Origin: Spirochaetia bacterium
GTDB taxonomy: Bacteria; Spirochaetota; Spirochaetia; WTKD01; G963693115
DNA length: 64,000 nucleotides
Reading direction: 5' to 3'
NCBI GenBank assembly: GCA_965216965.1
Contig: CBDCGX010000014.1
Span: 29,445-93,444 of the forward strand
In this document: positions 1-64,000 of the stretch, piece after piece
How the letters are laid out: every line of letters starts with the position of its first letter
Numbering within the stretch: the first letter of the stretch is position 1
Notes under the pieces: model-generated
The model's input: the letters and a program-made list of their open reading frames with translations, nothing else
Told to the model about the DNA's origin: nothing
The model's database searches: none
Translations under genes and position numbers: made by a program

Positions 1-573
1 GTATATTCAAATGAATTTGTAGGTAAAGGTGCTCTTAAAAATGTGGGTCCTGTAAGAAGTGCTTATATAACAATATATGCTCTTAATAACTCAGAAAAAA
101 TCGATATTGTAACAACTGATAGTTCAGGAAATGATTTTACTTATGCTTTCGGCCAGCTTAACTTTACTGGATGGAGAACGCTTGAGTGGGTTAATCCAAG
201 ATATATTGAGAAACCTAGAGCAGCAGATATAAAAGAGCTTCCTCTCTATCCTTCAAGTGAATTTAACAGAAGGCTAAAGGGCATTCAAATTACTAAGCCT
301 AATCAAAATAAAACTATAGATATGGTTACATACGTTCGTGATATTCAACTTACATATGACCAAGCAATAGACGAAGCTCTTTTACTTGACATAGACAATG
401 AAGCAGTATGGAATATAATAGAGCAAACTGCAAGCATTAGAGATAGAGTTCAATTTCGTAGATCCCTTGGACGGCGATATTTAAAATATCTAGAAGGACG
501 AAAGAAATATGATTACGGAAGTTCAAATCCTGCTAATGCTCAACAAGTTGCGCCTGCTCCGCCTACACAATAG
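1..573 (+). CDS. flaA: Flagellar filament outer-layer (sheath) protein FlaA, C-terminal part; the 5' end lies upstream of the window
   Basis: The frame is open from nt 1 (VYSNEFVGKGALKN precedes the tracked Met at 43). The block FTGWRTLEWVNPRYIEKPRAADIKELPLYP matches my recollection of the conserved GW..L.W.NP.YI...PLYP region of spirochaete FlaA. A strong terminator follows. Confidence 0.7.
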   Translation, partial: VYSNEFVGKGALKNVGPVRSAYITIYALNNSEKIDIVTTDSSGNDFTYAFGQLNFTGWRTLEWVNPRYIEKPRAADIKELPLYPSSEFNRRLKGIQITKPNQNKTIDMVTYVRDIQLTYDQAIDEALLLDIDNEAVWNIIEQTASIRDRVQFRRSLGRRYLKYLEGRKKYDYGSSNPANAQQVAPAPPTQ

Positions 574-622
574 TGATTTTTATAAAATTAATATAAAAAA
601 TTATTGAAAAGCAAAAAGATAG

Positions 623-650
623 AAAAGCACTTCATTTGAGAAGTGCTTTT
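623..650 (+). terminator. Rho-independent terminator after flaA
   Basis: Perfect 11-bp stem AAAAGCACTTC (623-633) / GAAGTGCTTTT (640-650) with the 6-nt loop ATTTGA. The 3' arm ends in TTTT. It lies 50 nt after the flaA stop. Confidence 0.75.
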
Positions 651-681
651 CTAGTATAATGTAATAAATATTGAGATTTTT

Positions 682-1155
682 ATGGAAGATTTTTTTTCAA
701 ATATTTTTGTACAATCAACTTCAAATATTCTTACAAATGTGTTCAGACTCCATACAAATGAAATTACAACAATAAACTCTGACTTTTTTATAAACATGTC
801 TTGTACTCTTAAAGATAATCAAGAAAACTATAAAATACATTTTTCTTTTTTTGGGAAGACTACGGTTTCTTATATTGAGAAATTTCTAGATAAAACTATA
901 AAAAAGTTATATAACGAGTTTATAATGGATGATGTATTTTATGAAATAGCAGGAATATTTGTATACTCTCTTCACGATAAAATGCGCTTTTCTTATGATA
1001 CTTTTCTACATTCTCTTTTTCAAACAAAAAATAAGGATATAAAAGAAGAGGTGAATTTTGCTTTAAGAGCGATAGATAAAATTACCAATAAAGATATTAT
1101 GACTATAGGGTATCAACATATACCTAAAGAGGAGGCGATTAGCTCAGTTGGTTAG
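682..1155 (+). CDS. Hypothetical protein (157 aa); its 3' end runs 23 nt into tRNA-Val
   Basis: An ORF only, with no motif I recognise. The stop codon (1153-1155) lies inside the D-arm of the tRNA, so the last ~8 codons (..AISSVG) are tRNA sequence read as protein. Coding status is uncertain. Confidence 0.35.
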   Translation: MEDFFSNIFVQSTSNILTNVFRLHTNEITTINSDFFINMSCTLKDNQENYKIHFSFFGKTTVSYIEKFLDKTIKKLYNEFIMDDVFYEIAGIFVYSLHDKMRFSYDTFLHSLFQTKNKDIKEEVNFALRAIDKITNKDIMTIGYQHIPKEEAISSVG

Positions 1156-1206
1156 AGCACTTGCTTGACATGCAAGAGGTCTCCGGTTCAAGTCCGGTAT
1201 CGCCTA
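1133..1206 (+). tRNA. tRNA-Val (anticodon GAC)
   Basis: Hand-folded cloverleaf. Acceptor AGGCGAT (1133-1139) pairs with ATCGCCT (1199-1205) and the discriminator is A1206. D-stem is GCTC/GAGC with the AGTTGGTTA loop. Anticodon stem is CTTGC/GCAAG with loop TTGACAT, giving anticodon GAC at 1167-1169. Variable loop is 5 nt. T-arm is (T)CCGG-TTCAAGT-CCGG(T). No encoded CCA. Confidence 0.85.
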
Positions 1207-1406
1207 CACGTTTTATCTTTAATATCTAACCTAAATCTTATTTAGTAAAAAATATTTTTAAACTATATTTAGCCTAAACCCATGCTAGTATTTGGTTTTC
1301 CTACTAAATAACACTGCTGTTTTCTATTAAAGGGTTACAATTCTGCATATTATATTTTATAATATCAAGATTATATTATAATAAATAAAATTATATTTCA
1401 AAAAAC

Positions 1407-2162
1407 ATGAGTTATCCAAATTTTAAAAACAAGCATCAAGAACAATCGCTTTTTACTCCCAAAAACTATGTTAATTGGATAAAACATCTAAAAAACGACT
1501 GTAAAACAACTCTTCCTAAGAAATATATTCTTATGTATTATCCAAAACTTCTTAATTATTTTATAAAAAAATATAAACCTCAAAAGATAGTATTGCATAG
1601 ATTAATTACGGTATACCTATACAAAAATCTTGGGATTGTCTGTATGACTGGTATTGGATCGCCACATGCAACAATAATATTTGAGGAACTAATTGCTTTA
1701 GGAGGGAAAGAGTTTTTAAATATAGGTTTAGCGGGAGGCTTACAAGATTTTGGTGTCTTTTTATGTGAAAAATCTATTAGAGACGAAGGAACAAGCCTTC
1801 ATTATGCTCCTCATGAAAAATTTGCATATCCCAATAAAGATCTTACGCAAAAATTAGAAAATTATCTTAAAAAGAATTCTCTTTTTTTTCAAAAGGCATT
1901 GTCATGGACAATTGATGCTCCCTACAGAGAAACAATAGCAGAAATTAAAAAATATAAAAAACAAAATGTTGCAACTGTAGAAATGGAATCATCTGCTTTG
2001 TTTGTAGTTGCAAAACTAAGAAAAGTGAGAATTGCTGCTGCCTTTGTTGTTTCTGATGTTTTAGGATCAGAGAAATGGGAACCTCAGTTTAATGCGAAAC
2101 ATGTATATCAAAAACTAAATAAAGTATTTGATATTGCATTATGCTGCTTACTAGAAAGATAA
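1407..2162 (+). CDS. Nucleoside phosphorylase, PNP/UDP family 1 (purine or uridine phosphorylase-like)
   Basis: Family-typical blocks are present: GIGSPHATIIFEELIALGGKEFLNIGLAGGL and TVEMESSALFVVAKLRKVRIAAAFVVSD. Confidence 0.7.
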   Translation: MSYPNFKNKHQEQSLFTPKNYVNWIKHLKNDCKTTLPKKYILMYYPKLLNYFIKKYKPQKIVLHRLITVYLYKNLGIVCMTGIGSPHATIIFEELIALGGKEFLNIGLAGGLQDFGVFLCEKSIRDEGTSLHYAPHEKFAYPNKDLTQKLENYLKKNSLFFQKALSWTIDAPYRETIAEIKKYKKQNVATVEMESSALFVVAKLRKVRIAAAFVVSDVLGSEKWEPQFNAKHVYQKLNKVFDIALCCLLER

Positions 2163-2274
2163 TATTAAGGCTTTTTTATATCTAAAAAATGAAAAATATT
2201 AAAAATCCCTCTTGCACAAATATTTATATATTTACTATCATTTGAATGGGCATGCAAATAAAGAAAAACAATAA

Positions 2275-2551
2275 ATTAAAAATGAACTAGAAGATGAAAA
2301 GGCTCTCTTTAAATATGTGCTGAAGAATTTAATATGATTGGTGATCCTACACGTCTTAAAATATGCTATTTATTATGCCGTCATAAAGAATTATCTGTTA
2401 GGTGAAATAGCAAAAACTGTTGGTGTATCTATAATCAGAAGTTTCGCATACCCTCAAAAAATTGAAACAAGTAAATCTTGTAAAGGATCGTGGCATTCAT
2501 TTTCAAAATGTATATTACTGTTTAATAGATCACCGCTTGCAACAATGGTAA
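2275..2551 (+). pseudogene. ArsR/SmtB-family HTH regulator, decayed (multiple frameshifts plus an in-frame stop)
   Basis: Homology can only be followed by hopping frames: CAEEFNMIGDPTRLKILYLLCRHKELSV, then a shift, then GEIAKTVGVS, then a shift with TAA, then SEVSHTLKKLKQVNLVKDRGIHFQNVYYCLIDHRLQQW*. This is the classic ArsR wHTH pattern (GDPTRLKIL...ELSVGEIA...VSQSxVSHHLKxL...YYxL). The tracked ORF 2338..2574 is a mosaic of wrong and right frames. Confidence 0.75.
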
Positions 2552-2570
2552 AAAAGAGGCTTACCTCTTT

Positions 2571-3466
2571 ATGAAACATTTTGATCTAATAATTATTGGC
2601 GGTGGTGCAGGGCATTTTCAGCTGCTATTCATGCTAACGAATTAAAAGTAAACACATTTACAACGGAGTTCTTCTATTTTTTCTTGCTCTGAAAGAGAGC
2701 TTGTTAATTGCCTTTCTCAAGTACTCATAAATGAAAATATTACTATCAAAATAAACATCACACTAAAACACATAGAAAAATCAGATAAAAAAAACTATTA
2801 CTTTTGACAACAATGAAAAAAAATAAAAAATCGTGGCCGAAGAAATACTATTAGCTACTGAAAAAACGCCAAACACTAGAAAAATTAGGATTGAAAAAAC
2901 TGGAGTTCTGCTTAATGAAAATAATGTAATTATTGTAAATAAGAATTTCCAAACTTCAAATAAAAATATTTTTGTAATAGGTGATGTAACAAATGCTCCA
3001 CTTAGGATTGAAGCTACTGCGGGACGCGAAGGCACCTATGCTGCCGAAAACATCCTTGAAAGAACAGAGGTTTCTATTGATTACAATGCGGTATCATATA
3101 CGATTTTGACTGACCGCAACTTATTGGTGTTGAGAGTTGACAGAAAAAGAACAAATACAACAAATGAAGACTTGTGCGTACCGCACTGTATTTTTTCGGA
3201 TATGCCAAAAGCAATTATTATGCGTAAATACAGAAGGAGCAATAAAAATGATAATACATCCGAAAACAAAATAAATTCTTGGTGTTCATATTCTTGGAGA
3301 GACTGCTGCATAAATTATTAAGCAAACAATGATATTAATAAAAAACAAGAATGCTATTTATAATATAACAGATTCTTTGCCTATATTTCCAACATTGTCA
3401 GAAACGTTAAAAATTGTTTCGCTTTCATTCACTAAAAACATTCATGAGGTGAGTTGTTGTATATGA
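2571..3466 (+). pseudogene. Pyridine nucleotide-disulfide oxidoreductase of the MerA / mercuric-reductase-like type, decayed (internal deletions, stops, frameshifts)
   Basis: It starts MKHFDLIIIGGGAG (the FAD GxGxxG motif) and then breaks. Later fragments are EEILLATEKTPNTRKIRIEKTGVLLNENNVIIVNKNFQTSNKNIFVIGDVTNAPLRIEATAGREGTYAAENIL, then ..IDYNAV.. and ..GAIKMIIHPKTKQILGVHILGETAA.., ending PIFPTLSETLKIVSLSFTKNIHEVSCCI*. A C-terminal Cys-Cys pair is typical of MerA-like enzymes. Only ~900 nt remain of an expected ~1350. Confidence 0.75.
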
Positions 3467-4008
3467 AAAATATATTATTTACTGTCTTTTTAGCAACAAA
3501 AACAATATTTACCATTAAATGGTATGAATTTTTGTTTTGTGGATTAACACTGTTTTCTATTAGTGTTTATATTGTTCTTCCTGTTGTAGTAACTTCAGAA
3601 ATACCCCTTAGTCTCCAATTAAACTTGCTTACTACACGTGATTATGTATCATTTATTATACTTTCATAAACTATTTCTATCTTATATACTCAAGTAGACC
3701 TTTTTACTTTCTCGATTAAAAAGAGAATTTTTACGTGCTACAAAACAAGATTTTTTAGGATTTTTCTCTGCTCTTTTTGGAGGTTTATTAGGAACAACTA
3801 CATGTCCATCATGTATCCTAGAAATTCTCTGCCTTTGGGGAGTAGGTAGCACACATTTTTTCTAAATAATCAAATATATGTGTTTATACTGGCTATTATT
3901 CTTGTTGCAATGAGCTTTTATTTTACCTCACGCAAAATTGTAGGCTATGATACTTGTAAAGTGATGGTTAAAAAATGGTTTTTTAAAAAAAACATCTTGT
4001 ATAAATAA
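3463..4008 (+). pseudogene. Small polytopic membrane protein with a CPSC (CxxC) motif, frameshifted; third gene of the decayed cassette
   Basis: Its ATG at 3463 overlaps the oxidoreductase stop (ATGA). The frame breaks at 3669. Other frames continue with ..FLGFFSALFGGLLGTTTCPSCILEILCLWGVGSTHFF* and then ..FFLNNQIYVFILAIILVAMSFYFTSRKIVGYDTCKV..*. Confidence 0.5.
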
Positions 4009-4078
4009 ATATTTCAAACAAAAATGTAATGTAATATAATATACATATAAAAAAAAAATTAAAACATTGGTACCCTCA

Positions 4079-4108
4079 TTGACATGTTTCATGCAATTAA
4101 GATACTAT
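4079..4108 (+). promoter_or_regulatory. Candidate sigma70-type promoter of the nusA operon
   Basis: TTGACA (4079-4084), an 18-nt spacer, then TACTAT (4103-4108), ~40 nt upstream of the nusA ATG. Confidence 0.4.
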
Positions 4109-4146
4109 ACATAATATAAACAAAATCATTATTTAAGCGAGATTCT

Positions 4147-5748
4147 ATGAATGACCTTTCTAATATTATTAACGAACTCAAAACCCAAAAAAGCCTTCCA
4201 GAAGATTTAATAAAAAGCATTATTGAAGATTTTCTTAAAATTGTATATAAAAAACGTTATGGTAGCGATGAAAATGCAATAGTAGATTTTACTCAAGACA
4301 ATAATAATGTAACTCTTTTTTCAAAAAAAAGTATAGTAGAAAATGTACTAGACGATGTATTAGAAATATCTTTAGAAGAGGCAAGAAAGTTTGAAAGAGA
4401 ATGTGAGATTGGAGACAAGCTCCTCATAGAAATTAAACCAGAAAGTTTTACTCGCACTGAAATTCTTATTGGAAGTCAAAGAGCTGTTCAACGATTAAAA
4501 GAATTTGAGAACGATTCAATTTTATCCGAATTTAAAAATAAACTCGGTGAAATTGTAATAGGGTACTACCTTAGAGATAATAATAGAAACATAATAGTCG
4601 ATTTAGGTCGGGTAGAGGGTATATTGCCATCAAATTTTCAATCACCTAAAGAAGTATACAGAATAGGAGATAAGATAAAGGCTCTTGTTTATTCAGTAGA
4701 AAAGAAAGGAAATAAGCTTGACGTTATACTTAGTCGTGTCCATGTTGATTTTGTAAAAAAAATATTTGAGCTTGAAATCCCCGAAGTATATGATGGGGCT
4801 ATTGAAATAGTAAAAATTGTAAGAGAACCAGGCTATAGAATAAAAGTTGCCGTGCAATCTGATCAATCAGACATTGACCCAGTCGGCACATGTGTAGGAG
4901 CAAAAGGGGCTAGAATTAATAATATTATTCTTGAACTTGATAATGAAAGAATAGATGTATTGAAATACGATAAAGACCCATTAAAATTTATTCACAACGC
5001 ACTTTCTCCAGTTGAGGTTAAACAAGTGGTTGTTACCGATTATGAGAAAAAAACTGCACTCGCCATAGTAGAAGATGAAAAGTTCTCTATCGCCATAGGT
5101 AAATTAGGGCTTAACGTAAGATTAGCAAATAGGCTTACCGATTGGAACATTAATGTGAAAACCGAATCAGAATATAAAGAAATAGATGATTCTAGTGTTT
5201 CTGCAAAAATGCTTTTTGATTCCGAAGAGCCACAAGGTGCTCCTGAAGAAGTAGAAGAAATTGATATTTCCAAAGTATCAGAGCTTTCTGAGTTACAAGA
5301 AGCTATCGTGAAAAAATTAGAGGCGACAGAACTTGGATATATAGAAGATCTTCTTCAGATATCTAATAATGACCTATTAGAAAAAGGGTTTACAGAAGAT
5401 GAAATAAATCATATTCGATCTGTTATAAGTAGTACTATAGAAATAAAAGAAGAAGAAGCTAGCGAACAAAAAGCAATAAAGGAATCTTCTGAATCTACTT
5501 CTGAAGATGAAGATTCGGCAATAAAAAAAGATGAGGAAGAATATTTTGAAGCAGAAAATCTGTCTGTAAATGCATTGCCATTGAGAGAATCAATACTCTA
5601 TAAACTTGTAAATGAAAATATTAATAAATTATATGACCTTGTAATGCTTTATTCTAAAAATAAATTATTTACAACAATAGAATTCACAGATGAAGAAAAA
5701 AAAGAACTAGAACAAGTAATACAAAGCAATATTCAATACGAAGAATAA
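4147..5748 (+). CDS. nusA: Transcription termination/antitermination factor NusA, with two C-terminal acidic HhH repeats
   Basis: The S1 and KH regions are recognisable (..VDPVGTCVGAKGARINNIILELDNERIDVLKY.., ..KLGLNVRLANRLTDWNINV..). Conserved nusA-infB-rbfA-truB order. Confidence 0.95.
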   Translation: MNDLSNIINELKTQKSLPEDLIKSIIEDFLKIVYKKRYGSDENAIVDFTQDNNNVTLFSKKSIVENVLDDVLEISLEEARKFERECEIGDKLLIEIKPESFTRTEILIGSQRAVQRLKEFENDSILSEFKNKLGEIVIGYYLRDNNRNIIVDLGRVEGILPSNFQSPKEVYRIGDKIKALVYSVEKKGNKLDVILSRVHVDFVKKIFELEIPEVYDGAIEIVKIVREPGYRIKVAVQSDQSDIDPVGTCVGAKGARINNIILELDNERIDVLKYDKDPLKFIHNALSPVEVKQVVVTDYEKKTALAIVEDEKFSIAIGKLGLNVRLANRLTDWNINVKTESEYKEIDDSSVSAKMLFDSEEPQGAPEEVEEIDISKVSELSELQEAIVKKLEATELGYIEDLLQISNNDLLEKGFTEDEINHIRSVISSTIEIKEEEASEQKAIKESSESTSEDEDSAIKKDEEEYFEAENLSVNALPLRESILYKLVNENINKLYDLVMLYSKNKLFTTIEFTDEEKKELEQVIQSNIQYEE

Positions 5749-5817
5749 CTAGAACTACTTAACATTTCATTACTTATCCCTTTACATTGTGCTTAGAATA
5801 CAATATAATATCAAAAC

Positions 5818-8142
5818 ATGCCAAAAGAAGAAAAAAAAAGACATATACGAACTACGCTTATCAAAACAAAAAATGCTTACAATTCAAATGAAATACAAAG
5901 AGAGTTTAAAAAAAAGAAGTTTACAGTAAAACTTAAAAAACAAATAGAGTCTCCAGCCATTCCTACGCAAAAGAAAAATACACAAGAAAAAAAGCAAGAA
6001 AAAGAAAAAGGGCTTCTTATTACATCAAAATTTCCTCCTGCGCCAACGGCACCTCCTTCCAAAACATCAGAATATTCTAAGGTGGCTTCAAAAAAGAAAT
6101 ATAAAAAAGATGCTTTTGAAATAAGGCAAAAACCTAGAAATAAAACTGCTGTAGTAAACAAGGAAAACAGCAAGCAAAAACCTAAAGAAAAAAAAACCTT
6201 TTCTCTCTCACATGGCTCGCCACAACATTCACAACCGCCTTTTGAAAAAGGGCAGGTAGATTCACATGGAAAAAGAGTATTTAAAGCAACTCGAAAGAGG
6301 CAATTTGTTTCTAGAAAGAGAGAAACTAAGGAAAAAGAGCTCAATCTAAAAAAAGAACGAGAACCTCAAGTTATTGTAAACCCGGTGCCAAAATCTATAT
6401 CCATAATGGAAACTATTTCTGTTTCTGATCTTGCAAAAAAAATGAACTTAAAAGCATCTGACTTGTTATCAAAATTAATGGAAATGGGCACTATCCATAC
6501 GATCAATTCAATTATAGATGCAGAAACTGCCCAACTTTTAGCATCAGAATATAATTGTGAAATCACGATAGTCTCTTTGTATCAACAAACTATTTTAGAG
6601 ACAGAAAAAGATGCCCCCGCATCATTATTACCTCGAGCTCCTATAGTAACAGTAATGGGGCATGTTGATCATGGAAAAACAACTTTACTTGATACTATTA
6701 GGCAAACAAATATAACAGAAAAAGAACAAGGAAACATAACTCAACATATTGGAGCATACCAAGTAGTTTTGAAAGATGGAAAAAATATAACATTTTTAGA
6801 CACTCCAGGTCATGCAGCATTTTCACTTATGAGAGCACGTGGGGCACAACTTACAGACATTGTTATATTAGTAATAGCTGCCGATGACGGGGTAAAACCC
6901 CAAACAAAAGAAGCGATAAATCATGCACGAGAAGCAAATGTTCCTATTATTGTTGCTCTTAATAAGATGGACAGTCCAGCAGCAAATGTAGATAAGGTAT
7001 ATAAAGAGCTTTCAGAAGTTGACCTTATTCCTGAAGAGTGGGGTGGAAATATCACAGTGTGTAAAATTTCGGCTCTTAAAGAAGACAATATAGATGATTT
7101 ACTCACTCACGTTATATTGCATGCAGAATTACTTGATCTTAAAGCAAACCCACATTGTAAGGCAGAAGGAATAATAATTGAATCTCGTATAGAAAAAGGA
7201 CATGGTATTGTAGCAACTGTATTACTTAAACGGGGAACATTAAAGATAGGAGATAAATTCCTTGCAGGCATTTACTTTGGAAATGCTAGAGTGATTCTTA
7301 GCGATAAGGGAGAATTTCTTGAAAAAGCTACTCCCAGTATGCCCGTAGAAGTTATTGGATTAGAAGGGATACCCTCTGCAGGAGATCCTTTTCAAGTTAC
7401 TGAAAATGAGAGAATTGCAAAACAAATTTCACTCAAACGTCAAGAACTCGTTAGACATAAAAGCATTGATAAAAAAATAAAAATGAATGCTGATACCTTT
7501 CTCACGCACATAGATACTCAAAAAAACCTTCTTGTTAAAAAAATTATAATTAAAGGTGATGTATATGGTTCTGTGGAAGCAATAAAATTTTCTCTTGAAG
7601 AAATTGGAAATGAAGAAGTGAAATTTCAAGTTATAAGTGCTATAACAGGACAAATTAATGAAAGCGATATAATGCTTGCATCTGCTTCAAATGCCGATAT
7701 AATTGGCTTTAATGTAAAGCCATCGCAAAAAGTACAAATGCTTGCAAAACAAGAAAGGGTAGAAATCCATCGGTTTAGTATAATTTTTGACGTCATTGAA
7801 AAAATGAAAACTCTTGCCAGCACAATGCTTAAACCAGAAATAAAAAAAGAGAAAATAGGAGAACTTGAGATAAAAGAAATATTTACTCTTTCTAATATAG
7901 GAACAATTGCAGGTTCCTATGTTACCAGTGGAATGATCCTAAAAAAATCTCTAGTGGTTGTGTTTAGAAATAACAAGCAAATTGCAGAAGATAGAATTGC
8001 ATCACTTAAACGGTTTCATGATAATGTTAACAAGGTAGACACTGGCTATGAGTGTGGTATAATGCTCAAAGAAACACATGATTTGCAAATAGGTGATATT
8101 ATGTATATTTTTGAAGAAAAAGAGATTACTCGCAACTTATAA
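5818..8142 (+). CDS. infB: Translation initiation factor IF-2
   Basis: G-domain motifs are present: [24 protein letters not shown] and NKMD. The N-terminus is Lys/Pro-rich. Confidence 0.97.
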
Positions 8143-8151
8143 GATTTATTA

Positions 8152-8502
8152 ATGTCATTAAGGAACATTCGTATTCAACAAATTCTTTTAGAAGAAATAA
8201 GCTCAATGATAGTATTGGGAAAAATAAAAGACCCTCGTGTTAGTAAGTTTCTTACTATTATGCATGTAAAATTATCAAAAGATAGTACCTCAGCACAAGT
8301 TTTTGTTTCTTCATATGCTGATATTACTAGTGTAGAGCAAAGTGTACATGCTCTAAATCATGCAAAAGGATTTATACAATCTCATATAGCAAAGAAATAT
8401 TCTTTTAAATATACTCCTAAACTTCTTTTTAAATCAAGCAAAGCACTTACTGATGCCAGTAAGGTGCTAAATATAATTAATACTATTTCTAATAAAAAAT
8501 AA
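8152..8502 (+). CDS. rbfA: Ribosome-binding factor A
   Basis: Size (116 aa), position directly after infB, and an RbfA-like N-terminus (..RIQQILLEEISSMI..KDPRV..). Confidence 0.85.
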   Translation: MSLRNIRIQQILLEEISSMIVLGKIKDPRVSKFLTIMHVKLSKDSTSAQVFVSSYADITSVEQSVHALNHAKGFIQSHIAKKYSFKYTPKLLFKSSKALTDASKVLNIINTISNKK

Positions 8503-8503
8503 C

Positions 8504-9208
8504 ATGTCTTCTTCTCTTCCTTCTATTGCCTTACTTGTAAACAAGCCAGAGGGCATAACTTCACATACGCTTACAAAAAAAATATCGCATCATTTCTCTC
8601 TCAAAGCAGGTCACACTGGCACTTTAGATAAGTTTGCAACAGGTCTTATGATTATATTACTTGGAAAAGCTACAAAGCTTTCGCAGTTTTTTATGGGACT
8701 TAATAAAACATATGAAGCAATTATCAAACTAGGAGAACAAACAAGCACTCTTGATCCAGAAGGGACCTTAGAAAAAACAAGGCCTTTACCCCAAAGAGAA
8801 GAATTTGAAAAGGCTTTTAATAATTATAAAGGGGCATTAGATCAAGAGCCTCCAATATATTCTGCAATTCATATTTGTGGAAAAAGAGCCTGGAGATATG
8901 CCCAATCAGGAGATCAAGTTTCAATCCCTAAAAGACGTGTAAAAGTGCTTTCCTCAGGTATAACAATGTGGAAAGAACCTTTTGTTCATTGTATGTTTTC
9001 TGTATCGTCTGGAACATATATACGATCGCTTGCACGAGATATAGCTCTTGCATCAAACACTGTTGCTTATGTCTATAAACTCAAGAGAACACAAATCCAC
9101 TCTATACATCTTTCAGAAGCAGTATCACTTAAAGATATTGAGAAAAAACAATACAATAATGCATTTATTCCAGCTGACACACTTCTTTCTCGTGTCAATA
9201 GCACTTAA
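8504..9208 (+). CDS. truB: tRNA pseudouridine(55) synthase TruB
   Basis: The catalytic block GHTGTLDKFATGLMIILLGKATKL is present. It starts 1 nt after the rbfA stop. Confidence 0.92.
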   Translation: MSSSLPSIALLVNKPEGITSHTLTKKISHHFSLKAGHTGTLDKFATGLMIILLGKATKLSQFFMGLNKTYEAIIKLGEQTSTLDPEGTLEKTRPLPQREEFEKAFNNYKGALDQEPPIYSAIHICGKRAWRYAQSGDQVSIPKRRVKVLSSGITMWKEPFVHCMFSVSSGTYIRSLARDIALASNTVAYVYKLKRTQIHSIHLSEAVSLKDIEKKQYNNAFIPADTLLSRVNST

Positions 9209-9214
9209 AATATA

Positions 9215-9239
9215 AAAACATCATCAATCTGGATGTTTT
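9215..9239 (+). terminator. Candidate terminator hairpin after truB
   Basis: 8-bp stem AAAACATC (9215-9222) / GATGTTTT (9232-9239) with a 9-nt loop. The only T-tract is the one within the 3' arm. Confidence 0.4.
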
Positions 9240-9266
9240 GAGTAAAAAAACATTATTTATAAAAAT

Positions 9267-9322
9267 GGGATAAGAAATTTCCTTAAAAAGACATATATCT
9301 TTTTAATATTATTTCTTATCCC
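9267..9322 (-). terminator. Long nested hairpin terminator of the symporter gene
   Basis: Outer stem is GGGATAAGAAAT (9267-9278) / ATTTCTTATCCC (9311-9322). Inner stem is TTAAAAAGA (9283-9291) / TCTTTTTAA (9298-9306) with loop CATATA. On the minus strand the hairpin is followed by ATTTTTATAAATAATGTTTTTTT. Confidence 0.55.
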
Positions 9323-9364
9323 TAAACAATATATTTTTACTTCTAAAAATAAAAATTATTCTTT

Positions 9365-10624
9365 TTACACTATAGTGGTTTTGTTTGCTTGTTCTTCAAG
9401 GTCTTCTTTTTCTGTTTTAGCAATAATTAAAGTACACACTGCATCTCCTGTAATATTTACAACAGTTCTAGTCATATCTAAAATTCTATCTACGCCTATA
9501 ATAAGTCCTATACCTTCAACTGGGAGTCCTACTTGAACAAGCACCATTGATAGCATGACTAAACCTACTCCTGGAACACCCGCTGTTCCTATAGATGCTA
9601 ACGTTGCTGTTAGAATAACTGCCACATAGTCTCCCATAGTTAGGCTAATGCCGTATACGGCTGCAATAAATACAACAGCAACCCCTTGCATAATAGCAGT
9701 TCCATCCATGTTTATAGTAGCACCTAATGGAATTGTAAAAGAGCTGACTGATTTTGATACTCCAAATTTATTTTGAACAGTTTGCAATGTAACTGGTATT
9801 GTTGCTCCGCTACTAGAAGTTGAAAACGCAACAGACATAGCTGGGAAAAACTTTTTAAAGAATGTAAGTGGATTCATTTTTACAAAAGTTATTAAAAGCC
9901 CCTGATAAGTGAACAATGCATGTATAAACAATGCTCCTAGTACTGATGCCATATATTTCAGCAAAGGAAGCATAGCACTATATCCTAGTAAAGCAAAGGT
10001 TTGTGCAATTAAGCAAAATACCCCAATAGGTGCGAATTTCATAATGAAATTAACCATTGCCAATACTAAATTATTAGCAGTATCAAAGAGACTTTTTATC
10101 TTATTAGCCTTATCTCCAAGAAGCGTTAACACGGCTCCTGTTAATAATGCAAAAGCAATTATTTGTAGCATCTTCCCTTTAGCCATTGCATCAATAGGAT
10201 TTGATGGTACCATATCAATTAATACGTCTGCAAACGGTTTAGATTCTCCAATAGTTTTATTAACTGTGTTAATTGAACTTGGTGTTAATCCAGCTCCGGG
10301 ATCAATGAGGTTTGAGACTACTAAGGCAATAACAATTGCAATAGCTGTTGTAATTAAATAAAACCCTAAGGTTTTAGCACCTATTCTTCCTAGTTTTTTG
10401 ATATCTCCTATTGAGGCTGCCCCTACAGTCAAAGAGATAAGTACTAGTGGAACTACCATCATCTTAATTAGTTTAATAAATATTGATCCACCTGTCTTGA
10501 GAGCAAATTCAATAATGTAATTTGATACAAATGGAATTTCTTTCATTGGATATAATATTAATCCAAAAATTATACCCACAATTAAACCAATAAGAATTTT
10601 TGTTGTTAACGTTGATTTCTTCAT
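9365..10624 (-). CDS. Dicarboxylate/amino acid:cation symporter (DAACS family, GltP/SstT-like)
   Basis: A 419-aa polytopic protein with family blocks ..SSSGATIPVTL.. and ..PLGATINMDGTAIMQGVA... Substrate cannot be assigned from sequence. Confidence 0.85.
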   Translation of the reverse strand: MKKSTLTTKILIGLIVGIIFGLILYPMKEIPFVSNYIIEFALKTGGSIFIKLIKMMVVPLVLISLTVGAASIGDIKKLGRIGAKTLGFYLITTAIAIVIALVVSNLIDPGAGLTPSSINTVNKTIGESKPFADVLIDMVPSNPIDAMAKGKMLQIIAFALLTGAVLTLLGDKANKIKSLFDTANNLVLAMVNFIMKFAPIGVFCLIAQTFALLGYSAMLPLLKYMASVLGALFIHALFTYQGLLITFVKMNPLTFFKKFFPAMSVAFSTSSSGATIPVTLQTVQNKFGVSKSVSSFTIPLGATINMDGTAIMQGVAVVFIAAVYGISLTMGDYVAVILTATLASIGTAGVPGVGLVMLSMVLVQVGLPVEGIGLIIGVDRILDMTRTVVNITGDAVCTLIIAKTEKEDLEEQANKTTIV

Positions 10625-10641
10625 TTTTAATTTCTCCTTAT

Positions 10642-10688
10642 TTTTTCATTATTATAAAATTTATAAAATTTTTCATTATTATAAAATT
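10642..10688. repeat. Perfect 20-bp direct repeat (TTTTTCATTATTATAAAATT x2, period 27 bp) in the symporter 5' region
   Basis: Copy 1 is at 10642-10661 and copy 2 at 10669-10688, with a partial TATAAAATT between them. On the gene strand each copy reads AATTTTATAATAATGAAAAA, which contains TATAAT. Confidence 0.8.
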
Positions 10689-11016
10689 AATCCAGTAACG
10701 TTTGAAGTATATGTTAATACATGAATGCCTCCTTAATGATCTATAAACTAAAATAGATTAAGTTTTGCGAAAGTAGTAAAAAAATATTTGTGATGTAATC
10801 ATATTAAAATATGTCATCTTTCATATAGAAAAGATACATTTTTTTTCTACAAAAATATAATTTTATTATATCACAAATACAATGAAAAAGCATCTTTATT
10901 CCCTGTATATTTTATACATAGCATTATTCATTTATTTTTTATTACAAATCTTTATAGATGTAAAAATATTTTATATAAATTAATGTATAGGAACATATTA
11001 AAAATGTTTAAAAGGC

Positions 11017-11045
11017 TTGTAATTTTGGAAGATATTTATTATAAT
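11017..11045 (+). promoter_or_regulatory. Candidate sigma70-type promoter of rny
   Basis: TTGTAA (11017-11022), a 17-nt spacer, then TATAAT (11040-11045), ~60 nt upstream of the rny ATG, whose RBS is GGGAG. Confidence 0.45.
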
Positions 11046-11106
11046 AGTCACAATTATATAAAATTATATTTTATATAAATTTATTTTAACAAATAGGGAG
11101 TGATAT

Positions 11107-12645
11107 ATGATTACAATATTAATATCAATAGCACTTCTCTTAATTGGCATAGTAATAGGATTAGTATCATTATGGATATATTCAAAATCTTCTTTAACAT
11201 CTGCAGAGCAAAGAGCAGCGAGGGTTATATCAGATGCTAAATTACAAGCTGAAACTCTTAATAAGGAATACCTTTATGAGGCAAGAGAGCAACTTCAAAA
11301 AGAAAAGAAAGAGCACAATAATGAGGTAAGAGAAGCTCAACGAGAGTTAAATCAGCTTAAGTTCCGTTTACAAAAACGAGAAGACCAAATTGAGGAGAAA
11401 TTATCCCGTTTGGAACAACAACAAAGAGAAGTACTTGACAATAAAGAGAAGATAAAACAACGTGAAAGTGAATTAGAAAAAGAAAGAAATGAAATAATAC
11501 ACAAGCTTGAATCTATAGCTCGCCTCACTGCTGAAGAAGCAAGAAAATTGCTTATAGAACAGGTTACGGCAAGTGCTAAACAACAAATGCAATTTCTTAC
11601 TCACAAAATAGAACAAGATGCTGTTCAATCTGCAGAACGAAGGGGAAAAGAGCTTATTGTAATGGCAGCTCAGCGCCTTGCTTCTGAAGTAAGTGCAGAA
11701 GCAACCATATCGACAGTAATACTTCCCAATGAAGAAATGAAGGGTCGTGTTATTGGAAAAGACGGACGAAACATACGATCTATAGAAACACTTACTGGTG
11801 CGGATATCATAATAGATGACACCCCCGAGGCGGTAATTGTATCATGCTTTAATCCAGTACGAAGAGCAATAGCAGTACAAACTCTTTCTAATCTTGTAAA
11901 AGATGGACGTATTCACCCAGCAAAAATAGAAGAAGAAGTTATCAAAGTTACACAAAATCTCAATAAAGTTGTATACGAAGAGGGAGAAAAGGCATTCTTA
12001 GATCTTGGACTTCATGGCTCCATGCATTCAGATGGGTTATGTGCTATAGGAAGATTAAAATTTAGAACAAGCTATGGTCAAAATGTTCTCAATCACTCAA
12101 AGGAAGTTGCTTCTATAGCTGGAATTCTTGCGAAAGAAATTGGCATTGCAAATGTAGATATAGCAAAGCGTGGAGCGCTGCTCCACGATGTTGGTAAAAG
12201 TATGGATTCCAATGTGTCTCTCAGTCATGTAGAACTTGGTGTCGATTTAGCAAAACGTATCAATGAGTCTCCAGAAGTAATAAATTGTATTGCAGCTCAT
12301 CATGGCGATGTTCCACATACTTGTATAGAATCCGTCATTGTACAAACAGCAGACGCTATTTCGGCTTCACGACCAGGTGCAAGGCGAGATACTCTTGAAA
12401 GTTATATAGAGCGACTTGAAAAACTTGAAGCAATGACAGCCGATATACCGGGCATACAAAACACCTATGCTCTTCATGCAGGAAGAGAATTAAGAGTCAT
12501 AATTAAAAGCGATGAAGTTTCTGACTCAGAAGTGTTAAATATAGCAAAAAGTATTTGTCAACGAATAGAAGAAAATCTTAAACATCCTGGACGAATAAAA
12601 GTCGTTGCAATACGAGAACAACGAATTATAGAATATGCTCGCTAA
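11107..12645 (+). CDS. rny: Ribonuclease Y
   Basis: It has an N-terminal TM helix, a long coiled coil, a KH domain (GRVIGKDGRNIRSIETLTGADIIIDD) and an HD domain (..GALLHDVGK.., ..AHHGD..). Confidence 0.95.
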   Translation: MITILISIALLLIGIVIGLVSLWIYSKSSLTSAEQRAARVISDAKLQAETLNKEYLYEAREQLQKEKKEHNNEVREAQRELNQLKFRLQKREDQIEEKLSRLEQQQREVLDNKEKIKQRESELEKERNEIIHKLESIARLTAEEARKLLIEQVTASAKQQMQFLTHKIEQDAVQSAERRGKELIVMAAQRLASEVSAEATISTVILPNEEMKGRVIGKDGRNIRSIETLTGADIIIDDTPEAVIVSCFNPVRRAIAVQTLSNLVKDGRIHPAKIEEEVIKVTQNLNKVVYEEGEKAFLDLGLHGSMHSDGLCAIGRLKFRTSYGQNVLNHSKEVASIAGILAKEIGIANVDIAKRGALLHDVGKSMDSNVSLSHVELGVDLAKRINESPEVINCIAAHHGDVPHTCIESVIVQTADAISASRPGARRDTLESYIERLEKLEAMTADIPGIQNTYALHAGRELRVIIKSDEVSDSEVLNIAKSICQRIEENLKHPGRIKVVAIREQRIIEYAR

Positions 12646-12686
12646 ATACGAGTATATTCTTTTACATTTTTGGTTTTTCTTGTAAT

Positions 12687-13694
12687 ATGAAGATGTATGA
12701 ATCAAAGAAAAAGAACGAGAATGCTCAAGAAAACGATTATCATGTAAAAGCTTCCATAACAGGAAGCTTGCTTTTTGTATTACAAAAACATTTTAAAAGA
12801 TTCTCAAAAGATACATTGTTATCATTTATATTTTGTGGTGAAATAAAAGTGAACGGTAGTATCATTAAAACTCACTTACATAAAGTAAAGAGAGGAGATC
12901 ATCTTCTAATTCTTAGAAAAGATTCTTATGTTTCTCGAGGCGCATATAAAATAGTACACCCCATAGAAAAATGGAATATACGTGTTAAGGATAAAATCTG
13001 GCTAGATTGCGGTGCTGCAACAGGAGGATTTACAGATTATTTACTTTCATTAGGTGCTTCTGCTGTGCATACGGTAGACATTGCATACAATGCCTTAGCG
13101 TATAAACTTCGAATAGACAAAAGAGTATTAGTTCATGAAAAAACCAATATATTTTCTGTAAACTCACTTACACCTACTGTAGATTCTGCTGTAGTAGACG
13201 TGTCTTTTAGATCTCTAAGAAACGTATTATCTCATGTATTATCCCTTTGCAAAGAGGGATGTGCACTCGCATTGTGTAAACCGCAATTTGAGCTTGCTTA
13301 TACCCTGCGTAATAATAAAAAAAAAACATCTCAAAGATCTGTTGATATCGATAAAAATGAAAACTCCATACTTACAAATGCAATACATAAGCTAAAAAAC
13401 ACTACAAATGGTGAAGAAAAATTTTCTGGAGTAATAAGGAACGATATAATAAGAAAGAATGTGATTCTTAAAACAATACTTTCTCTTTTAAAAGAACAAG
13501 TGTTTACTCATGCGATATGCCCTGCTGGCATTCATGGGCGGAGGGGAAACCAAGAATTCTTTTTATATGTACGTAACATTATCCCCCAAACACTTGAAAA
13601 AGACTTGCTACATTGTAGCACTTCAAAAAATGAAATCTGCCACTCTTTTTACAAAGAGTTATATGACAAAAGCATGCATGTGAATAACCTATAA
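12687..13694 (+). CDS. tlyA: TlyA-family rRNA 2'-O-methyltransferase (haemolysin A-like) with a ~50-aa Lys/Asn-rich insertion
   Basis: It has an S4-like N-terminus and the block SRGAYKIVHPIEKWNIRVKDKIWLDCGAATGGFTDYLLSLGASAVHTVD. At 335 aa it is ~60 aa longer than typical TlyA. Confidence 0.85.
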   Translation: MKMYESKKKNENAQENDYHVKASITGSLLFVLQKHFKRFSKDTLLSFIFCGEIKVNGSIIKTHLHKVKRGDHLLILRKDSYVSRGAYKIVHPIEKWNIRVKDKIWLDCGAATGGFTDYLLSLGASAVHTVDIAYNALAYKLRIDKRVLVHEKTNIFSVNSLTPTVDSAVVDVSFRSLRNVLSHVLSLCKEGCALALCKPQFELAYTLRNNKKKTSQRSVDIDKNENSILTNAIHKLKNTTNGEEKFSGVIRNDIIRKNVILKTILSLLKEQVFTHAICPAGIHGRRGNQEFFLYVRNIIPQTLEKDLLHCSTSKNEICHSFYKELYDKSMHVNNL

Positions 13695-14441
13695 CTTGCT
13701 TCTAAGATAGATTTTATCTATAGGATTTTTTATAGCAATTCCTGAATCACCACTTAAAAACAAAACCGATTTTCCCTCTATAAGAATTTGAACTTTATCT
13801 ATTGTTGGAAACTCTGTGCTTGTGTATACAATTTGAAACAGTTGAGCCATGCTTGCAATAGGACCTCCTGAATTGAATTGAAATTCATCGTTAAAATCAA
13901 GATATGCAATGTTATCTTTCACATAAATTGAACGAACAAGACCTGCTTTAGGGATAAAGCTTTTAATATTATTATTTTGTTCTTTTTGAGTAGGACCTTT
14001 AAATAATTCTTTGAGTGTATTTGTAAGTATAGCATTTGTTCTTTCTATATTTCGCTTCCTAGGAATCATTGTGAATAACCCATCATTATTCATTTTTACA
14101 AAATACACGGTAGTTACAATGTTATCAACATCCTTTGTAGAAAGTGGGGGGGGATCATTGCTTGGTGTATTACCTGTAGAAAAACTATCTTCATTCTTTT
14201 TTTCTTCTTTAGATTGTAATGAAGAAGTATCTTCTTTTATAGGAGTTTGTTTTTCTTTTTTTGTTGTGGATTCTTCTGTAGATGTAAATTGGTATAGTAG
14301 TGTTCTTATTGTCCCAAAATTTGAAAGAGCATAAAAAAATGTAAAGGCAACAAGAATAATCCATAAAATAGCATTAAGTGAGATCTTTTTTTTGCGCTTT
14401 CTAACTTTTTTTTTCTTTGAAAAGAACATAAATACTATCAC
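13689..14441 (-). CDS. GerMN-domain membrane-anchored protein
   Basis: It has an N-terminal basic stretch and a TM helix, a Ser/Thr/Lys-rich linker, and a C-terminal region (..TVYFVKMNNDG...LKELFKGPT...AYLDFNDEF...IVYTSTEFPTIDKVQILIEG..) that resembles GerMN domains. Confidence 0.6.
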   Translation of the reverse strand: MIVFMFFSKKKKVRKRKKKISLNAILWIILVAFTFFYALSNFGTIRTLLYQFTSTEESTTKKEKQTPIKEDTSSLQSKEEKKNEDSFSTGNTPSNDPPPLSTKDVDNIVTTVYFVKMNNDGLFTMIPRKRNIERTNAILTNTLKELFKGPTQKEQNNNIKSFIPKAGLVRSIYVKDNIAYLDFNDEFQFNSGGPIASMAQLFQIVYTSTEFPTIDKVQILIEGKSVLFLSGDSGIAIKNPIDKIYLRSKL

Positions 14442-14486
14442 TAGTATAGTGATAAATATAATAAATGTGAAGTATAATAAAAATAG

Positions 14487-16221
14487 ATGTGTATCTTACA
14501 CGGAATGTCCGTATCTAAAGGAATTGCTATAGCTCCTGCCTATGTATTTCTTTCCGATACGACCATGATGGTTCCTCGTTATTATGTAGAAAACTATAAT
14601 ATAAAACAAGAAATACTACGTTTAGAAAATGCAATGGAAGAAGTGAGAACCGATATTTATAAAACATATGAAAACCAAAATAACAAAGTAGCAAAAAACA
14701 TTTTAGAAACACATACATTTATACTTGAAGATAATGAACTCATAGAAAAAATCACTCGTACCATAGAAAAAGAATATTTTAATGCAGAATGGGCCGTAAG
14801 AATTATTACTAAAGAATACATGCATAAATTTGCTATTATGGAAGATGAATATTTCCAGCAAAGGACCCATGATGTAAATGATATAGCACTTCATATTATA
14901 AATAAATTAGGCAGTAATAATAAATGTGAAAAAAACAACCTAGATGCACCAAAAATAATTGTTGCTAATACGCTTCTTCCAATGCAATTTTTACGACTTC
15001 CAAGAAAAAATATTGCAGGGATAATATTAGAAAAAGGTGGAAAAACAACTCATGTAACCATAATAGCAAAAGCATTTAGTATCCCTATGATTATTAATGT
15101 AAAAAATATTAGCAAAATACTTCCTAAGCAAAATCTCATACTTGACGCAAACACTGGACAAATCATACTTAATGCAAATGAGCATACTATAAAAGTATTT
15201 GAAATTGAAGATGAAAAAAAGAAAAAAGAAAAATCTTCTCAAGAGGAGAAAGTTCAATCTTTAAAACATTGTACAAAAGGACAATCAAATTATGACTTTC
15301 CAAATTAATGTTGATATACTAGAAGAGCTTGATTGCCGTGCAATTGAATATACTGATGGTATAGGGCTGTTTAGAACAGAATTTATATTTCCTAATATTT
15401 CTCCCTTGCAAGATAGCGAAGAAGAACAATACACAGCCTATCTAAACATATTCAAATATATGAAAGGAAAACCTATTACTATCCGAACATTTGATTTTGG
15501 AGGAGAAAAAAAAACAACAAAAATACAAACATCAAAAGAAAACAATCCGCTTTTGGGAATAAGAGGAATACGATTTTACCATAAAGATAATCAAGAACTA
15601 TTTTTATCTCAATTGCGCGCACTTCTTCGAGCATCTTTTATTGGAAAGCTTAATATTCTTCTTCCCATGGTGTCTACTTTAGAAGAAATATATACAATCA
15701 AAGAATATTTAGAAGCCACAAAAGCAGAAATTTCTTCTCAGGGGATTTTAGGCACTCCCCAATATAAATTAGGAGTAATGATAGAAGTTCCCTCACTTTT
15801 ATATCAATTGAAAGAAGTATCACAAATTTGTGATTTTTGGTCTATAGGAACCAATGATCTCCTACAATACATAATGGCAACCGATAGGAGCAATAGTAAT
15901 GTAGAATATCTTTATTCCTATATGCAACCTGCTTTTTTAAGAGTCTTACAAAAAATATTCTACGAAGGATACAAGTATAAAACAGAAGTAATTATGTGTG
16001 GAGAAATGGCAAGTGATATATATTCAATACCTCTTTTATTGGGAGCAGGGTTAAGAAACTTTAGTGTTTCTCTTTCAAATCTTGCAGAAGTAATCAATAT
16101 CGCAACATCATACAATACCAAAGATACACGAGAGCTATTTGAACGTGCTGTTATGTGCAATTCTGTTAAAGCAGTCGAAAAAGAAGTAAAAGAATTTATA
16201 AACAACTTTAACGTACATTAA
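14487..16221 (+). pseudogene. ptsI: PTS enzyme I (phosphoenolpyruvate-protein phosphotransferase), split by a single-base frameshift near 15277-15282
   Basis: ORF 14487..15308 carries the N-terminal and His domains (GGKTTHVTIIAKAFSIPMI). ORF 15292..16221 carries the PEP-utiliser barrel (GIGLFRTEFIF, NDLLQYIMATDRSN, CGEMASD). Removing one base in ACAAAAGGACAAT restores ..HCTKDNQIMTFQINVD... All catalytic motifs are intact. Confidence 0.85.
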
Positions 16222-16261
16222 TAGCATAATAGTACAAAAAACAATATAATTATTGAAACGT

Positions 16262-17608
16262 ATGAAAGATCTCCTTGTAGCAATAATTGGAAAACCAAAT
16301 GTGGGAAAATCCACTCTTTTTAATGCGCTTGTAAATAAGAAACTTGCCATTACACATAAAACACCAGGAGTCACGCACGAAGGAACAAATTGCCTATTTA
16401 ATTACAATAATCATACTTTCTTACTACAAGATACAGGGGGAATAACTGATGAAGGAATATTCTCAAAAGAAATATCAAAAAGAAGCAAAGACATACTTTC
16501 ACGTGCTTCGCTTATTATATTTGTTGTATCTGTAAAAGATGATCTCAACGCAGAAGACTATTATATTATTGATTTTTTGCGAAAACAAAATATTGTAACA
16601 ATTCTTGTTGTTAATAAAGTAGATACTGTTAGTTTAGAATGGGAAGCTCAAAATTTTTCTTCGCTTGGTTTTGGAAAAACTTTTTTTGTTTCTGCAACTC
16701 ATAAAAAAAATATAGATGGACTTCTCAACTTAATATGTGAAAAAATATCTATGCAATACGACCATAGTAATACGACACCCTCCAATACTACTGCTGTAAA
16801 AAAAGAAAACATAAACGATTCTAGTCATATACGGCTTTTAATTCTTGGCAAACCAAATACAGGGAAATCTTCTCTTATAAATAAAATAAGTAATAGTGAT
16901 CTTATGGTCTCCGATACGCCAGGAACTACAAGAGATATTTGTGAAAATCACTTTGAGTATAATAATAAACCATATACTCTTGTAGATAGTGCCGGTATAC
17001 GAAAAAAAAATAAAATACTACAAGAAATTGAGTATTATTCAATACATCGAGCAATTACTGCTATTGAAAATGTTGATATTGTACTTCTTCTTGTTTCTGT
17101 CCTTAATGATTTTTCAGAACAAGATAAAAAATTATCTTCTCTTGTTCTTAGAAGAGGGAAGGGGCTTGTTATAGGGCTCAATAAATGGGATTGTTTAGAT
17201 GTTACTTCTAATCGTTTACAGGCAGAAAAAGATAGAATATGCTTTTTACTTCCACAAATACATTTTGCTCCAATACTTCCTCTTAGTGCAAAGACAGGCT
17301 ATGGTATTTCCAAACTATTTAAAACACTACAAAACATAAACACACAGCTATACACGCGAATAAATACATCAAAACTAAACAATCACATGAAAAAATGGAT
17401 ACTTCGCACACCACCTCCAATAAAAAGGGGGCGAAAAGGTAAAATTAAATTTATAGCTCAAAAAGGTGGTCTTCCAATTCTTTTTGTTATGTACGTAAAT
17501 TCTCCTAATATTTTCACAGAGTCTTATATAACATATATAAAAAATCAGATTCGGAAAGACTTTCTTCATGAAATACCTTTTGATATAAAAGTATTAAAAA
17601 ATATCTAA
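16262..17608 (+). CDS. der: Ribosome-biogenesis GTPase Der (EngA)
   Basis: Two G-domains are present (GKPNVGKSTLFNAL and GKPNTGKSSLINKI, with DTGG/DSAG and NKVD/NKWD) plus a KH-like C-terminus. The ATG at 16262 is preferred over the tracked TTG at 16253. Confidence 0.92.
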   Translation: MKDLLVAIIGKPNVGKSTLFNALVNKKLAITHKTPGVTHEGTNCLFNYNNHTFLLQDTGGITDEGIFSKEISKRSKDILSRASLIIFVVSVKDDLNAEDYYIIDFLRKQNIVTILVVNKVDTVSLEWEAQNFSSLGFGKTFFVSATHKKNIDGLLNLICEKISMQYDHSNTTPSNTTAVKKENINDSSHIRLLILGKPNTGKSSLINKISNSDLMVSDTPGTTRDICENHFEYNNKPYTLVDSAGIRKKNKILQEIEYYSIHRAITAIENVDIVLLLVSVLNDFSEQDKKLSSLVLRRGKGLVIGLNKWDCLDVTSNRLQAEKDRICFLLPQIHFAPILPLSAKTGYGISKLFKTLQNINTQLYTRINTSKLNNHMKKWILRTPPPIKRGRKGKIKFIAQKGGLPILFVMYVNSPNIFTESYITYIKNQIRKDFLHEIPFDIKVLKNI

Positions 17609-17661
17609 TATGATTTAGATATTTTTTTAGCTGTGCTTTAATTATGCTATACTATAAATAA

Positions 17662-18009
17662 ATGAGTACATATACGATCACACAAGTTTCTGATTTACTC
17701 GGTATCAAAGTACATACAATACGGTATTGGGAAAAACATATTCCTCTTATTTCTATTAAGCGAGATGATATGGGAAAACGCCTATATGGGAAACAAGATA
17801 TTTTCATATTATCACGAATGGCACATCTTATAGAAAAAAAACGATATACTGTACGTGGAGCATCGGATGAAATTGTAGAGCAAGCTCGTAAGGGATGGGA
17901 CCCAATCGTAAGAAAAACATATTTTGACGCACTTAAAAAATTTAAGGATCAGCGCGGTATACTTAAAAAAGCACATGGTATTATAGATGAAATTAAAAAT
18001 AAAAAGTAG
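17662..18009 (+). CDS. MerR-family HTH transcriptional regulator (small, 115 aa)
   Basis: The N-terminus YTITQVSDLLGIKVHTIRYWEK...LYGKQDI is the MerR HTH-wing pattern. Confidence 0.7.
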   Translation: MSTYTITQVSDLLGIKVHTIRYWEKHIPLISIKRDDMGKRLYGKQDIFILSRMAHLIEKKRYTVRGASDEIVEQARKGWDPIVRKTYFDALKKFKDQRGILKKAHGIIDEIKNKK

Positions 18010-19216
18010 CTACTTTCATAATACTTTCTTGTATTTTTTATTATTTCTCTTTTTTATTGTATCTTTTCCAGTATTTTCAATTGAATTCTATACTGTACCT
18101 TCTGTTCAAACGAGAAAATTTGTACTTTCTCAAATATTAAATACATCATTTTTACAATCGCTAAAAAGCTCCACTAAACTTATACATACTCAAAAGGACG
18201 GGAAAATATTTATTGTTATATATGAGCCAAAAACTAATAAAACAGGAACCCAAATATATATCCGTCCTGCAGATACTGTTTCAAATCCATTACTACATAA
18301 ATCAGATATTCAAGAACAAACTGATAAAAACAAAAAAAACGCTCCTAACGAATATGGAGAATGGAATATTTCCATTGATAATTTACACAACATACAATAT
18401 GCGAGATATTATTTTCAAGCACACCCTGGATATTATATTGAATTTTCGCCACAGGAAAAAAGAACCCATATAAGTATATATATAGAATATAAGCAATATT
18501 TATCAAAGGTTTATATTCCCATAAGTATTTTTCAAATAATCCAAATGAATTTTGATGACATTATTACAAATACTAAACTCTATATAGAATGGGAGAAAAT
18601 ATTGCCAAAAGTAAATTCTTATAAAGAAAACAGAAAATCCCAGAACATTGCTTTGTATCTATTTCAAAACGATTCTTTGTTCGTGCCAAATACAGGTTTG
18701 AAAATAAATAAAACATATATTGTTTTTGATACCATAAATAAAATCCTTATATATGCTGGCATTCTTCCTGTAGATGAGCTACAATTTTTTCCACTTCACG
18801 CTAACAAAAAAAGGGTGTCTGAAAAAGAAGATTCTTATATCAAACAATATGTAGAAAACGTATCAATTTTTTTTCTTTCACAAGCAGATTTTTATACATC
18901 TATGCATAATACTATAAAAAACGATCTAATAAGAACAAAGGGCTATGGTGATTTTCTAAAGAAGCTCTATCTAATTACTCAACAATACGCTGGGCTTTGG
19001 TATATAGTAACGCTCAAAAAGCTAGCAGCTACCTCTTCGAAAAACAATTCTGATGACATAATAGGAGTTCTTATTCCATATTTTACAGCCTTAGGAGAAT
19101 TTTCAATATATTTCTCTAAAAACCTTAGAAACTTTATAAAACAAGAAAAGGAGGGAGTTTTCTACGAAATATATCTTTATGCATTTCGGACCCCCTTAAA
19201 AGCTCCCCCCCAATAA
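17987..19216 (+). CDS. Hypothetical secreted or membrane-anchored protein (409 aa)
   Basis: A long ORF with an N-terminal hydrophobic segment (FLYFLLFLFFIVSFPVFS). Its start overlaps the MerR-like gene by 23 nt. I recognise no motif. Confidence 0.55.
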   Translation: MKLKIKSSYFHNTFLYFLLFLFFIVSFPVFSIEFYTVPSVQTRKFVLSQILNTSFLQSLKSSTKLIHTQKDGKIFIVIYEPKTNKTGTQIYIRPADTVSNPLLHKSDIQEQTDKNKKNAPNEYGEWNISIDNLHNIQYARYYFQAHPGYYIEFSPQEKRTHISIYIEYKQYLSKVYIPISIFQIIQMNFDDIITNTKLYIEWEKILPKVNSYKENRKSQNIALYLFQNDSLFVPNTGLKINKTYIVFDTINKILIYAGILPVDELQFFPLHANKKRVSEKEDSYIKQYVENVSIFFLSQADFYTSMHNTIKNDLIRTKGYGDFLKKLYLITQQYAGLWYIVTLKKLAATSSKNNSDDIIGVLIPYFTALGEFSIYFSKNLRNFIKQEKEGVFYEIYLYAFRTPLKAPPQ

Positions 19217-19220
19217 TCTC

Positions 19221-19901
19221 ATGAATATTACAACAGTTATTTTTGACATAGACGGAACACTTTATAATAACGCTACAGCTTTGTGTAGCGCCCCCCTTGT
19301 CCATCTTAGATCTATCTTATGGATATTACGATATGGCAAAATGCGTAAATCTTTACGGGCATATTATTCAAACGATTTAAATAAAAATATTAAAATAACT
19401 CATGATGATTTTTGGAAAAAAAGCATAGCACTCTTTTCGCAACAAAACTCATACGCTTTGGACAAAGCAGAATACCTACTTGAAAAGCATATTTACAGTA
19501 TGTGGATTAATGCTTCCGCACAAGTGCCACTTCGTCTAGGAATGAGAAAGCTTATAGGAGATCTTTATAGAGCTAATATAAAATTGGGTATTCTGTCTGA
19601 TTTTAGAGCAGAAAAAAAGATTTCCCAATGGGGTTTAAATCAATATTTTGATGTAATTATATCGGGAGAAGACGAGGGAATTCTTAAACCCAATCCAGCT
19701 GTATTCTTACGTTGCTGTAAATATATGAATTGTAATCCTCTTAATGCCGCATATGTAGGAAATCACTTTTTATACGATGGGTTAGGAGCAAAAAAGGCCG
19801 GGCTTATCTCAGTGCTTTTTACTCAAAAAAAAGATCTCGCACGTATGCATGGAATTATTCCAATATCATCGGTACAAAATCTAAGAAACTTTTTATTATA
19901 A
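19221..19901 (+). CDS. HAD-superfamily hydrolase
   Basis: Motif I is VIFDIDGTLY. A later ..ILSDF.. and ..GEDEGILKPNPAVF.. with ..AAYVGNH..DGLGAKKAG.. fit HAD motifs II-IV. Confidence 0.8.
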   Translation: MNITTVIFDIDGTLYNNATALCSAPLVHLRSILWILRYGKMRKSLRAYYSNDLNKNIKITHDDFWKKSIALFSQQNSYALDKAEYLLEKHIYSMWINASAQVPLRLGMRKLIGDLYRANIKLGILSDFRAEKKISQWGLNQYFDVIISGEDEGILKPNPAVFLRCCKYMNCNPLNAAYVGNHFLYDGLGAKKAGLISVLFTQKKDLARMHGIIPISSVQNLRNFLL

Positions 19902-20237
19902 ACTAATAGCATTTTTATTAATTAACTCATATTTTAAATTTTTGTCATTGTGTCTTTAAATTATTATAACTCCTTTGTTTTCCTCTTTAATCTTACTGCT
20001 TAGAAAAGATTGTCATAGTATTTTCAAATTATGCAAAAAAACATTATATATTTTTCTATCATTATTAAGCGTTCTTTCTTTATTTGTTGTTAGAATGTTG
20101 CATAACTTATTGAGGGGTAAAACATACCATCTAGCAGTGAAAATAAATATTTTTTAACTTTTCCATGTATATTATTGATATTAAATAGTAAATATATAAA
20201 TATATCAATTAATTTCAAAAACTTCTTTTGTGACGCC

Positions 20238-20266
20238 TTGACATAAAAGATAGTAGTTATCATAAT
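20238..20266 (+). promoter_or_regulatory. Candidate sigma70-type promoter of rpsO
   Basis: TTGACA (20238-20243), a 17-nt spacer, then CATAAT (20261-20266), ~50 nt upstream of rpsO. Confidence 0.5.
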
Positions 20267-20315
20267 GTATTCATAAACATTTTAATGATAAAAGTAAATA
20301 AAAATGGAGTGCTAA

Positions 20316-20585
20316 ATGAAATTAAGCGTTGAGCAAAAAAAAGAAATATATAAAAAATATGGAAATTCTGATAAGGATACTGGTGATGTGAAAGTGCAAA
20401 TAGCACTTGTAACTCACAGAATTAGCCATCTTACTGAACATTTAAAAAAATATAAAAAAGACTTTGATACAAGAAATACCCTATTAACCCTTGTTGGAAA
20501 AAGGAGAAGATTGTTGCGATATTTTAAACGAGTAAATATAGAAAATTATAAAGACCTTTTATCTAATTTGAAAATTAGGCATTAA
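20316..20585 (+). CDS. rpsO: 30S ribosomal protein S15
   Basis: 89 aa containing ..DTGDVKVQIALVTHRISHLTEHLKKYKKDFDTRNTLLTLVGKRRRLLRY... There is a GGAG RBS, and the gene lies upstream of pnp as usual. Confidence 0.95.
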   Translation: MKLSVEQKKEIYKKYGNSDKDTGDVKVQIALVTHRISHLTEHLKKYKKDFDTRNTLLTLVGKRRRLLRYFKRVNIENYKDLLSNLKIRH

Positions 20586-20782
20586 AGAAATATTTAAAAC
20601 TATAGCGGGAATATTCAATATAAATAAAAGAATCAATAATGTGTTTTTATTTTATATAAAAATAGTATTAATTTACGTTTTTAAAAAACATATTACTTTA
20701 GCAAATATAAAAAAAAACATATGTTTTTACATAATTAAATTTTTATAACAATTAATGATGTGTTTTTTTGGAGGAAATAAAT

Positions 20783-22987
20783 ATGATACATGAAGTGTCA
20801 ACTGAGATAGGTGGAAAAACACTTACATTGCAAACTGGAAGAGTGGCAAAACAAGCAAATGGTGCAATATTTGCTACATATGAAGGAGCGGCTGTTTTAG
20901 CAACCGTATGTTGTTCTTCTGCCACAAATGAAGATTTGGATTTTATTCCATTGCAAGTTGAATATAACGAGAAATATTATGCAGCAGGTAAAATACCCGG
21001 AGGCTTTTTAAAGAGAGAAGCTCGCCCTAAAGACAAAGAAATTCTTGTATCTCGTCTTATTGATAGGCCTATGAGACCTTTGTTTTATAAAAATTTCATG
21101 CGTGAAATCCAGCTTATCCCTACAACTATATCTACAGATCAAATTAATCCGCCCGACATAGTTGCAATGTGTGCGACATCAGCATGCGTTACAATCAGTG
21201 ACATCCCTTTTGATGGTCCAGTTGCTGCTGTACGAGTAGCACTCTGTGATGATGATTTCATTATTAACCCAACCTTTGAAGAAATAGAATGTTCACTATT
21301 AGAACTTATTATTTCTGGAACAACTCATGGTATTACTATGGTAGAAGGTGGTGCAAAAGAAATTTCAGAAGAGAAAATACTTGAAGCTATTTCTTTTGCT
21401 CATCCCGTTATATCACAACTATGTGATCTTCAAAATGAGCTCGCAAAAAAATGTGGAAAAGAAAAACTTCCTCTTGTTGAAGTTCCAGATTTTATTCTTG
21501 CCGACGAAATTAAAACCTTTGCACGTGAAAAAATGGAGAAAGCTTGCTATGTAAAAGGGAAGCATGAGCGCTCTCTTGCTATAAAAGCTGTTATAGAGGA
21601 AACATTCACACATTTTCAAGGTAAGGTAGAAGAAAATGCAGAAAAAAACATATATAGCTCTCTTGATGAACTTGAACAAGAAATTGTAAGAAAAAATATT
21701 ATTGAAAAGAAAGTACGAACAGACGGACGTGGACCTTCAGATATTAGAGATATTGATTGTGCCATTACAATTCTTCCTCGCACACATGGAACAGCACTCT
21801 TTACAAGAGGAGAAACCCAGGCACTTGCTACAGTTACTCTAGGCACTGCAAGTGATGAACAAATCCGTGATGATATAGATGGAGATAAAAAAGAACATTT
21901 TTTATTGCATTATAACTTTCCTCCTTATTCTGTAGGAGAGACAGGCCGTCTTTTTACTGGAAGGAGAGAGATAGGGCATGGCCATCTCGCATTCCGTGCA
22001 GTACAACCAATTCTTCCAGACAAAAGTGTGTTTTCTTATACAATACGAATTGTCTCAGAAATATTAGAGTCTAATGGATCATCTTCTATGGCGACAGTAT
22101 GTGCAAGCTCACTTTCTCTTATGGACTCTGGAGTGCCCATTAAAAATGCAGTTGCAGGTATTGCAATGGGTCTTATTGCAGAAGACGACAAAACAGTTGT
22201 GCTTTCTGACATTTTAGGAGAAGAAGATCATCTTGGTGATATGGATTTTAAAGTTGCTGGCACAAAAAATGGTATTACAGCGTTTCAAATGGATATCAAA
22301 ATAAAAAATGTAAGCACCGAAACTATGAAAGAAGCACTTGAACAAGCAAGAGAGGGCAGAATTCATATTTTACAAATAATGAATAAGACTATTGAAAATT
22401 CAAAAGAAAAACTTTCACAGTATGCACCGCGTGTTATTACTTTTGAAGTGGATCCAGAAAATATTGGGACTCTCATTGGCTCTGGAGGAAAAACAATTCG
22501 ATCTATATCTGAAAAATATGATGTTCAAGTTGATATTGCAGATAATGGGAAAATCACACTGTATTCAAAGAAAGCTGATGCGGCAATCCTTGCAAAGGAT
22601 GAATTCCTCCATCTTCTTGAAGAACCAGAAGTAGGAAAGATATATACAGGAGTAGTGAAACGTATTACCGATTTTGGAGCCTTTATAGAAGTACTTCCAG
22701 GTAAGGAAGGTTTATGCCATATAAGCAGAATCTCTACTGAGAGAGTACAAAATGTAAAAGATGTATTATCGCTTGAACAAGAAGTACAAGTAATAATAAT
22801 CGAAATAGATAGAATAGGAAGGATCAACCTTTCGATGAACCTCAATGCAAAAAGTGAAGATTCTTCTCAATCTTCTAGAGGCGGCCGTAATCATAGTCAT
22901 GATACAAGATCACATCGACCCTCTCATAGAAATTCTTTTCAGGATAAACGTAGACATTCTTCACAAAGGCACAACAGGCGTAGCTAG
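20783..22987 (+). CDS. pnp: Polyribonucleotide nucleotidyltransferase (PNPase) with an unusual basic C-terminal tail
   Basis: Two RNase PH domains, a KH domain and an S1 domain are recognisable (..LHYNFPPYSVGE.., ..GDMDFKVAGT.., ..GKIYTGVVKRITDFGAFIEV..). The ATG at 20783 is preferred because GGAGG lies 8 nt upstream; the tracked start at 20768 is TTG. Confidence 0.95.
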   Translation: MIHEVSTEIGGKTLTLQTGRVAKQANGAIFATYEGAAVLATVCCSSATNEDLDFIPLQVEYNEKYYAAGKIPGGFLKREARPKDKEILVSRLIDRPMRPLFYKNFMREIQLIPTTISTDQINPPDIVAMCATSACVTISDIPFDGPVAAVRVALCDDDFIINPTFEEIECSLLELIISGTTHGITMVEGGAKEISEEKILEAISFAHPVISQLCDLQNELAKKCGKEKLPLVEVPDFILADEIKTFAREKMEKACYVKGKHERSLAIKAVIEETFTHFQGKVEENAEKNIYSSLDELEQEIVRKNIIEKKVRTDGRGPSDIRDIDCAITILPRTHGTALFTRGETQALATVTLGTASDEQIRDDIDGDKKEHFLLHYNFPPYSVGETGRLFTGRREIGHGHLAFRAVQPILPDKSVFSYTIRIVSEILESNGSSSMATVCASSLSLMDSGVPIKNAVAGIAMGLIAEDDKTVVLSDILGEEDHLGDMDFKVAGTKNGITAFQMDIKIKNVSTETMKEALEQAREGRIHILQIMNKTIENSKEKLSQYAPRVITFEVDPENIGTLIGSGGKTIRSISEKYDVQVDIADNGKITLYSKKADAAILAKDEFLHLLEEPEVGKIYTGVVKRITDFGAFIEVLPGKEGLCHISRISTERVQNVKDVLSLEQEVQVIIIEIDRIGRINLSMNLNAKSEDSSQSSRGGRNHSHDTRSHRPSHRNSFQDKRRHSSQRHNRRS

Positions 22988-23023
22988 GCAATAATTTTAC
23001 AAATCGATTTTTATACAAAAAGA

Positions 23024-23491
23024 ATGAATGATAAAGGAACGAGGAAAGATAATACAGTTTCTATAATGGTATATGGGAACATTCCTACATATCAAAGCGA
23101 ATGGGCTTCTGGAGCAGATTTGTGTGCCTTTTTAAAAGAAGACATTGTTCTTGAGCCCTTAAAACGAGTACTTATTCCCACTAATACATATATTGCACTT
23201 CCACGAGGATTAGAAGCACAAGTACGTCCTCGTTCTGGAATTGCTATAACACATGGAATAACGCTTATAAATGCTGTTGGTACTATTGATTCTGACTATA
23301 GAGGTGAAATAAAACTTCCGATAATTAATTTAGGAAATGTTTCGTATACTATTAAGAACAAAGAAAGGATTGCTCAATTAGTTATTAGCTCTTATAAAAG
23401 AGCAGAATTTTTACCAGTAGCATCATTTAACACCCTTTCAAAAACCACAAGAGGGAAAAGAGGTTTTGGGTCTACAGGAAAATATATGTGA
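23024..23491 (+). CDS. dut: dUTP diphosphatase
   Basis: Motifs ..SGADLCAF.., ..RPRSGIAITHGITLINAVGTIDSDYRGEI.. and the C-terminal ..RGKRGFGSTG are present. The start is uncertain; an alternative ATG lies 42 nt downstream. Confidence 0.9.
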   Translation: MNDKGTRKDNTVSIMVYGNIPTYQSEWASGADLCAFLKEDIVLEPLKRVLIPTNTYIALPRGLEAQVRPRSGIAITHGITLINAVGTIDSDYRGEIKLPIINLGNVSYTIKNKERIAQLVISSYKRAEFLPVASFNTLSKTTRGKRGFGSTGKYM

Positions 23492-23526
23492 ATCTGCTAT
23501 AATAAAAATTATTTTTTTATATTTAT

Positions 23527-24861
23527 ATGTTTACCCCTAAAATACAAACCCGTCAGCAGCTTCTATTTCTAAATACAAAGATCCCATTTATCATTTGGAG
23601 ATACATTTTTATTGATTTCTTCTTTTCATTTTTAGTTATACTTGTATTTTTTATAATAATCTTTATCATTAATCAAATTCTTCTTCTTGCAAAAAATGTA
23701 CTCCAAACAAACGTGCCGATATTTGAAGTTGCTAAATTACTTATGTATGCATTGCCAACAGTAGTATCTCTTTCTGTTCCTTTTGCTGCCCTCGTTTCTT
23801 GCTTGATGAGCACGGGAGGGCTTTCTACTCACAATGAATTTACTGCTATGAGGATGATAGGAATGCCGTTTATTACGACCTTTGCACCCTATATAATATC
23901 ATCTGTGCTTATAATGCTATTATCATTTGGTGTTAATGAAATATTAGAACCTTGGGGTGCTATTAATTTTTCTAAGCAGTATCAAAAATTACTCTTACTT
24001 TCCCCACGGTTAAGTCTTAAAGAAAACTCTATTATTCGATACCAAGATAATGTTATTATTACAAAAGGGATAAATGAAGATATTATTGAAGGAATAATTA
24101 TCTTAGATAAAGATTCAGATAATAATGCAAGAACAATTCTTGCAAAGAACGCATCAATATCTTCTAGTGTCCAAGGGGTAATTTCTCTTACTCTTAACGA
24201 TGTAGTTAGTATTGTTAATGAAAATAAAGTCGGAGAATACAGTTATGTTATAGGCGAAGTAATGACATACAATTTATTACTTAAGGATATTACCTTTGAT
24301 ATAAGAAAAATAAATGCCGATAGCAAAAGCATTACAGATTTGAAATCAGAATTACAAAAAATAAATGAAGAAATAGTATTTCCAGAAACATCTAAGAAAA
24401 ACATTCTTTCACAAAAATTAAAAATGAATATCTTAGACGTATATAATTCTTATATTCCTATATATAGTACTCGTTCTCAAGAAAGCACGAGGAAAATAAT
24501 TAGTACATCTTTAAATTCTTGGGATGCCACATTAACAAGCTTACGTACAACGCCATTTTTTAATAGAAGTTATATTATAAATAAAGTAATTTTAAACAAA
24601 AAGATTGCATTTCCTTTTGCTTCTATATTGTTTGTTTTTATTGCTTTTCCCATAGGGCTCTTTTATAAAAGAAGTGGAAAAACAGTAGGATTTGGAATTG
24701 GGCTTATATTATCATTTCTATATTGGACCATGCTTATCATAGCACAAAGTATAGCACTTAGTGTTAAGGAAATTTCACCTCCTATTATTATGTGGCTACC
24801 CAATATATTTGTTTTTAGCATAGGCATTCTTCTTATAATCATAAGGAGGAATAAATTATGA
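23527..24861 (+). CDS. LptF/LptG-family (YjgP/YjgQ) permease
   Basis: 444 aa with the family topology: three N-terminal TM helices, a large periplasmic insert, and three C-terminal TM helices. It is translationally coupled to a paralogue downstream. Confidence 0.75.
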   Translation: MFTPKIQTRQQLLFLNTKIPFIIWRYIFIDFFFSFLVILVFFIIIFIINQILLLAKNVLQTNVPIFEVAKLLMYALPTVVSLSVPFAALVSCLMSTGGLSTHNEFTAMRMIGMPFITTFAPYIISSVLIMLLSFGVNEILEPWGAINFSKQYQKLLLLSPRLSLKENSIIRYQDNVIITKGINEDIIEGIIILDKDSDNNARTILAKNASISSSVQGVISLTLNDVVSIVNENKVGEYSYVIGEVMTYNLLLKDITFDIRKINADSKSITDLKSELQKINEEIVFPETSKKNILSQKLKMNILDVYNSYIPIYSTRSQESTRKIISTSLNSWDATLTSLRTTPFFNRSYIINKVILNKKIAFPFASILFVFIAFPIGLFYKRSGKTVGFGIGLILSFLYWTMLIIAQSIALSVKEISPPIIMWLPNIFVFSIGILLIIIRRNKL

Positions 24862-25937
24862 TTTCCTTAGGTATTATACATAGATATCTGTTGAAAATGG
24901 TATTTTACCCAATAATTGTTTCATTGCTACTTTTTTCTTTCTTTGTACAAATGATTGATATACTTACTAATTTATTGCGATATCTTATAAAAGAAGTGCC
25001 CTTGAGTACTATCTTACAAATACAATATTTATATATCCCAACAAGTATTAGTTTTGCACTTCCTATATCCATATTATTCTCTATATCTTTTACTGTAAGT
25101 AATTTTTATGCACATAACGAACTTATTTCAATATATTGCTCAGGAATATCACTTTTAAAATTTGTTCAGCCACTCCTCATACTCGGACTTATACTAAGCA
25201 TAGCAAACTTCTTTTTTAAAGAAAACGTAGTTATTAATTCGGCAAAAAAACGAACCGAAATAATACGGCAAGTGCTATATCAAAAAAGAGATAAAAGTAA
25301 CGTTGATGTTGTAGCATCTCAAGATGGCATCATATACAGGGCAAATTATTATGATGATACAAATATAAGCCTTTCACAAGTAACAATAATAGAAACAAAA
25401 GAAAACACTTTTTTTCGGCGCATAGATGCAAATATTGCACGATGGAAAACCAATAAATGGGTATTTGAAGATGCAAAATTATATACTTATAATAAAAACA
25501 CAAGAAACATTGATATTGAACTAATAAATTCTTTCTCCAACCCAACTTTAAACTTATCTCCCGAATTGTTTAAAAAAACAGCAAATAATGTAGATGATAT
25601 GAGATATGACGAAGCACTTGCATATATCAAAAGTTTAAAAAAAACAGGTCAACCGTATAGAAAATTACTTACCAACATTTATTCTCGAATTCCTTGGGCA
25701 ATTTCCCCCCTAATTGTAATGATTATTGCTTGTTTTGCTGCCAATTCATATGGAAAAAATACATTCCTTATGAGCCTTCTTACTGCACTTATTACTGCAG
25801 TCATATATTATTCATCAGACCTTATAGGAACTGTATTAGCTTCTCGCCAAATTTTGCCACCCATAATGGGAGCATGGTTTGGAGTTTTTATAATTTCTAT
25901 TGTTAGCGTGGGACTTTATAAAATTACTTCAAAATAA
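24858..25937 (+). CDS. LptF/LptG-family (YjgP/YjgQ) permease
   Basis: 359 aa with the same architecture. Its start overlaps the previous stop (ATGA). Confidence 0.75.
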   Translation: MISLGIIHRYLLKMVFYPIIVSLLLFSFFVQMIDILTNLLRYLIKEVPLSTILQIQYLYIPTSISFALPISILFSISFTVSNFYAHNELISIYCSGISLLKFVQPLLILGLILSIANFFFKENVVINSAKKRTEIIRQVLYQKRDKSNVDVVASQDGIIYRANYYDDTNISLSQVTIIETKENTFFRRIDANIARWKTNKWVFEDAKLYTYNKNTRNIDIELINSFSNPTLNLSPELFKKTANNVDDMRYDEALAYIKSLKKTGQPYRKLLTNIYSRIPWAISPLIVMIIACFAANSYGKNTFLMSLLTALITAVIYYSSDLIGTVLASRQILPPIMGAWFGVFIISIVSVGLYKITSK

Positions 25938-25938
25938 T

Positions 25939-27546
25939 ATGATACAACTACCCATACTTGCTAGCAAAAAGAAGAAAAACATCTCAACCATTATTGTTGC
26001 TTCATGCACAATGACATCCCGAATATTAGGTCTTATTCGTATCGCACTTATGAGCATGCTTTTTGGTTCCACTCTATATTCTGACATTCTCAATCTTGTA
26101 TTATCTGTCCCAAATAATTTGCGCAAGCTACTTGCAGAAGGGGCACTCTCAAGTGTATTCATGCCTATTTTTGCAAAAACACTCTCGTCTAACACACATA
26201 TAAAAAAAGGAAAAATGATACCAGAACTCAAAACACAACGGTTCTTTTCTGATCTCATCATTTGGGTTGCCATCCCCATATTGTTATCCTTGATTGTTGC
26301 AAGTATTTTTTCATGGCATATAGTGGGGTTTTTATTCCATTTTGATTCTATAGATGCCAGAAAAATCGCATCACAGCTTTTTTCTATTATAATATTTTTT
26401 TTATTTTTAATGACACTATGTTCTATTGCAATAGGCATATTGCATACCCATAAACGTTTTGTAATAGCAGCTCTTTCTCCCTTGATTATTTCTATCACAC
26501 TTATAATTTCCATGCTTGCCTTTTTTGACACTCTTAATATTTTTTCTGTTGTCTGGGGATTTATATTTGGGGCAGTGTTGCAAACGCTTATTCTGTATGG
26601 AACTCTTTTCAAAATTGGATATTGGTTTTCTTTTTCACTAACTCTTAGTAAACAAATGAAAAATACATTTAAACGCATGATTCCAACATCGTTGGCGGTT
26701 ATTATACCAATTATAGGACAGCAAGTTGCTTTTTATTTTGCAAGTACTCTCCAAAAAGGAAGTACAACAGCGTTTAGTTATGCTATCGTGTTTTGGCAAT
26801 TACCAATAGGGGTCGTGTTTAATTCAATAATTACAGTTACATTTTCTTATGTAATTAACTCCTTAGGAAACAAAGATATTTCGCGTGGAAAAAAAGATGC
26901 CCAACAATATGCACAAGATGGAATATTTCAAATGTTTATCTTTGCAATTCCTCTTAGCATAGGAATGTATTTTTTTGCTCATGCGGGCATTGCAGTGGCA
27001 TTACAGCGCGGCAAGTTTGATGTGAACGCTGTCATTGTTTCCTCAAGAATTTTACAGGGCTATGCGCTCTCTCTTGCTCCCTTTGTATTATACCAATTAT
27101 TGTATAAACTTCTATACGCCTTGCAAAAAAACACCATAGCTCTTTTATATTCTTTTCTTCTAACATGCATAGATATAATCTTATCATTTTTTCTCATACA
27201 AACATCTCTAAAAATAGCGGGTCTTTCTATAGCATATGCATTGTCCCTTATAATAATACTTCCCATTATGTATAGGCATGTGCACTCCCACATACCCATT
27301 TCTGTTTCTATTTTTAAAATAATAAAAGTAATATTAGCTATGATACCCTTTTATTTTCTTTCTTTCTTCTTATTTGTACTTACAAAAGAGAAATGGTATG
27401 GTGGATCAACCCCTACTAACATATTTATCCTTTTTCTCATAGCTAGTATACTATTCTTAGTGGGTTATATTTCATATATGCTCTTTGGTATATTGAAACT
27501 TCCTTCAATACCTTTAAAAAAGAAACACAATGAAAAAAATATATAA
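25939..27546 (+). CDS. murJ: Lipid II flippase MurJ (MviN)
   Basis: A polytopic protein beginning ..TMTSRILGLIRIALMSMLFGST..., followed by ..LLAEGALSSVFMPIFAK.., which is typical of MurJ. The ATG at 25939 is preferred because it lies 1 nt after the upstream stop; the tracked start at 25900 is TTG. Confidence 0.88.
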   Translation: MIQLPILASKKKKNISTIIVASCTMTSRILGLIRIALMSMLFGSTLYSDILNLVLSVPNNLRKLLAEGALSSVFMPIFAKTLSSNTHIKKGKMIPELKTQRFFSDLIIWVAIPILLSLIVASIFSWHIVGFLFHFDSIDARKIASQLFSIIIFFLFLMTLCSIAIGILHTHKRFVIAALSPLIISITLIISMLAFFDTLNIFSVVWGFIFGAVLQTLILYGTLFKIGYWFSFSLTLSKQMKNTFKRMIPTSLAVIIPIIGQQVAFYFASTLQKGSTTAFSYAIVFWQLPIGVVFNSIITVTFSYVINSLGNKDISRGKKDAQQYAQDGIFQMFIFAIPLSIGMYFFAHAGIAVALQRGKFDVNAVIVSSRILQGYALSLAPFVLYQLLYKLLYALQKNTIALLYSFLLTCIDIILSFFLIQTSLKIAGLSIAYALSLIIILPIMYRHVHSHIPISVSIFKIIKVILAMIPFYFLSFFLFVLTKEKWYGGSTPTNIFILFLIASILFLVGYISYMLFGILKLPSIPLKKKHNEKNI

Positions 27547-29155
27547 GCTACATTACGCACTATTTCTTGTATTCCTCTTTATACTTCCGTTTAGATCATT
27601 TTCTCAAACAAATGAGAAAGAAATAGAACGTATTAAAAACACTTTAGAATATGGAATAGACCAATCTGTTATAAACGAACTAAAACAACTTATTAAGTTA
27701 GGATATGACTCTCTTGCAAGTGAAGTACTTAGTCGTATTTCAAAATCGAAAAATCCAACCCTCATTGCAGAAGGATTCACTTATTTAAGAGAAGTTCAAT
27801 ACCAAGAGAATGACGCCATAGACAAAGCACTTTCTATAATTAAAAATCACGAAAACCATCAATCAAAATCCATACAGTATGCATCGTTTTATCTTAAAGA
27901 TGTAATAAACATTCTAGATATCAACCAAAAACAAGATATCTTAGAATTGGCTCTTGTAGTTATAAAAAAAGGACAACCAGCAATTTCTCTTGCAATGCTT
28001 GAACTTATAAGTAAGTTTTATGACGAGCAAAAAGAACCATATGATATATATACTCCTGCAGAAAATGCTCAGAACACAATACAAGAAAACCTGCCAAGAG
28101 AACCAAGCAACTTAACACAACAAAAAATGAACAACACTAAAAAAAACGTTCAATTAGAAATTCCTACTGCCACTCTATATTCGGATAGAATAGTAGAGAT
28201 TTTCAGTGAAACATCAGTAGAAATAATTAAAAATGACATTCTTGTTTTTTTAGGATCTGCTCAAGCATATAAACAAGCACCTGTACTTGTAGATGTAGTA
28301 AAAAACACAAATAATTCACAAAGTTTGCGTACATCTGCTATTAAAGCATTAGGAGAACTAAAAGAACCATCTCAAGAAATAATATCAAGCCGTTTTGAAC
28401 TTTTTGAACAAATACGTGGAGAAAAAAATGCAACATTAAGAGAAGCAGTATTTATGGCATTATTACCTAGGGTGTCTAAATCTATACAAAATATAGAAAC
28501 AACCGAGAATAATATTTTCTTCTGGATAAAAGATGGGCTGCGTGACAATGATGAAGTAGTACGAAAGGCAAGTCTTTTTGCAATTGAAAAAAACATGCTA
28601 GAATCTGTGTTTGACCAATCAGAAAGCAAACAACTATTTATGGCAGTAAAATATATTTCTGACAATGATCCTTCTAACAATGTAAAGTTGTATGCAGTTG
28701 ATATATTGCCTTTATTCTCTAATGGGAACCAGTATCTGCTTGAAAAGGCACAAAACATTACTACTCTTAATGCAATAAATAAAAAATATATTGATGTCCT
28801 TATAAAGAAAATTTACAACGAAGGTGGAAACGAGTCGCTTAATGCACTTATTGCCTCACAAGCAGCAGCAGAAGAAACACGTGTTAATAATTCATTTTCA
28901 AGTTCAAGAGCAATTCTTAAATATATATCAGGAATCATAGCATATGAAAAAGATATAAACATGTCTAAAGAGGTGGGGCTTTTACTAACAAATCCCGATG
29001 TGGAAATAAAGAAAAATCTACTTACAGCAATAAGTAGGCATAAAATGGTGCAATATACAGAGTATGTACAATTAATCTCAGAAGATGTAACTGTTCCCTC
29101 GGAGCTTCGAGCATACGCAAGGAAAGTAAGAGCACTTCTTACTGAAGAAAACTAA
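27530..29155 (+). CDS. Secreted HEAT/ARM-like repeat protein (hypothetical)
   Basis: It has a signal peptide (..LFILPFRSFS-QT) and repeated helical units of the LR.SAIKALGELKEP / VRKASLFAIEK type. It overlaps the murJ 3' end by 17 nt. Confidence 0.55.
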   Translation: MKKIYKLHYALFLVFLFILPFRSFSQTNEKEIERIKNTLEYGIDQSVINELKQLIKLGYDSLASEVLSRISKSKNPTLIAEGFTYLREVQYQENDAIDKALSIIKNHENHQSKSIQYASFYLKDVINILDINQKQDILELALVVIKKGQPAISLAMLELISKFYDEQKEPYDIYTPAENAQNTIQENLPREPSNLTQQKMNNTKKNVQLEIPTATLYSDRIVEIFSETSVEIIKNDILVFLGSAQAYKQAPVLVDVVKNTNNSQSLRTSAIKALGELKEPSQEIISSRFELFEQIRGEKNATLREAVFMALLPRVSKSIQNIETTENNIFFWIKDGLRDNDEVVRKASLFAIEKNMLESVFDQSESKQLFMAVKYISDNDPSNNVKLYAVDILPLFSNGNQYLLEKAQNITTLNAINKKYIDVLIKKIYNEGGNESLNALIASQAAAEETRVNNSFSSSRAILKYISGIIAYEKDINMSKEVGLLLTNPDVEIKKNLLTAISRHKMVQYTEYVQLISEDVTVPSELRAYARKVRALLTEEN

Positions 29156-29244
29156 AAAATCCATAAGTGAATATTTATTTAATATCTGCTGCTGAAAATG
29201 CAATTTACTAATACAAACTACTCATTTGCTAATAACAGATGGGT

Positions 29245-29287
29245 ACCTAAAAAACCTTTAAATCTGGCTAACTTTAGGTGTTTTTTT
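29245..29287 (+). terminator. Possible terminator downstream of the HEAT-repeat gene
   Basis: ACCTAAA (29245-29251) pairs with TTTAGGT (29273-29279) and is followed by G plus T7 (29281-29287). The 21-nt loop is long, so the call is weak. Confidence 0.3.
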
Positions 29288-29394
29288 GATGAAAAAAATA
29301 ACTCAAGCAATAAAAAATTAAAATTTTAACTTCTAATATATACAATATTAAAAAAAGAGATAGCTTGCATATAAAATAAAAATCTATATAAAAA

Positions 29395-29423
29395 TTGACA
29401 TAATAGAAGGATTTTCGTATAGT
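29395..29423 (+). promoter_or_regulatory. Candidate sigma70-type promoter of gltD
   Basis: TTGACA (29395-29400), a 17-nt spacer, then TATAGT (29418-29423), ~85 nt upstream of gltD. Confidence 0.5.
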
Positions 29424-29507
29424 ATATGTAGTTATTTATAAAATCATGTCCATATGTAAAAATACATTCTTAATCTACATAATATTATTTCTAGCAGGAG
29501 CTTATTA

Positions 29508-30968
29508 ATGGGAAAGCTTACTGGATTTATAGATTATAAGCAAAAGCTTACTAAATATATATCTCCTCAAGAACGAATAAAACATTTTAATGAGTTTTTA
29601 ATTCCTTTAGATGAGGAAGAACAGAAAATACAAGCATCTCGTTGCATGGATTGTGGCATTCCATTTTGTCATTCATCCTATGGGTGTCCGGTAGACAATC
29701 TCATCCCCGAATGGAATCATCTCTTGTATCTCGGAAGATGGGAAGACGCTTTTAAGCGCTTAAGAAAAACAAATAATTTCCCAGAATTTACTGGGCGAGT
29801 ATGTCCTGCACCATGCGAAACCGCATGCGTACTTGGAATTAATAACGATCCTGTAAGCATAAAAGATAATGAATGTGCAATTATTGATAAAGCATACGAT
29901 AAAGGATATATGGTTCCACGCCCCCCAAAACAACGAAATGAAAAAAAAATATGTATTGTAGGAAGTGGTCCTTCTGGGCTTGCAGCTGCAGATGAGCTTA
30001 ATAAAATGGGATATACTGTTACAGTATTTGAAAAAAACGATAGAATTGGCGGGCTTTTGATGTACGGTATACCAAATATGAAACTAGATAAAAAACTAGT
30101 AGAAAAACGCTGTGCAATTATGCAAGAAGAAGGGGTTGTTTTTAAAACAAATGTTTACATAGGAAAAGATATACAAGCTAAAGACATTATAAAAAATTAT
30201 GACGCGATTCTTCTTACATGTGGGGCAACAGTTCCTCGTGACTTGCAAGTGAAAGGGAGAAAAGCCAATGGGATTTATTTTGCCGTTGACTTTCTAAAGA
30301 TGAACACAAAAAGCCTTTTAGATAGCAATCTAACGGATAACAAGTTTATAAACACTCAAGGAAAACACGTCATAGTTATAGGTGGAGGAGATACTGGAAA
30401 TGACTGTATTGGAACGGCAATACGACACAATGCTGCATCCATAACAAACTTTGAATTGCTTCCCAAACCCCACCCTCAGCGAAGTAGTGAACACCCCTGG
30501 CCTCTATATCCTCGAGTATTTAAAAGCGATTATGGGCATAGCGAAGCAAGCGATAGGCACGGGCGTGATCCGAGAGAATTTTCTATTCTTACAAAAGAAT
30601 TCATTCTTAATAAAGACAATGATCTTTCTGCTATTAAAACATGTCGTGTAAAATGGGAAAAACCTCCAAGTGCTCCTCCTAGATTTGTAGAAATAAAAAA
30701 TTCAGAAGAAACATGGAAAGCAGATATAGCTTTACTTGCTATGGGATTTCTTGGTCCAGAACAGGAACTACTAAAAAAACTTAACATAGAACGAAATACA
30801 AAAACCACCACTATAAAAGCAACTTTTGAAGAATTTAAAACATCTCATGAAAAAATATTCACTGCTGGTGATGCTCGAAGAGGGCAATCACTCGTAGTAT
30901 GGGCAATTCAAGAGGGACGAGGTGCAGCAAAAAAAATTAATGAATATCTTACTATTTCAAAAAAATAG
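29508..30968 (+). CDS. gltD: Glutamate synthase (NADPH) small subunit
   Basis: It has the Fe-S cysteine clusters (CMDCGIPFC.., ..TGRVCPAPCETACVLGI..) and two dinucleotide folds (VGSGPSGLAAA, VIGGGDTGNDC). Confidence 0.93.
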   Translation: MGKLTGFIDYKQKLTKYISPQERIKHFNEFLIPLDEEEQKIQASRCMDCGIPFCHSSYGCPVDNLIPEWNHLLYLGRWEDAFKRLRKTNNFPEFTGRVCPAPCETACVLGINNDPVSIKDNECAIIDKAYDKGYMVPRPPKQRNEKKICIVGSGPSGLAAADELNKMGYTVTVFEKNDRIGGLLMYGIPNMKLDKKLVEKRCAIMQEEGVVFKTNVYIGKDIQAKDIIKNYDAILLTCGATVPRDLQVKGRKANGIYFAVDFLKMNTKSLLDSNLTDNKFINTQGKHVIVIGGGDTGNDCIGTAIRHNAASITNFELLPKPHPQRSSEHPWPLYPRVFKSDYGHSEASDRHGRDPREFSILTKEFILNKDNDLSAIKTCRVKWEKPPSAPPRFVEIKNSEETWKADIALLAMGFLGPEQELLKKLNIERNTKTTTIKATFEEFKTSHEKIFTAGDARRGQSLVVWAIQEGRGAAKKINEYLTISKK

Positions 30969-31077
30969 TTTGATGTGTCTAAAACATCTTTCAAAATACA
31001 TTTTTTTTTTGCAAAATAGTCTTTAAAAGAGGAAGAAAGTTACTTTAATATAAAAAAGAGAGTTTTATTATAATGAT

Positions 31078-31106
31078 TTGACAAAATAGAAACATTGCTA
31101 TATAGT
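31078..31106 (+). promoter_or_regulatory. Candidate sigma70-type promoter of gltB, near-copy of the gltD promoter
   Basis: TTGACA (31078-31083), a 17-nt spacer, then TATAGT (31101-31106), ~55 nt upstream of gltB. Confidence 0.5.
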
Positions 31107-31159
31107 GTGATAGAGTTATTTTATTATAATGAGAATAAAAACCTAATGCGATGTTATAA

Positions 31160-34100
31160 ATGAAAAAAAGACCACTAGCAGAAAAACTCTACGATCCTCT
31201 CTTTGAACAAGATAGTTGTGGAACAGGGTTTATTGTTAATATAAAGAAAAAAACGAGTCATTCCATAGTTCACGATGCACTTACCATGCTAAAACGAATG
31301 CAACACCGCGGAGCACGTGGTGCAGATAAAAATACTGGTGATGGGACTGGCATACTTACTTCTCTTCCTCATGAATATTTTAAGAAAATATGCGAAAAAG
31401 AAAACCTATCTCTCCCACAACCGGGATTATATGCAGTGGGTAATATCTTCTTACCAAATAATAAAGAGGAACAAAAAAAATGTAAAACACTGTTAGAACA
31501 AATAATGATAAAGCAATCATTACAAGTAGTATTTTGGAGAAAAGTTCCTGTAAACAGTGCTATAATAGGAAAAATAGCACTTGCATGCAAACCAGAAATA
31601 GAACAATGTTTTATTATCTCAAATTTTTTCATAAACACAAAAGAATTTGAAAGATCGCTTTTTATAGCATCAAAAGAAACAACAACAACTGTTAGAAATT
31701 CTCAATATGATACAGAATCTATGTTTTATATATGCTCTCTTTCTTCACAGAGCATAACATATAAAGGGATGCTCACTCACGATCAACTTGATATCTTTTA
31801 TAAAGATTTAAAAGAAGAAGAATACAGTGCATATATGGCTCTGGTTCACTCTCGTTTTTCTACAAATACATTCCCTAGTTGGGATAGGGCACAACCATTA
31901 CGAATAATGAGTCATAACGGAGAAATCAATACGTTATATGGTAATGAGAATAAAATGCACGCTAGAGAAGGAAAAATAAAAAATGGTGAGTTTAAAGAAA
32001 TATTAAAAAACATATTCCCTATAATTCAAGATGATGTATCTGACAGTGGAGCATTTGATAATACATTAGAATTTTTATATCACTCGGGATATTCACTCCC
32101 ACAAGCAATATGTATGATGATACCCGAAGCATGGCAACATGATAAAACAATGAGCAAAAAACAAAAAGCAATGTATAAAGCATACAGCTGTATTATGGAA
32201 CCTTGGGATGGTCCCGCATGCATAACTTTTACAAATGGAAGATATGTTGGAGCTGTTATAGACAGAAGTGGATTGCGTCCAAGCCGATATTACATAACTA
32301 ATGATGACAGAGTAATACTTGCAAGTGAAGTTGGAGTTGTAGATATAGAACCAGAAAACATAATAAGTAAAAATAGAATTAAATTGGGAAAGATTTTCCT
32401 TATTGATACCGATAATGCAAAAATTATAAGCGATGAACAAATAAAAAAAGAACTTTCAGAGCATCATCCTTATATGGATTGGATACAAGAAGAAGAAATA
32501 CAACTTTCACATATAGAGCAATCTTCTCTAAAAGCAACCGATATAACATATCTTTCTAATAAAGAACGAAAAAGACGAAGCATTGTCTATATATACAGCG
32601 AAGAAGATAAAATACATATTCTTAAATCAATGATAGAAAAAGAAAAAGAACCTTTGGGATCAATGGGCAATGATGTTGCACTTGCATGCCTTTCTACTAC
32701 TCCACGACTTTTATACGATTATTTCAAGCAATTGTTTGCACAAGTTACTAATCCTCCCATCGATTCTATAAGGGAAAGGATAATTATGAGCATAGGGACT
32801 TATATAGGACCAGAAGGGAATATTCTAAAATTCAATCAATCATGTTGTCACAGATTATGGCTAGAACACCCAATATTATCACACGAAGATTTTGCTTTAT
32901 TAAAGAAAATACAACACAGAAAATGGAAATCATGCGTAATAGATATAACATATAACAAAAGAGAACGAGAAATAGGTTTGAAAAATGCTCTTTCTCAAAT
33001 TAAAAAAGAAGCAGAAGAATATGCGAAAAAAGGCTATCAAATTATTATACTAAGCGATAAAGCTATAAATAAAGAAAGAATACCAATAAGCACTCTTATG
33101 GCATCCGCTGCGGTTCATCATCACCTTGTTGATAAGTGTTTACGATCAATGTCAGCACTTGTTGTGGAGTCGGGAGAAATGAGAGAAGTCCATCATTATT
33201 CTATGTTACTTGGATATGGAGTAGATGCCCTTTTTCCTTATCTTGCCTTTGAAAATGCATTTGAAATGAGAGATAATGGTATTCTTGAAAATTCTTTAAC
33301 TAACAAAGAAATTGTTAAAAGATATAAAAACGCCGTAGAATATGGCATTTGCAAAGTGTTTTCAAAAATGGGAATATCTACCATAGACAGCTATAAGGGC
33401 TCACAAATATTTGAAGCCATTGGGATTGGAGAAGAAGTAATTGCACATTGCTTTAAGAATACTATTTCGCGAATAAGCGGAGTAGGCTTTGCTGAATTAG
33501 AAAAAGAGATGTTTATCAATCACGAAAACGCATATAAGAAATGGGAAGATGACTCATTGGGAGAAACAATAATAAGTGCTGGAAATTTTCATTGGAGAAA
33601 AAAAGGACATCTCCATATGTGGGACCCTGAATCTATAATTCTTTTACAAAGTGCTGTAAGAAAAAACAACAAGAATATATTTAATGATTTTGTTAATTAC
33701 CAAAATCAACGTTCCCCCCATCAATCTACTTTGAGAGGAATGCTCACATTTAAAAAGCAAAAAAATATTTCATTACATGAGGTAGAACCCACAAATGCAA
33801 TTATTAAGCGATTTGCTACTGGGGCAATGAGCTTTGGCTCAATATCCCAAGAAGCTCATGAAACACTTGCAATAGCTATGAACAGAATAGGAGGAAAATC
33901 AAACACAGGTGAAGGGGGAGAAGATCCTAGCAGATATATATCACTTGCCAATGGGGATTCTAAACGTTCTGCTATTAAACAAGTTGCATCTGGACGTTTT
34001 GGTGTTACTATAGAATATCTTTCCAATGCAGACGAAATCCAAATAAAAATGGCACAAGGAGCAAAGCCTGGCGAAGGCGGAGAATTACCTGGACACAAAG

Positions 34101-35695
34101 TATTTGATATTATTGCAAAAACACGCCACTCCACACCAGGAATAGGGCTCATAAGCCCCCCTCCACATCATGATATTTACTCAATAGAAGATTTAGCACA
34201 ACTTATTTTTGATTTAAAGAATGCCAATCCTTCCGCAAAAATAAGTGTAAAACTTGTATCAAAATCGGGTGTGGGAGTCATTGCTGCAGGCGTTGCAAAA
34301 GGGAAAGCAGACAACATACTTATATCTGGACATGATGGTGGTACAGGAGCATCTCCTCTTACAAGCATAAAACATACAGGTCTCCCATGGGAACTTGGAA
34401 TAAGCGAAACACACCAAGTTCTAATAAAAAACAATCTTAGAAGTCGTGTTATATTACAAACCGATGGACAACTCAAAACTGGTAGAGACATTGCCATTGC
34501 AGCAATGCTAGGTGCCGAAGAGTTTGGATTTGCAACATCGGCACTTATTTCGATGGGATGTATTATGATGCGCAAATGTGAATATAATACATGCCCAGTA
34601 GGGATAGCAACACAAAACAACGTTTTACGAAAGAAATTTATGGGAACACCCGAACACGTTATTGCTTTTATGACATTTTTAGCAGAAGATCTTCGTAAAG
34701 AAATGGCACAATTAGGATTTAAAACAGTAAATGAAATGGTAGGAAGAAGTGATATTCTAACTGTAGATACAAATGCTCTTAATTGGAAGTCAAAAAAAAT
34801 AAACATATTTTCACTATTAAGTGATAAAAAACATGAAGGTCTTCAATGTTGCACTACAGAACAAGAACATAATATTACATCTGTGCTTGATAAAACGCTT
34901 ATTCGCGATGCATCTAAAGCAATTGAAACGGGTTCTCCTATAAAACATAAATATACAATAAAAAACACAAACCGAACAACTGGAACACTTCTTAGTCATA
35001 CAATAGCAAAAAAATATGGAATGAAGGGGCTTCCCCAAGATACAATACATATTACATTTGATGGACATGCAGGACAAAGTTTTGGAGCATTTCTAGCTCA
35101 CGGAGTAACCTTGTCTCTTAATGGAGACGCAAATGATTATGTAGGAAAAGGACTCTCAGGAGGCATAATAGCATTAACTCCTCCCAAACAAAGGAAATTT
35201 ATCGCAGAAGACAATATAATTGCCGGTAACGTTGCACTCTATGGAGCCACATGTGGAAAAGCCTTCTTTAATGGTCGTGTTGCAGAGCGATTTTGTATAC
35301 GAAACAGTGGAGCAAAGGTCGTTGTTGAAGGTATTGGTACTCATGGATGCGAATATATGACAAATGGGCGTGTAATAATTTTAGGAGATATCGGTAAAAA
35401 TTTTGCTTCTGGAATGAGTGGGGGAATAGCTTATATATACGATACATCTTCCATAGTAAGAAAAAATATAAATTCTGAAATGATAGTCTCTGCTATTCCT
35501 TTAGCAGAAAAAAATGAAGTGAAAGCTCTTATAAAGGAGCACTATAAACGTACTGCATCTAAAAAAGCAAAATATATTCTTGACTCTTGGAATGTAGAAA
35601 AGAACGCCTTTATACGAATAATTTCTAAAGATTACCAAAATATACTCTCGGTTCAAAAACAAACACTTCATATTCAAAATAATATTGTATTATAA
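31160..35695 (+). CDS. gltB: Glutamate synthase large subunit
   Basis: 1511 aa. It has the amidotransferase Cys after a short propeptide (..EQDSCGTGF..), an FMN/3Fe-4S central region (..SPPPHHDIYSIEDLAQLI.., ..HDGGTGASP..) and the C-terminal GXGXG beta-helix domain. Confidence 0.96.
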   Translation: MKKRPLAEKLYDPLFEQDSCGTGFIVNIKKKTSHSIVHDALTMLKRMQHRGARGADKNTGDGTGILTSLPHEYFKKICEKENLSLPQPGLYAVGNIFLPNNKEEQKKCKTLLEQIMIKQSLQVVFWRKVPVNSAIIGKIALACKPEIEQCFIISNFFINTKEFERSLFIASKETTTTVRNSQYDTESMFYICSLSSQSITYKGMLTHDQLDIFYKDLKEEEYSAYMALVHSRFSTNTFPSWDRAQPLRIMSHNGEINTLYGNENKMHAREGKIKNGEFKEILKNIFPIIQDDVSDSGAFDNTLEFLYHSGYSLPQAICMMIPEAWQHDKTMSKKQKAMYKAYSCIMEPWDGPACITFTNGRYVGAVIDRSGLRPSRYYITNDDRVILASEVGVVDIEPENIISKNRIKLGKIFLIDTDNAKIISDEQIKKELSEHHPYMDWIQEEEIQLSHIEQSSLKATDITYLSNKERKRRSIVYIYSEEDKIHILKSMIEKEKEPLGSMGNDVALACLSTTPRLLYDYFKQLFAQVTNPPIDSIRERIIMSIGTYIGPEGNILKFNQSCCHRLWLEHPILSHEDFALLKKIQHRKWKSCVIDITYNKREREIGLKNALSQIKKEAEEYAKKGYQIIILSDKAINKERIPISTLMASAAVHHHLVDKCLRSMSALVVESGEMREVHHYSMLLGYGVDALFPYLAFENAFEMRDNGILENSLTNKEIVKRYKNAVEYGICKVFSKMGISTIDSYKGSQIFEAIGIGEEVIAHCFKNTISRISGVGFAELEKEMFINHENAYKKWEDDSLGETIISAGNFHWRKKGHLHMWDPESIILLQSAVRKNNKNIFNDFVNYQNQRSPHQSTLRGMLTFKKQKNISLHEVEPTNAIIKRFATGAMSFGSISQEAHETLAIAMNRIGGKSNTGEGGEDPSRYISLANGDSKRSAIKQVASGRFGVTIEYLSNADEIQIKMAQGAKPGEGGELPGHKVFDIIAKTRHSTPGIGLISPPPHHDIYSIEDLAQLIFDLKNANPSAKISVKLVSKSGVGVIAAGVAKGKADNILISGHDGGTGASPLTSIKHTGLPWELGISETHQVLIKNNLRSRVILQTDGQLKTGRDIAIAAMLGAEEFGFATSALISMGCIMMRKCEYNTCPVGIATQNNVLRKKFMGTPEHVIAFMTFLAEDLRKEMAQLGFKTVNEMVGRSDILTVDTNALNWKSKKINIFSLLSDKKHEGLQCCTTEQEHNITSVLDKTLIRDASKAIETGSPIKHKYTIKNTNRTTGTLLSHTIAKKYGMKGLPQDTIHITFDGHAGQSFGAFLAHGVTLSLNGDANDYVGKGLSGGIIALTPPKQRKFIAEDNIIAGNVALYGATCGKAFFNGRVAERFCIRNSGAKVVVEGIGTHGCEYMTNGRVIILGDIGKNFASGMSGGIAYIYDTSSIVRKNINSEMIVSAIPLAEKNEVKALIKEHYKRTASKKAKYILDSWNVEKNAFIRIISKDYQNILSVQKQTLHIQNNIVL

Positions 35696-35754
35696 ATAAT
35701 ACATGTATTTATTGCTACAAAAAACTTGTTTATAGTACTTGACAATAAAGTTTC

Positions 35755-36822
35755 ATGGGACTAATATTGATTGTAGTTATGAAATTATTTAAAAAAAATA
35801 TTCTATTTTGTATTCTCCTCTTTTTTATCTTTGTAAGTAAAGCTTATACAAGCGGTCTTATAGAAACTTCAAAAGAGAAGGTTGTTAACGTTTATTCCCA
35901 TAGACATTATAAAGTCGACAAGGAATTATATGACACTTTTAGCAAAAAAACAGGAATAAAAATAAACCTTATAGATGGAAGTGCAGGTGAAATTGTAGAA
36001 AGGATAATAGCCGAAGGAAAAAATTCTGAGGCCGATCTTGTTTTTATTGTAGATATAGGACATCTTACTCTTCTCAAAAAGAAAAAACTCCTACAAAAAA
36101 TTCCAGCTTCTGCAACCAAAAATATTCCTAGCAACTTACAAGATCCCGATAGAGAGTGGGTTAGTGTTTCAACTCGATCAAGAATAATTGTATATGATAA
36201 AACAAGAATAAAAAATCCAACTGTGACTTCTTACGAAGATATTGTAGAATCTCCTGTAAGTATTGCTATTCGCTCATCGTCTAATTCTTATAATCAAGCA
36301 CTGCTTGCATCAATTATTTATAACAATGGAGAAGAAAAAGCAAGAAAATGGGTACAAAATCTCGTAAAACATCTTGCTCGACCTCCACAAGGAAATGATA
36401 GAAGTCAAGCAAAAGCTGTTGTGGCTGGCCTTGCAGACTATGCCATAATGAATATGTACTATATTGGACTGTTAATAAACTCTAATGACCCTAAAGAAAA
36501 AATAGTAGGAGAAAAATTAGGTATTATATTTCCTAACCAAAACAAAAAGGGTACCCATATAAATATAAGTGGCATAGGATTATTAAGAAATGCCCCAAAT
36601 AAGAAAGAAGCAATACAACTTATTACTTTTCTACTATCAAAAGAAGCTCAAAAGAAAATTACAAATATGAATTTTGAATACCCAGCATCCTCAGAAGTAT
36701 CTCCTACTGCTCTTTTAAAAAATTGGGGGAAGTTTATCTCTGATATTCCAGATGACCTAAATAAGATAGGAGAGCTTATTCCTCTTGCTGCAAAGATAGC
36801 AGATGAAGAGGGATGGAAATAA
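35755..36822 (+). CDS. Iron(III) ABC transporter substrate-binding protein (FbpA/AfuA-like)
   Basis: It has a signal peptide, and ..VNVYSHRHYKVDKELYDTFSKKTGIKINLIDGSAGEIVERIIAEGKNSEADLVF.. matches the FbpA/AfuA pattern. The true start may be the ATG at 35779 (MKLFKK..). Confidence 0.8.
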   Translation: MGLILIVVMKLFKKNILFCILLFFIFVSKAYTSGLIETSKEKVVNVYSHRHYKVDKELYDTFSKKTGIKINLIDGSAGEIVERIIAEGKNSEADLVFIVDIGHLTLLKKKKLLQKIPASATKNIPSNLQDPDREWVSVSTRSRIIVYDKTRIKNPTVTSYEDIVESPVSIAIRSSSNSYNQALLASIIYNNGEEKARKWVQNLVKHLARPPQGNDRSQAKAVVAGLADYAIMNMYYIGLLINSNDPKEKIVGEKLGIIFPNQNKKGTHINISGIGLLRNAPNKKEAIQLITFLLSKEAQKKITNMNFEYPASSEVSPTALLKNWGKFISDIPDDLNKIGELIPLAAKIADEEGWK

Positions 36823-38447
36823 CGCATGTGAAAACAAATTATGTGATACTAATAATTATAATAACATTTCTTACCCCCTTTATATTTTTGATATATGGAA
36901 TACAATCAGCAGATATATCTGTATTACAAACCTTTGTTATAAATTTACTACCTCGCTATCTTCTTTCAACACTACTTCTTATCGCAGGAGTCCTTTTTGT
37001 TACTATAGCACTTGGAACAAGTATGGCATGGATATCCTTCCAATTTACCTTTCCATTACACACTATTCTACGTGCACTATTGCCTTTTAGCATAATTATA
37101 TCTCCATATATGCTCGCACTCTTTTTTTCTGATTATGCAGATAGTATTAGCATATCAATAATCAAATATGTATCACACTTTCCTATGCTTGCCATTAGTA
37201 ATTCTGCAATCATATCGATTATCAATTTTATTTTTCTTGTATTTTCTCTTTCTCTTTCCCTTTATCCTTACACCTATATGTTTGTAAAAGCTACATATGA
37301 AAGAAACTCATTTTCCATCATACAATCAGCTCAACTCCTTAATAAGGGGAAAAAAAGTTTGTTTTTTAAAATTGGTCTACCTATAGCAAAAACAGCAATA
37401 ATAGGGGGGAGTTTATTTATATCTATGGATGTTCTTAATGAGTTTGCCTCAATCATTCACTTTGGATATAATACAATAAGTAGTGGCATATATAAAACAT
37501 GGTTTTTATATAAAAACCTTGGATCAGCTCAAGTTATATCTCTGGGAGTTTTATTATTTATTTTATGTATTGTATCAATTATGCAAAAACAAACAAAAAA
37601 CATTTCATATCAAATAACTCAACATCTCCCTGTAATTCGAAGACCTCTTCCAATACGAAAAGGAATAGTAGCAACACTCTGGTGCTCACTACCAGTATTA
37701 TTTGGCCTCATATTACCACTTATATCATTTACTAAAAAATCAATCTATGTCCTCAGTAGTAATACTATTTCTGCACTATATGACAGTTTACAATTAGTAT
37801 CTCAAACATTTATCTTTATCATAATTGCCTTAGTTATAACTACGGTTGGAGCAATAATTATATCATACGAATATCACTTGCATAGAAAATCAAAAATAAA
37901 ACAACTAGGCTATAAAATAACAACCTTTGGATATGCTCTCCCCGGAACTGTACTTGCTATAACAATATTAGGATTGTTTTATACACTAGATACATATATT
38001 TTCCCCTCGTATAGCATAACCTCACTTTTCTTAAGCAAAACATATTTGGCATTGCTACTTGCAATAGTAATACGATATTTTTATGTTTTAGTAGCTCCTA
38101 TTTACACTGGATTCGCATATTACGGAAAGCAATATGAAAGGATTTCATATACTTTAGGAAAAGACACCTTCACAACATTTAAGAAAATTGCACTACCGCT
38201 TAATATGCCTTTTATTCTCGCTGGAATGTTTTTATTTGTAATGGATGTATTAAAAGAAATCCCAATTACCCTTGTACTACGCCCATATAACTTTACAACA
38301 CTTTCTCTCAAAACATACTTATTAGCAAGAGAAGAAAGGATTACAGAATCCTCTATACCTTTACTATTAACAGTAGTTATGGGTTGCATATTCTTATTAT
38401 GCTTTAAGATTATAGAAAATCATTATAAAAAAACACATACTACGTAA
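36813..38447 (+). CDS. Iron ABC transporter permease (FbpB-like, duplicated 6-TM module)
   Basis: A 544-aa polytopic protein sitting between the binding-protein and ATPase genes. The start is uncertain. Confidence 0.8.
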   Translation: MEITHVKTNYVILIIIITFLTPFIFLIYGIQSADISVLQTFVINLLPRYLLSTLLLIAGVLFVTIALGTSMAWISFQFTFPLHTILRALLPFSIIISPYMLALFFSDYADSISISIIKYVSHFPMLAISNSAIISIINFIFLVFSLSLSLYPYTYMFVKATYERNSFSIIQSAQLLNKGKKSLFFKIGLPIAKTAIIGGSLFISMDVLNEFASIIHFGYNTISSGIYKTWFLYKNLGSAQVISLGVLLFILCIVSIMQKQTKNISYQITQHLPVIRRPLPIRKGIVATLWCSLPVLFGLILPLISFTKKSIYVLSSNTISALYDSLQLVSQTFIFIIIALVITTVGAIIISYEYHLHRKSKIKQLGYKITTFGYALPGTVLAITILGLFYTLDTYIFPSYSITSLFLSKTYLALLLAIVIRYFYVLVAPIYTGFAYYGKQYERISYTLGKDTFTTFKKIALPLNMPFILAGMFLFVMDVLKEIPITLVLRPYNFTTLSLKTYLLAREERITESSIPLLLTVVMGCIFLLCFKIIENHYKKTHTT

Positions 38448-38452
38448 ACAAT

Positions 38453-39529
38453 ATGAATATTGCATATATAGAAAACATACACTCTTGCTATCCTCCTCAT
38501 TATAAAGAATGCATACATAATATATCATTTAGCATTCCTTCTCAAAAATTCACTGTGCTTACAGGAGAAAGTGGATCTGGGAAAACAACTATTTTAAGAA
38601 TTCTTGCAGGTTTTATTAAACCATGTAAAGGGCGAGTCTATATTGGAGAAAAAGAAGTATCATCCGAAAAAACGTGGGTTCCTCCTGAAAAAAGAAGAGT
38701 AGGAGTTGTCTTTCAAGATTTTGCACTTTTCCCACATCTTACAGTCAAACAAAATATCGTATTTGGTATTTCTGACATTCCAATACAAGAGCAAGAATCA
38801 ACATATCAATATCTTATGAAGATATTCAAACTAGATCTCTTCATGGGGAAACGATATCCCCATCAGCTTTCGGGAGGGCAAATGCAAAGAGTCTCTCTCG
38901 CTCGTTCCATAGCCTCTAGACCACAACTTCTTATTTTAGACGAACCTTTTAATACTATAGGGGATGACATGAAAGAAGAAATGCTTAGACATCTTAAAGA
39001 ACTTGCCTCAATATACAAGATGAGTATATTATATATTACACATAACAAAAACGAGGTATTCTCAATAGCGGATACTGTTGCGATTCTTAAAGAAGGTAAG
39101 TTGTTACAACAAGCTTCTCCAAAAGAAATATATACGAAACCTTATAATGCATATATTGCCCGCTATTTTGGGCATATAAATATTCTTCCTATACAATATG
39201 ATGAGCATTTGGATATATTTAAAAGCCCTATAGGAACGCATCATCCAAAAGATTTAAATAATAGCAAAAGAACAACACGAAAACAGCTTTATATGCTCAT
39301 TCGCCCGCACGAACTTATGCTTTCTGAAAGAAATGATAATAAAACCTCGTTAGTTCGAATAGAAGAAGTTAAGTATAGAGGAGACTACTTTGATGTCTCA
39401 TGCACGTCTCTTCTTTCATCATATAAAACAGAAATAACTGTACGCTGTAGCGTTTTTTCTAGGCTTAAAAAAAACGACATACTTTCTATAATACTACGTC
39501 CTAAACACAAACCTCATATCATTTCTTAA
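38453..39529 (+). CDS. ABC transporter ATP-binding protein (FbpC/PotA-like)
   Basis: It has Walker A (GESGSGKTT), the signature LSGGQMQRVSLAR, Walker B (LLILDEPF) and a C-terminal regulatory/OB-like domain. Confidence 0.92.
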   Translation: MNIAYIENIHSCYPPHYKECIHNISFSIPSQKFTVLTGESGSGKTTILRILAGFIKPCKGRVYIGEKEVSSEKTWVPPEKRRVGVVFQDFALFPHLTVKQNIVFGISDIPIQEQESTYQYLMKIFKLDLFMGKRYPHQLSGGQMQRVSLARSIASRPQLLILDEPFNTIGDDMKEEMLRHLKELASIYKMSILYITHNKNEVFSIADTVAILKEGKLLQQASPKEIYTKPYNAYIARYFGHINILPIQYDEHLDIFKSPIGTHHPKDLNNSKRTTRKQLYMLIRPHELMLSERNDNKTSLVRIEEVKYRGDYFDVSCTSLLSSYKTEITVRCSVFSRLKKNDILSIILRPKHKPHIIS

Positions 39530-39581
39530 GAAACATGTAAATTAAGATCTAATAATAAAGAAAGGAAATGGGATATATGTT

Positions 39582-39610
39582 AAAGTTGAGCTACAATGTA
39601 GCTCAACTTT
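39582..39610. terminator. Bidirectional terminator hairpin between convergent genes
   Basis: AAAGTTGAGCTAC-AAT-GTAGCTCAACTTT forms a perfect 13-bp stem with a 3-nt loop. It is flanked by A-runs and T-runs on both strands. Confidence 0.75.
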
Positions 39611-39619
39611 AACAAAATA

Positions 39620-41518
39620 TTATTGCAATCTAAAAATCCCATAACCATCTTTATCATTTCTTACAAAAGATATGGAGTCTATATTCTTTGCATATGTCTT
39701 TGCTTTTGTAGAAGTTCTAAAAACAATATTGGTAGATTTTGGAAGCGTTGCTATTTTCCAATTGTTATTGATTTTTGTATTTATATTCTTTTGCTCAATT
39801 ATGTAATTTATTAAAGCCTGTCTATTTTCATCTGGAAATTCTATAAGTATATTTTTACCATCCTTATTTATAATTCTATTTGTAGAAGCTCTATAATTAT
39901 TTGTAATCAAAATAAATACGTCATTATCTTTCAAAGGAGTACCATCGCTTTTCCTTATATTCTTGATCCTATTAGCATTTTTATTAAGCAGATTCTGTCT
40001 TCTGTCATATTTTGCAGGCTGTGTCACATCTATTTCGTATTCAAGACCATCTATTACATCAAAGTTATATGCTGGAGCTTTTTCGTTTATGACATTTTGT
40101 TCCTTAGTTACATTAGGATCTATTTGATTAAATATATGTGCTGCCCATTCAAGCATTTCTTTTAGCTCGGCACCACTTACTTTGAGAGCAATAATAGTAT
40201 TGGGATATAAATATAAATCGGCAGTGTTTTTAACAGCAATAGAGCCCTTTTCTATTACAGTATAGTAATCTGCCCCCATTCTTCCTCCAGATTTAAACGG
40301 TGCTGCAGCAGAAATAATCTCTATTCCTTCATATTCAGTTCCCTTTAAATGTTTTTTAGCATACCATTTTTGAGCATCATTTATTATTTGAATACTTGGA
40401 TCATCTCTCACCAATGCGAAATAACTATTCACATCATCGCTTATAGTACCAATAGGTTTTCTAATGTATGCTTTGACTAACTTATCATCTTTAGCCAATA
40501 TGTTTAATATTTCCGAATCAGCCTCATAGTCTTTCCCTTCTTCAATTTTAGAAGTTCCTTTATCAACTACCCATATTCCTTTTTCTTTACGTAAGTCTAA
40601 ATCTATTACACCAAGATATTTACCCAATGAAGCTGCCATAACAGTTGGTTTTGAAAACAATGTTCCCTTATCATTATCTATGTCTTCTCCCTCATAATAT
40701 GGTTTTTTAGGAAACGGAAATTTTAAATGAGAATGTCCCGTAATAATTACATCAATGTCATCAACATCTCTTGCAATAAGATATGAGGTGTTTTCTTCGG
40801 CATCTTTATCTAAAGATATTCCTCCATGATTAAGCATAACAACTATATCAACTCCTTTTCTCTTTAATAGTGCCGCATATTTTTTTGCCTCATTTACAGT
40901 CGACTTTACCTTTAATTTTCCTTCTAAATTTAGCTTATCCCATACTAATATCCTTGGTGGAACCAGCCCAAACACTCCTATATTTACTATGCCCTTAGTA
41001 CCGCTTTCAGTTGTTATTTCTTTCTTCAAAATAACGTACGGAGTAAAATAGTTTTCTCCAGAAGGTTTATATACGTTTGCAGAAACAACATAAGCATCTA
41101 ATTTTTCGATTATGTATGTAATGAAATCTAACCCATAATTAAAATCATGATTCCCTAAATTAATAACATCATACCCTGCAGCATTCATTGCCTTAACCAT
41201 GGGATGACCATTATCTAAATTTTCTATTTTTGAAAAATAATCCCCCAACGGGGTTCCTTGAAAAGTATCTCCATTGTCTACTAGGAGAGTATTGGTTTTT
41301 TTTGATCGTATTTCTTTGATAATGGTTACTAATTTTGAAAGGCCAATTTTCTCGCTTGGCGCATCCTTAAAATAGTCATAATTGAGTGCATTAGCATGCA
41401 AATCAGTAGTTGACATTATCACTAAATGGGCTCTACTGCCATCAGATACATTATCTCTTACAAGTCTCTGGCAACTCAATATCAAAATAAACAACAAAAA
41501 TAAAAATATTTTTTTCAT
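39620..41518 (-). CDS. Bifunctional metallophosphatase / 5'-nucleotidase-family lipoprotein (CpdB / 2',3'-cyclic-nucleotide phosphodiesterase-like)
   Basis: It has a lipobox (..FILILSC-Q), metallophosphatase motifs (TTDLHAN, DNGDTFQG, GNHDFN, ..GHSH..) and a C-terminal 5'-nucleotidase substrate-binding domain. Confidence 0.85.
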   Translation of the reverse strand: MKKIFLFLLFILILSCQRLVRDNVSDGSRAHLVIMSTTDLHANALNYDYFKDAPSEKIGLSKLVTIIKEIRSKKTNTLLVDNGDTFQGTPLGDYFSKIENLDNGHPMVKAMNAAGYDVINLGNHDFNYGLDFITYIIEKLDAYVVSANVYKPSGENYFTPYVILKKEITTESGTKGIVNIGVFGLVPPRILVWDKLNLEGKLKVKSTVNEAKKYAALLKRKGVDIVVMLNHGGISLDKDAEENTSYLIARDVDDIDVIITGHSHLKFPFPKKPYYEGEDIDNDKGTLFSKPTVMAASLGKYLGVIDLDLRKEKGIWVVDKGTSKIEEGKDYEADSEILNILAKDDKLVKAYIRKPIGTISDDVNSYFALVRDDPSIQIINDAQKWYAKKHLKGTEYEGIEIISAAAPFKSGGRMGADYYTVIEKGSIAVKNTADLYLYPNTIIALKVSGAELKEMLEWAAHIFNQIDPNVTKEQNVINEKAPAYNFDVIDGLEYEIDVTQPAKYDRRQNLLNKNANRIKNIRKSDGTPLKDNDVFILITNNYRASTNRIINKDGKNILIEFPDENRQALINYIIEQKNINTKINNNWKIATLPKSTNIVFRTSTKAKTYAKNIDSISFVRNDKDGYGIFRLQ

Positions 41519-41542
41519 AACAAACTCCTCATTATTTTTTTT

Positions 41543-41564
41543 TATAGATAATATATTATCTATA
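41543..41564. promoter_or_regulatory. Perfect 22-bp palindrome (candidate operator) upstream of the nucleotidase gene
   Basis: TATAGATAATATATTATCTATA equals its own reverse complement. It lies 25-46 nt upstream of the start codon at 41518. Confidence 0.45.
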
Positions 41565-41665
41565 AATACAGTATAGATGAAAAGAAGTTCTTACCACAAT
41601 AAAAAATCTTAAAAAAATAGAAAAAAGAAAACCGAAAAATACTAAGATACATACTTCTCCCTCCA

Positions 41666-43768
41666 TTAAAGTTTTTTCTTTTTATTATAATTACTACCCA
41701 TAAACAATTCAATTACCTCAATTTCTTTTTTGCATTGTAATAATTGCTCTCTAAACTCCTCATGTTGAAGGAATGTATTAACCTGAGTAAGGATTCCTAA
41801 ATGAGGGTATTCTTTAGGAACAGCTATTAGCACGAAAATATGAGAAGGTTTTTTATCAAATGAATCAAAATCAACTCCTTCCTTCTTTAAGCCAATTACA
41901 ATCTTAGGTAGTTTGCAGGCTTGACTCCTCGCATGGGGAATAGCTATACCATATTGCATTCCTGTGGAAAATGTTTCTTCTCTCTCAAATATATCTTTCA
42001 ACAAAAGTTTTATATCACTTAAATAACCGCCCTTTGCGAGAAGACTCGCAAGTTCTTCTATAACCTTATTTTTTGAGTGAGCTTGTATTGACATATTAAC
42101 TAAAAAAGGTGAAATGAAATTTTCCAACGAAGCATCTTGCGAAGCATCTCTTTCAATTCCTAGTGTGTTTTTTGCAATTTGATTTACTCGCTCTTTTACT
42201 ATTTGAGCAGATTCTGCAATATCAGTGGCAGCTTCGTATAATGCAGTTTTAAAGAAAGGGATGCTTTGTTTATCAGAAAAAAATATCAACTTTCCTGTAT
42301 TAAAAGAATGAAGAGTAAAAAACATATTATCTTTTCTTATGTGATATATGTTTCTATCAGACTGACCAATTTTATTGGTAAGGAACCCTTCTTCTTCCAT
42401 CAGAATTAGAAAATCAGAAACTATAAATCGTGCAAGTTGCCAATGTTCAAAATCAATTTCAGTTTTTTCTGTGTTAGTCTTCTCAGGGTGATATGTTCCT
42501 TTTTTAGGTAAAGAAATCAATATATGGAGAAAGAATGGAGCTAACAACGCATTAATAATTACCATCATCATTACAGCATTATACAATGTGTTATTTATTA
42601 TTCCCGCAGAAAGACCTAAACTTCCAATAATGAGAGCAACTTCTCCTCGAGGTGCCATTCCTGTTCCAATGCGTGTAGCTCCAAGCACATTAAACCCAAG
42701 CCCCAAAGAGGGGAGTCCTGCCCCAAGAAACTTTGCAATCATGCACATTATGCTATAGCCCATACCTAATAAGAAAATTTCAGGTTTTAAAAACTCAAGA
42801 ACAGAAATCTGCATTCCACTTACAATAAAAAATATGGGAACAAATAATAAAAGAATAGGAGAAAGCTTTTCCTGTATTACATATGACAGATCAGTGTTAG
42901 AAATTGTAAGCCCTATAACGTAAGCTCCAATAATCATGGATAGCCCCCATGTTTCAAACAATGCCCCAAGAAAAAATGCCATTCCCAAAACAACTATAGA
43001 AATGCTTGTTATATCACCTATTGTCTTTTTAAGCCCTCGCCCTAACTTTCTTGCAAAAAGAATTCCTATGACTGTCGAACCTAACCATATACCCAAAGAC
43101 TTTATAGCGATAAAAAATATTTTTATCATGTCTGGTGCAGCTCCTACTTGTGTTTTCACATCGCTAATCCCTATTACTATAGCGAGAATAACAATTCCTA
43201 TAACATCATCAAATACTGCTGCCGAAAGAATAGTAACACCTTCAGGGCTACTTATTTTTCTTTTTGATGATAAAACACTTGTAGTAACTCCTACAGATGT
43301 CGCAGTAGCTATAGTTCCCATTAATAAATGAGATGGATGAAATGGCGGCAACCCAGGAAAAAATAGTGTGCTTATATAGTATCCCCCAAAGAATGAAGCT
43401 ATAACTCCTCCTAGACCAACAATAGTTCCCTTGAGTGCATATCGCATAAATAGGTTTACATCTGTTTCTAGCCCAGAATGGAATAACAACATTACAGAGG
43501 CTATTATAGAAAGGTCAAGAAGATTCCTAGAAACATTTATTCCTCCTTCAATGCCCTTAGGAAATATACCATGAGGGAAAAAAGAGGTAAAAGGGATGCC
43601 CCCTAAAACAAATGGACTTAAGAATACTCCTATAATAATATATCCAACAACACTAGGGATTGAAATTTTCTTTGATACCTTATCTACAAGGAATGCACAT
43701 ACTATTATGACAGATAGTTGAAATAACAATACAGTTGTTGAATAAAGTGCGTTGGTGCCTTCTTCCAT
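41666..43768 (-). CDS. Cation:proton antiporter (Na_H_Exchanger/CPA family) fused to an unassigned cytosolic module and a C-terminal PTS EIIA type-2 (Fru/Ntr) domain
   Basis: 700 aa. Residues ~1-425 are polytopic (..LLFHSGLETDVNL.., ..GAYVIGLTISNTD.., ..GMAPRGEVALII..). Residues ~550-700 carry the EIIA-2 pattern ..REETFSTGMQYGIAIPHARS...PSHIFVLIAVP.., with the phospho-acceptor at His612. Confidence 0.85.
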   Translation of the reverse strand: MEEGTNALYSTTVLLFQLSVIIVCAFLVDKVSKKISIPSVVGYIIIGVFLSPFVLGGIPFTSFFPHGIFPKGIEGGINVSRNLLDLSIIASVMLLFHSGLETDVNLFMRYALKGTIVGLGGVIASFFGGYYISTLFFPGLPPFHPSHLLMGTIATATSVGVTTSVLSSKRKISSPEGVTILSAAVFDDVIGIVILAIVIGISDVKTQVGAAPDMIKIFFIAIKSLGIWLGSTVIGILFARKLGRGLKKTIGDITSISIVVLGMAFFLGALFETWGLSMIIGAYVIGLTISNTDLSYVIQEKLSPILLLFVPIFFIVSGMQISVLEFLKPEIFLLGMGYSIMCMIAKFLGAGLPSLGLGFNVLGATRIGTGMAPRGEVALIIGSLGLSAGIINNTLYNAVMMMVIINALLAPFFLHILISLPKKGTYHPEKTNTEKTEIDFEHWQLARFIVSDFLILMEEEGFLTNKIGQSDRNIYHIRKDNMFFTLHSFNTGKLIFFSDKQSIPFFKTALYEAATDIAESAQIVKERVNQIAKNTLGIERDASQDASLENFISPFLVNMSIQAHSKNKVIEELASLLAKGGYLSDIKLLLKDIFEREETFSTGMQYGIAIPHARSQACKLPKIVIGLKKEGVDFDSFDKKPSHIFVLIAVPKEYPHLGILTQVNTFLQHEEFREQLLQCKKEIEVIELFMGSNYNKKKKL

Positions 43769-43846
43769 ATCTAAACTCCGATAACTATAATTTACATATA
43801 GTATAGCACCAATCTTAAGTCTATTTGGTGATTTTGTAATAGAAAA

Positions 43847-45944
43847 TTAGCTATATGAACAAAAAAGATCAACTACTGATGTTTCACTTGTACATGCAAG
43901 TAGTTTTTCTCTAAATATAGCATCATTTAAAAACTTAGTTACCTGTGAAAGGATGCCTAAATATGCAAAATCTTTAGGAATAGCAAATAAAATAAAAATA
44001 TTTGAAGGTTGTTTATCCATAGAATCAAAATCAATTCCTTCTTTTTTAATTCCAATTACTATTTTTGGTTCTTTACATGCAATACTTTTGGCATGGGGGA
44101 ATGCAACTCCTTTCTCAAGACCTGTAGAAAAAGTATTTTCTCTTTCCAAAATATCATTTAAAAAGACTTGCTTGTCATGCAAAAAACCCCCCTTATCAAT
44201 TAAATTGATAAGTTCTTCTATTACTTCTTTCTTAGTTTTTGACTTTATTTGTAAAAGAATTAAGAAAGGAGAAAGAACAGATTTTATATCAATTTTTTCT
44301 GGAGAAGAAACAAGGGGTAATGACACCTCTTGTTTCTTGATTGTTTTCTCATTAAATATTTTAATTTTTTTCTCCAATATATGGGCAGACGCTGTAATAT
44401 TCATTGCGGCTTCGTAGAGTGCAGTTTGAAAAAAGGGAACACTCTGTATATCAGAAAGAAAAACTATTTTTCCTTTAGAATGCACATGCATAGTAATAAA
44501 CATGGCATTTTTTCTAATGTGATAGATGTTTTTTTCTTTTGATCTAATCTTATTTATAAAAAAACTTTCTTCTTCCATCAACAATAAAAAATCATCTACA
44601 ATAAATCGAGTAAGTTTGGGGTCTTCTATATCTACTTCAACAGAATGGTCTTCACTTTTAATTGTTTTTTTAGTCCCCATTTTCTGAGATGTGTATAGTG
44701 TTTGAGCTACAATTGAGGTAACAAATGCACTGCTTATAATCATAAACATAATCGCACTATACAAAGAACTTGTTATAAAACCTGCCGATAGGGCAAAGCT
44801 TCCTACAATAAGCGAAACTTCCCCTCGTGATACCATTCCTATTCCTATACGTGTTGAACCAAGGCTATTAAAACCAAGAAAAAAAGAAGGAATAGCAGAT
44901 CCAATAAACTTTGTTATAATAGCAGCAAAACTAAGCAATATACCTAAGAAAAGCACAGAGGGGTTTAGAAATTCTGGTATGTTTACTTTCATTCCACTTA
45001 CAATAAAAAATATTGGTATAAAAAATTTAGAAATTGGAAACAGCTTTTCTTGTATAACATATGAAAGATCTGTATTAGAAATGGTAAGCCCCACAATGTA
45101 GGCACCCACTATTATAGACAACCCTAATATTTCAAAAACTCCCCCTATAATAAGTGTCATACCAAATACAAAAAGAGCCATGTGTATTGTGTTTTTTGTT
45201 GTTTTCTTAATCCAGTAACTTATTTTTCTTGAACAAACAATTCCAATAATAGTAGAACCAGCCCATAAAGCAATTGCTTTTATAGTAATAATAATTATTT
45301 TAACAGCACTAATAGAAGAAGACGCATCATTAGTATTATGCAGCTCAGAAACTCCTAGGACTATAGCAAACAATATAATGCTTATCACATCATCAAAAAT
45401 TGCAGCTGCAAGTGTAGTAACACCTTCTGGAGTACTCATCTTCTTTTTACTAGAGAGTACATTTGTAATAATCCCTATTGACGTTGCACTACTTGCCACG
45501 CCTACAAATAAATGAGTGCTATGAAACGCACTTAAGTCTGGAAAAATAAATTTACTTACAAGGTAGCCCCCTAAAAAATGAGACAGTAATTTCACTTATT
45601 CCTATGAGACTTCCTTTTATAGAATAACGAAGGAAGAGATTGACATCTGTTTCAAGCCCCGAATAAAAGAGTAGGGTAATTGCTGCTATATTTGAAAAAT
45701 ATTCTAAAACTTGAACATGCCCCCCTCCTGTGCCTTCGCCAAATAAACCATTTGAAAATATAGAACCAAGTGATATTGACCCTAGCATGAATGGACCTAT
45801 GATAATACCAAAAATGATATATCCTATAGTGCTTGGCATAGCAAGAAGTTTGCTTATTTTCTCTGCCATTAACCCACCAATTGTTACAACTCCTATTTGA
45901 ATTATAAGTTGAATAATAAGGTTTGTATTTTCAAAGGATCCCAT
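43847..45944 (-). pseudogene. Paralogous antiporter-EIIA fusion, interrupted by a single-base frameshift in a T-run near 45576-45581
   Basis: ORF 45552..45944 is the N-terminal 130 aa and ORF 43847..45595 is the rest. It has the same three-part architecture as the neighbour (..GLETDVNL.., ..GAYIVGLTISNTD.., ..RENTFSTGLEKGVAFPHAKS..). On the minus strand the break reads TCATTTTTTAGGGGGCTAC. Deleting one T gives ..SFLGGYLVS.., aligning with ..SFFGGYYIS.. in paralogue 1. Confidence 0.8.
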
Positions 45945-45978
45945 GAGATTATTATATTACTTTAATACACTTTATTTA

Positions 45979-46005
45979 ATCTGTTTATAGAATATATAAA
46001 CAGAT
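45979..46005. promoter_or_regulatory. Perfect 11-5-11 inverted repeat (candidate operator) in a divergent promoter region
   Basis: ATCTGTTTATA-GAATA-TATAAACAGAT lies between the antiporter start (45944, minus) and the RND adaptor start (46083, plus). Confidence 0.45.
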
Positions 46006-46082
46006 ATACTTATAGAAAACATACAAACATATCTATCATCTATAAAGATGGTTTTATGATATAATTCATTTATAGATATACC

Positions 46083-47138
46083 ATGAAAACAAAATCGAGT
46101 AATACTTTCTATTCTCCTCATAAAAAAAAACATTCTTTTATTATGTATCTTCTCATCATATTTCTGATGGTATTTATCCCATTTTTGTTTTCGTGTAATA
46201 AATCCAATACTCCACAAAAAGGACAGCCTAGTAAGAAACAAAATACAAAACTATTAAACTCCAAGAAAAAAAGAAATAACAAAATAAAAGAAAAAATAAT
46301 AAATATTGCAATTCAATCTATAAAACCCTCTTCTATTACAGAGCGAATACGTATGGGTGCACAGGTTACAAGTTTATCAAGAGTTAATCTTACTCCCAAT
46401 GCTGGAGGTACTATTACATCCATCATAGTAAAAGAAGGGGACTTTGTTAGAAAGAACACCACACTCTTGTATGTAGATTCTTCAAAAGCAGGAAAAAAAT
46501 TCCTTCCCAACCCTGTACGAACTCCCATAGATGGTATTATTGCATCTCTTCCATTAGGAGTAGGAAATACAGTAACAACGGCGACTCCTGTTGTTGTTAT
46601 AGTTGATAGTAAAAAGAAACATGTTACTGCATCTGTATCTGAAAAGAAAGTACTTCTAATTAAGAAGGGGCTTTCCGCTATATTCCACCCAATTGTATTT
46701 CCTACAACAAACATAGGCCTTACTATAAACGAAATAAGCTCAAAAGTATCAAAAAATCACTTGGGAAATATTATTCTTACATTTAAATCACCCCAAAAGA
46801 ATAAAAATATAATTGATACTCTTTTGCCAGGGATGTACGGAGCTCTTGTCATAGATATCAAAACATATACCAATAAAATTGTCGTGGATAGCAACACTAT
46901 TGTAATTAAACCATATAATGGGCAATATATGAGAGGGATTTTTACCGTAGATCCGTCAGAAAAACCACCACAAACAACTTTCAATCCTGTTACAACAGGT
47001 ATAGAGGATGCTAATAAAACTGAAATTACGAGTGGCATAAAAGAAGGTGACTTTGTAATTACTGAAGGACAAACCTTTGTCTTTCCAAACACAGAAGTAA
47101 CTATTATGAAAATAAATGGCGAATTACAAAAAATATAA
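46083..47138 (+). CDS. Efflux RND transporter periplasmic adaptor (membrane fusion) lipoprotein
   Basis: It has a lipobox (..PFLFSC-N), a lipoyl-like hairpin (..NAGGTITSIIVKEGDFVRKNTTLLYVDS..) and a beta-barrel C-terminus. It lies directly upstream of the RND permease. Confidence 0.8.
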   Translation: MKTKSSNTFYSPHKKKHSFIMYLLIIFLMVFIPFLFSCNKSNTPQKGQPSKKQNTKLLNSKKKRNNKIKEKIINIAIQSIKPSSITERIRMGAQVTSLSRVNLTPNAGGTITSIIVKEGDFVRKNTTLLYVDSSKAGKKFLPNPVRTPIDGIIASLPLGVGNTVTTATPVVVIVDSKKKHVTASVSEKKVLLIKKGLSAIFHPIVFPTTNIGLTINEISSKVSKNHLGNIILTFKSPQKNKNIIDTLLPGMYGALVIDIKTYTNKIVVDSNTIVIKPYNGQYMRGIFTVDPSEKPPQTTFNPVTTGIEDANKTEITSGIKEGDFVITEGQTFVFPNTEVTIMKINGELQKI

Positions 47139-47165
47139 TGTATTTTTACGAGGAGAAGCACATAT

Positions 47166-50100
47166 ATGATCATTTCAAAACTCATTAAAAAACCAATAAG
47201 TGTGCTCATTCTATTTCTTATAGCCATAGGATTTGGAATCTATGTCACGTTTAATCTCCCTATAGAGCTAATACCTAATATAGAGATTCCCACGGTATCT
47301 ATTATTACCAAGTATCAAAATACAAATGCCGAAGAAATAGAAGAAACTATTACAAAACCTATAGAGCAAGCACTTCAATCACTTAAAAATGTAAAAGAAA
47401 TATCTTCAATTTCTTTAGAAAATCAAAGTGCCGTAACTGTAGAGTTTGAATATGGAACTTCTAATTCAGATAATATTAATAACTTAAGAGAAGCACTTGA
47501 TCAAGCAAAAAACTTTCTACCAATTAATGCTAAATCTCCTATTGTCTTTCAATTTAATCCTAGTATGATTCCTGTTTTAGCACTTTCTATTTCTGGAAAT
47601 AGAACTGTTAATGATATACAAAAAATAACTGAAGATGTATTATTACCATATTTTGAGCAAATAGATGGCATTGCTAACACAAAAATTCTCGGTGGGGAAG
47701 TACAAAAGGTATTTGTAAATGTAGATTTATACAAGATAAAATCCTTTGGAATTACCACAACTGATGTAAAAAATGCTATTTCACTCAATAGCAAACGTAC
47801 CTCCCTTGGAACAATAGACACAGACTCCCTTAGTATTGCACTTCTCCTCAATACAAAATTTACAGACATAAATCAAGTAAAAAATGTTGTTGTTAAAAGC
47901 ATAGAAAATGCTAATGGAACTACAAGTTATATACGCGTTAAAGACGTTGCAGAGGTATATAAAGGATTTAAAAAAGAGTCCGAACAATATATATACGTAA
48001 ATGAAAAACCTTCAATAACTGTTCTTATTAGAAAACAAAACGATAAGAGCATAGTAGAAGTGTCAGATAATATCATAGCATCGCTAGAGCAAATAAAAGA
48101 AATTGCACCAGTTGATTTTAGTTTTGACATAATTGCTGATAATTCTCTCATGATACGAAATAACATAAAAACAATTATAGGTGCAATAATCTCAGGTGCC
48201 TTTCTTGCCGTTATAATATTACTTATCTTTTTAAGAAACATTGCCGCCGTAATGGTGATTTCCATTACTATTCCTGCATCCATTGTTCTTACTCTTATGC
48301 TTATGTATTTCTTTGACATGTCTCTTAATGTATTTACGCTTGCTGGACTTGCCCTTGGAATAGGTATGCTTGTTGACAATTCTATTGTCGTACTTGAAAA
48401 CATATATGCAAAAAGAATGAGTGGGTTACGCCTTCTTTCTGCATCAGAATACGGATCTACCGAAATGATGCGACCCATACTTACTTCTACGCTTACTACC
48501 ATTTCTGTTTTCTTACCAATGATTATATTTAAAAAAGAATTAGGTGTTATTGGATCACTTTTTGCTAACCTTTCCTTTACAGTTGTAATGTCTATTATTG
48601 CATCATTTCTTATTGCAGCATTTGTCCTTCCTGTTATTACAAGCACTTACATTAAAATACATCCACTAAAACATACGGGAACACTAAAAAAATTCGATAA
48701 AAAATTTGAAAACACGCTTGCTTCTACTTTAGATGTATACAAAAACATACTTTCTTATATGCTTTCAAGGAGAAAACGGTTTATAGCATTGATACTTCTG
48801 ATTTCACTTTTACCCCTTGCACTTATGCCAATATTCAAATTCCAATTCAATCCTGACGTAAAAAAAGATAATTTACAGGTAAATTTTACCTTTCCAAGTG
48901 GAACAAACCCCAAATATATGCGAGATATTATGCGAGAGCTCAATGTAAAAATAAAATCATTTATTCCTGATATAAAATATACATTGCTCAGCTCTTCTTC
49001 AAACAAAGGAGGAGCAAATAGCAACCCTATTGTTAGAGACAACGGGTATACCGCAGCCCCAGGAAAGGGGAAAATCACATACATTCTTACTAAATCAAAA
49101 AGTACTTCTGATCTTCAGAAAACGATAGAAAAAATAAATACAATTGCATCTCAATACATAGGAATAGAATATTCTGTCCATATTTCTGACAATAGAGCAA
49201 GTGGTAATTCTGTATTTTCGGGATCAAAATTTATCCTTAAAGTAAAGTCCGATAACTATAATAATTTACTTGAAACAGTGGAGACCTATAAAAGAGTCCT
49301 TGAAAAAAATCCTAAACTATCAAGAGTACGAGATGATCAAGCAAATAGAATTCCTGAATATACATTCAATATTGATACCGTAAAGGCAAACCTTGATAAT
49401 CTTACCGTAAATACAATTGCAACTGAACTAAAAAATTCTATTGCTGGTTCTACTGCTTCAAGATTTACTGAGGGAGCAAAGGAGAGAGATATATACGTAC
49501 AGCTCTCAGATAAATATAGAAAAGATACCACTATAATTGACCAAATTGATGTAAGAAATAAGAAAGGAGTACTTCTGCCTGTATCTAACTATGTTTCAAA
49601 AAAACAATCGCTTGGAATTTCTCAAATATCTCGCCAAGGATATCAAAGAACAATACAAATAACAGCAGATATCATACCAGGAGAAAGCGTAACAAAAGTA
49701 ATAAGCGAAATAAAAACCACCTTAAGGGGCATCCCTAAAGATGACAATCTCACATATATTTTTGATGGTAGCTACAAAGATTTACAAAAAAACTTTTCCC
49801 TTATGTTACAAATATTTCTAATTGCCGTTGTTTTTGTGTTTGGAATTATGGCAAGCCAGTTTGAATCATTATTAGATCCCTTTATAATTATTTTTACTAT
49901 ACCACTAACGCTTTTTGGGGTTCTGATAGTCTATGCAATTGTAGGACTACCAATTACTTCTTTTACTATGGTAGGACTGGTTGTACTTGTTGGTGTCGCT
50001 GTAAACCACGGAATTGTCTTAATAGATTACATTAATCTTCTTATCAAACGCGGAGAATCGTTAACCGATGCTATCCTTCACGCAGCCACAAGTAGATTTA

Positions 50101-50318
50101 CCCCCATTATGATAACAACTCTCACAACGGTATTTGGTCTTTTTCCTATAGCATTGTTTGACTTAGATGGAACAGAACTCATTCGACCAATAGCACTCAC
50201 CATCGTTGGAGGACTTTCTAGCTCTGCCTTACTCTCTCTTCTGCTCTCACCACTTATCTACTATTCTTTTAATAAAAAGAAAAATAAAAAACGCCTCATA
50301 CAAATTAATTCTATTTGA
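47166..50318 (+). CDS. Efflux RND transporter permease (AcrB/HAE1-like)
   Basis: 1050 aa with a 12-TM, two-large-loop architecture and blocks ..LAGLALGIGMLVDNSIVVLENI.. and ..GLVVLVGVAVNHGIVLIDYIN... No outer-membrane factor gene is adjacent. Confidence 0.93.
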   Translation: MIISKLIKKPISVLILFLIAIGFGIYVTFNLPIELIPNIEIPTVSIITKYQNTNAEEIEETITKPIEQALQSLKNVKEISSISLENQSAVTVEFEYGTSNSDNINNLREALDQAKNFLPINAKSPIVFQFNPSMIPVLALSISGNRTVNDIQKITEDVLLPYFEQIDGIANTKILGGEVQKVFVNVDLYKIKSFGITTTDVKNAISLNSKRTSLGTIDTDSLSIALLLNTKFTDINQVKNVVVKSIENANGTTSYIRVKDVAEVYKGFKKESEQYIYVNEKPSITVLIRKQNDKSIVEVSDNIIASLEQIKEIAPVDFSFDIIADNSLMIRNNIKTIIGAIISGAFLAVIILLIFLRNIAAVMVISITIPASIVLTLMLMYFFDMSLNVFTLAGLALGIGMLVDNSIVVLENIYAKRMSGLRLLSASEYGSTEMMRPILTSTLTTISVFLPMIIFKKELGVIGSLFANLSFTVVMSIIASFLIAAFVLPVITSTYIKIHPLKHTGTLKKFDKKFENTLASTLDVYKNILSYMLSRRKRFIALILLISLLPLALMPIFKFQFNPDVKKDNLQVNFTFPSGTNPKYMRDIMRELNVKIKSFIPDIKYTLLSSSSNKGGANSNPIVRDNGYTAAPGKGKITYILTKSKSTSDLQKTIEKINTIASQYIGIEYSVHISDNRASGNSVFSGSKFILKVKSDNYNNLLETVETYKRVLEKNPKLSRVRDDQANRIPEYTFNIDTVKANLDNLTVNTIATELKNSIAGSTASRFTEGAKERDIYVQLSDKYRKDTTIIDQIDVRNKKGVLLPVSNYVSKKQSLGISQISRQGYQRTIQITADIIPGESVTKVISEIKTTLRGIPKDDNLTYIFDGSYKDLQKNFSLMLQIFLIAVVFVFGIMASQFESLLDPFIIIFTIPLTLFGVLIVYAIVGLPITSFTMVGLVVLVGVAVNHGIVLIDYINLLIKRGESLTDAILHAATSRFTPIMITTLTTVFGLFPIALFDLDGTELIRPIALTIVGGLSSSALLSLLLSPLIYYSFNKKKNKKRLIQINSI

Positions 50319-51399
50319 GAATAGCTGGTATATATGTTATAGTAGTAGCTTTATATGGCTGAGCTTTTCCCTTATTTATACCAATAGGGACATTGGCATT
50401 TTCAAAAAACATTCGCTCCGCAATATCAAAAATGGTTTTCGTGTATATTTGGTAATCCACTTTAAAACTTGCCCTAAGCTTTCCTTTTTCTATGTATCGT
50501 TGTGCTTCAGGACTATATCCAAACCCTGTAATAGTTGGTATTTTCATATTATTATTTTCAAAGGCAAACAAAGCACCAATAGCAACCTCATCGCTAAAAG
50601 CTATAACAGTACTAATATTTTCCTCTGTCTTCTTAAGAAGATTAGTAAGCACCGCATAAGAAGCATCTCGAGAATACTCACCAAGGAATAATTCTTTAAA
50701 TCTTCCATCAGTAAAACTTTCTTTCAAATTAAGATATGTTGCATGAGCTAACGACTCATTAGCATACATAGAAAATTGCTTTTGGAATTGCAACATTTTT
50801 TCTTTTTTCGTATCATCTACAAAATAAAGTTGCTCGTCCTTTGTAATCTGTACATCCACGTTAGAATCTTTTGTTTCTTCTTTTTTAGTAATATCTAAAT
50901 TATCAAGAGAAAAAGGCGATAAAATAATAATAATACCATCATTTTTGTCTTGAGGAATTACTGTAAGCAGTTTTTTTGCTATATCTCTCGCATTAAATCC
51001 AATAAATGACCACGGAAGGGGAAGTACTGCATCTTCTTTAATAGGAGCACCCAGTAAAATAAGACTGGGGATATTTAAACCTGCATTTCTTAATGCCTTA
51101 GCCACAATAGCATCTATAAACATTTTAAATGTATACAAGGAAGATGTTTCATACATAATCACAGCATCTTTTTTATTTACAAGAATATCTTGATAATAAT
51201 CTTCCGAATATTTTGTAGCGTAAAACATATCTGTATTGTCCAAATAAGATGTGGCATAATACAATATGTTTTTTTCTATCGATTTACTTACGTAATTAAA
51301 ATCTCCCTTAATGAGAAAATTGTATGTTTTTCTATTTCTAGATGCACATGCACTTAATAAAAGAAAAACAAGGAGAAAAACACATACCAATCGCTTCAT
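50311..51399 (-). CDS. Periplasmic-binding-protein type 1 (sugar/LacI-like fold) lipoprotein, orphan
   Basis: It has a lipobox (..LLLSAC-A). The C-terminal ..VIAFSDEVAIGALFAFENNNMKIPTITGFGYSPEAQRYIEKGKLRASFKVDYQ.. is the PBP1 pattern. Its start overlaps the purB stop by 4 nt and its 3' end overlaps the RND gene by 8 nt (convergent). Confidence 0.6.
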   Translation of the reverse strand: MKRLVCVFLLVFLLLSACASRNRKTYNFLIKGDFNYVSKSIEKNILYYATSYLDNTDMFYATKYSEDYYQDILVNKKDAVIMYETSSLYTFKMFIDAIVAKALRNAGLNIPSLILLGAPIKEDAVLPLPWSFIGFNARDIAKKLLTVIPQDKNDGIIIILSPFSLDNLDITKKEETKDSNVDVQITKDEQLYFVDDTKKEKMLQFQKQFSMYANESLAHATYLNLKESFTDGRFKELFLGEYSRDASYAVLTNLLKKTEENISTVIAFSDEVAIGALFAFENNNMKIPTITGFGYSPEAQRYIEKGKLRASFKVDYQIYTKTIFDIAERMFFENANVPIGINKGKAQPYKATTITYIPAILK

Positions 51400-52826
51400 A
51401 CATACTTCCTTTCATTTTCCTTTTTTAAAAAACTCTTATGTTTTCTCACAATAAGTGTGCTTCTTTTTATGGAAAGACCAGAATAATACTTGGGATTTTT
51501 AAAAAAATCTTTTATTGGAGGGAGAGAAAGAATTGCCAAACGTTTTTCAATAGCTTCCCATATCTTTTTATTCTTTTTTAACATTTCAATCATAGACACT
51601 CCTTTAGTAGCAGATTCTACAAACATTTTTTTTATCATCTCATATCCATTAGATATCCCTTCAAGAGCAAGTATAACATATATAGCCTCTGTAAATATAC
51701 CTTCACCCGCATTCATAATATTTTTTTGTATATTTTTTTTATCTATAGTTAATCGAGAAAGAATAGATTCCGTACGCGCTATTGCCGCTGAAAAACCTAC
51801 AAGATAATCAACTATAAAACGTAAAGAAGCAGAGTTAGTAAGGTCTCTTTGATGCTCCGATATTTGATCCATATAAAAACTAATTACACGGGGCGAAAAC
51901 ACTTTATAGAGACTTTTCACATGCTCGCTATTCCATGGGTTACGTTTTTGTGGCATCGTAGAAGATCCCACTTGTTCCTTGTCAAAAAACTCATATACTT
52001 CACTTATTTCTGATCGTTGTAAATTCCTTAGATCATCGGCAAGGTTGGCAAGTATTCCAAACGCCGTATTATATTCAAGCAAAAGTCGAAGTACGGGCTC
52101 TGGTGCACAAATTTGAGAAGAATATTCTGCAGGAATAAGATTGAGATTTTTCAAATGTGCCTTTTCTATTCTTAAAGCATCATCTTTTACTATAAGAAAG
52201 AGTGCATTATATGCACCCACTGCACCAGAAAGCTTTCCGGTAAGTAGTAATACTCTACGATTTATTTCTTGTATAGAATTTCCAAGACGACTTACATATT
52301 CTGCAAAACTATGTCCAATCGTAATAGGAAGTGCATATTGCCCATGAGTTCTGCCTATTTGTACAACGCTCATATGTTTTTCTGCAATCCGTATAAGACG
52401 TCTTTGTACATCCTGCAAAAGGGGGATTATAATAATACGACTTACATCTCTCAACCGCATGCTCCATGCGGTATCTGTTATATCAAACGAAGTAGCTCCC
52501 AAGTGTATATAAGGTGCTATCGACTTAGGAACATGTTTTTTTATAACATTCACAACAGCTTTTATATTATGCTGTGTTTTTTTCTCCTCTATGTGTATTT
52601 CTTTAGGAGTAATTTTTTTTACTACCTCAAAAGCTTTTTTTATATCTGTTTTTGATAATTTCAAATAGGGAGCAATCGTCTTTAGCAATGAGAGTTCTAC
52701 TTGTATATAATACTGAACTGCGGCTTTTTCGCTTAAATATAATTGAAGCTTTTTAAACAAAGCAACGTTAGAGAAATAATACCTATGATCAATAGGAGAA
52801 AGTAATTCAAATCGAGATATATCCAT
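51396..52826 (-). CDS. purB: Adenylosuccinate lyase
   Basis: The fumarate-lyase signature GSSTMPQKRNPWNSEH is present, at a PurB-typical length (476 aa). Confidence 0.92.
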   Translation of the reverse strand: MDISRFELLSPIDHRYYFSNVALFKKLQLYLSEKAAVQYYIQVELSLLKTIAPYLKLSKTDIKKAFEVVKKITPKEIHIEEKKTQHNIKAVVNVIKKHVPKSIAPYIHLGATSFDITDTAWSMRLRDVSRIIIIPLLQDVQRRLIRIAEKHMSVVQIGRTHGQYALPITIGHSFAEYVSRLGNSIQEINRRVLLLTGKLSGAVGAYNALFLIVKDDALRIEKAHLKNLNLIPAEYSSQICAPEPVLRLLLEYNTAFGILANLADDLRNLQRSEISEVYEFFDKEQVGSSTMPQKRNPWNSEHVKSLYKVFSPRVISFYMDQISEHQRDLTNSASLRFIVDYLVGFSAAIARTESILSRLTIDKKNIQKNIMNAGEGIFTEAIYVILALEGISNGYEMIKKMFVESATKGVSMIEMLKKNKKIWEAIEKRLAILSLPPIKDFFKNPKYYSGLSIKRSTLIVRKHKSFLKKENERKYV

Positions 52827-52892
52827 TTTTACCTTATTAATTGTAATGGAAATAACAATTTTTTATATATTTATATATTAATATTTTTTTCA

Positions 52893-53946
52893 TTAATTAT
52901 TAATACTCATTTCATCGGGGCTTACAAAGTTATTCACATTACCAAAAGAATTTTCTTTATCTGTACGAGTTTTTCTTGCCACAACCTTTATATCATAGTC
53001 AACTATTTTCCAAACATTGTATAATCTCATAAGTCTTATTGTATATCTTTTAAAAACTATAATTAAATCTCCTCTATCTTGTGTCAAAACTTCTACATTT
53101 GCATTGTTCTGAGTAAACTGAGTTTCTTCTATAGAAAAATAATCTATTTTTGAAAGGTCGCTCTTATCTTTTCCTTTCATGATTCTTTCTTTAAATTTCT
53201 TTAGCTCAGTTCGTTGTTGTAAAGAACTAAGAAAAGAAAAAGCATTATTGTCTGCAACAGTATTAAGATAAAACCTTTTTATATCAAGAAATGAGAAAAA
53301 TTTTTTCCAAGACATTTCTTTAAGGGCCGAAAATGCATAAAATACAATCTCGTTGGGCTGATACAAAACACGCTCAGCATACGAAGGGTCCTGATTTAAA
53401 GAATCCTGAGGTATATTTGCAATTGTGCTAGAAGGAAAATCTACTACAGAAACAACAAGGGAATTTGAAGCAATGTATTGTTGTGATAAGCTTCTATCAC
53501 TATAAAATTGAGGATAATAACGAAGAGATATTTTATACGTTCCCACAGAAAGAAACATAAAATAATCATTAATATCTATTTCAAATGGAAAACTCTTCAT
53601 TGGGCAATAGTGTAAGTGTTCTGTATAATATTTTAGGATTATTTCTTTGGGTAAGGATAGTAGGCTTTACCGCAAGAGAAACATCAAAGGCATCAAGTGC
53701 CTCAATTACTATGCTATGAACATAGTTATCTGCAAGCGTTATAGTTTGTGAAACGGAATAATTATTTTTAAATATAAGAAAAAACTTTTTATCTTCTTTA
53801 AGAGAATATGCAATCTTTCTAGGTTGAAGTTGTAATGATATATTTAGTTTTCTTTCTGAAAAAGTCTGAGAAAAGCTAGAATAAATGAGAAGTAAAAACA
53901 ATAATACTGCCATACATTTCTTTCTAAAATACAAACTTACTAGCAT
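52893..53946 (-). pseudogene. Secreted hypothetical protein split by a single-base frameshift in a T-run (~53594-53597)
   Basis: ORF 53581..53946 has a signal peptide (..LLIYSSFS-QT) and ORF 52893..53600 overlaps it by 20 nt. On the minus strand the break reads ..CCCAATGAAGAGTTTTCCATTTGAAATAGAT... Deleting one T fuses them as ..LLPNEEFPFEIDINDYF.. (~350 aa). Confidence 0.6.
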
Positions 53947-54049
53947 GGTATTATTATATATAATTTATCGGTATATTGTTTATAGAAAAACAAGGAATAT
54001 TTATAATATATAACATATAGAATATATTTTTAATGAGTACAATAAATAT

Positions 54050-57000
54050 ATGAGACCTCATTCTAAAATCTTTACGGAACTTTATCTTAATGCCACTGAC
54101 TCATTACAAAGAAAACTCCCCTTAGACTCTCTCTCTTCTTTATTTATACAAAGTGCACATAGCAGTTATTTTCCATTATGGTGCGTTGCATTTCAAAATT
54201 ATATAAAAAAACCCCTTCTAATTGTAAGTCCATTTGATGAACATGCCATAGAGCTTGCTAATGATATTACAGCATGGAATTATACGTTACATCCTAATAA
54301 AACAGAAAGCATAGTCCCTTCTTTCCCATCGTGGGGAACTATTATGGGAAGACCTCTTTCATCATATGCGGAATCTCGTTATACAAGGGCAAAAATGCTA
54401 TATATAATGGCAGAACAGAAAAATACTACATCAATTGCCACATGTAGCATCCGATCATGGTACACCTTGCTTCCTCCTTCAGACATTATATATAAAAGAA
54501 GCATTTCTCTTAATGTTGGAGACGAGTGGCAATCTGATGTGCTTGCAGAACTTATAAGCTCATATAATTTTCTTCGTGTACCACAAATAAGTGGAATAGG
54601 AGAATTTTCCATTCGAGGAGAAATGTGCGATATTGCAATGTATAATTCTGTATACAGGATACATTTTGATTTTGACCATATAGAGAAAATAACCCAAATA
54701 GGAACAATAATACGAAACAATATTACATATGATTTTCAAAAAGAAACCTCTCCGCTTTCTACAATTACTATTCACCCACTCACAGAACATATATGGGATA
54801 CATATTCTTCCATAGATACACTTAAATCTCGACTTCCAGACATTCCTTCTTCCATTATAGAGAAAACCCAAACGCATATCAAAACCCACTCTTTTGATGA
54901 ATACGATTATATGTACTATCCATTTCTCTACAAGACATTTTCACATATTACAAAATATTTTTCGGATGCCCCCATTGTTCTCATGTGTAATTTTGAAGAT
55001 CTTAAAAAACAAGACACTCGTTATAAGGAAGAATATATAAAAGCTTTTTTAGATGAATCTCATATAAAATGCATTCCACGCCCAGAGCGAATGTGGGAAT
55101 TATGCGATACTATTTCGCAAAAAGCAATTCAAATACCTGTATTGCATAAAGAAATATATGACAATACAGACAATAAGAACCATCACCACATAATCGTAGG
55201 AGATAAAAAAGTAAGTGGGTTTAATGGAAACATACGTTACTTTGAGAAATATGTAGAAAAAAGGATACAAGACAATAATGAACATTATGCAATATTTGCT
55301 CCCAGTACTCAACAAAAAGAACGAATTGAAACTTTATGTAATGAATCACTTCTTAAAAACAATATGTTTTCCATTGAAATACTTGATATACATTCGGGAT
55401 TTTCTATACACACAAAATCAGGTTCATTTACTGTATATAACGAAAGCAATATTTTAGGAAAAAAACTTTTTTCATCATTGGACGAAAAAATAGAAGATAT
55501 AACAAATATAGATGCGATAGAAGAAAATACCATTGTAGTTCATATTCATCATGGAATAGGAATATTTAGGGGGCTTAAACGAGTTCCCATACATGGAAGC
55601 GAAAAAGATTTTATGCATATTGAATATGCCGATGGCGAATCTCTCTATGTCCCCATAGAACAAATCACTATGGTTCAGCGATATATTGGAAAAGAAAAAA
55701 ACAAAGTAAGACTTGATACAATAGGGGGGGGGACATGGAAAAAGAAAAAAAATAAGGTGCTAAAGCATGTAGAAGATCTCTCAAAAGACTTGTTAGAAAT
55801 ACAGGCAGAACGAAATAATCTTATCGGATTTGCATATTCTAAAGAAACAGAATGGGAAAAAAAATTCATACAGAATTTTCAATTTACAGAAACAAATGAC
55901 CAAATACATGCATGGAAAGAAATAGCATCAGACATGGAAAGTGCACAAGTAATGGATAGACTCGTTGTTGGAGATGTAGGGTTTGGAAAAACCGAACTCG
56001 CTATGCGTGCCATATTTAAAGCAATAGTATCAGGAAAACAAGCATTGTTTTTAGTGCCTACAACTATACTTGCAGAGCAGCATTATAATGTAACGCTAAC
56101 ACGATTTGAAGATTTCCCTGTGAAAATAGGAATACTTTCTCGTCTTATAGACAAAAAAACACAAAAGAATACAATAGAATTATTAAAAACAGGAGAAATT
56201 GATTTGCTCATTGGAACCCATCGTGGAATACAAAACGACATATCTTTTTATGATTTAGGGCTTATTATCATAGACGAAGAGCATAAATTTGGAGTAAAAG
56301 ACAAAGAAAGAATAAAACACCTTAAAAGAAGCGTAGATTGCCTCGCACTGAGTGCAACTCCAATACCTAGAACTCTCTATCAATCACTTGTAAATATACG
56401 AAGCATATCAACGCTTACAACTCCTCCTAAAATACGAAAACCAATTAAAACATTTGTAGAAAAATATGATGAAAAAATCATACAAAGTGCAATAATAAAA
56501 GAACTTGACAGAAAAGGACAGGTGTTTTTTCTTCACAATAGAGTACAATCACTTGAAGAAATAAAAGAATACATCACGCGATTAGTACCAAGAGCAACCG
56601 TGCTAACTGCAAGCGGAAAAATGCCTCCCGCACAACTTGAAAACACCATGCATCGTTTTATACATGGTGGTGCAAATGTATTGGTATCAACAACCATCAT
56701 AGAAAACGGAATTGATATTCCCTCCGTCAATACAATAATCATAGATAGAGCAGATATGTATGGTGTTTCCCAACTCTACCAACTAAGAGGAAGAGTAGGG
56801 CGAAGCGACAAAACTGCCTATGCCTATTTGTTATATCCCGATGAAAATAGAATATCAGAAATAGCCCTTAGAAGACTTACAACAATAAGTGATCATAGCG
56901 AACTTGGCTCAGGATTTCATATTGCAATGCAAGACCTTGAAATACGAGGTGCAGGAAATCTTTTGGGAAAAGAACAAAGCGGAGGCATTTATTCAATAGG

Positions 57001-57508
57001 ATATGAATACTACTTACAACTTTTAGATAAAGCCATTAAAAAAGCATCGGGAATAAAAATACAAGATAGCAATCCTCTTATAGAAATAGAATATAGGGGC
57101 TATATTCCTAATAAATATATTCCTGATATGGGCATAAAAATGAGTATATATAAAAAAATACTGCGAATACGAAGTATTGAAGAATATAAGCAAGTAAAAG
57201 AATATCTTACAAACACGTTTGGACCAATTCCCAACGAAATATATACCCTCATGCATATTGCAAAGATAAAAATACTTATGGGAATGCTATGTATACAAAA
57301 ACTTAGCACAAAAAAAGACATATTTGAATTGTATTTCAGTTCCAATACACAAAAAGAAAACATTCAAACAAAAATATCTTTACTTATAAAGAGGAAAATC
57401 TTTCAATTTCATAAAAAATACTCTCATATATTGATATTTGAATATAAAAGTTTTGACACTGCTCTAAAATCTTTAGAAGAACATCTTTTATATATCCTCA
57501 AAGAATAA
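54050..57508 (+). CDS. mfd: Transcription-repair coupling factor Mfd
   Basis: 1152 aa with superfamily-2 helicase motifs (GDVGFGKTE, IIDEEHKFGV, LSATPIPRTL, ..QLRGRVGRS..) and a UvrB-like N-terminus. Confidence 0.95.
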   Translation: MRPHSKIFTELYLNATDSLQRKLPLDSLSSLFIQSAHSSYFPLWCVAFQNYIKKPLLIVSPFDEHAIELANDITAWNYTLHPNKTESIVPSFPSWGTIMGRPLSSYAESRYTRAKMLYIMAEQKNTTSIATCSIRSWYTLLPPSDIIYKRSISLNVGDEWQSDVLAELISSYNFLRVPQISGIGEFSIRGEMCDIAMYNSVYRIHFDFDHIEKITQIGTIIRNNITYDFQKETSPLSTITIHPLTEHIWDTYSSIDTLKSRLPDIPSSIIEKTQTHIKTHSFDEYDYMYYPFLYKTFSHITKYFSDAPIVLMCNFEDLKKQDTRYKEEYIKAFLDESHIKCIPRPERMWELCDTISQKAIQIPVLHKEIYDNTDNKNHHHIIVGDKKVSGFNGNIRYFEKYVEKRIQDNNEHYAIFAPSTQQKERIETLCNESLLKNNMFSIEILDIHSGFSIHTKSGSFTVYNESNILGKKLFSSLDEKIEDITNIDAIEENTIVVHIHHGIGIFRGLKRVPIHGSEKDFMHIEYADGESLYVPIEQITMVQRYIGKEKNKVRLDTIGGGTWKKKKNKVLKHVEDLSKDLLEIQAERNNLIGFAYSKETEWEKKFIQNFQFTETNDQIHAWKEIASDMESAQVMDRLVVGDVGFGKTELAMRAIFKAIVSGKQALFLVPTTILAEQHYNVTLTRFEDFPVKIGILSRLIDKKTQKNTIELLKTGEIDLLIGTHRGIQNDISFYDLGLIIIDEEHKFGVKDKERIKHLKRSVDCLALSATPIPRTLYQSLVNIRSISTLTTPPKIRKPIKTFVEKYDEKIIQSAIIKELDRKGQVFFLHNRVQSLEEIKEYITRLVPRATVLTASGKMPPAQLENTMHRFIHGGANVLVSTTIIENGIDIPSVNTIIIDRADMYGVSQLYQLRGRVGRSDKTAYAYLLYPDENRISEIALRRLTTISDHSELGSGFHIAMQDLEIRGAGNLLGKEQSGGIYSIGYEYYLQLLDKAIKKASGIKIQDSNPLIEIEYRGYIPNKYIPDMGIKMSIYKKILRIRSIEEYKQVKEYLTNTFGPIPNEIYTLMHIAKIKILMGMLCIQKLSTKKDIFELYFSSNTQKENIQTKISLLIKRKIFQFHKKYSHILIFEYKSFDTALKSLEEHLLYILKE

Positions 57509-57529
57509 TCTATAATCTATGATGCAAAA

Positions 57530-58072
57530 ATGAAAATAATAAAAATTAGAAAAGAAGACACTATAGTAGATCACTATCTACATCAAACGGCTTATTACAA
57601 CACCATAAAAGCTACAATATGCCAGCCTCTTTCTATACGAAGAAATATAGATTGCCGCTCATTGTTTCCTAATAAAAGTTTTGTAAGAGTACATAAAAGA
57701 GTCAATAAAAGACAAAAGAAATGGTTTGAAAAAGGGTTTCCTCTCTATGGATTGCATTACGATTCATGTGAAAATATTGAAACTATGCTTTCTCACAGAA
57801 ATATTGCATATAAACACATATGTTTTGACATAGGCTTTGGAAAAGGAGAAACAATTTTCCAAATGGCATTAGATTCTCCTGACACCTTGTTTATAGGAGT
57901 AGAACCTTACAAAAAGGGGATAGAATCGTTATTATCGAAAATAATGCAGAATAACGTCAAAAATATTCTTATATTTCATTATGATGTAGTTCCTATATTG
58001 CTACATATGGTTCCAGATTGCACTCTTGATAGAATACAAATATTTTTCCCTGATCCGTGGCAAAAAAAACGT
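57530..58072 (+). CDS. trmB: tRNA (guanine-N7)-methyltransferase TrmB, 3'-truncated at the sequence join
   Basis: ..ICFDIGFGKGETIFQMALDSPDTLFIGVEPY... and ..IQIFFPDPWQKKR match TrmB. The family normally continues H-x-K-R-R plus ~60 aa. Here homology stops and the ORF ends after nine unrelated codons (at 58099). Confidence 0.8.
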
Positions 58073-58085
58073 CTGAGCACTTTAT
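58060..58085. other. Breakpoint between a spirochaete-like and a Campylobacterota-like sequence (probable chimeric join)
   Basis: Both flanking genes are truncated at this point. Local GC jumps from 27% (57961-58020) to 43% (58141-58200), both hand counts. An A8 run at 58062-58069 sits at the join. Confidence 0.75.
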
Positions 58086-58311
58086 GGAAACATTTGTAGA
58101 AAATCCTCAGTCTCAACTTCCTGGTACTTCTATGCCTAGAGTTGGGTTAAGTGCTGAAGGGTATGAGCATGTCAAAGCATATCTTGAAGAAGTGGGTGAT
58201 CCAAGTAAACCTAAAAGAGAAGCAGTAGGTCCATGGGTTCTTGGGTTCTTCATTATCTTTACGATACTAGCGTTCTTATGGAAAAAAGAACAATGGAGAG
58301 ATTTACACTAA
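58075..58311 (+). CDS. C-terminal fragment of a membrane-anchored c-type cytochrome (PetC / cytochrome c1-like of the Campylobacterota bc1 complex); 5' part missing
   Basis: ..FMETFVENPQSQLPGTSMPRVGL... carries the PGT.MP Met-ligand motif and is followed by a C-terminal TM anchor (VGPWVLGFFIIFTILAFLWKK). There is no start codon, RBS or haem-binding CxxCH part upstream. The PetC assignment is from memory. Confidence 0.5.
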   Translation, partial: EHFMETFVENPQSQLPGTSMPRVGLSAEGYEHVKAYLEEVGDPSKPKREAVGPWVLGFFIIFTILAFLWKKEQWRDLH

Positions 58312-58338
58312 ATCTTTTGCGGTATTTTGCCGCATCTT

Positions 58339-58384
58339 CGAAGGAGTTTGCTCAGTCACGTGACTTTGAGTGTACGCTCCTTCG
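58339..58384 (+). terminator. Nested hairpin after the cytochrome fragment (possible terminator or structured element)
   Basis: Outer stem is CGAAGGAG (58339-58346) / CTCCTTCG (58377-58384). It encloses CTCAGTCACGTGACTTTGAG, which has the perfect 12-nt palindrome AGTCACGTGACT (58354-58365). There is no clear T-tract. Confidence 0.35.
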
Positions 58385-58532
58385 CAACAACCTTCAAATC
58401 TACAACAAACTACACACAAAATATTCAGCTTAAATAATATACTTACGTTCTAACTTATTATCTTTTATCCCCCTTTTATCTACATTTAGATACCCTAATA
58501 AAAATATATAAAAATTATACATTGGATTTCAT

Positions 58533-59513
58533 ATGCTTATAGATGGACATGGTCGCGAAGTTAATTATCTTCGTATATCAGTAACAGAACGTTGTAACTT
58601 TAGATGTCAGTATTGTATGCCTGAAAAACCTTTCTCTTGGGTACCCAAAGAGAACCTCCTTTCTTTTGAAGAGCTTTTTTTATTTGTAAAAGTAGCCATA
58701 GATGGTGGTGTCACTAAGATACGTCTTACAGGTGGTGAACCACTTTTAAGAGAAGACCTTGATACATTTATTAAGATGATTAATGAGTATAAATCAGGAT
58801 TAGATTTAGCACTTACTACCAATGCCTTTTTACTCCCAGAAGCAGCACAAAGACTTAAAGATGCTGGACTTAAACGTCTTAACATTTCGCTTGATTCTAT
58901 GAAGGCAGATGTTGCTGCCAAGATTGCAGGAAAAGATGTGCTTGGGGAAAGTATTTGAAGGTATAGACAAAGCTTTAGAAGTAGGCTTAAAAGTAAAAAT
59001 CAACATGGTGCCACTTAAAGGTATTAATGATGATGAGATTTTAGATGTGATGGCGTACTGTGAAAAAAATAATATGAAAGTACGTTTCATAGAGTATATG
59101 GAAAATGCCCATGCGGACCAAGCGCTTAAAAGGGATGCATGGTAGAGAGATACTTGAAAAAGTAAAAGAAAAATATACCATTAAGGCATTAGGTCGTGAG
59201 GGTGCTAGTCCATCGTTTAATTATCTCATAGAAGAGACAGGGTATGAGTTTGGACTTATAGACCCACATAAACATGATTTTTGTGAAAACTGTAACCGTA
59301 TAAGACTTACCGCGGAAGGAAATCTTATTCCTTGTCTCTATTTTGATGAAGCATATAAGTATTGCAGAATCAGTAAAAAAAGGTGATATTCAAGGTGCTG
59401 CGGATGTGCTAGCTAAAGTACTGAAAGACAAACCCAAAGAAAATCGTTGGTCAGAAGATGAACTTGAAGATAGAGAGATCTCTACACGTGCTTTTTATGA
59501 GACTGGTGGCTAA
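58533..59513 (+). pseudogene. moaA: GTP 3',8-cyclase MoaA (radical SAM) with three single-base frameshifts
   Basis: Homology runs through four frames: [30 protein letters not shown]...AGKDVLG | [31 protein letters not shown]...HADQALK | [11 protein letters not shown]...[25 protein letters not shown] | ..[18 protein letters not shown]...ETGG*. The shifts are at a GGGG run (~58949), an AAAA run (~59132) and ~59355-59362. Confidence 0.85.
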
Positions 59514-60271
59514 TGTTTTATCTGACGGAACAATTCTTCTCTATTCAAGGTGAGGGTAAATACGCAGGGGTGCCTTCTTACTTTTTGCGTACAGGCGGCT
59601 GTAATTTAAACTGTCCTGGTTTTGGGGCAGAGTATGAAGTAGATGGAGAAATTCGTTTAGGATGTGATACTTATTTTGCTGTAGATTCTGCTTTTGCAAA
59701 GTCTTGGATAAAAGCAGATAATGCCTCCATACTTATCGATACACTTTCAAAAGAATTTTTGGAGATTGGGTATAACCCTCATATGGTGATTACTGGGGGA
59801 GAACCTCTTATGTACCATACGGACAGTAACTTTTATGAAGTGGTAGCGTGGTTAGTCTCAGAAGGTATAGAGATTACTTTTGAGACCAATGGGACTGTCG
59901 AGATAGATTTTGAAAAGTACCCAGCTTATAAATCTTGTATCTTTGTACTCTCTTTAAAACTCAAAAACTCTGGGGAACCGGAAGTAAAACGTATTATTCC
60001 TCAAGCACTCATTAATGTACAAGCACATGCAAAAGAAGCTTTTTTAAAATTTACAATAGATGCAGAGTTGGTGAATACCACTGCTTTGGATGAAATTAAT
60101 GAGATTAGAGACATTTTACCAGAGCTAGAGGTGTATTGTATGCCTGTAGGTGAGAGTAGAGATACCATTTGGAAAAATGATAGAGCTGTTTTTGAGTTTT
60201 GTATGCAGCATAACTTTCGCTATAGCGACCGCTTACATATTAGAGTTTTTGACACCACCCAAGGGGTGTAG
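59513..60271 (+). CDS. queE: 7-carboxy-7-deazaguanine synthase QueE (radical SAM)
   Basis: ..[33 protein letters not shown].. and ..VITGGEPLM.. fit QueE. Its ATG overlaps the moaA stop (TAATG). Confidence 0.85.
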
Positions 60272-60277
60272 TGCCAT

Positions 60278-60484
60278 TTAATTGGGTGTCACATTAATGC
60301 CAGGACTATCTGGCGTACCAATATAGTCACTGACTGTTTCATGGGTCATTTTAATATAACTCAGTACCCCTGCAAAAAGTACTAACCCTACAATAACCAA
60401 ACGTATGATTTTACGTTTTTGAGTAGATTCTTGATTGTTATAGTCATCAATATAGTCCATGGTTGGTTCATTTTCTAATTTCAC
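60278..60484 (-). CDS. Small single-TM protein (68 aa), last gene of the cyd cluster
   Basis: Its GTG start overlaps the TGA of the preceding 53-aa ORF (GTGA). It has one TM helix (IIRLVIVGLVLFAGVLSYI). I recognise no motif. Confidence 0.45.
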   Translation of the reverse strand: MKLENEPTMDYIDDYNNQESTQKRKIIRLVIVGLVLFAGVLSYIKMTHETVSDYIGTPDSPGINVTPN

Positions 60485-60642
60485 TTTTTATCCTTTTGTT
60501 GTAATGTTTGATGGTTTTTTTCATAGATTTCCAGTCGTTCAAGTTTGTTAAAATGTTGTAAATTATGTTGTACAAATTTTACAGATATCCAAACTGTGAT
60601 AGGTAAAGATATGTACCAAATTATTTCTCCTAAGTATTCCAT
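60481..60642 (-). CDS. Unlisted small single-TM protein (53 aa) immediately after cydB; candidate accessory subunit of cytochrome bd (CydX-like position)
   Basis: It is not in the ORF track because it is under 60 aa. My translation is MEYLGEIIWYISLPITVWISVKFVQHNLQHFNKLERLEIYEKNHQTLQQKDKK*. AGGAGA lies 6 nt upstream of the ATG and overlaps the cydB stop codon (TTAGGAGATACAATG). Confidence 0.5.
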   Translation of the reverse strand: MEYLGEIIWYISLPITVWISVKFVQHNLQHFNKLERLEIYEKNHQTLQQKDKK

Positions 60643-60650
60643 TGTATCTC

Positions 60651-61781
60651 CTAATAATGATGTGAGTCAGACTTGACTTCTTCGATAGTCATTTTGTTTT
60701 TGTCCATAGAACGCCAAACTAAAAATATGTAGCCAAGTACCACAGGAATAAGTAGTGAGACTATGGACATGACTGACAATGTATAGTGGCTTCCTGAACT
60801 GTTTTCTATGGTAAGTGAACTTTGTAGGTCGACCAAAGAAGGGTAATAGGCAGAATGGTTAAATCCTAAAATAAAGAGTAGCACGGTTACGGCCAAGACA
60901 GTACCTGTACCAGAGAACCAAATGGCTTTATGGTTGTGTTTGTAAAGCGCACTGTAAATACCATAGAGTAAAGTTCCTATACCCAAAAGTAGTATGATGA
61001 GTAAGAGCGGATAGTCCAAAAGAGTATGTAAAAATTTCATAGGTTCTATAAAAACCATTTGTGTCTCTGGGGTATAGCTATACCCTTGTTGAAATAATAT
61101 AAAGCCAAACACAAAAAGAAAAAAAGGTAAAAATATCAAAGTGTTGTTTTTTAATGTTCTCATGATACGTTTTGCTATGGCTTCATTGTCCAGATTGTTG
61201 TAAAAATAAAGCGATGCTTGAATACGTGAAAGAAAGATAAGCATCACACCAAAAGAGACATTAAAAGGGTTGAGTAGTGCTTCGAGTCCATAGCTTGCCT
61301 TTGTCCAGTGTGAAAGATGCATTTCATTTACCACAAAGTTCCCCCCTGTATAAAGTGTTGCAAGCGCAACGCCCAATAAAAATACACCTAAAGAGCCGTT
61401 GATAAAGAGGAGCTTTTCGTAAAATCTCTCTCCAAAAACGTTGTCTGGTTTTTTACGGTACTCATAGGAGACAGCTTGAATAATGAAACAAAAAAGAATG
61501 GCCATCCATACATAATATGCGCCACCAAAACTTACAGCATAAAAAAGTGGAAAAGCCGCAAAGAGTGCACCACCGAACATAACCAAGGTACTGAAGGTCA
61601 GTTCCCACTTTCGTCCCAATGAATTGATGATGAGTGTACGTTCATCATCGGTTTTTCCCAGTGTATAAAGGAGGGTTTGTCCTCCTTGTACAAAAGTCAT
61701 AAAGACAAAAAGTGCGCCCAACAGACTTACAATAAGCCAGCAATAGGTTTGTAGTGTCAACAACGAAATAGAATCTAACAT
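60651..61781 (-). CDS. cydB: Cytochrome bd-type quinol oxidase subunit II
   Basis: A 376-aa polytopic protein with a CydB-like N-terminus (..WLIVSLLGALFVFMTFVQGGQTL..). Its ATG directly follows the cydA TAA. Confidence 0.9.
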   Translation of the reverse strand: MLDSISLLTLQTYCWLIVSLLGALFVFMTFVQGGQTLLYTLGKTDDERTLIINSLGRKWELTFSTLVMFGGALFAAFPLFYAVSFGGAYYVWMAILFCFIIQAVSYEYRKKPDNVFGERFYEKLLFINGSLGVFLLGVALATLYTGGNFVVNEMHLSHWTKASYGLEALLNPFNVSFGVMLIFLSRIQASLYFYNNLDNEAIAKRIMRTLKNNTLIFLPFFLFVFGFILFQQGYSYTPETQMVFIEPMKFLHTLLDYPLLLIILLLGIGTLLYGIYSALYKHNHKAIWFSGTGTVLAVTVLLFILGFNHSAYYPSLVDLQSSLTIENSSGSHYTLSVMSIVSLLIPVVLGYIFLVWRSMDKNKMTIEEVKSDSHHY

Positions 61782-63314
61782 TTAATGTTCCCCCTCTGGT
61801 CCAATTTTAATTTGTTTAAGCATGATTTTTATTTCAGCGATAAGCAGTCCTGTAAAAAGTATGGCAAAGAGCCAAAAGGTAATCATGACAGAGGTTGAGG
61901 CTACATTGGATGCTGCCATACCTACAGGTAGAAGATCTTGTATCGCCCAAGGTTGGCGACCTGCTTCAGCTACTATCCATCCAGCCTCTTGTGCGACATA
62001 TCCTAAAGGGATAGTAAAGAGTGCTGCACGAAGTACCCATTTTTTGTGTTCAATTTCGTTAATCATGGCAAAGTAGAGCACGATAATAAATAAAATCAAA
62101 AACCATGTACCTAAACCTACCATCGTATGAAAACTGTAAAAAGAGAGTGCTACATTGGGTACAGCATCTTCAGGCTTTTTTAAATATCCATAGCCCATAT
62201 AAGATTGGTTTTCTTCAAAGGTTTTTAATGCCTGTTGTGCTTTTTTCTGATTGCCTTCTCTTTTAGCCTCTTTGTAGTCTTTCAGTGCTGATACAGCCTT
62301 TTTACCTAGAATCATTTTATCTTTCACAGACATAATATCTTGTTCTTCATTGCCATAAAGTATATCTTCTATCCCTGGGACAAAAGCCGATAAAGAGTGA
62401 TACCCTAAAAAAGAAAGGGCATTAGGGATTTCTACTTTAAAATGAAAAGCCTCTTTATCGTCACCCAAGGTTTTTTCATTGTTTAGAAGACCAATAGCGA
62501 TAATACCTGCTCTTGACTCTCCTTGGTAAAGACCCTCCATAGCTGCGAGTTTCATAGGTTGTTGTTGAGCCACTTGAAAGGCAGATTCATCTCCTGAGTT
62601 AAGTAGAAAAAGGGAAGAAATAAGCCCAAATGAAGCAGCCACTATCATACTGCGTTTTGCAAACATGATATCACGCTTTTTAAGTAGATACCATGCACTA
62701 ATACCTATAACAAACAAAGAAGCTAAGACGTACCCACTACTGACAGTATGTAGAAATTTACTGACTGCGTTAGGGTTAAAAATAACTTCTGCAAAGTTCT
62801 CCATCTCATTTCTTGCCGTATCTGGATTGAAGTGCATACCTACAGGGTGCTGCATCCACCCATTGGCAATGAGTATCCATAAGGCAGAGAGGTTAGAACC
62901 AATCGCCACAAGCCATGTAGAGAGCAAGTGCATTTTTTTGCTTACTTTATCCCATCCGAAAAACATTACAGCAAAAAATGTTGACTCCATAAAAAATGCC
63001 ATGAGACCTTCAATAGCAAGGGGCGCACCAAATATATCTCCCACTATCCATGAATAGTTTGACCAGTTGGTTCCAAACTCAAATTCCATAATAATCCCAG
63101 TGGCTAACCCTATGGCAAAGTTAATTGCAAGGAGAGTCATCCAAAATTGTGTGGTTTTTTTCCACCAAATATCACCTGTTTTGACATAGATGGTCTCCAT
63201 GATAGCGATAATAAAGGTCAAGCCTAAAGTGAGTGGTACAAAGAGCCAATGATACAGAGCAGTCAAGGCAAATTGTGCGCGAGACCAGTCTATCAGTAAA
63301 TCGGTATGTTCCAT
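61782..63314 (-). CDS. cydA: Cytochrome bd-type quinol oxidase subunit I
   Basis: 510 aa. ..LSRAQFALTALYHWLFVPLTLGL.., ..GAPLAIEGLMAFFMESTF.. and ..GWIVAEAGRQPW.. are CydA hallmarks. Confidence 0.93.
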   Translation of the reverse strand: MEHTDLLIDWSRAQFALTALYHWLFVPLTLGLTFIIAIMETIYVKTGDIWWKKTTQFWMTLLAINFAIGLATGIIMEFEFGTNWSNYSWIVGDIFGAPLAIEGLMAFFMESTFFAVMFFGWDKVSKKMHLLSTWLVAIGSNLSALWILIANGWMQHPVGMHFNPDTARNEMENFAEVIFNPNAVSKFLHTVSSGYVLASLFVIGISAWYLLKKRDIMFAKRSMIVAASFGLISSLFLLNSGDESAFQVAQQQPMKLAAMEGLYQGESRAGIIAIGLLNNEKTLGDDKEAFHFKVEIPNALSFLGYHSLSAFVPGIEDILYGNEEQDIMSVKDKMILGKKAVSALKDYKEAKREGNQKKAQQALKTFEENQSYMGYGYLKKPEDAVPNVALSFYSFHTMVGLGTWFLILFIIVLYFAMINEIEHKKWVLRAALFTIPLGYVAQEAGWIVAEAGRQPWAIQDLLPVGMAASNVASTSVMITFWLFAILFTGLLIAEIKIMLKQIKIGPEGEH

Positions 63315-63530
63315 TTATTGTTCCTTTTTTGTTAATTGTTCTAAGATGTAATGACTTCTTTGTGCATCATTTTGAAAATGTGTTTCTAAATAATTTGGAA
63401 AGAAAAACCATTTCATCACAGCAAAGAGTATAAAAAGCTTGATGGCTATCAGTAACCACAAACGCTTGCCTAATTTCATACTTTTAAAGCCTTCAAAGTA
63501 GAAATTATAAATCTTTTTAAGATGATGCAT
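63315..63530 (-). CDS. DUF4492-like small membrane protein preceding cydA
   Basis: MHHLKKIYNFYFEGFKSMKLGKRLWLLIAIKLFILFAVMKWFFFPNYL.. matches my recollection of the DUF4492 family found upstream of cydAB. The ATG at 63530 is preferred because AAGGAA lies 4 nt upstream; the tracked start is 63581. Its stop abuts the cydA ATG. Confidence 0.6.
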   Translation of the reverse strand: MHHLKKIYNFYFEGFKSMKLGKRLWLLIAIKLFILFAVMKWFFFPNYLETHFQNDAQRSHYILEQLTKKEQ

Positions 63531-63546
63531 TATATTCCTTATTTTG

Positions 63547-63586
63547 GACATATGACATGAATATATCACTTTTTTGGTCATATGTC
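63547..63586. promoter_or_regulatory. 10-bp inverted repeat GACATATGAC-N20-GTCATATGTC in the divergent cyd/DUF134 promoter region
   Basis: The arms are at 63547-63556 and 63577-63586 and are exact reverse complements. Each contains the CATATG palindrome. Confidence 0.45.
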
Positions 63587-63618
63587 AAGTATTTTAAAAA
63601 TTATGGTATACTTTTCTT

Positions 63619-64000
63619 ATGGGACGTGATAAATTAAAACGAAAATTACAATTTAAACCGATGTGTACCTCTTTTGGTTCTCTTGGTTGTCAAAGTGAAG
63701 ATACTATCTATCTATTACATGAAGAGATGGAAGCACTTTATCTTATGGACAATCAAGGACTTTATCAAGCAGAGGCTGCTGCACAAATGGAAGTGTCACG
63801 TACAACGTTTGCACGTATTATTAAAAGTGCAAGAGAAAAGGTAAGTATGATGCTCATTACGGGTGCCAACCTTACCATAGAAGATGAAAAAGATGAATAT
63901 ACGGTGATGTTAACAAGCATGAAAGAGGATGTTTTAGCACTTGGAAAACCAGATGCACCTTTTTTAATGGTATACCGTATACATCAAAATGAAATTGTCG
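63619..64000 (+). CDS. DUF134 (UPF0251) family putative DNA-binding protein; 3' end beyond the window
   Basis: It is not in the track because there is no stop within the window. My translation is MGRDKLKRKLQFKPMCTSFG...IYLLHEEMEALYLMDNQGLYQAEAAAQMEVSRTTFARIIKSAREKV... This fits the DUF134 pattern (basic N-terminus, F-K-P, then a sigma70-region-4-like HTH). Confidence 0.7.
   Translation, partial: MGRDKLKRKLQFKPMCTSFGSLGCQSEDTIYLLHEEMEALYLMDNQGLYQAEAAAQMEVSRTTFARIIKSAREKVSMMLITGANLTIEDEKDEYTVMLTSMKEDVLALGKPDAPFLMVYRIHQNEIV

What the first reader, a model, noticed from the sequence alone, without database searches (positions are those of the whole stretch)
41666..45944. Tandem cation:proton antiporters covalently fused to PTS EIIA domains: candidate phosphorelay-gated ion transport
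Two adjacent paralogues of ~700 aa share one architecture.
- A ~425-aa polytopic Na_H_Exchanger-type domain.
- A ~100-aa conserved cytosolic module I cannot assign.
- A ~150-aa PTS EIIA type-2 (fructose/mannitol/Ntr class) domain with the canonical phospho-His loop: GIAIPHAR (His612) in copy 1 and GVAFPHAK in copy 2.

It is established that free EIIA-Ntr (PtsN) of E. coli regulates K+ homeostasis in trans through TrkA and KdpD. Here the EIIA module is tethered to the transporter itself. That predicts EI/HPr(NPr)-dependent phosphorylation directly gating cation/proton exchange.

No EIIB or EIIC sugar components occur anywhere in the window. The only other PTS gene is ptsI at 14.5 kb. I am not aware of any functional study of this fusion, but I cannot search.
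Basis: partly seen in the sequence, partly recalled or inferred. Interest (0 to 1): 0.7.

Follow-up and report, generated by a model that had tools for sequence, protein, structure and literature searches.

The report
Ion antiporters fused to PTS EIIA
Two neighbouring spirochaete genes encode NapA-type cation/proton exchangers with a built-in phosphorylatable EIIA domain from the PTS signalling system; the design is widespread and apparently untested, and here one copy and the PTS enzyme I gene are each broken by a one-base frameshift.

Summary
The architecture is real. Copy 1 (41666-43768, minus strand, 700 aa) has three parts:
- a NapA-like CPA2 antiporter domain with the DD motif and the conserved lysine;
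- a roughly 100-aa domain that Pfam does not assign, predicted as beta-alpha-beta4-alpha;
- a PTS EIIA type-2 domain.

Arg596 and the phospho-His612 are invariant in 223 full-length homologues.

Copy 2 is not one ORF: a +1 frameshift at TTTTTTAGGGGG (45567-45578) splits it. It is also a long-branch paralogue that has lost the second active-site His (Tyr instead). The only ptsI in the window is split by a frameshift too, while its syntenic orthologue in a relative is intact. I cannot tell real decay from assembly error without reads.

The fusion is a large family, with over 2,400 database hits and over 560 loci in species-representative genomes. It occurs in Spirochaetota, Planctomycetota, Lentisphaerota, Fibrobacterota, Omnitrophota and Cloacimonadota, and is often mislabelled "fructose PTS IIA". 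I found no functional study.

The principle has precedents:
- Free, unphosphorylated PtsN inhibits the E. coli K+/H+ antiporter YcgO.
- The fused IIA domain of LacS is phosphorylated by HPr.

Gating by phosphorylation is therefore plausible but untested. I rate it a new variant of a known kind, of moderate interest.

The parts
41666..43768 (-). Copy 1: intact 700-aa antiporter-EIIA fusion gene
   Evidence: ORF list. Pfam Na_H_Exchanger plus PTS_EIIA_2. AlphaFold2 model of the full length: mean pLDDT 91.7, pTM 0.77.
42518..43696 (-). Copy 1 transmembrane domain (aa 25-417), NapA-like CPA2 antiporter
   Evidence: Pfam E 4.7e-52. Best solved relative by sequence is T. thermophilus NapA, 4bwz, E 3.7e-35. 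Foldseek top hit is 5bz2 (NapA, inward-facing): TM-score 0.92 normalised to the target, rmsd 2.2 A.
43205..43210 (-). Asp187-Asp188, the 'DD' ion and proton carrier motif
   Evidence: Lies in AAVFDDV, which aligns with AAVIDDV of NapA. Conserved in 223 of 223 homologues. Coordinates.
42731..42733 (-). Lys346, which aligns with a lysine in the NapA sequence
   Evidence: Aligned to the K of ILGKVLGG in NapA. Conserved in 223 of 223 homologues.
42167..42472 (-). Copy 1 middle domain (aa 433-534): unassigned beta-alpha-beta4-long-helix module
   Evidence: No Pfam hit at E<=10. AlphaFold2 model of aa 425-540: pLDDT 91.7. Best PDB fold matches reach only E 5e-3, TM about 0.55; they include the spermine synthase N-domain, phosphoglucomutase, RnlA, DCoH and KA1. 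F462, R478 and E512 are nearly invariant.
41702..42115 (-). Copy 1 PTS EIIA type-2 domain (aa 552-689)
   Evidence: Pfam PF00359, E 3.8e-33. NCBIfam TIGR00848, 105.5 bits against a cut-off of 103.5. Best PDB sequence matches are PtsN structures: 2a0j at 5.5e-10, then 3urr and 1a6j.
41933..41935 (-). His612 codon (CAT), the predicted phospho-acceptor in GIAIPHAR
   Evidence: Coordinates. H in 223 of 223 homologues. Arg596 (41981-41983) is also 223 of 223, and His656 (41801-41803) is 202 of 223.
45552..45944 (-). Copy 2, N-terminal fragment (130-aa ORF; first transmembrane helices, including the SGLETD motif)
   Evidence: ORF list. Pfam Na_H_Exchanger, profile positions 4-72 only.
45567..45578 (-). 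Frameshift site in copy 2: TTTTTTAGGGGG, with one base too many
   Evidence: Sequence. Deleting a T, the A or a G restores a 698-aa frame reading SF(F/L)GGY, as in the homologues.
43847..45595 (-). Copy 2, remainder (582-aa ORF; the GTG start is a mechanical ORF boundary)
   Evidence: Pfam Na_H_Exchanger profile positions 87-370 plus PTS_EIIA_2. The databases hold this same product as P0012, from the same 103,286-nt contig.
43862..44275 (-). Copy 2 EIIA-2 domain. The phospho-His of GVAFPHAK is at 44093-44095; Tyr replaces the second active-site His at 43961-43963.
   Evidence: Copy 2 deviates at 21 of 87 near-invariant family positions, against 5 of 87 for copy 1.
14487..15308 (+). ptsI fragment 1: EI N-terminal and phospho-His domains
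   Evidence: Pfam PEP-utilisers_N plus PEP-utilizers. TIGR01417 profile positions 1-261 of 565. The GGKTTHVTIIAK motif is present.
15272..15281 (+). Frameshift site in ptsI: TACAAAAGGA, with one extra base in the A4 or GG run
   Evidence: Sequence and my reading of the frames; the string itself is confirmed. The syntenic orthologue in a relative is an intact 573-aa EI.
15292..16221 (+). ptsI fragment 2: PEP-binding domain
   Evidence: Pfam PEP-utilizers_C, E 5.8e-81. TIGR01417 profile positions 278-563 of 565. The SIGTNDLLQY and MCGEMA motifs are present.

Best explanation
**What it is.** Copy 1 is an intact member of a large, uncharacterised family of secondary transporters. A NapA-type (CPA2, DD-motif) cation/proton antiporter continues into a cytosolic beta-alpha-beta4-alpha adaptor domain with a long helix. 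A short flexible linker follows, then a catalytically complete PTS EIIA type-2 domain.

**Proposed mechanism (inferred).** PEP phosphorylates EI, EI phosphorylates HPr or NPr, and that carrier reversibly phosphorylates His612. The phosphorylation state changes how the EIIA and adaptor unit packs against the transport domain. Cation/H+ exchange would thus follow the cell's PEP/pyruvate (carbon and energy) state. This would be a cis version of two known cases:
- free unphosphorylated PtsN inhibiting the E. coli antiporter YcgO;
- HPr-dependent control of the fused IIA domain of LacS.

Which state activates, and whether Na+ or K+ is carried, cannot be told from sequence.

**Copy 2.** It is a lineage-specific, fast-evolving tandem paralogue. 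As assembled it is inactivated by a +1 frameshift. The window's only ptsI is inactivated the same way. In this organism the relay may therefore be decaying, unless both lesions are assembly errors.
For: **Shown**
- Domain hits for both copies.
- NapA is the closest solved relative by sequence, at E 3.7e-35, and by fold, at TM-score 0.92 normalised to the target.
- D187, D188, K346, R596 and H612 are conserved in 223 of 223 full-length homologues, and H656 in 202 of 223.
- The full-length AlphaFold2 model is confident: pLDDT 91.7, pTM 0.77, with only 536-545 disordered.
- The family is large. There are 2,407 hits at E<=1e-5, and the top 120 all carry PF00999 plus PF00359. At least 568 loci occur in species-representative genomes of several phyla.
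- A stand-alone 'middle domain plus EIIA' protein exists (P0125), so the two cytosolic domains form a unit.
- The frameshifts are documented. Copy 2's divergence is documented.

**From papers**
- Unphosphorylated PtsN binds the cytosolic CorC/RCK region of YcgO and inhibits K+/H+ antiport (PMC11808508; 10.64898/2026.08.14.744764).
- PtsN also acts on TrkA and KdpD (PMC13104625).
- The IIA domain of LacS is phosphorylated by HPr~P, and this alters transport (PMC8154325).
- Planctomycetes and Leptospira have PTS phosphoryl-transfer proteins but no PTS permeases (PMC2405797). This fits a purely regulatory output.

**Inferred**
- Phosphotransfer to His612, its coupling to transport, and the direction of the effect.
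Against: - There is no experimental datum for any member of this family.
- The EIIA is not a PtsN equivalog. It scores below the cut-off of TIGR01419.
- The fusion gene is not linked to EI or HPr genes. Only 1 of 80 loci has an HPr homologue within 8 kb, and none has EI.
- In this window ptsI is split and no HPr or NPr is present. The phosphodonor may therefore be missing here.
- The tool returns no inter-domain error estimates or coordinates, so the docking of EIIA on the transporter could not be inspected.
- The middle domain has no significant structural relative, so its adaptor role is a guess.
Confidence: 0.6

Rival explanations
1. Both frameshifts (copy 2 and ptsI) are homopolymer indel errors of a low-coverage long-read metagenome assembly. 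In the living organism both antiporter-EIIA paralogues and EI are intact, and the relay is fully functional.
For: - Each lesion is a single extra base in or next to short homopolymers: T6/G5 and A4/GG.
- No other stop codon interrupts either gene, and the catalytic motifs are intact.
- The EI branch length is not unusual.
- Related MAGs come from assemblies with contig names such as ctg27826_8.02x_l, which suggests long reads at low depth.
- The syntenic ptsI of relatives is intact.
Against: - Frameshifts are not spread evenly. About 50 kb of other genes are intact, including gltB (1511 aa), mfd, acrB, infB and pnp.
- moaA alone carries three.
- If errors were uniform over the window's 1,868 homopolymer runs of at least 4 bases, the chance that two errors both hit the three PTS-related genes is about 0.01. 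This is my own post hoc arithmetic from the run counts.
- The window also holds an undoubted decayed gene remnant at 2833-3321.
- Copy 2 has lost family-invariant residues (P373S, P411S, H656Y), as expected under relaxed selection.
Confidence: 0.45
2. The signal runs the other way. The antiporter's conformation or ion load controls access to, or dephosphorylation of, the tethered EIIA. The protein would then be a membrane-anchored ion or pH sensor that feeds into the PTS phosphorelay, or sequesters HPr, rather than being gated by it.
For: - The cytosolic 'middle plus EIIA' cassette can exist as a separate soluble protein (P0125). It may therefore have partners other than the transporter.
- Long family members carry two EIIA domains in tandem, which is more than simple gating needs.
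- PTS phosphoryl transfer is reversible (established knowledge).
Against: - All documented EIIA-transporter pairs (PtsN-YcgO, PtsN-TrkA, IIAGlc-LacY/MelB, LacS) have the EIIA regulating the transporter (PMC11808508, PMC13104625, PMC8154325).
- The transport residues D187, D188 and K346 are invariant, so transport itself is under selection.
Confidence: 0.12
3. The EIIA-like domain is never phosphorylated. It serves as a structural, oligomerisation or ligand-binding cytosolic domain that merely keeps the EIIA fold.
For: - The domain is not linked to EI or HPr genes.
- The local ptsI is split.
- The second active-site His is replaced in 21 of 223 members and in copy 2.
Against: - Arg596 and the phospho-His612 are conserved in 223 of 223 homologues spread over several phyla. 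That is hard to explain without catalysis at this site.
- The NCBIfam IIA domain model is matched above its curated cut-off.
Confidence: 0.1
4. Copy 2 is expressed through a programmed +1 ribosomal frameshift at UUU-UUU-A-GGG.
For: Skipping the A would give SFFGGY, the same motif as in copy 1.
Against: - No copy-2 orthologue exists in which conservation of the site could be seen. Its best database match is 51% identical and belongs to the copy-1 clade.
- The window contains several other plain frameshifts.
- I searched for no stimulatory element, and none is evident.
- The T6 run is, from my own knowledge, too short for transcriptional slippage.
Confidence: 0.03

Closest known systems
Thermus thermophilus NapA (CPA2 Na+/H+ antiporter; PDB 4bwz, 5bz2)
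   Same: Closest solved relative of the membrane domain: E 3.7e-35 by sequence, 29% identity, and Foldseek TM-score 0.92 normalised to the target. The AAV(I/F)DD motif and a lysine in the NapA sequence align with D187, D188 and K346.
   Different: The solved NapA chains are about 385-394 residues and align only to query residues 22-422. The window proteins add a roughly 275-aa regulatory tail. Cation specificity here is unknown.
E. coli PtsN (EIIA-Ntr) acting on the K+/H+ antiporter YcgO/CvrA
   Same: An EIIA type-2 protein controls a cation/proton antiporter according to its His-phosphorylation state. Unphosphorylated PtsN binds the cytosolic C-terminal region and inhibits antiport (PMC11808508; bioRxiv 10.64898/2026.08.14.744764).
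   Different: That regulation is in trans; here the domains are covalently fused. YcgO is CPA1 with RCK and CorC domains. Here the transporter is CPA2, with an unrelated beta-alpha-beta4-alpha domain and no RCK or CorC hit. The fused EIIA does not reach the PtsN equivalog cut-off.
Streptococcus thermophilus LacS (lactose carrier with a C-terminal IIA domain)
   Same: A secondary transporter covalently fused to a PTS IIA domain. HPr~P phosphorylates that domain on His, which changes transport kinetics (PMC8154325).
   Different: The LacS domain is described as IIAGlc-like, whereas this one matches the EIIA_2 model PF00359. The carrier transports lactose rather than exchanging cations for protons. 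There is no intervening adaptor domain.
E. coli KefC/KefB (CPA2 K+/H+ exchangers gated by a C-terminal cytosolic domain)
   Same: A CPA2 membrane domain followed by a fused cytosolic regulatory domain that gates exchange. KefC structures are the next-best fold hits (8bxg, E 1e-11).
   Different: KefC is controlled by glutathione and its adducts (PMC11808508 introduction; PMC7349511). From my own knowledge, its regulatory domain is of the KTN/RCK type. The window proteins have no such domain and use an EIIA instead. Sequence similarity to KefC is weak (E 2.9e-6).
PtsN regulation of TrkA and KdpD
   Same: This links a regulatory PTS to monovalent cation homeostasis (PMC13104625).
   Different: The targets are a K+ uptake subunit and a sensor kinase, not an antiporter, and the interactions are in trans.

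Membership tests
CPA2 / NapA-type cation:proton antiporters | Match to the Na_H_Exchanger (PF00999) model over the whole membrane domain | tested here: met
   Copy 1: E 4.7e-52, profile positions 4-372 of 375. Copy 2: the two fragments together cover positions 4-72 and 87-370.
CPA2 / NapA-type cation:proton antiporters | NhaA/NapA fold of the membrane domain | tested here: met
   AlphaFold2 model with pLDDT 91.7. Foldseek hit to 5bz2: TM-score 0.92 normalised to the target, rmsd 2.2 A over 408 columns.
CPA2 / NapA-type cation:proton antiporters | Two adjacent aspartates (DD) in the ion-binding helix, plus the conserved lysine. That this combination marks electrogenic CPA2 members is from my own knowledge. 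| tested here: met
   D187, D188 and K346 align with AAVIDDV and the K of ILGKVLGG in NapA. All three are conserved in 223 of 223 homologues, and both copies have them.
CPA2 / NapA-type cation:proton antiporters | Measured cation/H+ antiport activity and its specificity | not testable with these tools
   Needs vesicle or proteoliposome assays.
NCBIfam TIGR00932 (CPA2 subfamily model) | Score at or above the curated cut-off (238.3 bits) | tested here: not met
   119.9 bits for copy 1. The protein is a divergent CPA2 relative that this model does not capture.
PTS EIIA type 2 (fructose/mannitol/Ntr class) | Match to PF00359 above the gathering score | tested here: met
   114.9 bits for copy 1 and 111.8 bits for copy 2, against a cut-off of 27. 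TIGR00848 scores 105.5 bits against 103.5 for copy 1, and 102.9 bits for copy 2, just below.
PTS EIIA type 2 (fructose/mannitol/Ntr class) | Phospho-acceptor His in the G-x-A-x-P-H loop, with the conserved Arg and a second His. The roles of these residues are from my own knowledge of EIIA-Mtl and EIIA-Ntr. | tested here: met
   Copy 1 has R596, H612 and H656. Across 223 homologues R and H612 are 100% conserved and H656 is 91%. Copy 2 keeps R and the phospho-His but has Tyr at the second His.
PTS EIIA type 2 (fructose/mannitol/Ntr class) | Phosphorylation by HPr~P or NPr~P | not testable with these tools
   Biochemical assay required. The window holds no HPr or NPr gene, and its ptsI is split.
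PtsN (EIIA-Ntr) equivalog | Score at or above the curated cut-offs of TIGR01419 (138.7) or NF008145 (221) | tested here: not met
   59 and 31.5 bits for copy 1; 62.2 and 43.7 bits for copy 2. PtsN structures are nevertheless the best PDB sequence matches (2a0j, E 5.5e-10). It resembles PtsN but is not a member.
LacS-type carrier-IIA fusions | IIAGlc-like domain on a sugar carrier | tested here: not met
   The only cytosolic Pfam hit is PF00359 (EIIA_2), and the carrier matches PF00999. This is a functional analogy only.
RCK/KTN- or CorC-regulated antiporters (KefC, YcgO) | A cytosolic RCK/KTN (TrkA_N/TrkA_C) or CorC domain | tested here: not met
   No such Pfam hit in either copy or in the middle domain at E<=10. 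Fold search of the middle domain returns no RCK or CorC structure.

The most novel reading that the evidence does not exclude
The antiporter-EIIA fusion may be a principal physiological output of the 'permease-less' regulatory PTS found in Spirochaetota, Planctomycetota, Lentisphaerota and allied phyla. In this reading, His-phosphorylation of the tethered EIIA acts through a previously undescribed beta-alpha-beta4-alpha adaptor domain. It switches an electrogenic NapA-type antiporter on or off, tying cytoplasmic pH and Na+/K+ balance directly to the PEP/pyruvate ratio. The joint decay of ptsI and one paralogue in this reduced genome would then be a natural 'co-loss' experiment supporting the functional link.
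Probability: 0.35. Interest if true: 0.65.

Novelty: new variant of a known kind. Interest (0 to 1): 0.45.

Why it matters
Many spirochaetes and Planctomycetes-like bacteria keep EI, HPr and EIIA proteins but have no PTS sugar permeases, and what this relay controls in them is poorly known. A transporter with the EIIA built in names one target without any genetics: cation/proton exchange.

It also gives a one-polypeptide system for studying how a phospho-histidine switch gates an elevator-type antiporter. That would complement the recent work on PtsN and YcgO acting in trans.

There are two practical points:
- Hundreds of these genes are annotated as "fructose PTS transporter subunit IIA". That label is misleading for metabolic reconstruction.
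- The middle domain deserves a family definition of its own.

Tried and rejected
- **Locating the source contig.** The exact-sequence look-up of copy 1 found no record. A single-protein scan of genome contigs found no relative; the alignment-based scan worked. The window's own genome is not among the species representatives.
- **Middle domain, Pfam.** At E<=10 only noise appeared (SPATA19, OTU). The precomputed PHL and EAD7 hits in homologues cover 30-40 residues and are marginal.
- **Middle domain, fold search.** Nothing reached E<=1e-3. I report only a topology resemblance to a beta-alpha-beta4-alpha sandwich of the TBP or KA1 type, not homology.
- **Middle domain, sequence search.** phmmer against 1.84 billion representatives gave just 11 hits, all from the same family or its fragments, plus one stand-alone cassette.
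- **Operon logic.** The promoter and terminator scan of 41.4-46.3 kb found promoter-like sites at the shuffled-control level and a few more terminator-like sites than the controls, none informative. EI and HPr genes are not near the fusion in 79 of 80 loci. Neighbours differ between the window, L001 and L083.
- **Faster EI evolution before the frameshift.** Not seen. EI is about 40% identical between all subclades, and the window's branch is ordinary.
- **Programmed frameshifting or slippage at T6AG5.** I consider this unlikely; see the rival explanations.
- **Literature.** The review I recalled on comparative PTS genomics (Barabote and Saier 2005) is not held, so I cannot say whether it lists this fusion. 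The 2026 PTS-Ntr review and the YcgO papers do not mention fused forms.
- **Docking of EIIA on the transporter.** Could not be examined, because model coordinates and error estimates are not exposed.

Full report
**Observation.**
The region holds three minus-strand ORFs, not two:
- 41666-43768 (700 aa);
- 43847-45595 (582 aa, with a mechanical GTG start);
- 45552-45944 (130 aa).

Pfam results are as follows.

| ORF | Na_H_Exchanger | PTS_EIIA_2 |
|---|---|---|
| 700 aa (copy 1) | aa 25-417, E 4.7e-52 | aa 552-689, E 3.8e-33 |
| 582 aa (copy 2, rest) | profile 87-370 only | present |
| 130 aa (copy 2, start) | profile 4-72 only | none |

The two shorter ORFs overlap at TCATTTTTTAGGGGGCTAC. Removing one base from the T6-A-G5 stretch (45567-45578) gives a 698-aa protein with no other stop. 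It is 49% identical to copy 1 over 679 residues.

GIAIPHAR has His612 at 41933-41935, and GVAFPHAK has its His at 44093-44095. But copy 2 is interrupted as assembled.

**The three modules.**
- *Membrane domain.* It is closest to Thermus NapA by sequence (4bwz, E 3.7e-35). The full-length AlphaFold2 model (pLDDT 91.7, pTM 0.77) superposes on inward-facing NapA, 5bz2, with TM-score 0.92 (normalised to the target) and rmsd 2.2 A. The aspartate pair D187-D188 and K346 align with AAVIDDV and a lysine in the NapA sequence. From my own knowledge, this combination marks electrogenic CPA2 antiporters.
- *EIIA domain.* It passes Pfam easily. It just passes the NCBIfam fructose-type IIA domain model (105.5 bits against a cut-off of 103.5). 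It fails the PtsN equivalog models (59 against 138.7). PtsN structures are nevertheless its best PDB sequence matches. I therefore call it an EIIA type-2 domain of undetermined subtype, not PtsN.
- *Middle region.* It has no Pfam match even at E<=10. Modelled alone, aa 425-540 folds confidently (pLDDT 91.7) as beta-alpha-beta-beta-beta-beta followed by a roughly 35-residue helix. The best PDB matches reach only E 5e-3 and TM about 0.55. They include the spermine synthase N-domain, phosphoglucomutase, RnlA, DCoH and the SAD-kinase KA1 domain. This is a topology resemblance, not an assignment. Residues 536-545 are a low-confidence linker.

**Family and conservation.**
- Copy 1 has 2,407 database hits at E<=1e-5. 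The top 120 all carry PF00999 plus PF00359.
- An alignment-based scan of species-representative genomes confirmed at least 568 loci.
- The 80 loci kept are mostly Spirochaetota (Treponema, Salinispira, Oceanispirochaeta). Planctomycetota/Phycisphaerae, Victivallales/Lentisphaeria, Fibrobacterota, Omnitrophota, Cloacimonadota and Delongbacteria also appear.
- Source names range from 'cation:proton antiporter' to 'fructose PTS transporter subunit IIA'.
- There are two length classes. The 850-920-aa class carries a second EIIA domain.
- In 223 full-length homologues D187, D188, K346, R596 and H612 are invariant, and H656 is kept in 202. In the middle domain F462, R478 and E512 are nearly invariant.
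- One protein (P0125, 281 aa) is a stand-alone 'middle plus EIIA' cassette. Its upstream gene is not an antiporter.

**Context in this genome.**
The window comes from an AT-rich (about 31% G+C) spirochaete. A FlaA fragment is present. The nearest genomes are 'Spirochaetia bacterium' MAGs of 1.8-2.3 Mb.

Tandem pairs of the fusion are rare. They occur in L052, L053 and L058, and not in the nearest relatives. Relatives do have two paralogues, but at separate loci: clade A, which contains copy 1, and clade B, which contains P0127.

Copy 2 has no closer orthologue anywhere; its best match is 51% identical. It sits on a long branch. It deviates at 21 of 87 near-invariant family positions, against 5 of 87 for copy 1. 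The changes include P373S, P411S and Tyr for the second active-site His.

**The PTS side.**
The window has no EIIB, EIIC, HPr or NPr. Its ptsI is split into 14487-15308 and 15292-16221 by one extra base near TACAAAAGGA. The catalytic His and Cys motifs are intact.

In a relative, the same gene order (RNase Y, FtsJ, Germane-domain gene, ptsI, der) carries an intact 573-aa EI. The split is therefore derived.

**Are the frameshifts real?**
*For real decay:*
- The window contains a clearly decayed oxidoreductase remnant inside about 2 kb of non-coding DNA.
- trmB is truncated.
- moaA is broken in three places.
- About 50 kb of other genes, including five of more than 700 aa, are intact.
- Given the homopolymer run counts, three of five uniformly placed errors landing in moaA has probability about 2e-5. 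Two errors both landing in the three PTS-related genes has probability about 0.01. This is my own post hoc arithmetic.
- Copy 2's loss of invariant residues fits relaxed selection.

*For assembly error:*
- Every lesion sits in or beside a short homopolymer.
- Each of ptsI and copy 2 has a single lesion.
- EI shows no accelerated divergence.
- Related assemblies look like long-read contigs at low depth.
- The moaA region lies in a block of different G+C (58-64 kb) that could be a poor or chimeric join.

I put real decay and assembly error at roughly even odds. Reads are needed to decide.

**Mechanism.**
*Shown:* a NapA-type antiporter core with its carrier residues, tethered to a catalytically complete and strictly conserved EIIA, through a conserved domain and a flexible linker.

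*Established elsewhere:*
- Unphosphorylated PtsN binds the cytosolic tail of the CPA1 antiporter YcgO and inhibits K+/H+ exchange (PMC11808508; bioRxiv 10.64898/2026.08.14.744764).
- PtsN also controls TrkA and KdpD (PMC13104625).
- The fused IIA domain of LacS is phosphorylated by HPr~P and modulates transport (PMC8154325).
- Planctomycetes and Leptospira have PTS phosphoryl-transfer proteins without permeases (PMC2405797).

*Inferred:* His612 is phosphorylated by HPr or NPr, and this changes how the cassette restrains the transporter. The direction of the effect and the cation carried are unknown. I give this reading about 0.6.

The alternatives are a sensor that feeds the PTS, a non-phosphorylated structural domain, and programmed frameshifting for copy 2. 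They are listed with their tests under the rival explanations.

**Novelty and score.**
The architecture is visible in domain databases and is very common, so the window genes are new members of an existing but uncharacterised family. Against characterised systems, the family differs in three ways:
- the EIIA is fused in cis rather than free;
- the transporter is CPA2 rather than CPA1 or a sugar carrier;
- the adaptor is an unassigned domain rather than RCK or CorC.

Seven literature searches and targeted reading found no functional study of the fusion. One possibly relevant review is not held.

A specialist would find the fusion a natural extension of known PtsN biology, not a surprise. It does, however, make the output of permease-less PTS relays directly testable. 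Interest: 0.45.

Noticed in passing
window 14487-16221: ptsI (enzyme I) is split into two ORFs by a single extra base near TACAAAAGGA (15272-15281). Its catalytic His and Cys motifs are intact. The syntenic gene in relative OZ245332.1 is an intact 573-aa EI.
   Followed up: yes
window 2165-4147: About 2 kb holds no intact gene. ORF 2833-3321 keeps only the C-terminal piece (profile positions 231-282 of 291) of a pyridine-nucleotide disulphide oxidoreductase. This is a decayed pseudogene remnant.
   Followed up: partly
window 57530-58311: trmB (Methyltransf_4) ends at profile position 88 of 173, just after an A8 run. The sequence then switches to a cytochrome-c-like fragment. In a relative (L083), mfd and trmB are followed by an M23 peptidase and the clade-B antiporter-EIIA paralogue, so synteny breaks exactly here.
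   Followed up: partly
window 58533-59513: moaA (radical-SAM GTP cyclase) is broken into four ORFs by three frameshifts, at G4, A4G3 and A7 runs. It lies in a block (58-64 kb) where G+C rises from about 0.31 to about 0.37. That block also holds a queE-like gene and cydAB. It may be acquired DNA or a chimeric or low-quality join.
   Followed up: partly
L082 410-1255 (protein P0125): A stand-alone 281-aa protein consists of the unassigned middle domain plus EIIA, with no transporter. Its upstream ORF is an unrelated small membrane protein, and an ATP synthase operon lies beside it. The cytosolic cassette therefore also exists as a free protein.
   Followed up: partly
L025, L037, L046 and proteins such as P0028: The 850-920-aa family members, found in Planctomycetota, Verrucomicrobiota and Thermodesulfobacteriota, carry two EIIA type-2 domains in tandem after the middle domain.
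   Followed up: partly
proteins P0097, P0178, P0024, P0044 and others: Public annotation often names these antiporter fusions 'fructose PTS transporter subunit IIA' or 'PTS sugar transporter subunit IIA'. That would mislead any inference of sugar uptake.
   Followed up: no
window 46083-50318: An HlyD-type membrane-fusion gene and an intact 1050-aa AcrB-family RND pump are transcribed divergently from copy 2. Nothing links them functionally to the antiporters.
   Followed up: no
window 43-573 and 1133-1207: A fragment of FlaA (the spirochaetal flagellar sheath protein) lies at the window start, which fits a spirochaete origin. The only RNA gene found in the window is a tRNA-Val (GAC).
   Followed up: no

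Follow-up and report, generated by a model that had tools for sequence, protein, structure and literature searches.

In the window, as we call the whole stretch of 64,000 nucleotides analysed here, a trmB gene that has lost its 3' part runs directly into the 3' end of a petC gene. The features from the last intact gene to the left of this junction to the end of the window are the following:

54050-57508, forward strand: mfd, transcription-repair coupling factor, 1152 aa (TIGR00580, 950 bits), the last intact gene on the spirochaete side
57530-58072, forward strand: 5' part of trmB, 181 codons ending in FFPDPWQKKR (partial matches to PF02390 and TIGR00091)
58062-58069, forward strand: A8 run, read from the sequence, inside the trmB codons for Q-K-K; the breakpoint lies elsewhere
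58072-58073, no strand: breakpoint; up to 2 nt (TC) can be assigned both to the last of trmB and to the first DNA homologous to petC
58072-58311, forward strand: final 79 codons and stop of petC, the gene for the dihaem cytochrome c1 of the bc1 complex
58073-58099, forward strand: tail of the fusion ORF, LSTLWKHL and a stop, which is petC DNA read out of frame in the frame of trmB
58533-59513, forward strand: moaA (GTP 3',8-cyclase), with three +1 insertions at about 58940, 59128 and 59353; its fragments match TIGR02666 in order
59513-60271, forward strand: queE, 7-carboxy-7-deazaguanine synthase, 252 aa, intact (NCBIfam QueE matches below cut-offs)
60278-60642, reverse strand: two small ORFs of 68 aa and 53 aa downstream of cydB, conserved, with no Pfam match
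60651-63314, reverse strand: cydB (60651-61781; PF02322, 230 bits) and cydA (61782-63314; PF01654, 556 bits), cytochrome bd oxidase, intact
63315-63581, reverse strand: DUF4492 small protein, upstream of cydA (PF14899, E 5e-27)
63619-64000, forward strand: 5' part of a DUF134-family gene, an open frame that begins with MGRDKLKRK and continues past the window end

Judged by its genes and their closest matches, the sequence up to 58,072 is that of a spirochaete, as the initial annotation had proposed. The window opens within flaA, the 3' part of which (1-573; PF04620, E 6e-21) is in a frame open from the first base and is cut by the window start. It continues through further core genes (nusA, infB, truB, rny, der, pnp, dut, lptFG, murJ, gltB and mfd) and a gene for an AcrB-type pump. 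When PNPase (20768-22987) was searched with tblastn against 185,579 species genomes, the top matches were all spirochaetal (Spirochaetaceae, Spirochaetia and Spirochaeta, 58-67% identity), while other phyla ranked below them with at most 53% identity. No close relative of this spirochaete is present in the collections searched, where identity reaches at most 44% for TrmB and at most 45% for Mfd (the latter in JGI metagenomes).

Several genes on the left side are broken. The gene for PTS enzyme I, ptsI, is divided between two overlapping ORFs (14487-15308 and 15292-16221) by a +1 shift near 15292-15308, the first piece holding the N-terminal and mobile domains and the second the PEP-binding domain. 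Two tandem paralogues on the reverse strand (41666-45944) encode a Na+/H+ exchanger domain (NhaP) fused to PTS EIIA-2, and the second copy (43847-45944) has a +1-type frameshift near 45552-45595, a stretch that contains C5 and A6 runs. Between 2313 and 3466, ArsR-like HTH remnants precede a merA-like FAD/pyridine-nucleotide disulfide reductase with a GGGAG FAD motif and an end in SCC, whose pieces are spread over all three reading frames, the frame changing many times. This patch is either a genuinely decayed gene or a region of poor consensus, and it is possible that gene decay in the spirochaete is genuine.

To the right of the junction the DNA becomes collinear with Campylobacterota contigs. 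It aligns as a single block from 58072 to 63998 with two of them (L083, 86.3% identity; L094, 86.1%) and from 58077 to 64000 with a third (L088, 89.7%). Two more are closer still: L086 (JGI 3300028490) shares 97.9% identity with no gaps over 3,983 bp (60018-64000) and L087 (ENA ERZ27262695) 97.6% over 3,438 bp, the window-like stretch being flanked in both by Campylobacterota genes. In L083, L084, L088 and L094 the gene order is (mnmG)-hypothetical-petA-petB-petC-moaA-queE-68/69 aa-53 aa-cydB-cydA-DUF4492-DUF134. Upstream, the contigs of the relatives extend into an intact petC, petB, petA and mnmG, and what the right part of the window keeps of the petABC operon is the final 79 codons of its last gene. 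The same length and position of queE recur in these four contigs, genes of 68-69 aa and 53 aa stand at the same place in all six loci that extend this far (L083, L084, L085, L086, L088 and L094), and PF02001 genes occupy the DUF134 position in L083, L084, L086 and L088. The two small ORFs may encode small accessory subunits of the bd oxidase.

The proteins give the same picture. Cytochrome c1 of Campylobacterota (Sulfurovum and Nitratifractor) matches the petC fragment at 71-81% identity. CydA is 94-99% identical to proteins named as Epsilonproteobacteria or Campylobacterota, one of these at 95%. It reaches 99.0% with P0189, 97% with P0069 and P0070, and 80-82% with the proteins of Sulfurovum and Sulfurimonas. 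The initial annotation had recognised Campylobacterota-like MoaA, QueE, DUF4492-cydAB and DUF134 on this side, and all of them are found downstream of the junction. On this homology and collinearity, the right side is a random slice from the chromosome of a Sulfurovum-like Campylobacterota.

Some features of this locus are of interest in themselves. Compared with L083 and L088, queE shows a dS of 1.2-1.6 and a dN of 0.09-0.13, while dS is 0.2-0.8 in the flanking moaA and cydAB, a divergence that suggests allele replacement by recombination among Campylobacterota populations. The spacer between petC and moaA (58343-58383) holds an inverted repeat, GAAGGAG...CTCCTTC around a GTCACGTGAC palindrome, which is partly kept in L088 and may act as a terminator or regulatory hairpin. 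Over 10.4 kb, L083 and L094 (ENA MEGAHIT ERZ27262639 and JGI 3300026521) are 99.8% identical and come either from one Campylobacterota population or from samples that were assembled twice. A further Campylobacterota contig with the petABC-moaA-queE order, L001 (ENA ERZ25039461 contig_146576, 131.8 kb), is about 77-78% identical to the right side; almost all of its genes are fragmented (petA, petB, petC, moaA and queE), so that it resembles an unpolished long-read assembly. One paper (PMC8549365) cites a Ga0256843 scaffold as containing DNA from Ca. Endoriftia persephone, a symbiont of tubeworms, which suggests a hydrothermal-vent origin for the Ga0256843 sample, the source of L088.

The gene content of both sides bears on who the host might be. 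It is highly improbable that the roles are reversed, with 58 kb or more of spirochaete DNA in a Campylobacterota cell, or that both parts belong to a shared mobile or mosaic replicon. The occurrence of both sides on one deposited contig is all that speaks for either version. Against them, the left 58 kb consist of core chromosome genes (flaA, nusA, infB, truB, pnp, mfd and others), and the right side of core respiratory and cofactor genes in the order seen in five Campylobacterota contigs without plasmid or phage genes. Plasmid, phage and conjugation genes were seen on neither side.

The change of lineage is accompanied by a change of composition. Mean GC rises from 31.7% on the left to 36.8% on the right, a value that is higher than in all left windows of equal size (maximum 34.8%) and that matches the Campylobacterota contigs (35.2-37.8%). 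We compared the tetranucleotide profiles of the two sides, a check that had been proposed with the initial annotation, and obtained a correlation of 0.54 between right and left, against 0.66-0.89 among chunks of the left side. We also scored the window with two 4-mer Markov models. One was trained on the left side and the other on the Campylobacterota loci, from which only stretches without homology to the window were used. Left windows (115) give -26.6 +/- 9.7 and right windows (10) give +28.1 +/- 4.1. The score remains spirochaete-like along the full length of mfd, flips sign between 57.5 and 58.5 kb and then holds. Only one of the 115 left windows is positive, and weakly so (11501-12500 in rny, +7.2). 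The switch of lineage and composition is well beyond chance. The shift that had been described at first is confirmed, but its size, given as 27% versus 43% GC from sampled lines, was overstated.

Both genes that meet at the junction are interrupted inside conserved regions, with no functional boundary at the cut. The trmB ORF, including its read-through tail, spans 57530-58099. The Methyltransf_4 profile (PF02390) matches it from position 3 to 88 of 173 and stops at residue 181, and TIGR00091 matches at positions 16-103 of 194. Five TrmB homologues go on at this point with HHKRR and 87-89 residues more, whereas the window continues with LSTLWKHL and a stop. The 79 residues of the petC fragment align to residues 237-315 of 315 or 253-331 of 331 in full homologues and keep the C-terminal membrane anchor, with neither a start codon nor a CxxCH motif; in the full-length PetC of 315 aa the two CxxCH motifs are located at residues 84 and 178, both upstream of the part retained here. 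The two truncations reported earlier, of trmB after FFPDPWQKKR and of a c-type cytochrome that begins mid-protein past its haem-binding part, are thus both upheld.

The spirochaete TrmB carries an N-terminal extension of about 90 residues (57530-57800), and its nearest homologues, at 41-44% identity, are named gammaproteobacterial. One TrmB relative (L002) was rejected as a spirochaete on its genomic context, which includes genes for type II secretion and ankyrin repeats. The search for an intact trmB locus in relatives of the spirochaete gave none, the closest TrmB being those at 41-44% identity.

The sequence and the blastn alignments place the breakpoint at 58072-58073. The aligned blocks start at 58072 for L083 and L094 and at 58077 for L088. 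Native petC reads GCACGT followed by TCTGAGCAC, and the window reads AAAAACG followed by TCTGAGCAC; with longer context, CGTGCACGT TCTGAGCAC in native petC stands against CAAAAAAAACG TCTGAGCAC in the window. The last codon homologous to trmB is CGT (58070-58072). Because the next native codon is His (CAY) in all homologues, trmB could also cover 58073, which leaves an ambiguity of at most 2 nt (TC). The initial annotation had placed the boundary at the A8 run. The run does exist at 58062-58069, but it is wholly part of trmB, and the breakpoint at 58072 lies 3 nt beyond its end.

The breakpoint is seamless, with neither adaptor nor N spacer, and its microhomology of at most 2 nt is equally compatible with chance, recombination and chimeric templates. 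Since no more than these 2 nt are common to both sides, collapse of a shared repeat or k-mer was ruled out as the origin of the join. The absence of mobile-element scars that had been noted before holds for all the elements that we looked for. No direct or inverted repeats of note flank the junction. The only tRNA in the window (1133-1207) is 57 kb away. No integrase was found at the junction, where the neighbours are mfd, trmB, petC, moaA and queE according to Pfam and NCBIfam/TIGR profile matches. This boundary shows no sign of integration into a tRNA gene or att site flanked by direct repeats, the second boundary being located beyond the window.

In the collections searched, the junction is on record once. 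A single contig of 103,286 bp (NCBI and ENA) is the only record of the fusion ORF and of Mfd, QueE, CydB and CydA. The junction pattern, with the A run allowed to vary from 6 to 10 bases, occurs neither in the 185,579 GTDB species genomes nor among the JGI metagenome contigs, a result of low power on the spirochaete side, which has no close relative in those collections.

A seamless join with so little microhomology may also be read as the trace of a real and very recent transfer, in which at least 5.9 kb of a Sulfurovum-like chromosome entered the spirochaete by illegitimate, microhomology-mediated recombination. The integration would have destroyed trmB, moaA, which in the window has none of the Moco pathway near it, would have begun to decay, and cydAB may have been kept for oxygen tolerance. 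We regard this reading as unlikely. Joins of 0-2 nt do arise by illegitimate recombination in cells, which counts against an artefact. The transferred stretch, however, would have to fall within the within-species variation of Campylobacterota from other samples, with which it shares 98% gapless identity and GC. As the same population occurs elsewhere at 97.6-97.9% identity (L086 and L087), any true transfer would be essentially contemporary. The absence of mobile-element machinery and the restriction of the junction to one contig also speak against it.

The frameshifts in moaA are informative in this respect. In the window the gene is split over four ORFs. L083 and L088 have it intact (325 aa), and compared with them the window has three additional single bases, which jointly restore the frame. 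We removed the insertions and measured the substitutions in the rest of the gene. The dN/dS ratio is 0.027-0.034, compared with 0.043 in the control pair of L083 and L088, and the 16:100 nonsynonymous to synonymous differences represent no excess over the control (8.2:43.8). An old pseudogene, as expected after long residence in the spirochaete, is rejected by this dN/dS, a measure that is blind to inactivation within the last 1% or so of divergence. Given the low dN/dS and the missing nonsynonymous excess, the substitution pattern marks the lesions as consensus errors or extremely recent mutations rather than old ones. It also suggests that moaA represents a poor consensus rather than a decayed gene. 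A real transfer would require three separate frameshifts, every one of them extremely recent. All three are insertions, while pseudogene decay in bacteria usually favours deletions, and only one of them (the second, at about 59128) lengthens a homopolymer.

The lesions are also clustered. The affected gene is located 0.5-1.4 kb from the join, its neighbours queE and cydAB are intact, and from 60018 to 64000 there is not a single indel relative to the 98% identical L086. The errors would thus be confined to 1.3 kb beside the join, which would fit a region of poor read support. The same lack of indels past 60018 indicates that the assembly is not uniformly error-prone, and uniform errors would be expected to cluster less than the three insertions do, for which we estimate a chance of about (0.18)^3 = 0.006. 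Both points count against an artefact. The density of frame changes on the right compared with the left, taken as a proxy for lower coverage, is suggestive at most, as the left side also has the merA-like cluster.

Other aspects of the broken genes speak for a real transfer. The sole broken gene on the right is moaA, plausibly useless alone, while cydAB and queE are intact, and the recipient genome already carries broken genes. With ptsI, the NhaP-EIIA gene and the merA-like gene all broken on the left, the cut trmB and the frameshifted moaA could belong to one decaying genome. In addition, all five of the frameshifts that could be typed, two on the left and three in moaA, go in the same direction (a +1 insertion or a -2 deletion), which could reflect one mutational process. 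The most far-reaching reading is that a host-associated, gene-decaying spirochaete has freshly captured, by illegitimate recombination, at least 5.9 kb of DNA with a cytochrome bd oxidase from a vent Campylobacterota living alongside it, and has been caught before compositional drift with moaA already breaking down. We find this joint scenario quite unlikely.

The explanation that we favour is that the trmB/petC junction is a chimeric join produced during assembly and not by biology. The sequence evidence makes this likely, in agreement with the preference for an artefact over horizontal transfer in the initial annotation: the right part keeps the GC, the gene order and the near-identity of Campylobacterota found in other samples, mobile-element scars are absent and the junction is confined to one contig. 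The 103-kb contig would combine two organisms of one sample, a low-GC spirochaete with several broken genes and a Sulfurovum-like Campylobacterota. The middle of the spirochaete trmB would have been joined at 58,072-58,073 to a point in petC 79 codons before its end, either by the assembler or during DNA preparation. The cause might be a chimeric template or read, formed through ligation, amplification template-switching or a long read of two molecules, or else two contig ends might have been joined end-to-end. We infer that no cell holds such a molecule.

If the join is an artefact, its relevance is one of data hygiene. The 103-kb contig would be worth flagging and splitting at 58,072, because the contig and any bin with it would wrongly give the spirochaete a cytochrome bd oxidase, MoaA, QueE and a truncated TrmB, and estimates of inter-phylum gene transfer would be inflated. 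If it is real, the passage of chromosomal DNA from one phylum to another, with no mobile element involved, would have been caught almost as it happened, which is rare. It would then be of interest for the evolution of symbiont genomes, although the mechanism would not be new.

Among known systems, genomic islands inserted by integrases at tRNA genes also place a block of foreign composition beside native chromosome. The window differs from them in having no integrase, no tRNA/att repeat and no inverted repeats, and in a cargo of housekeeping respiratory and cofactor genes in their native order. Horizontal transfer by illegitimate recombination shares with the window a seamless junction, the 0-2 nt of which are equally compatible with chance and with chimeric templates, the lack of a site-specific recombinase and the interruption of a recipient gene. 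Unlike in such transfers, the fragment in the window is no functional unit and begins inside the last gene of an operon, and it shows neither divergence from the donor nor a shift towards the composition of the recipient; moreover, one junction is visible in the window, where the Campylobacterota-like DNA continues to the end, and a second genome with it was not found. Chimeras that arise in assembly graphs usually form at shared repeats, such as rRNA and tRNA genes, insertion sequences or conserved genes. The two sides of the window share at most 2 nt, a difference that points instead to two contigs joined at their ends, or to a read or template that was itself chimeric. The closest likeness is with the inter-genome chimeric contigs of metagenome, single-cell and contaminated assemblies, in which lineage and composition also switch abruptly at one base, genes are cut on both sides, the junction is unique to one assembly and an organism in other environmental samples has almost the same sequence as the foreign part.
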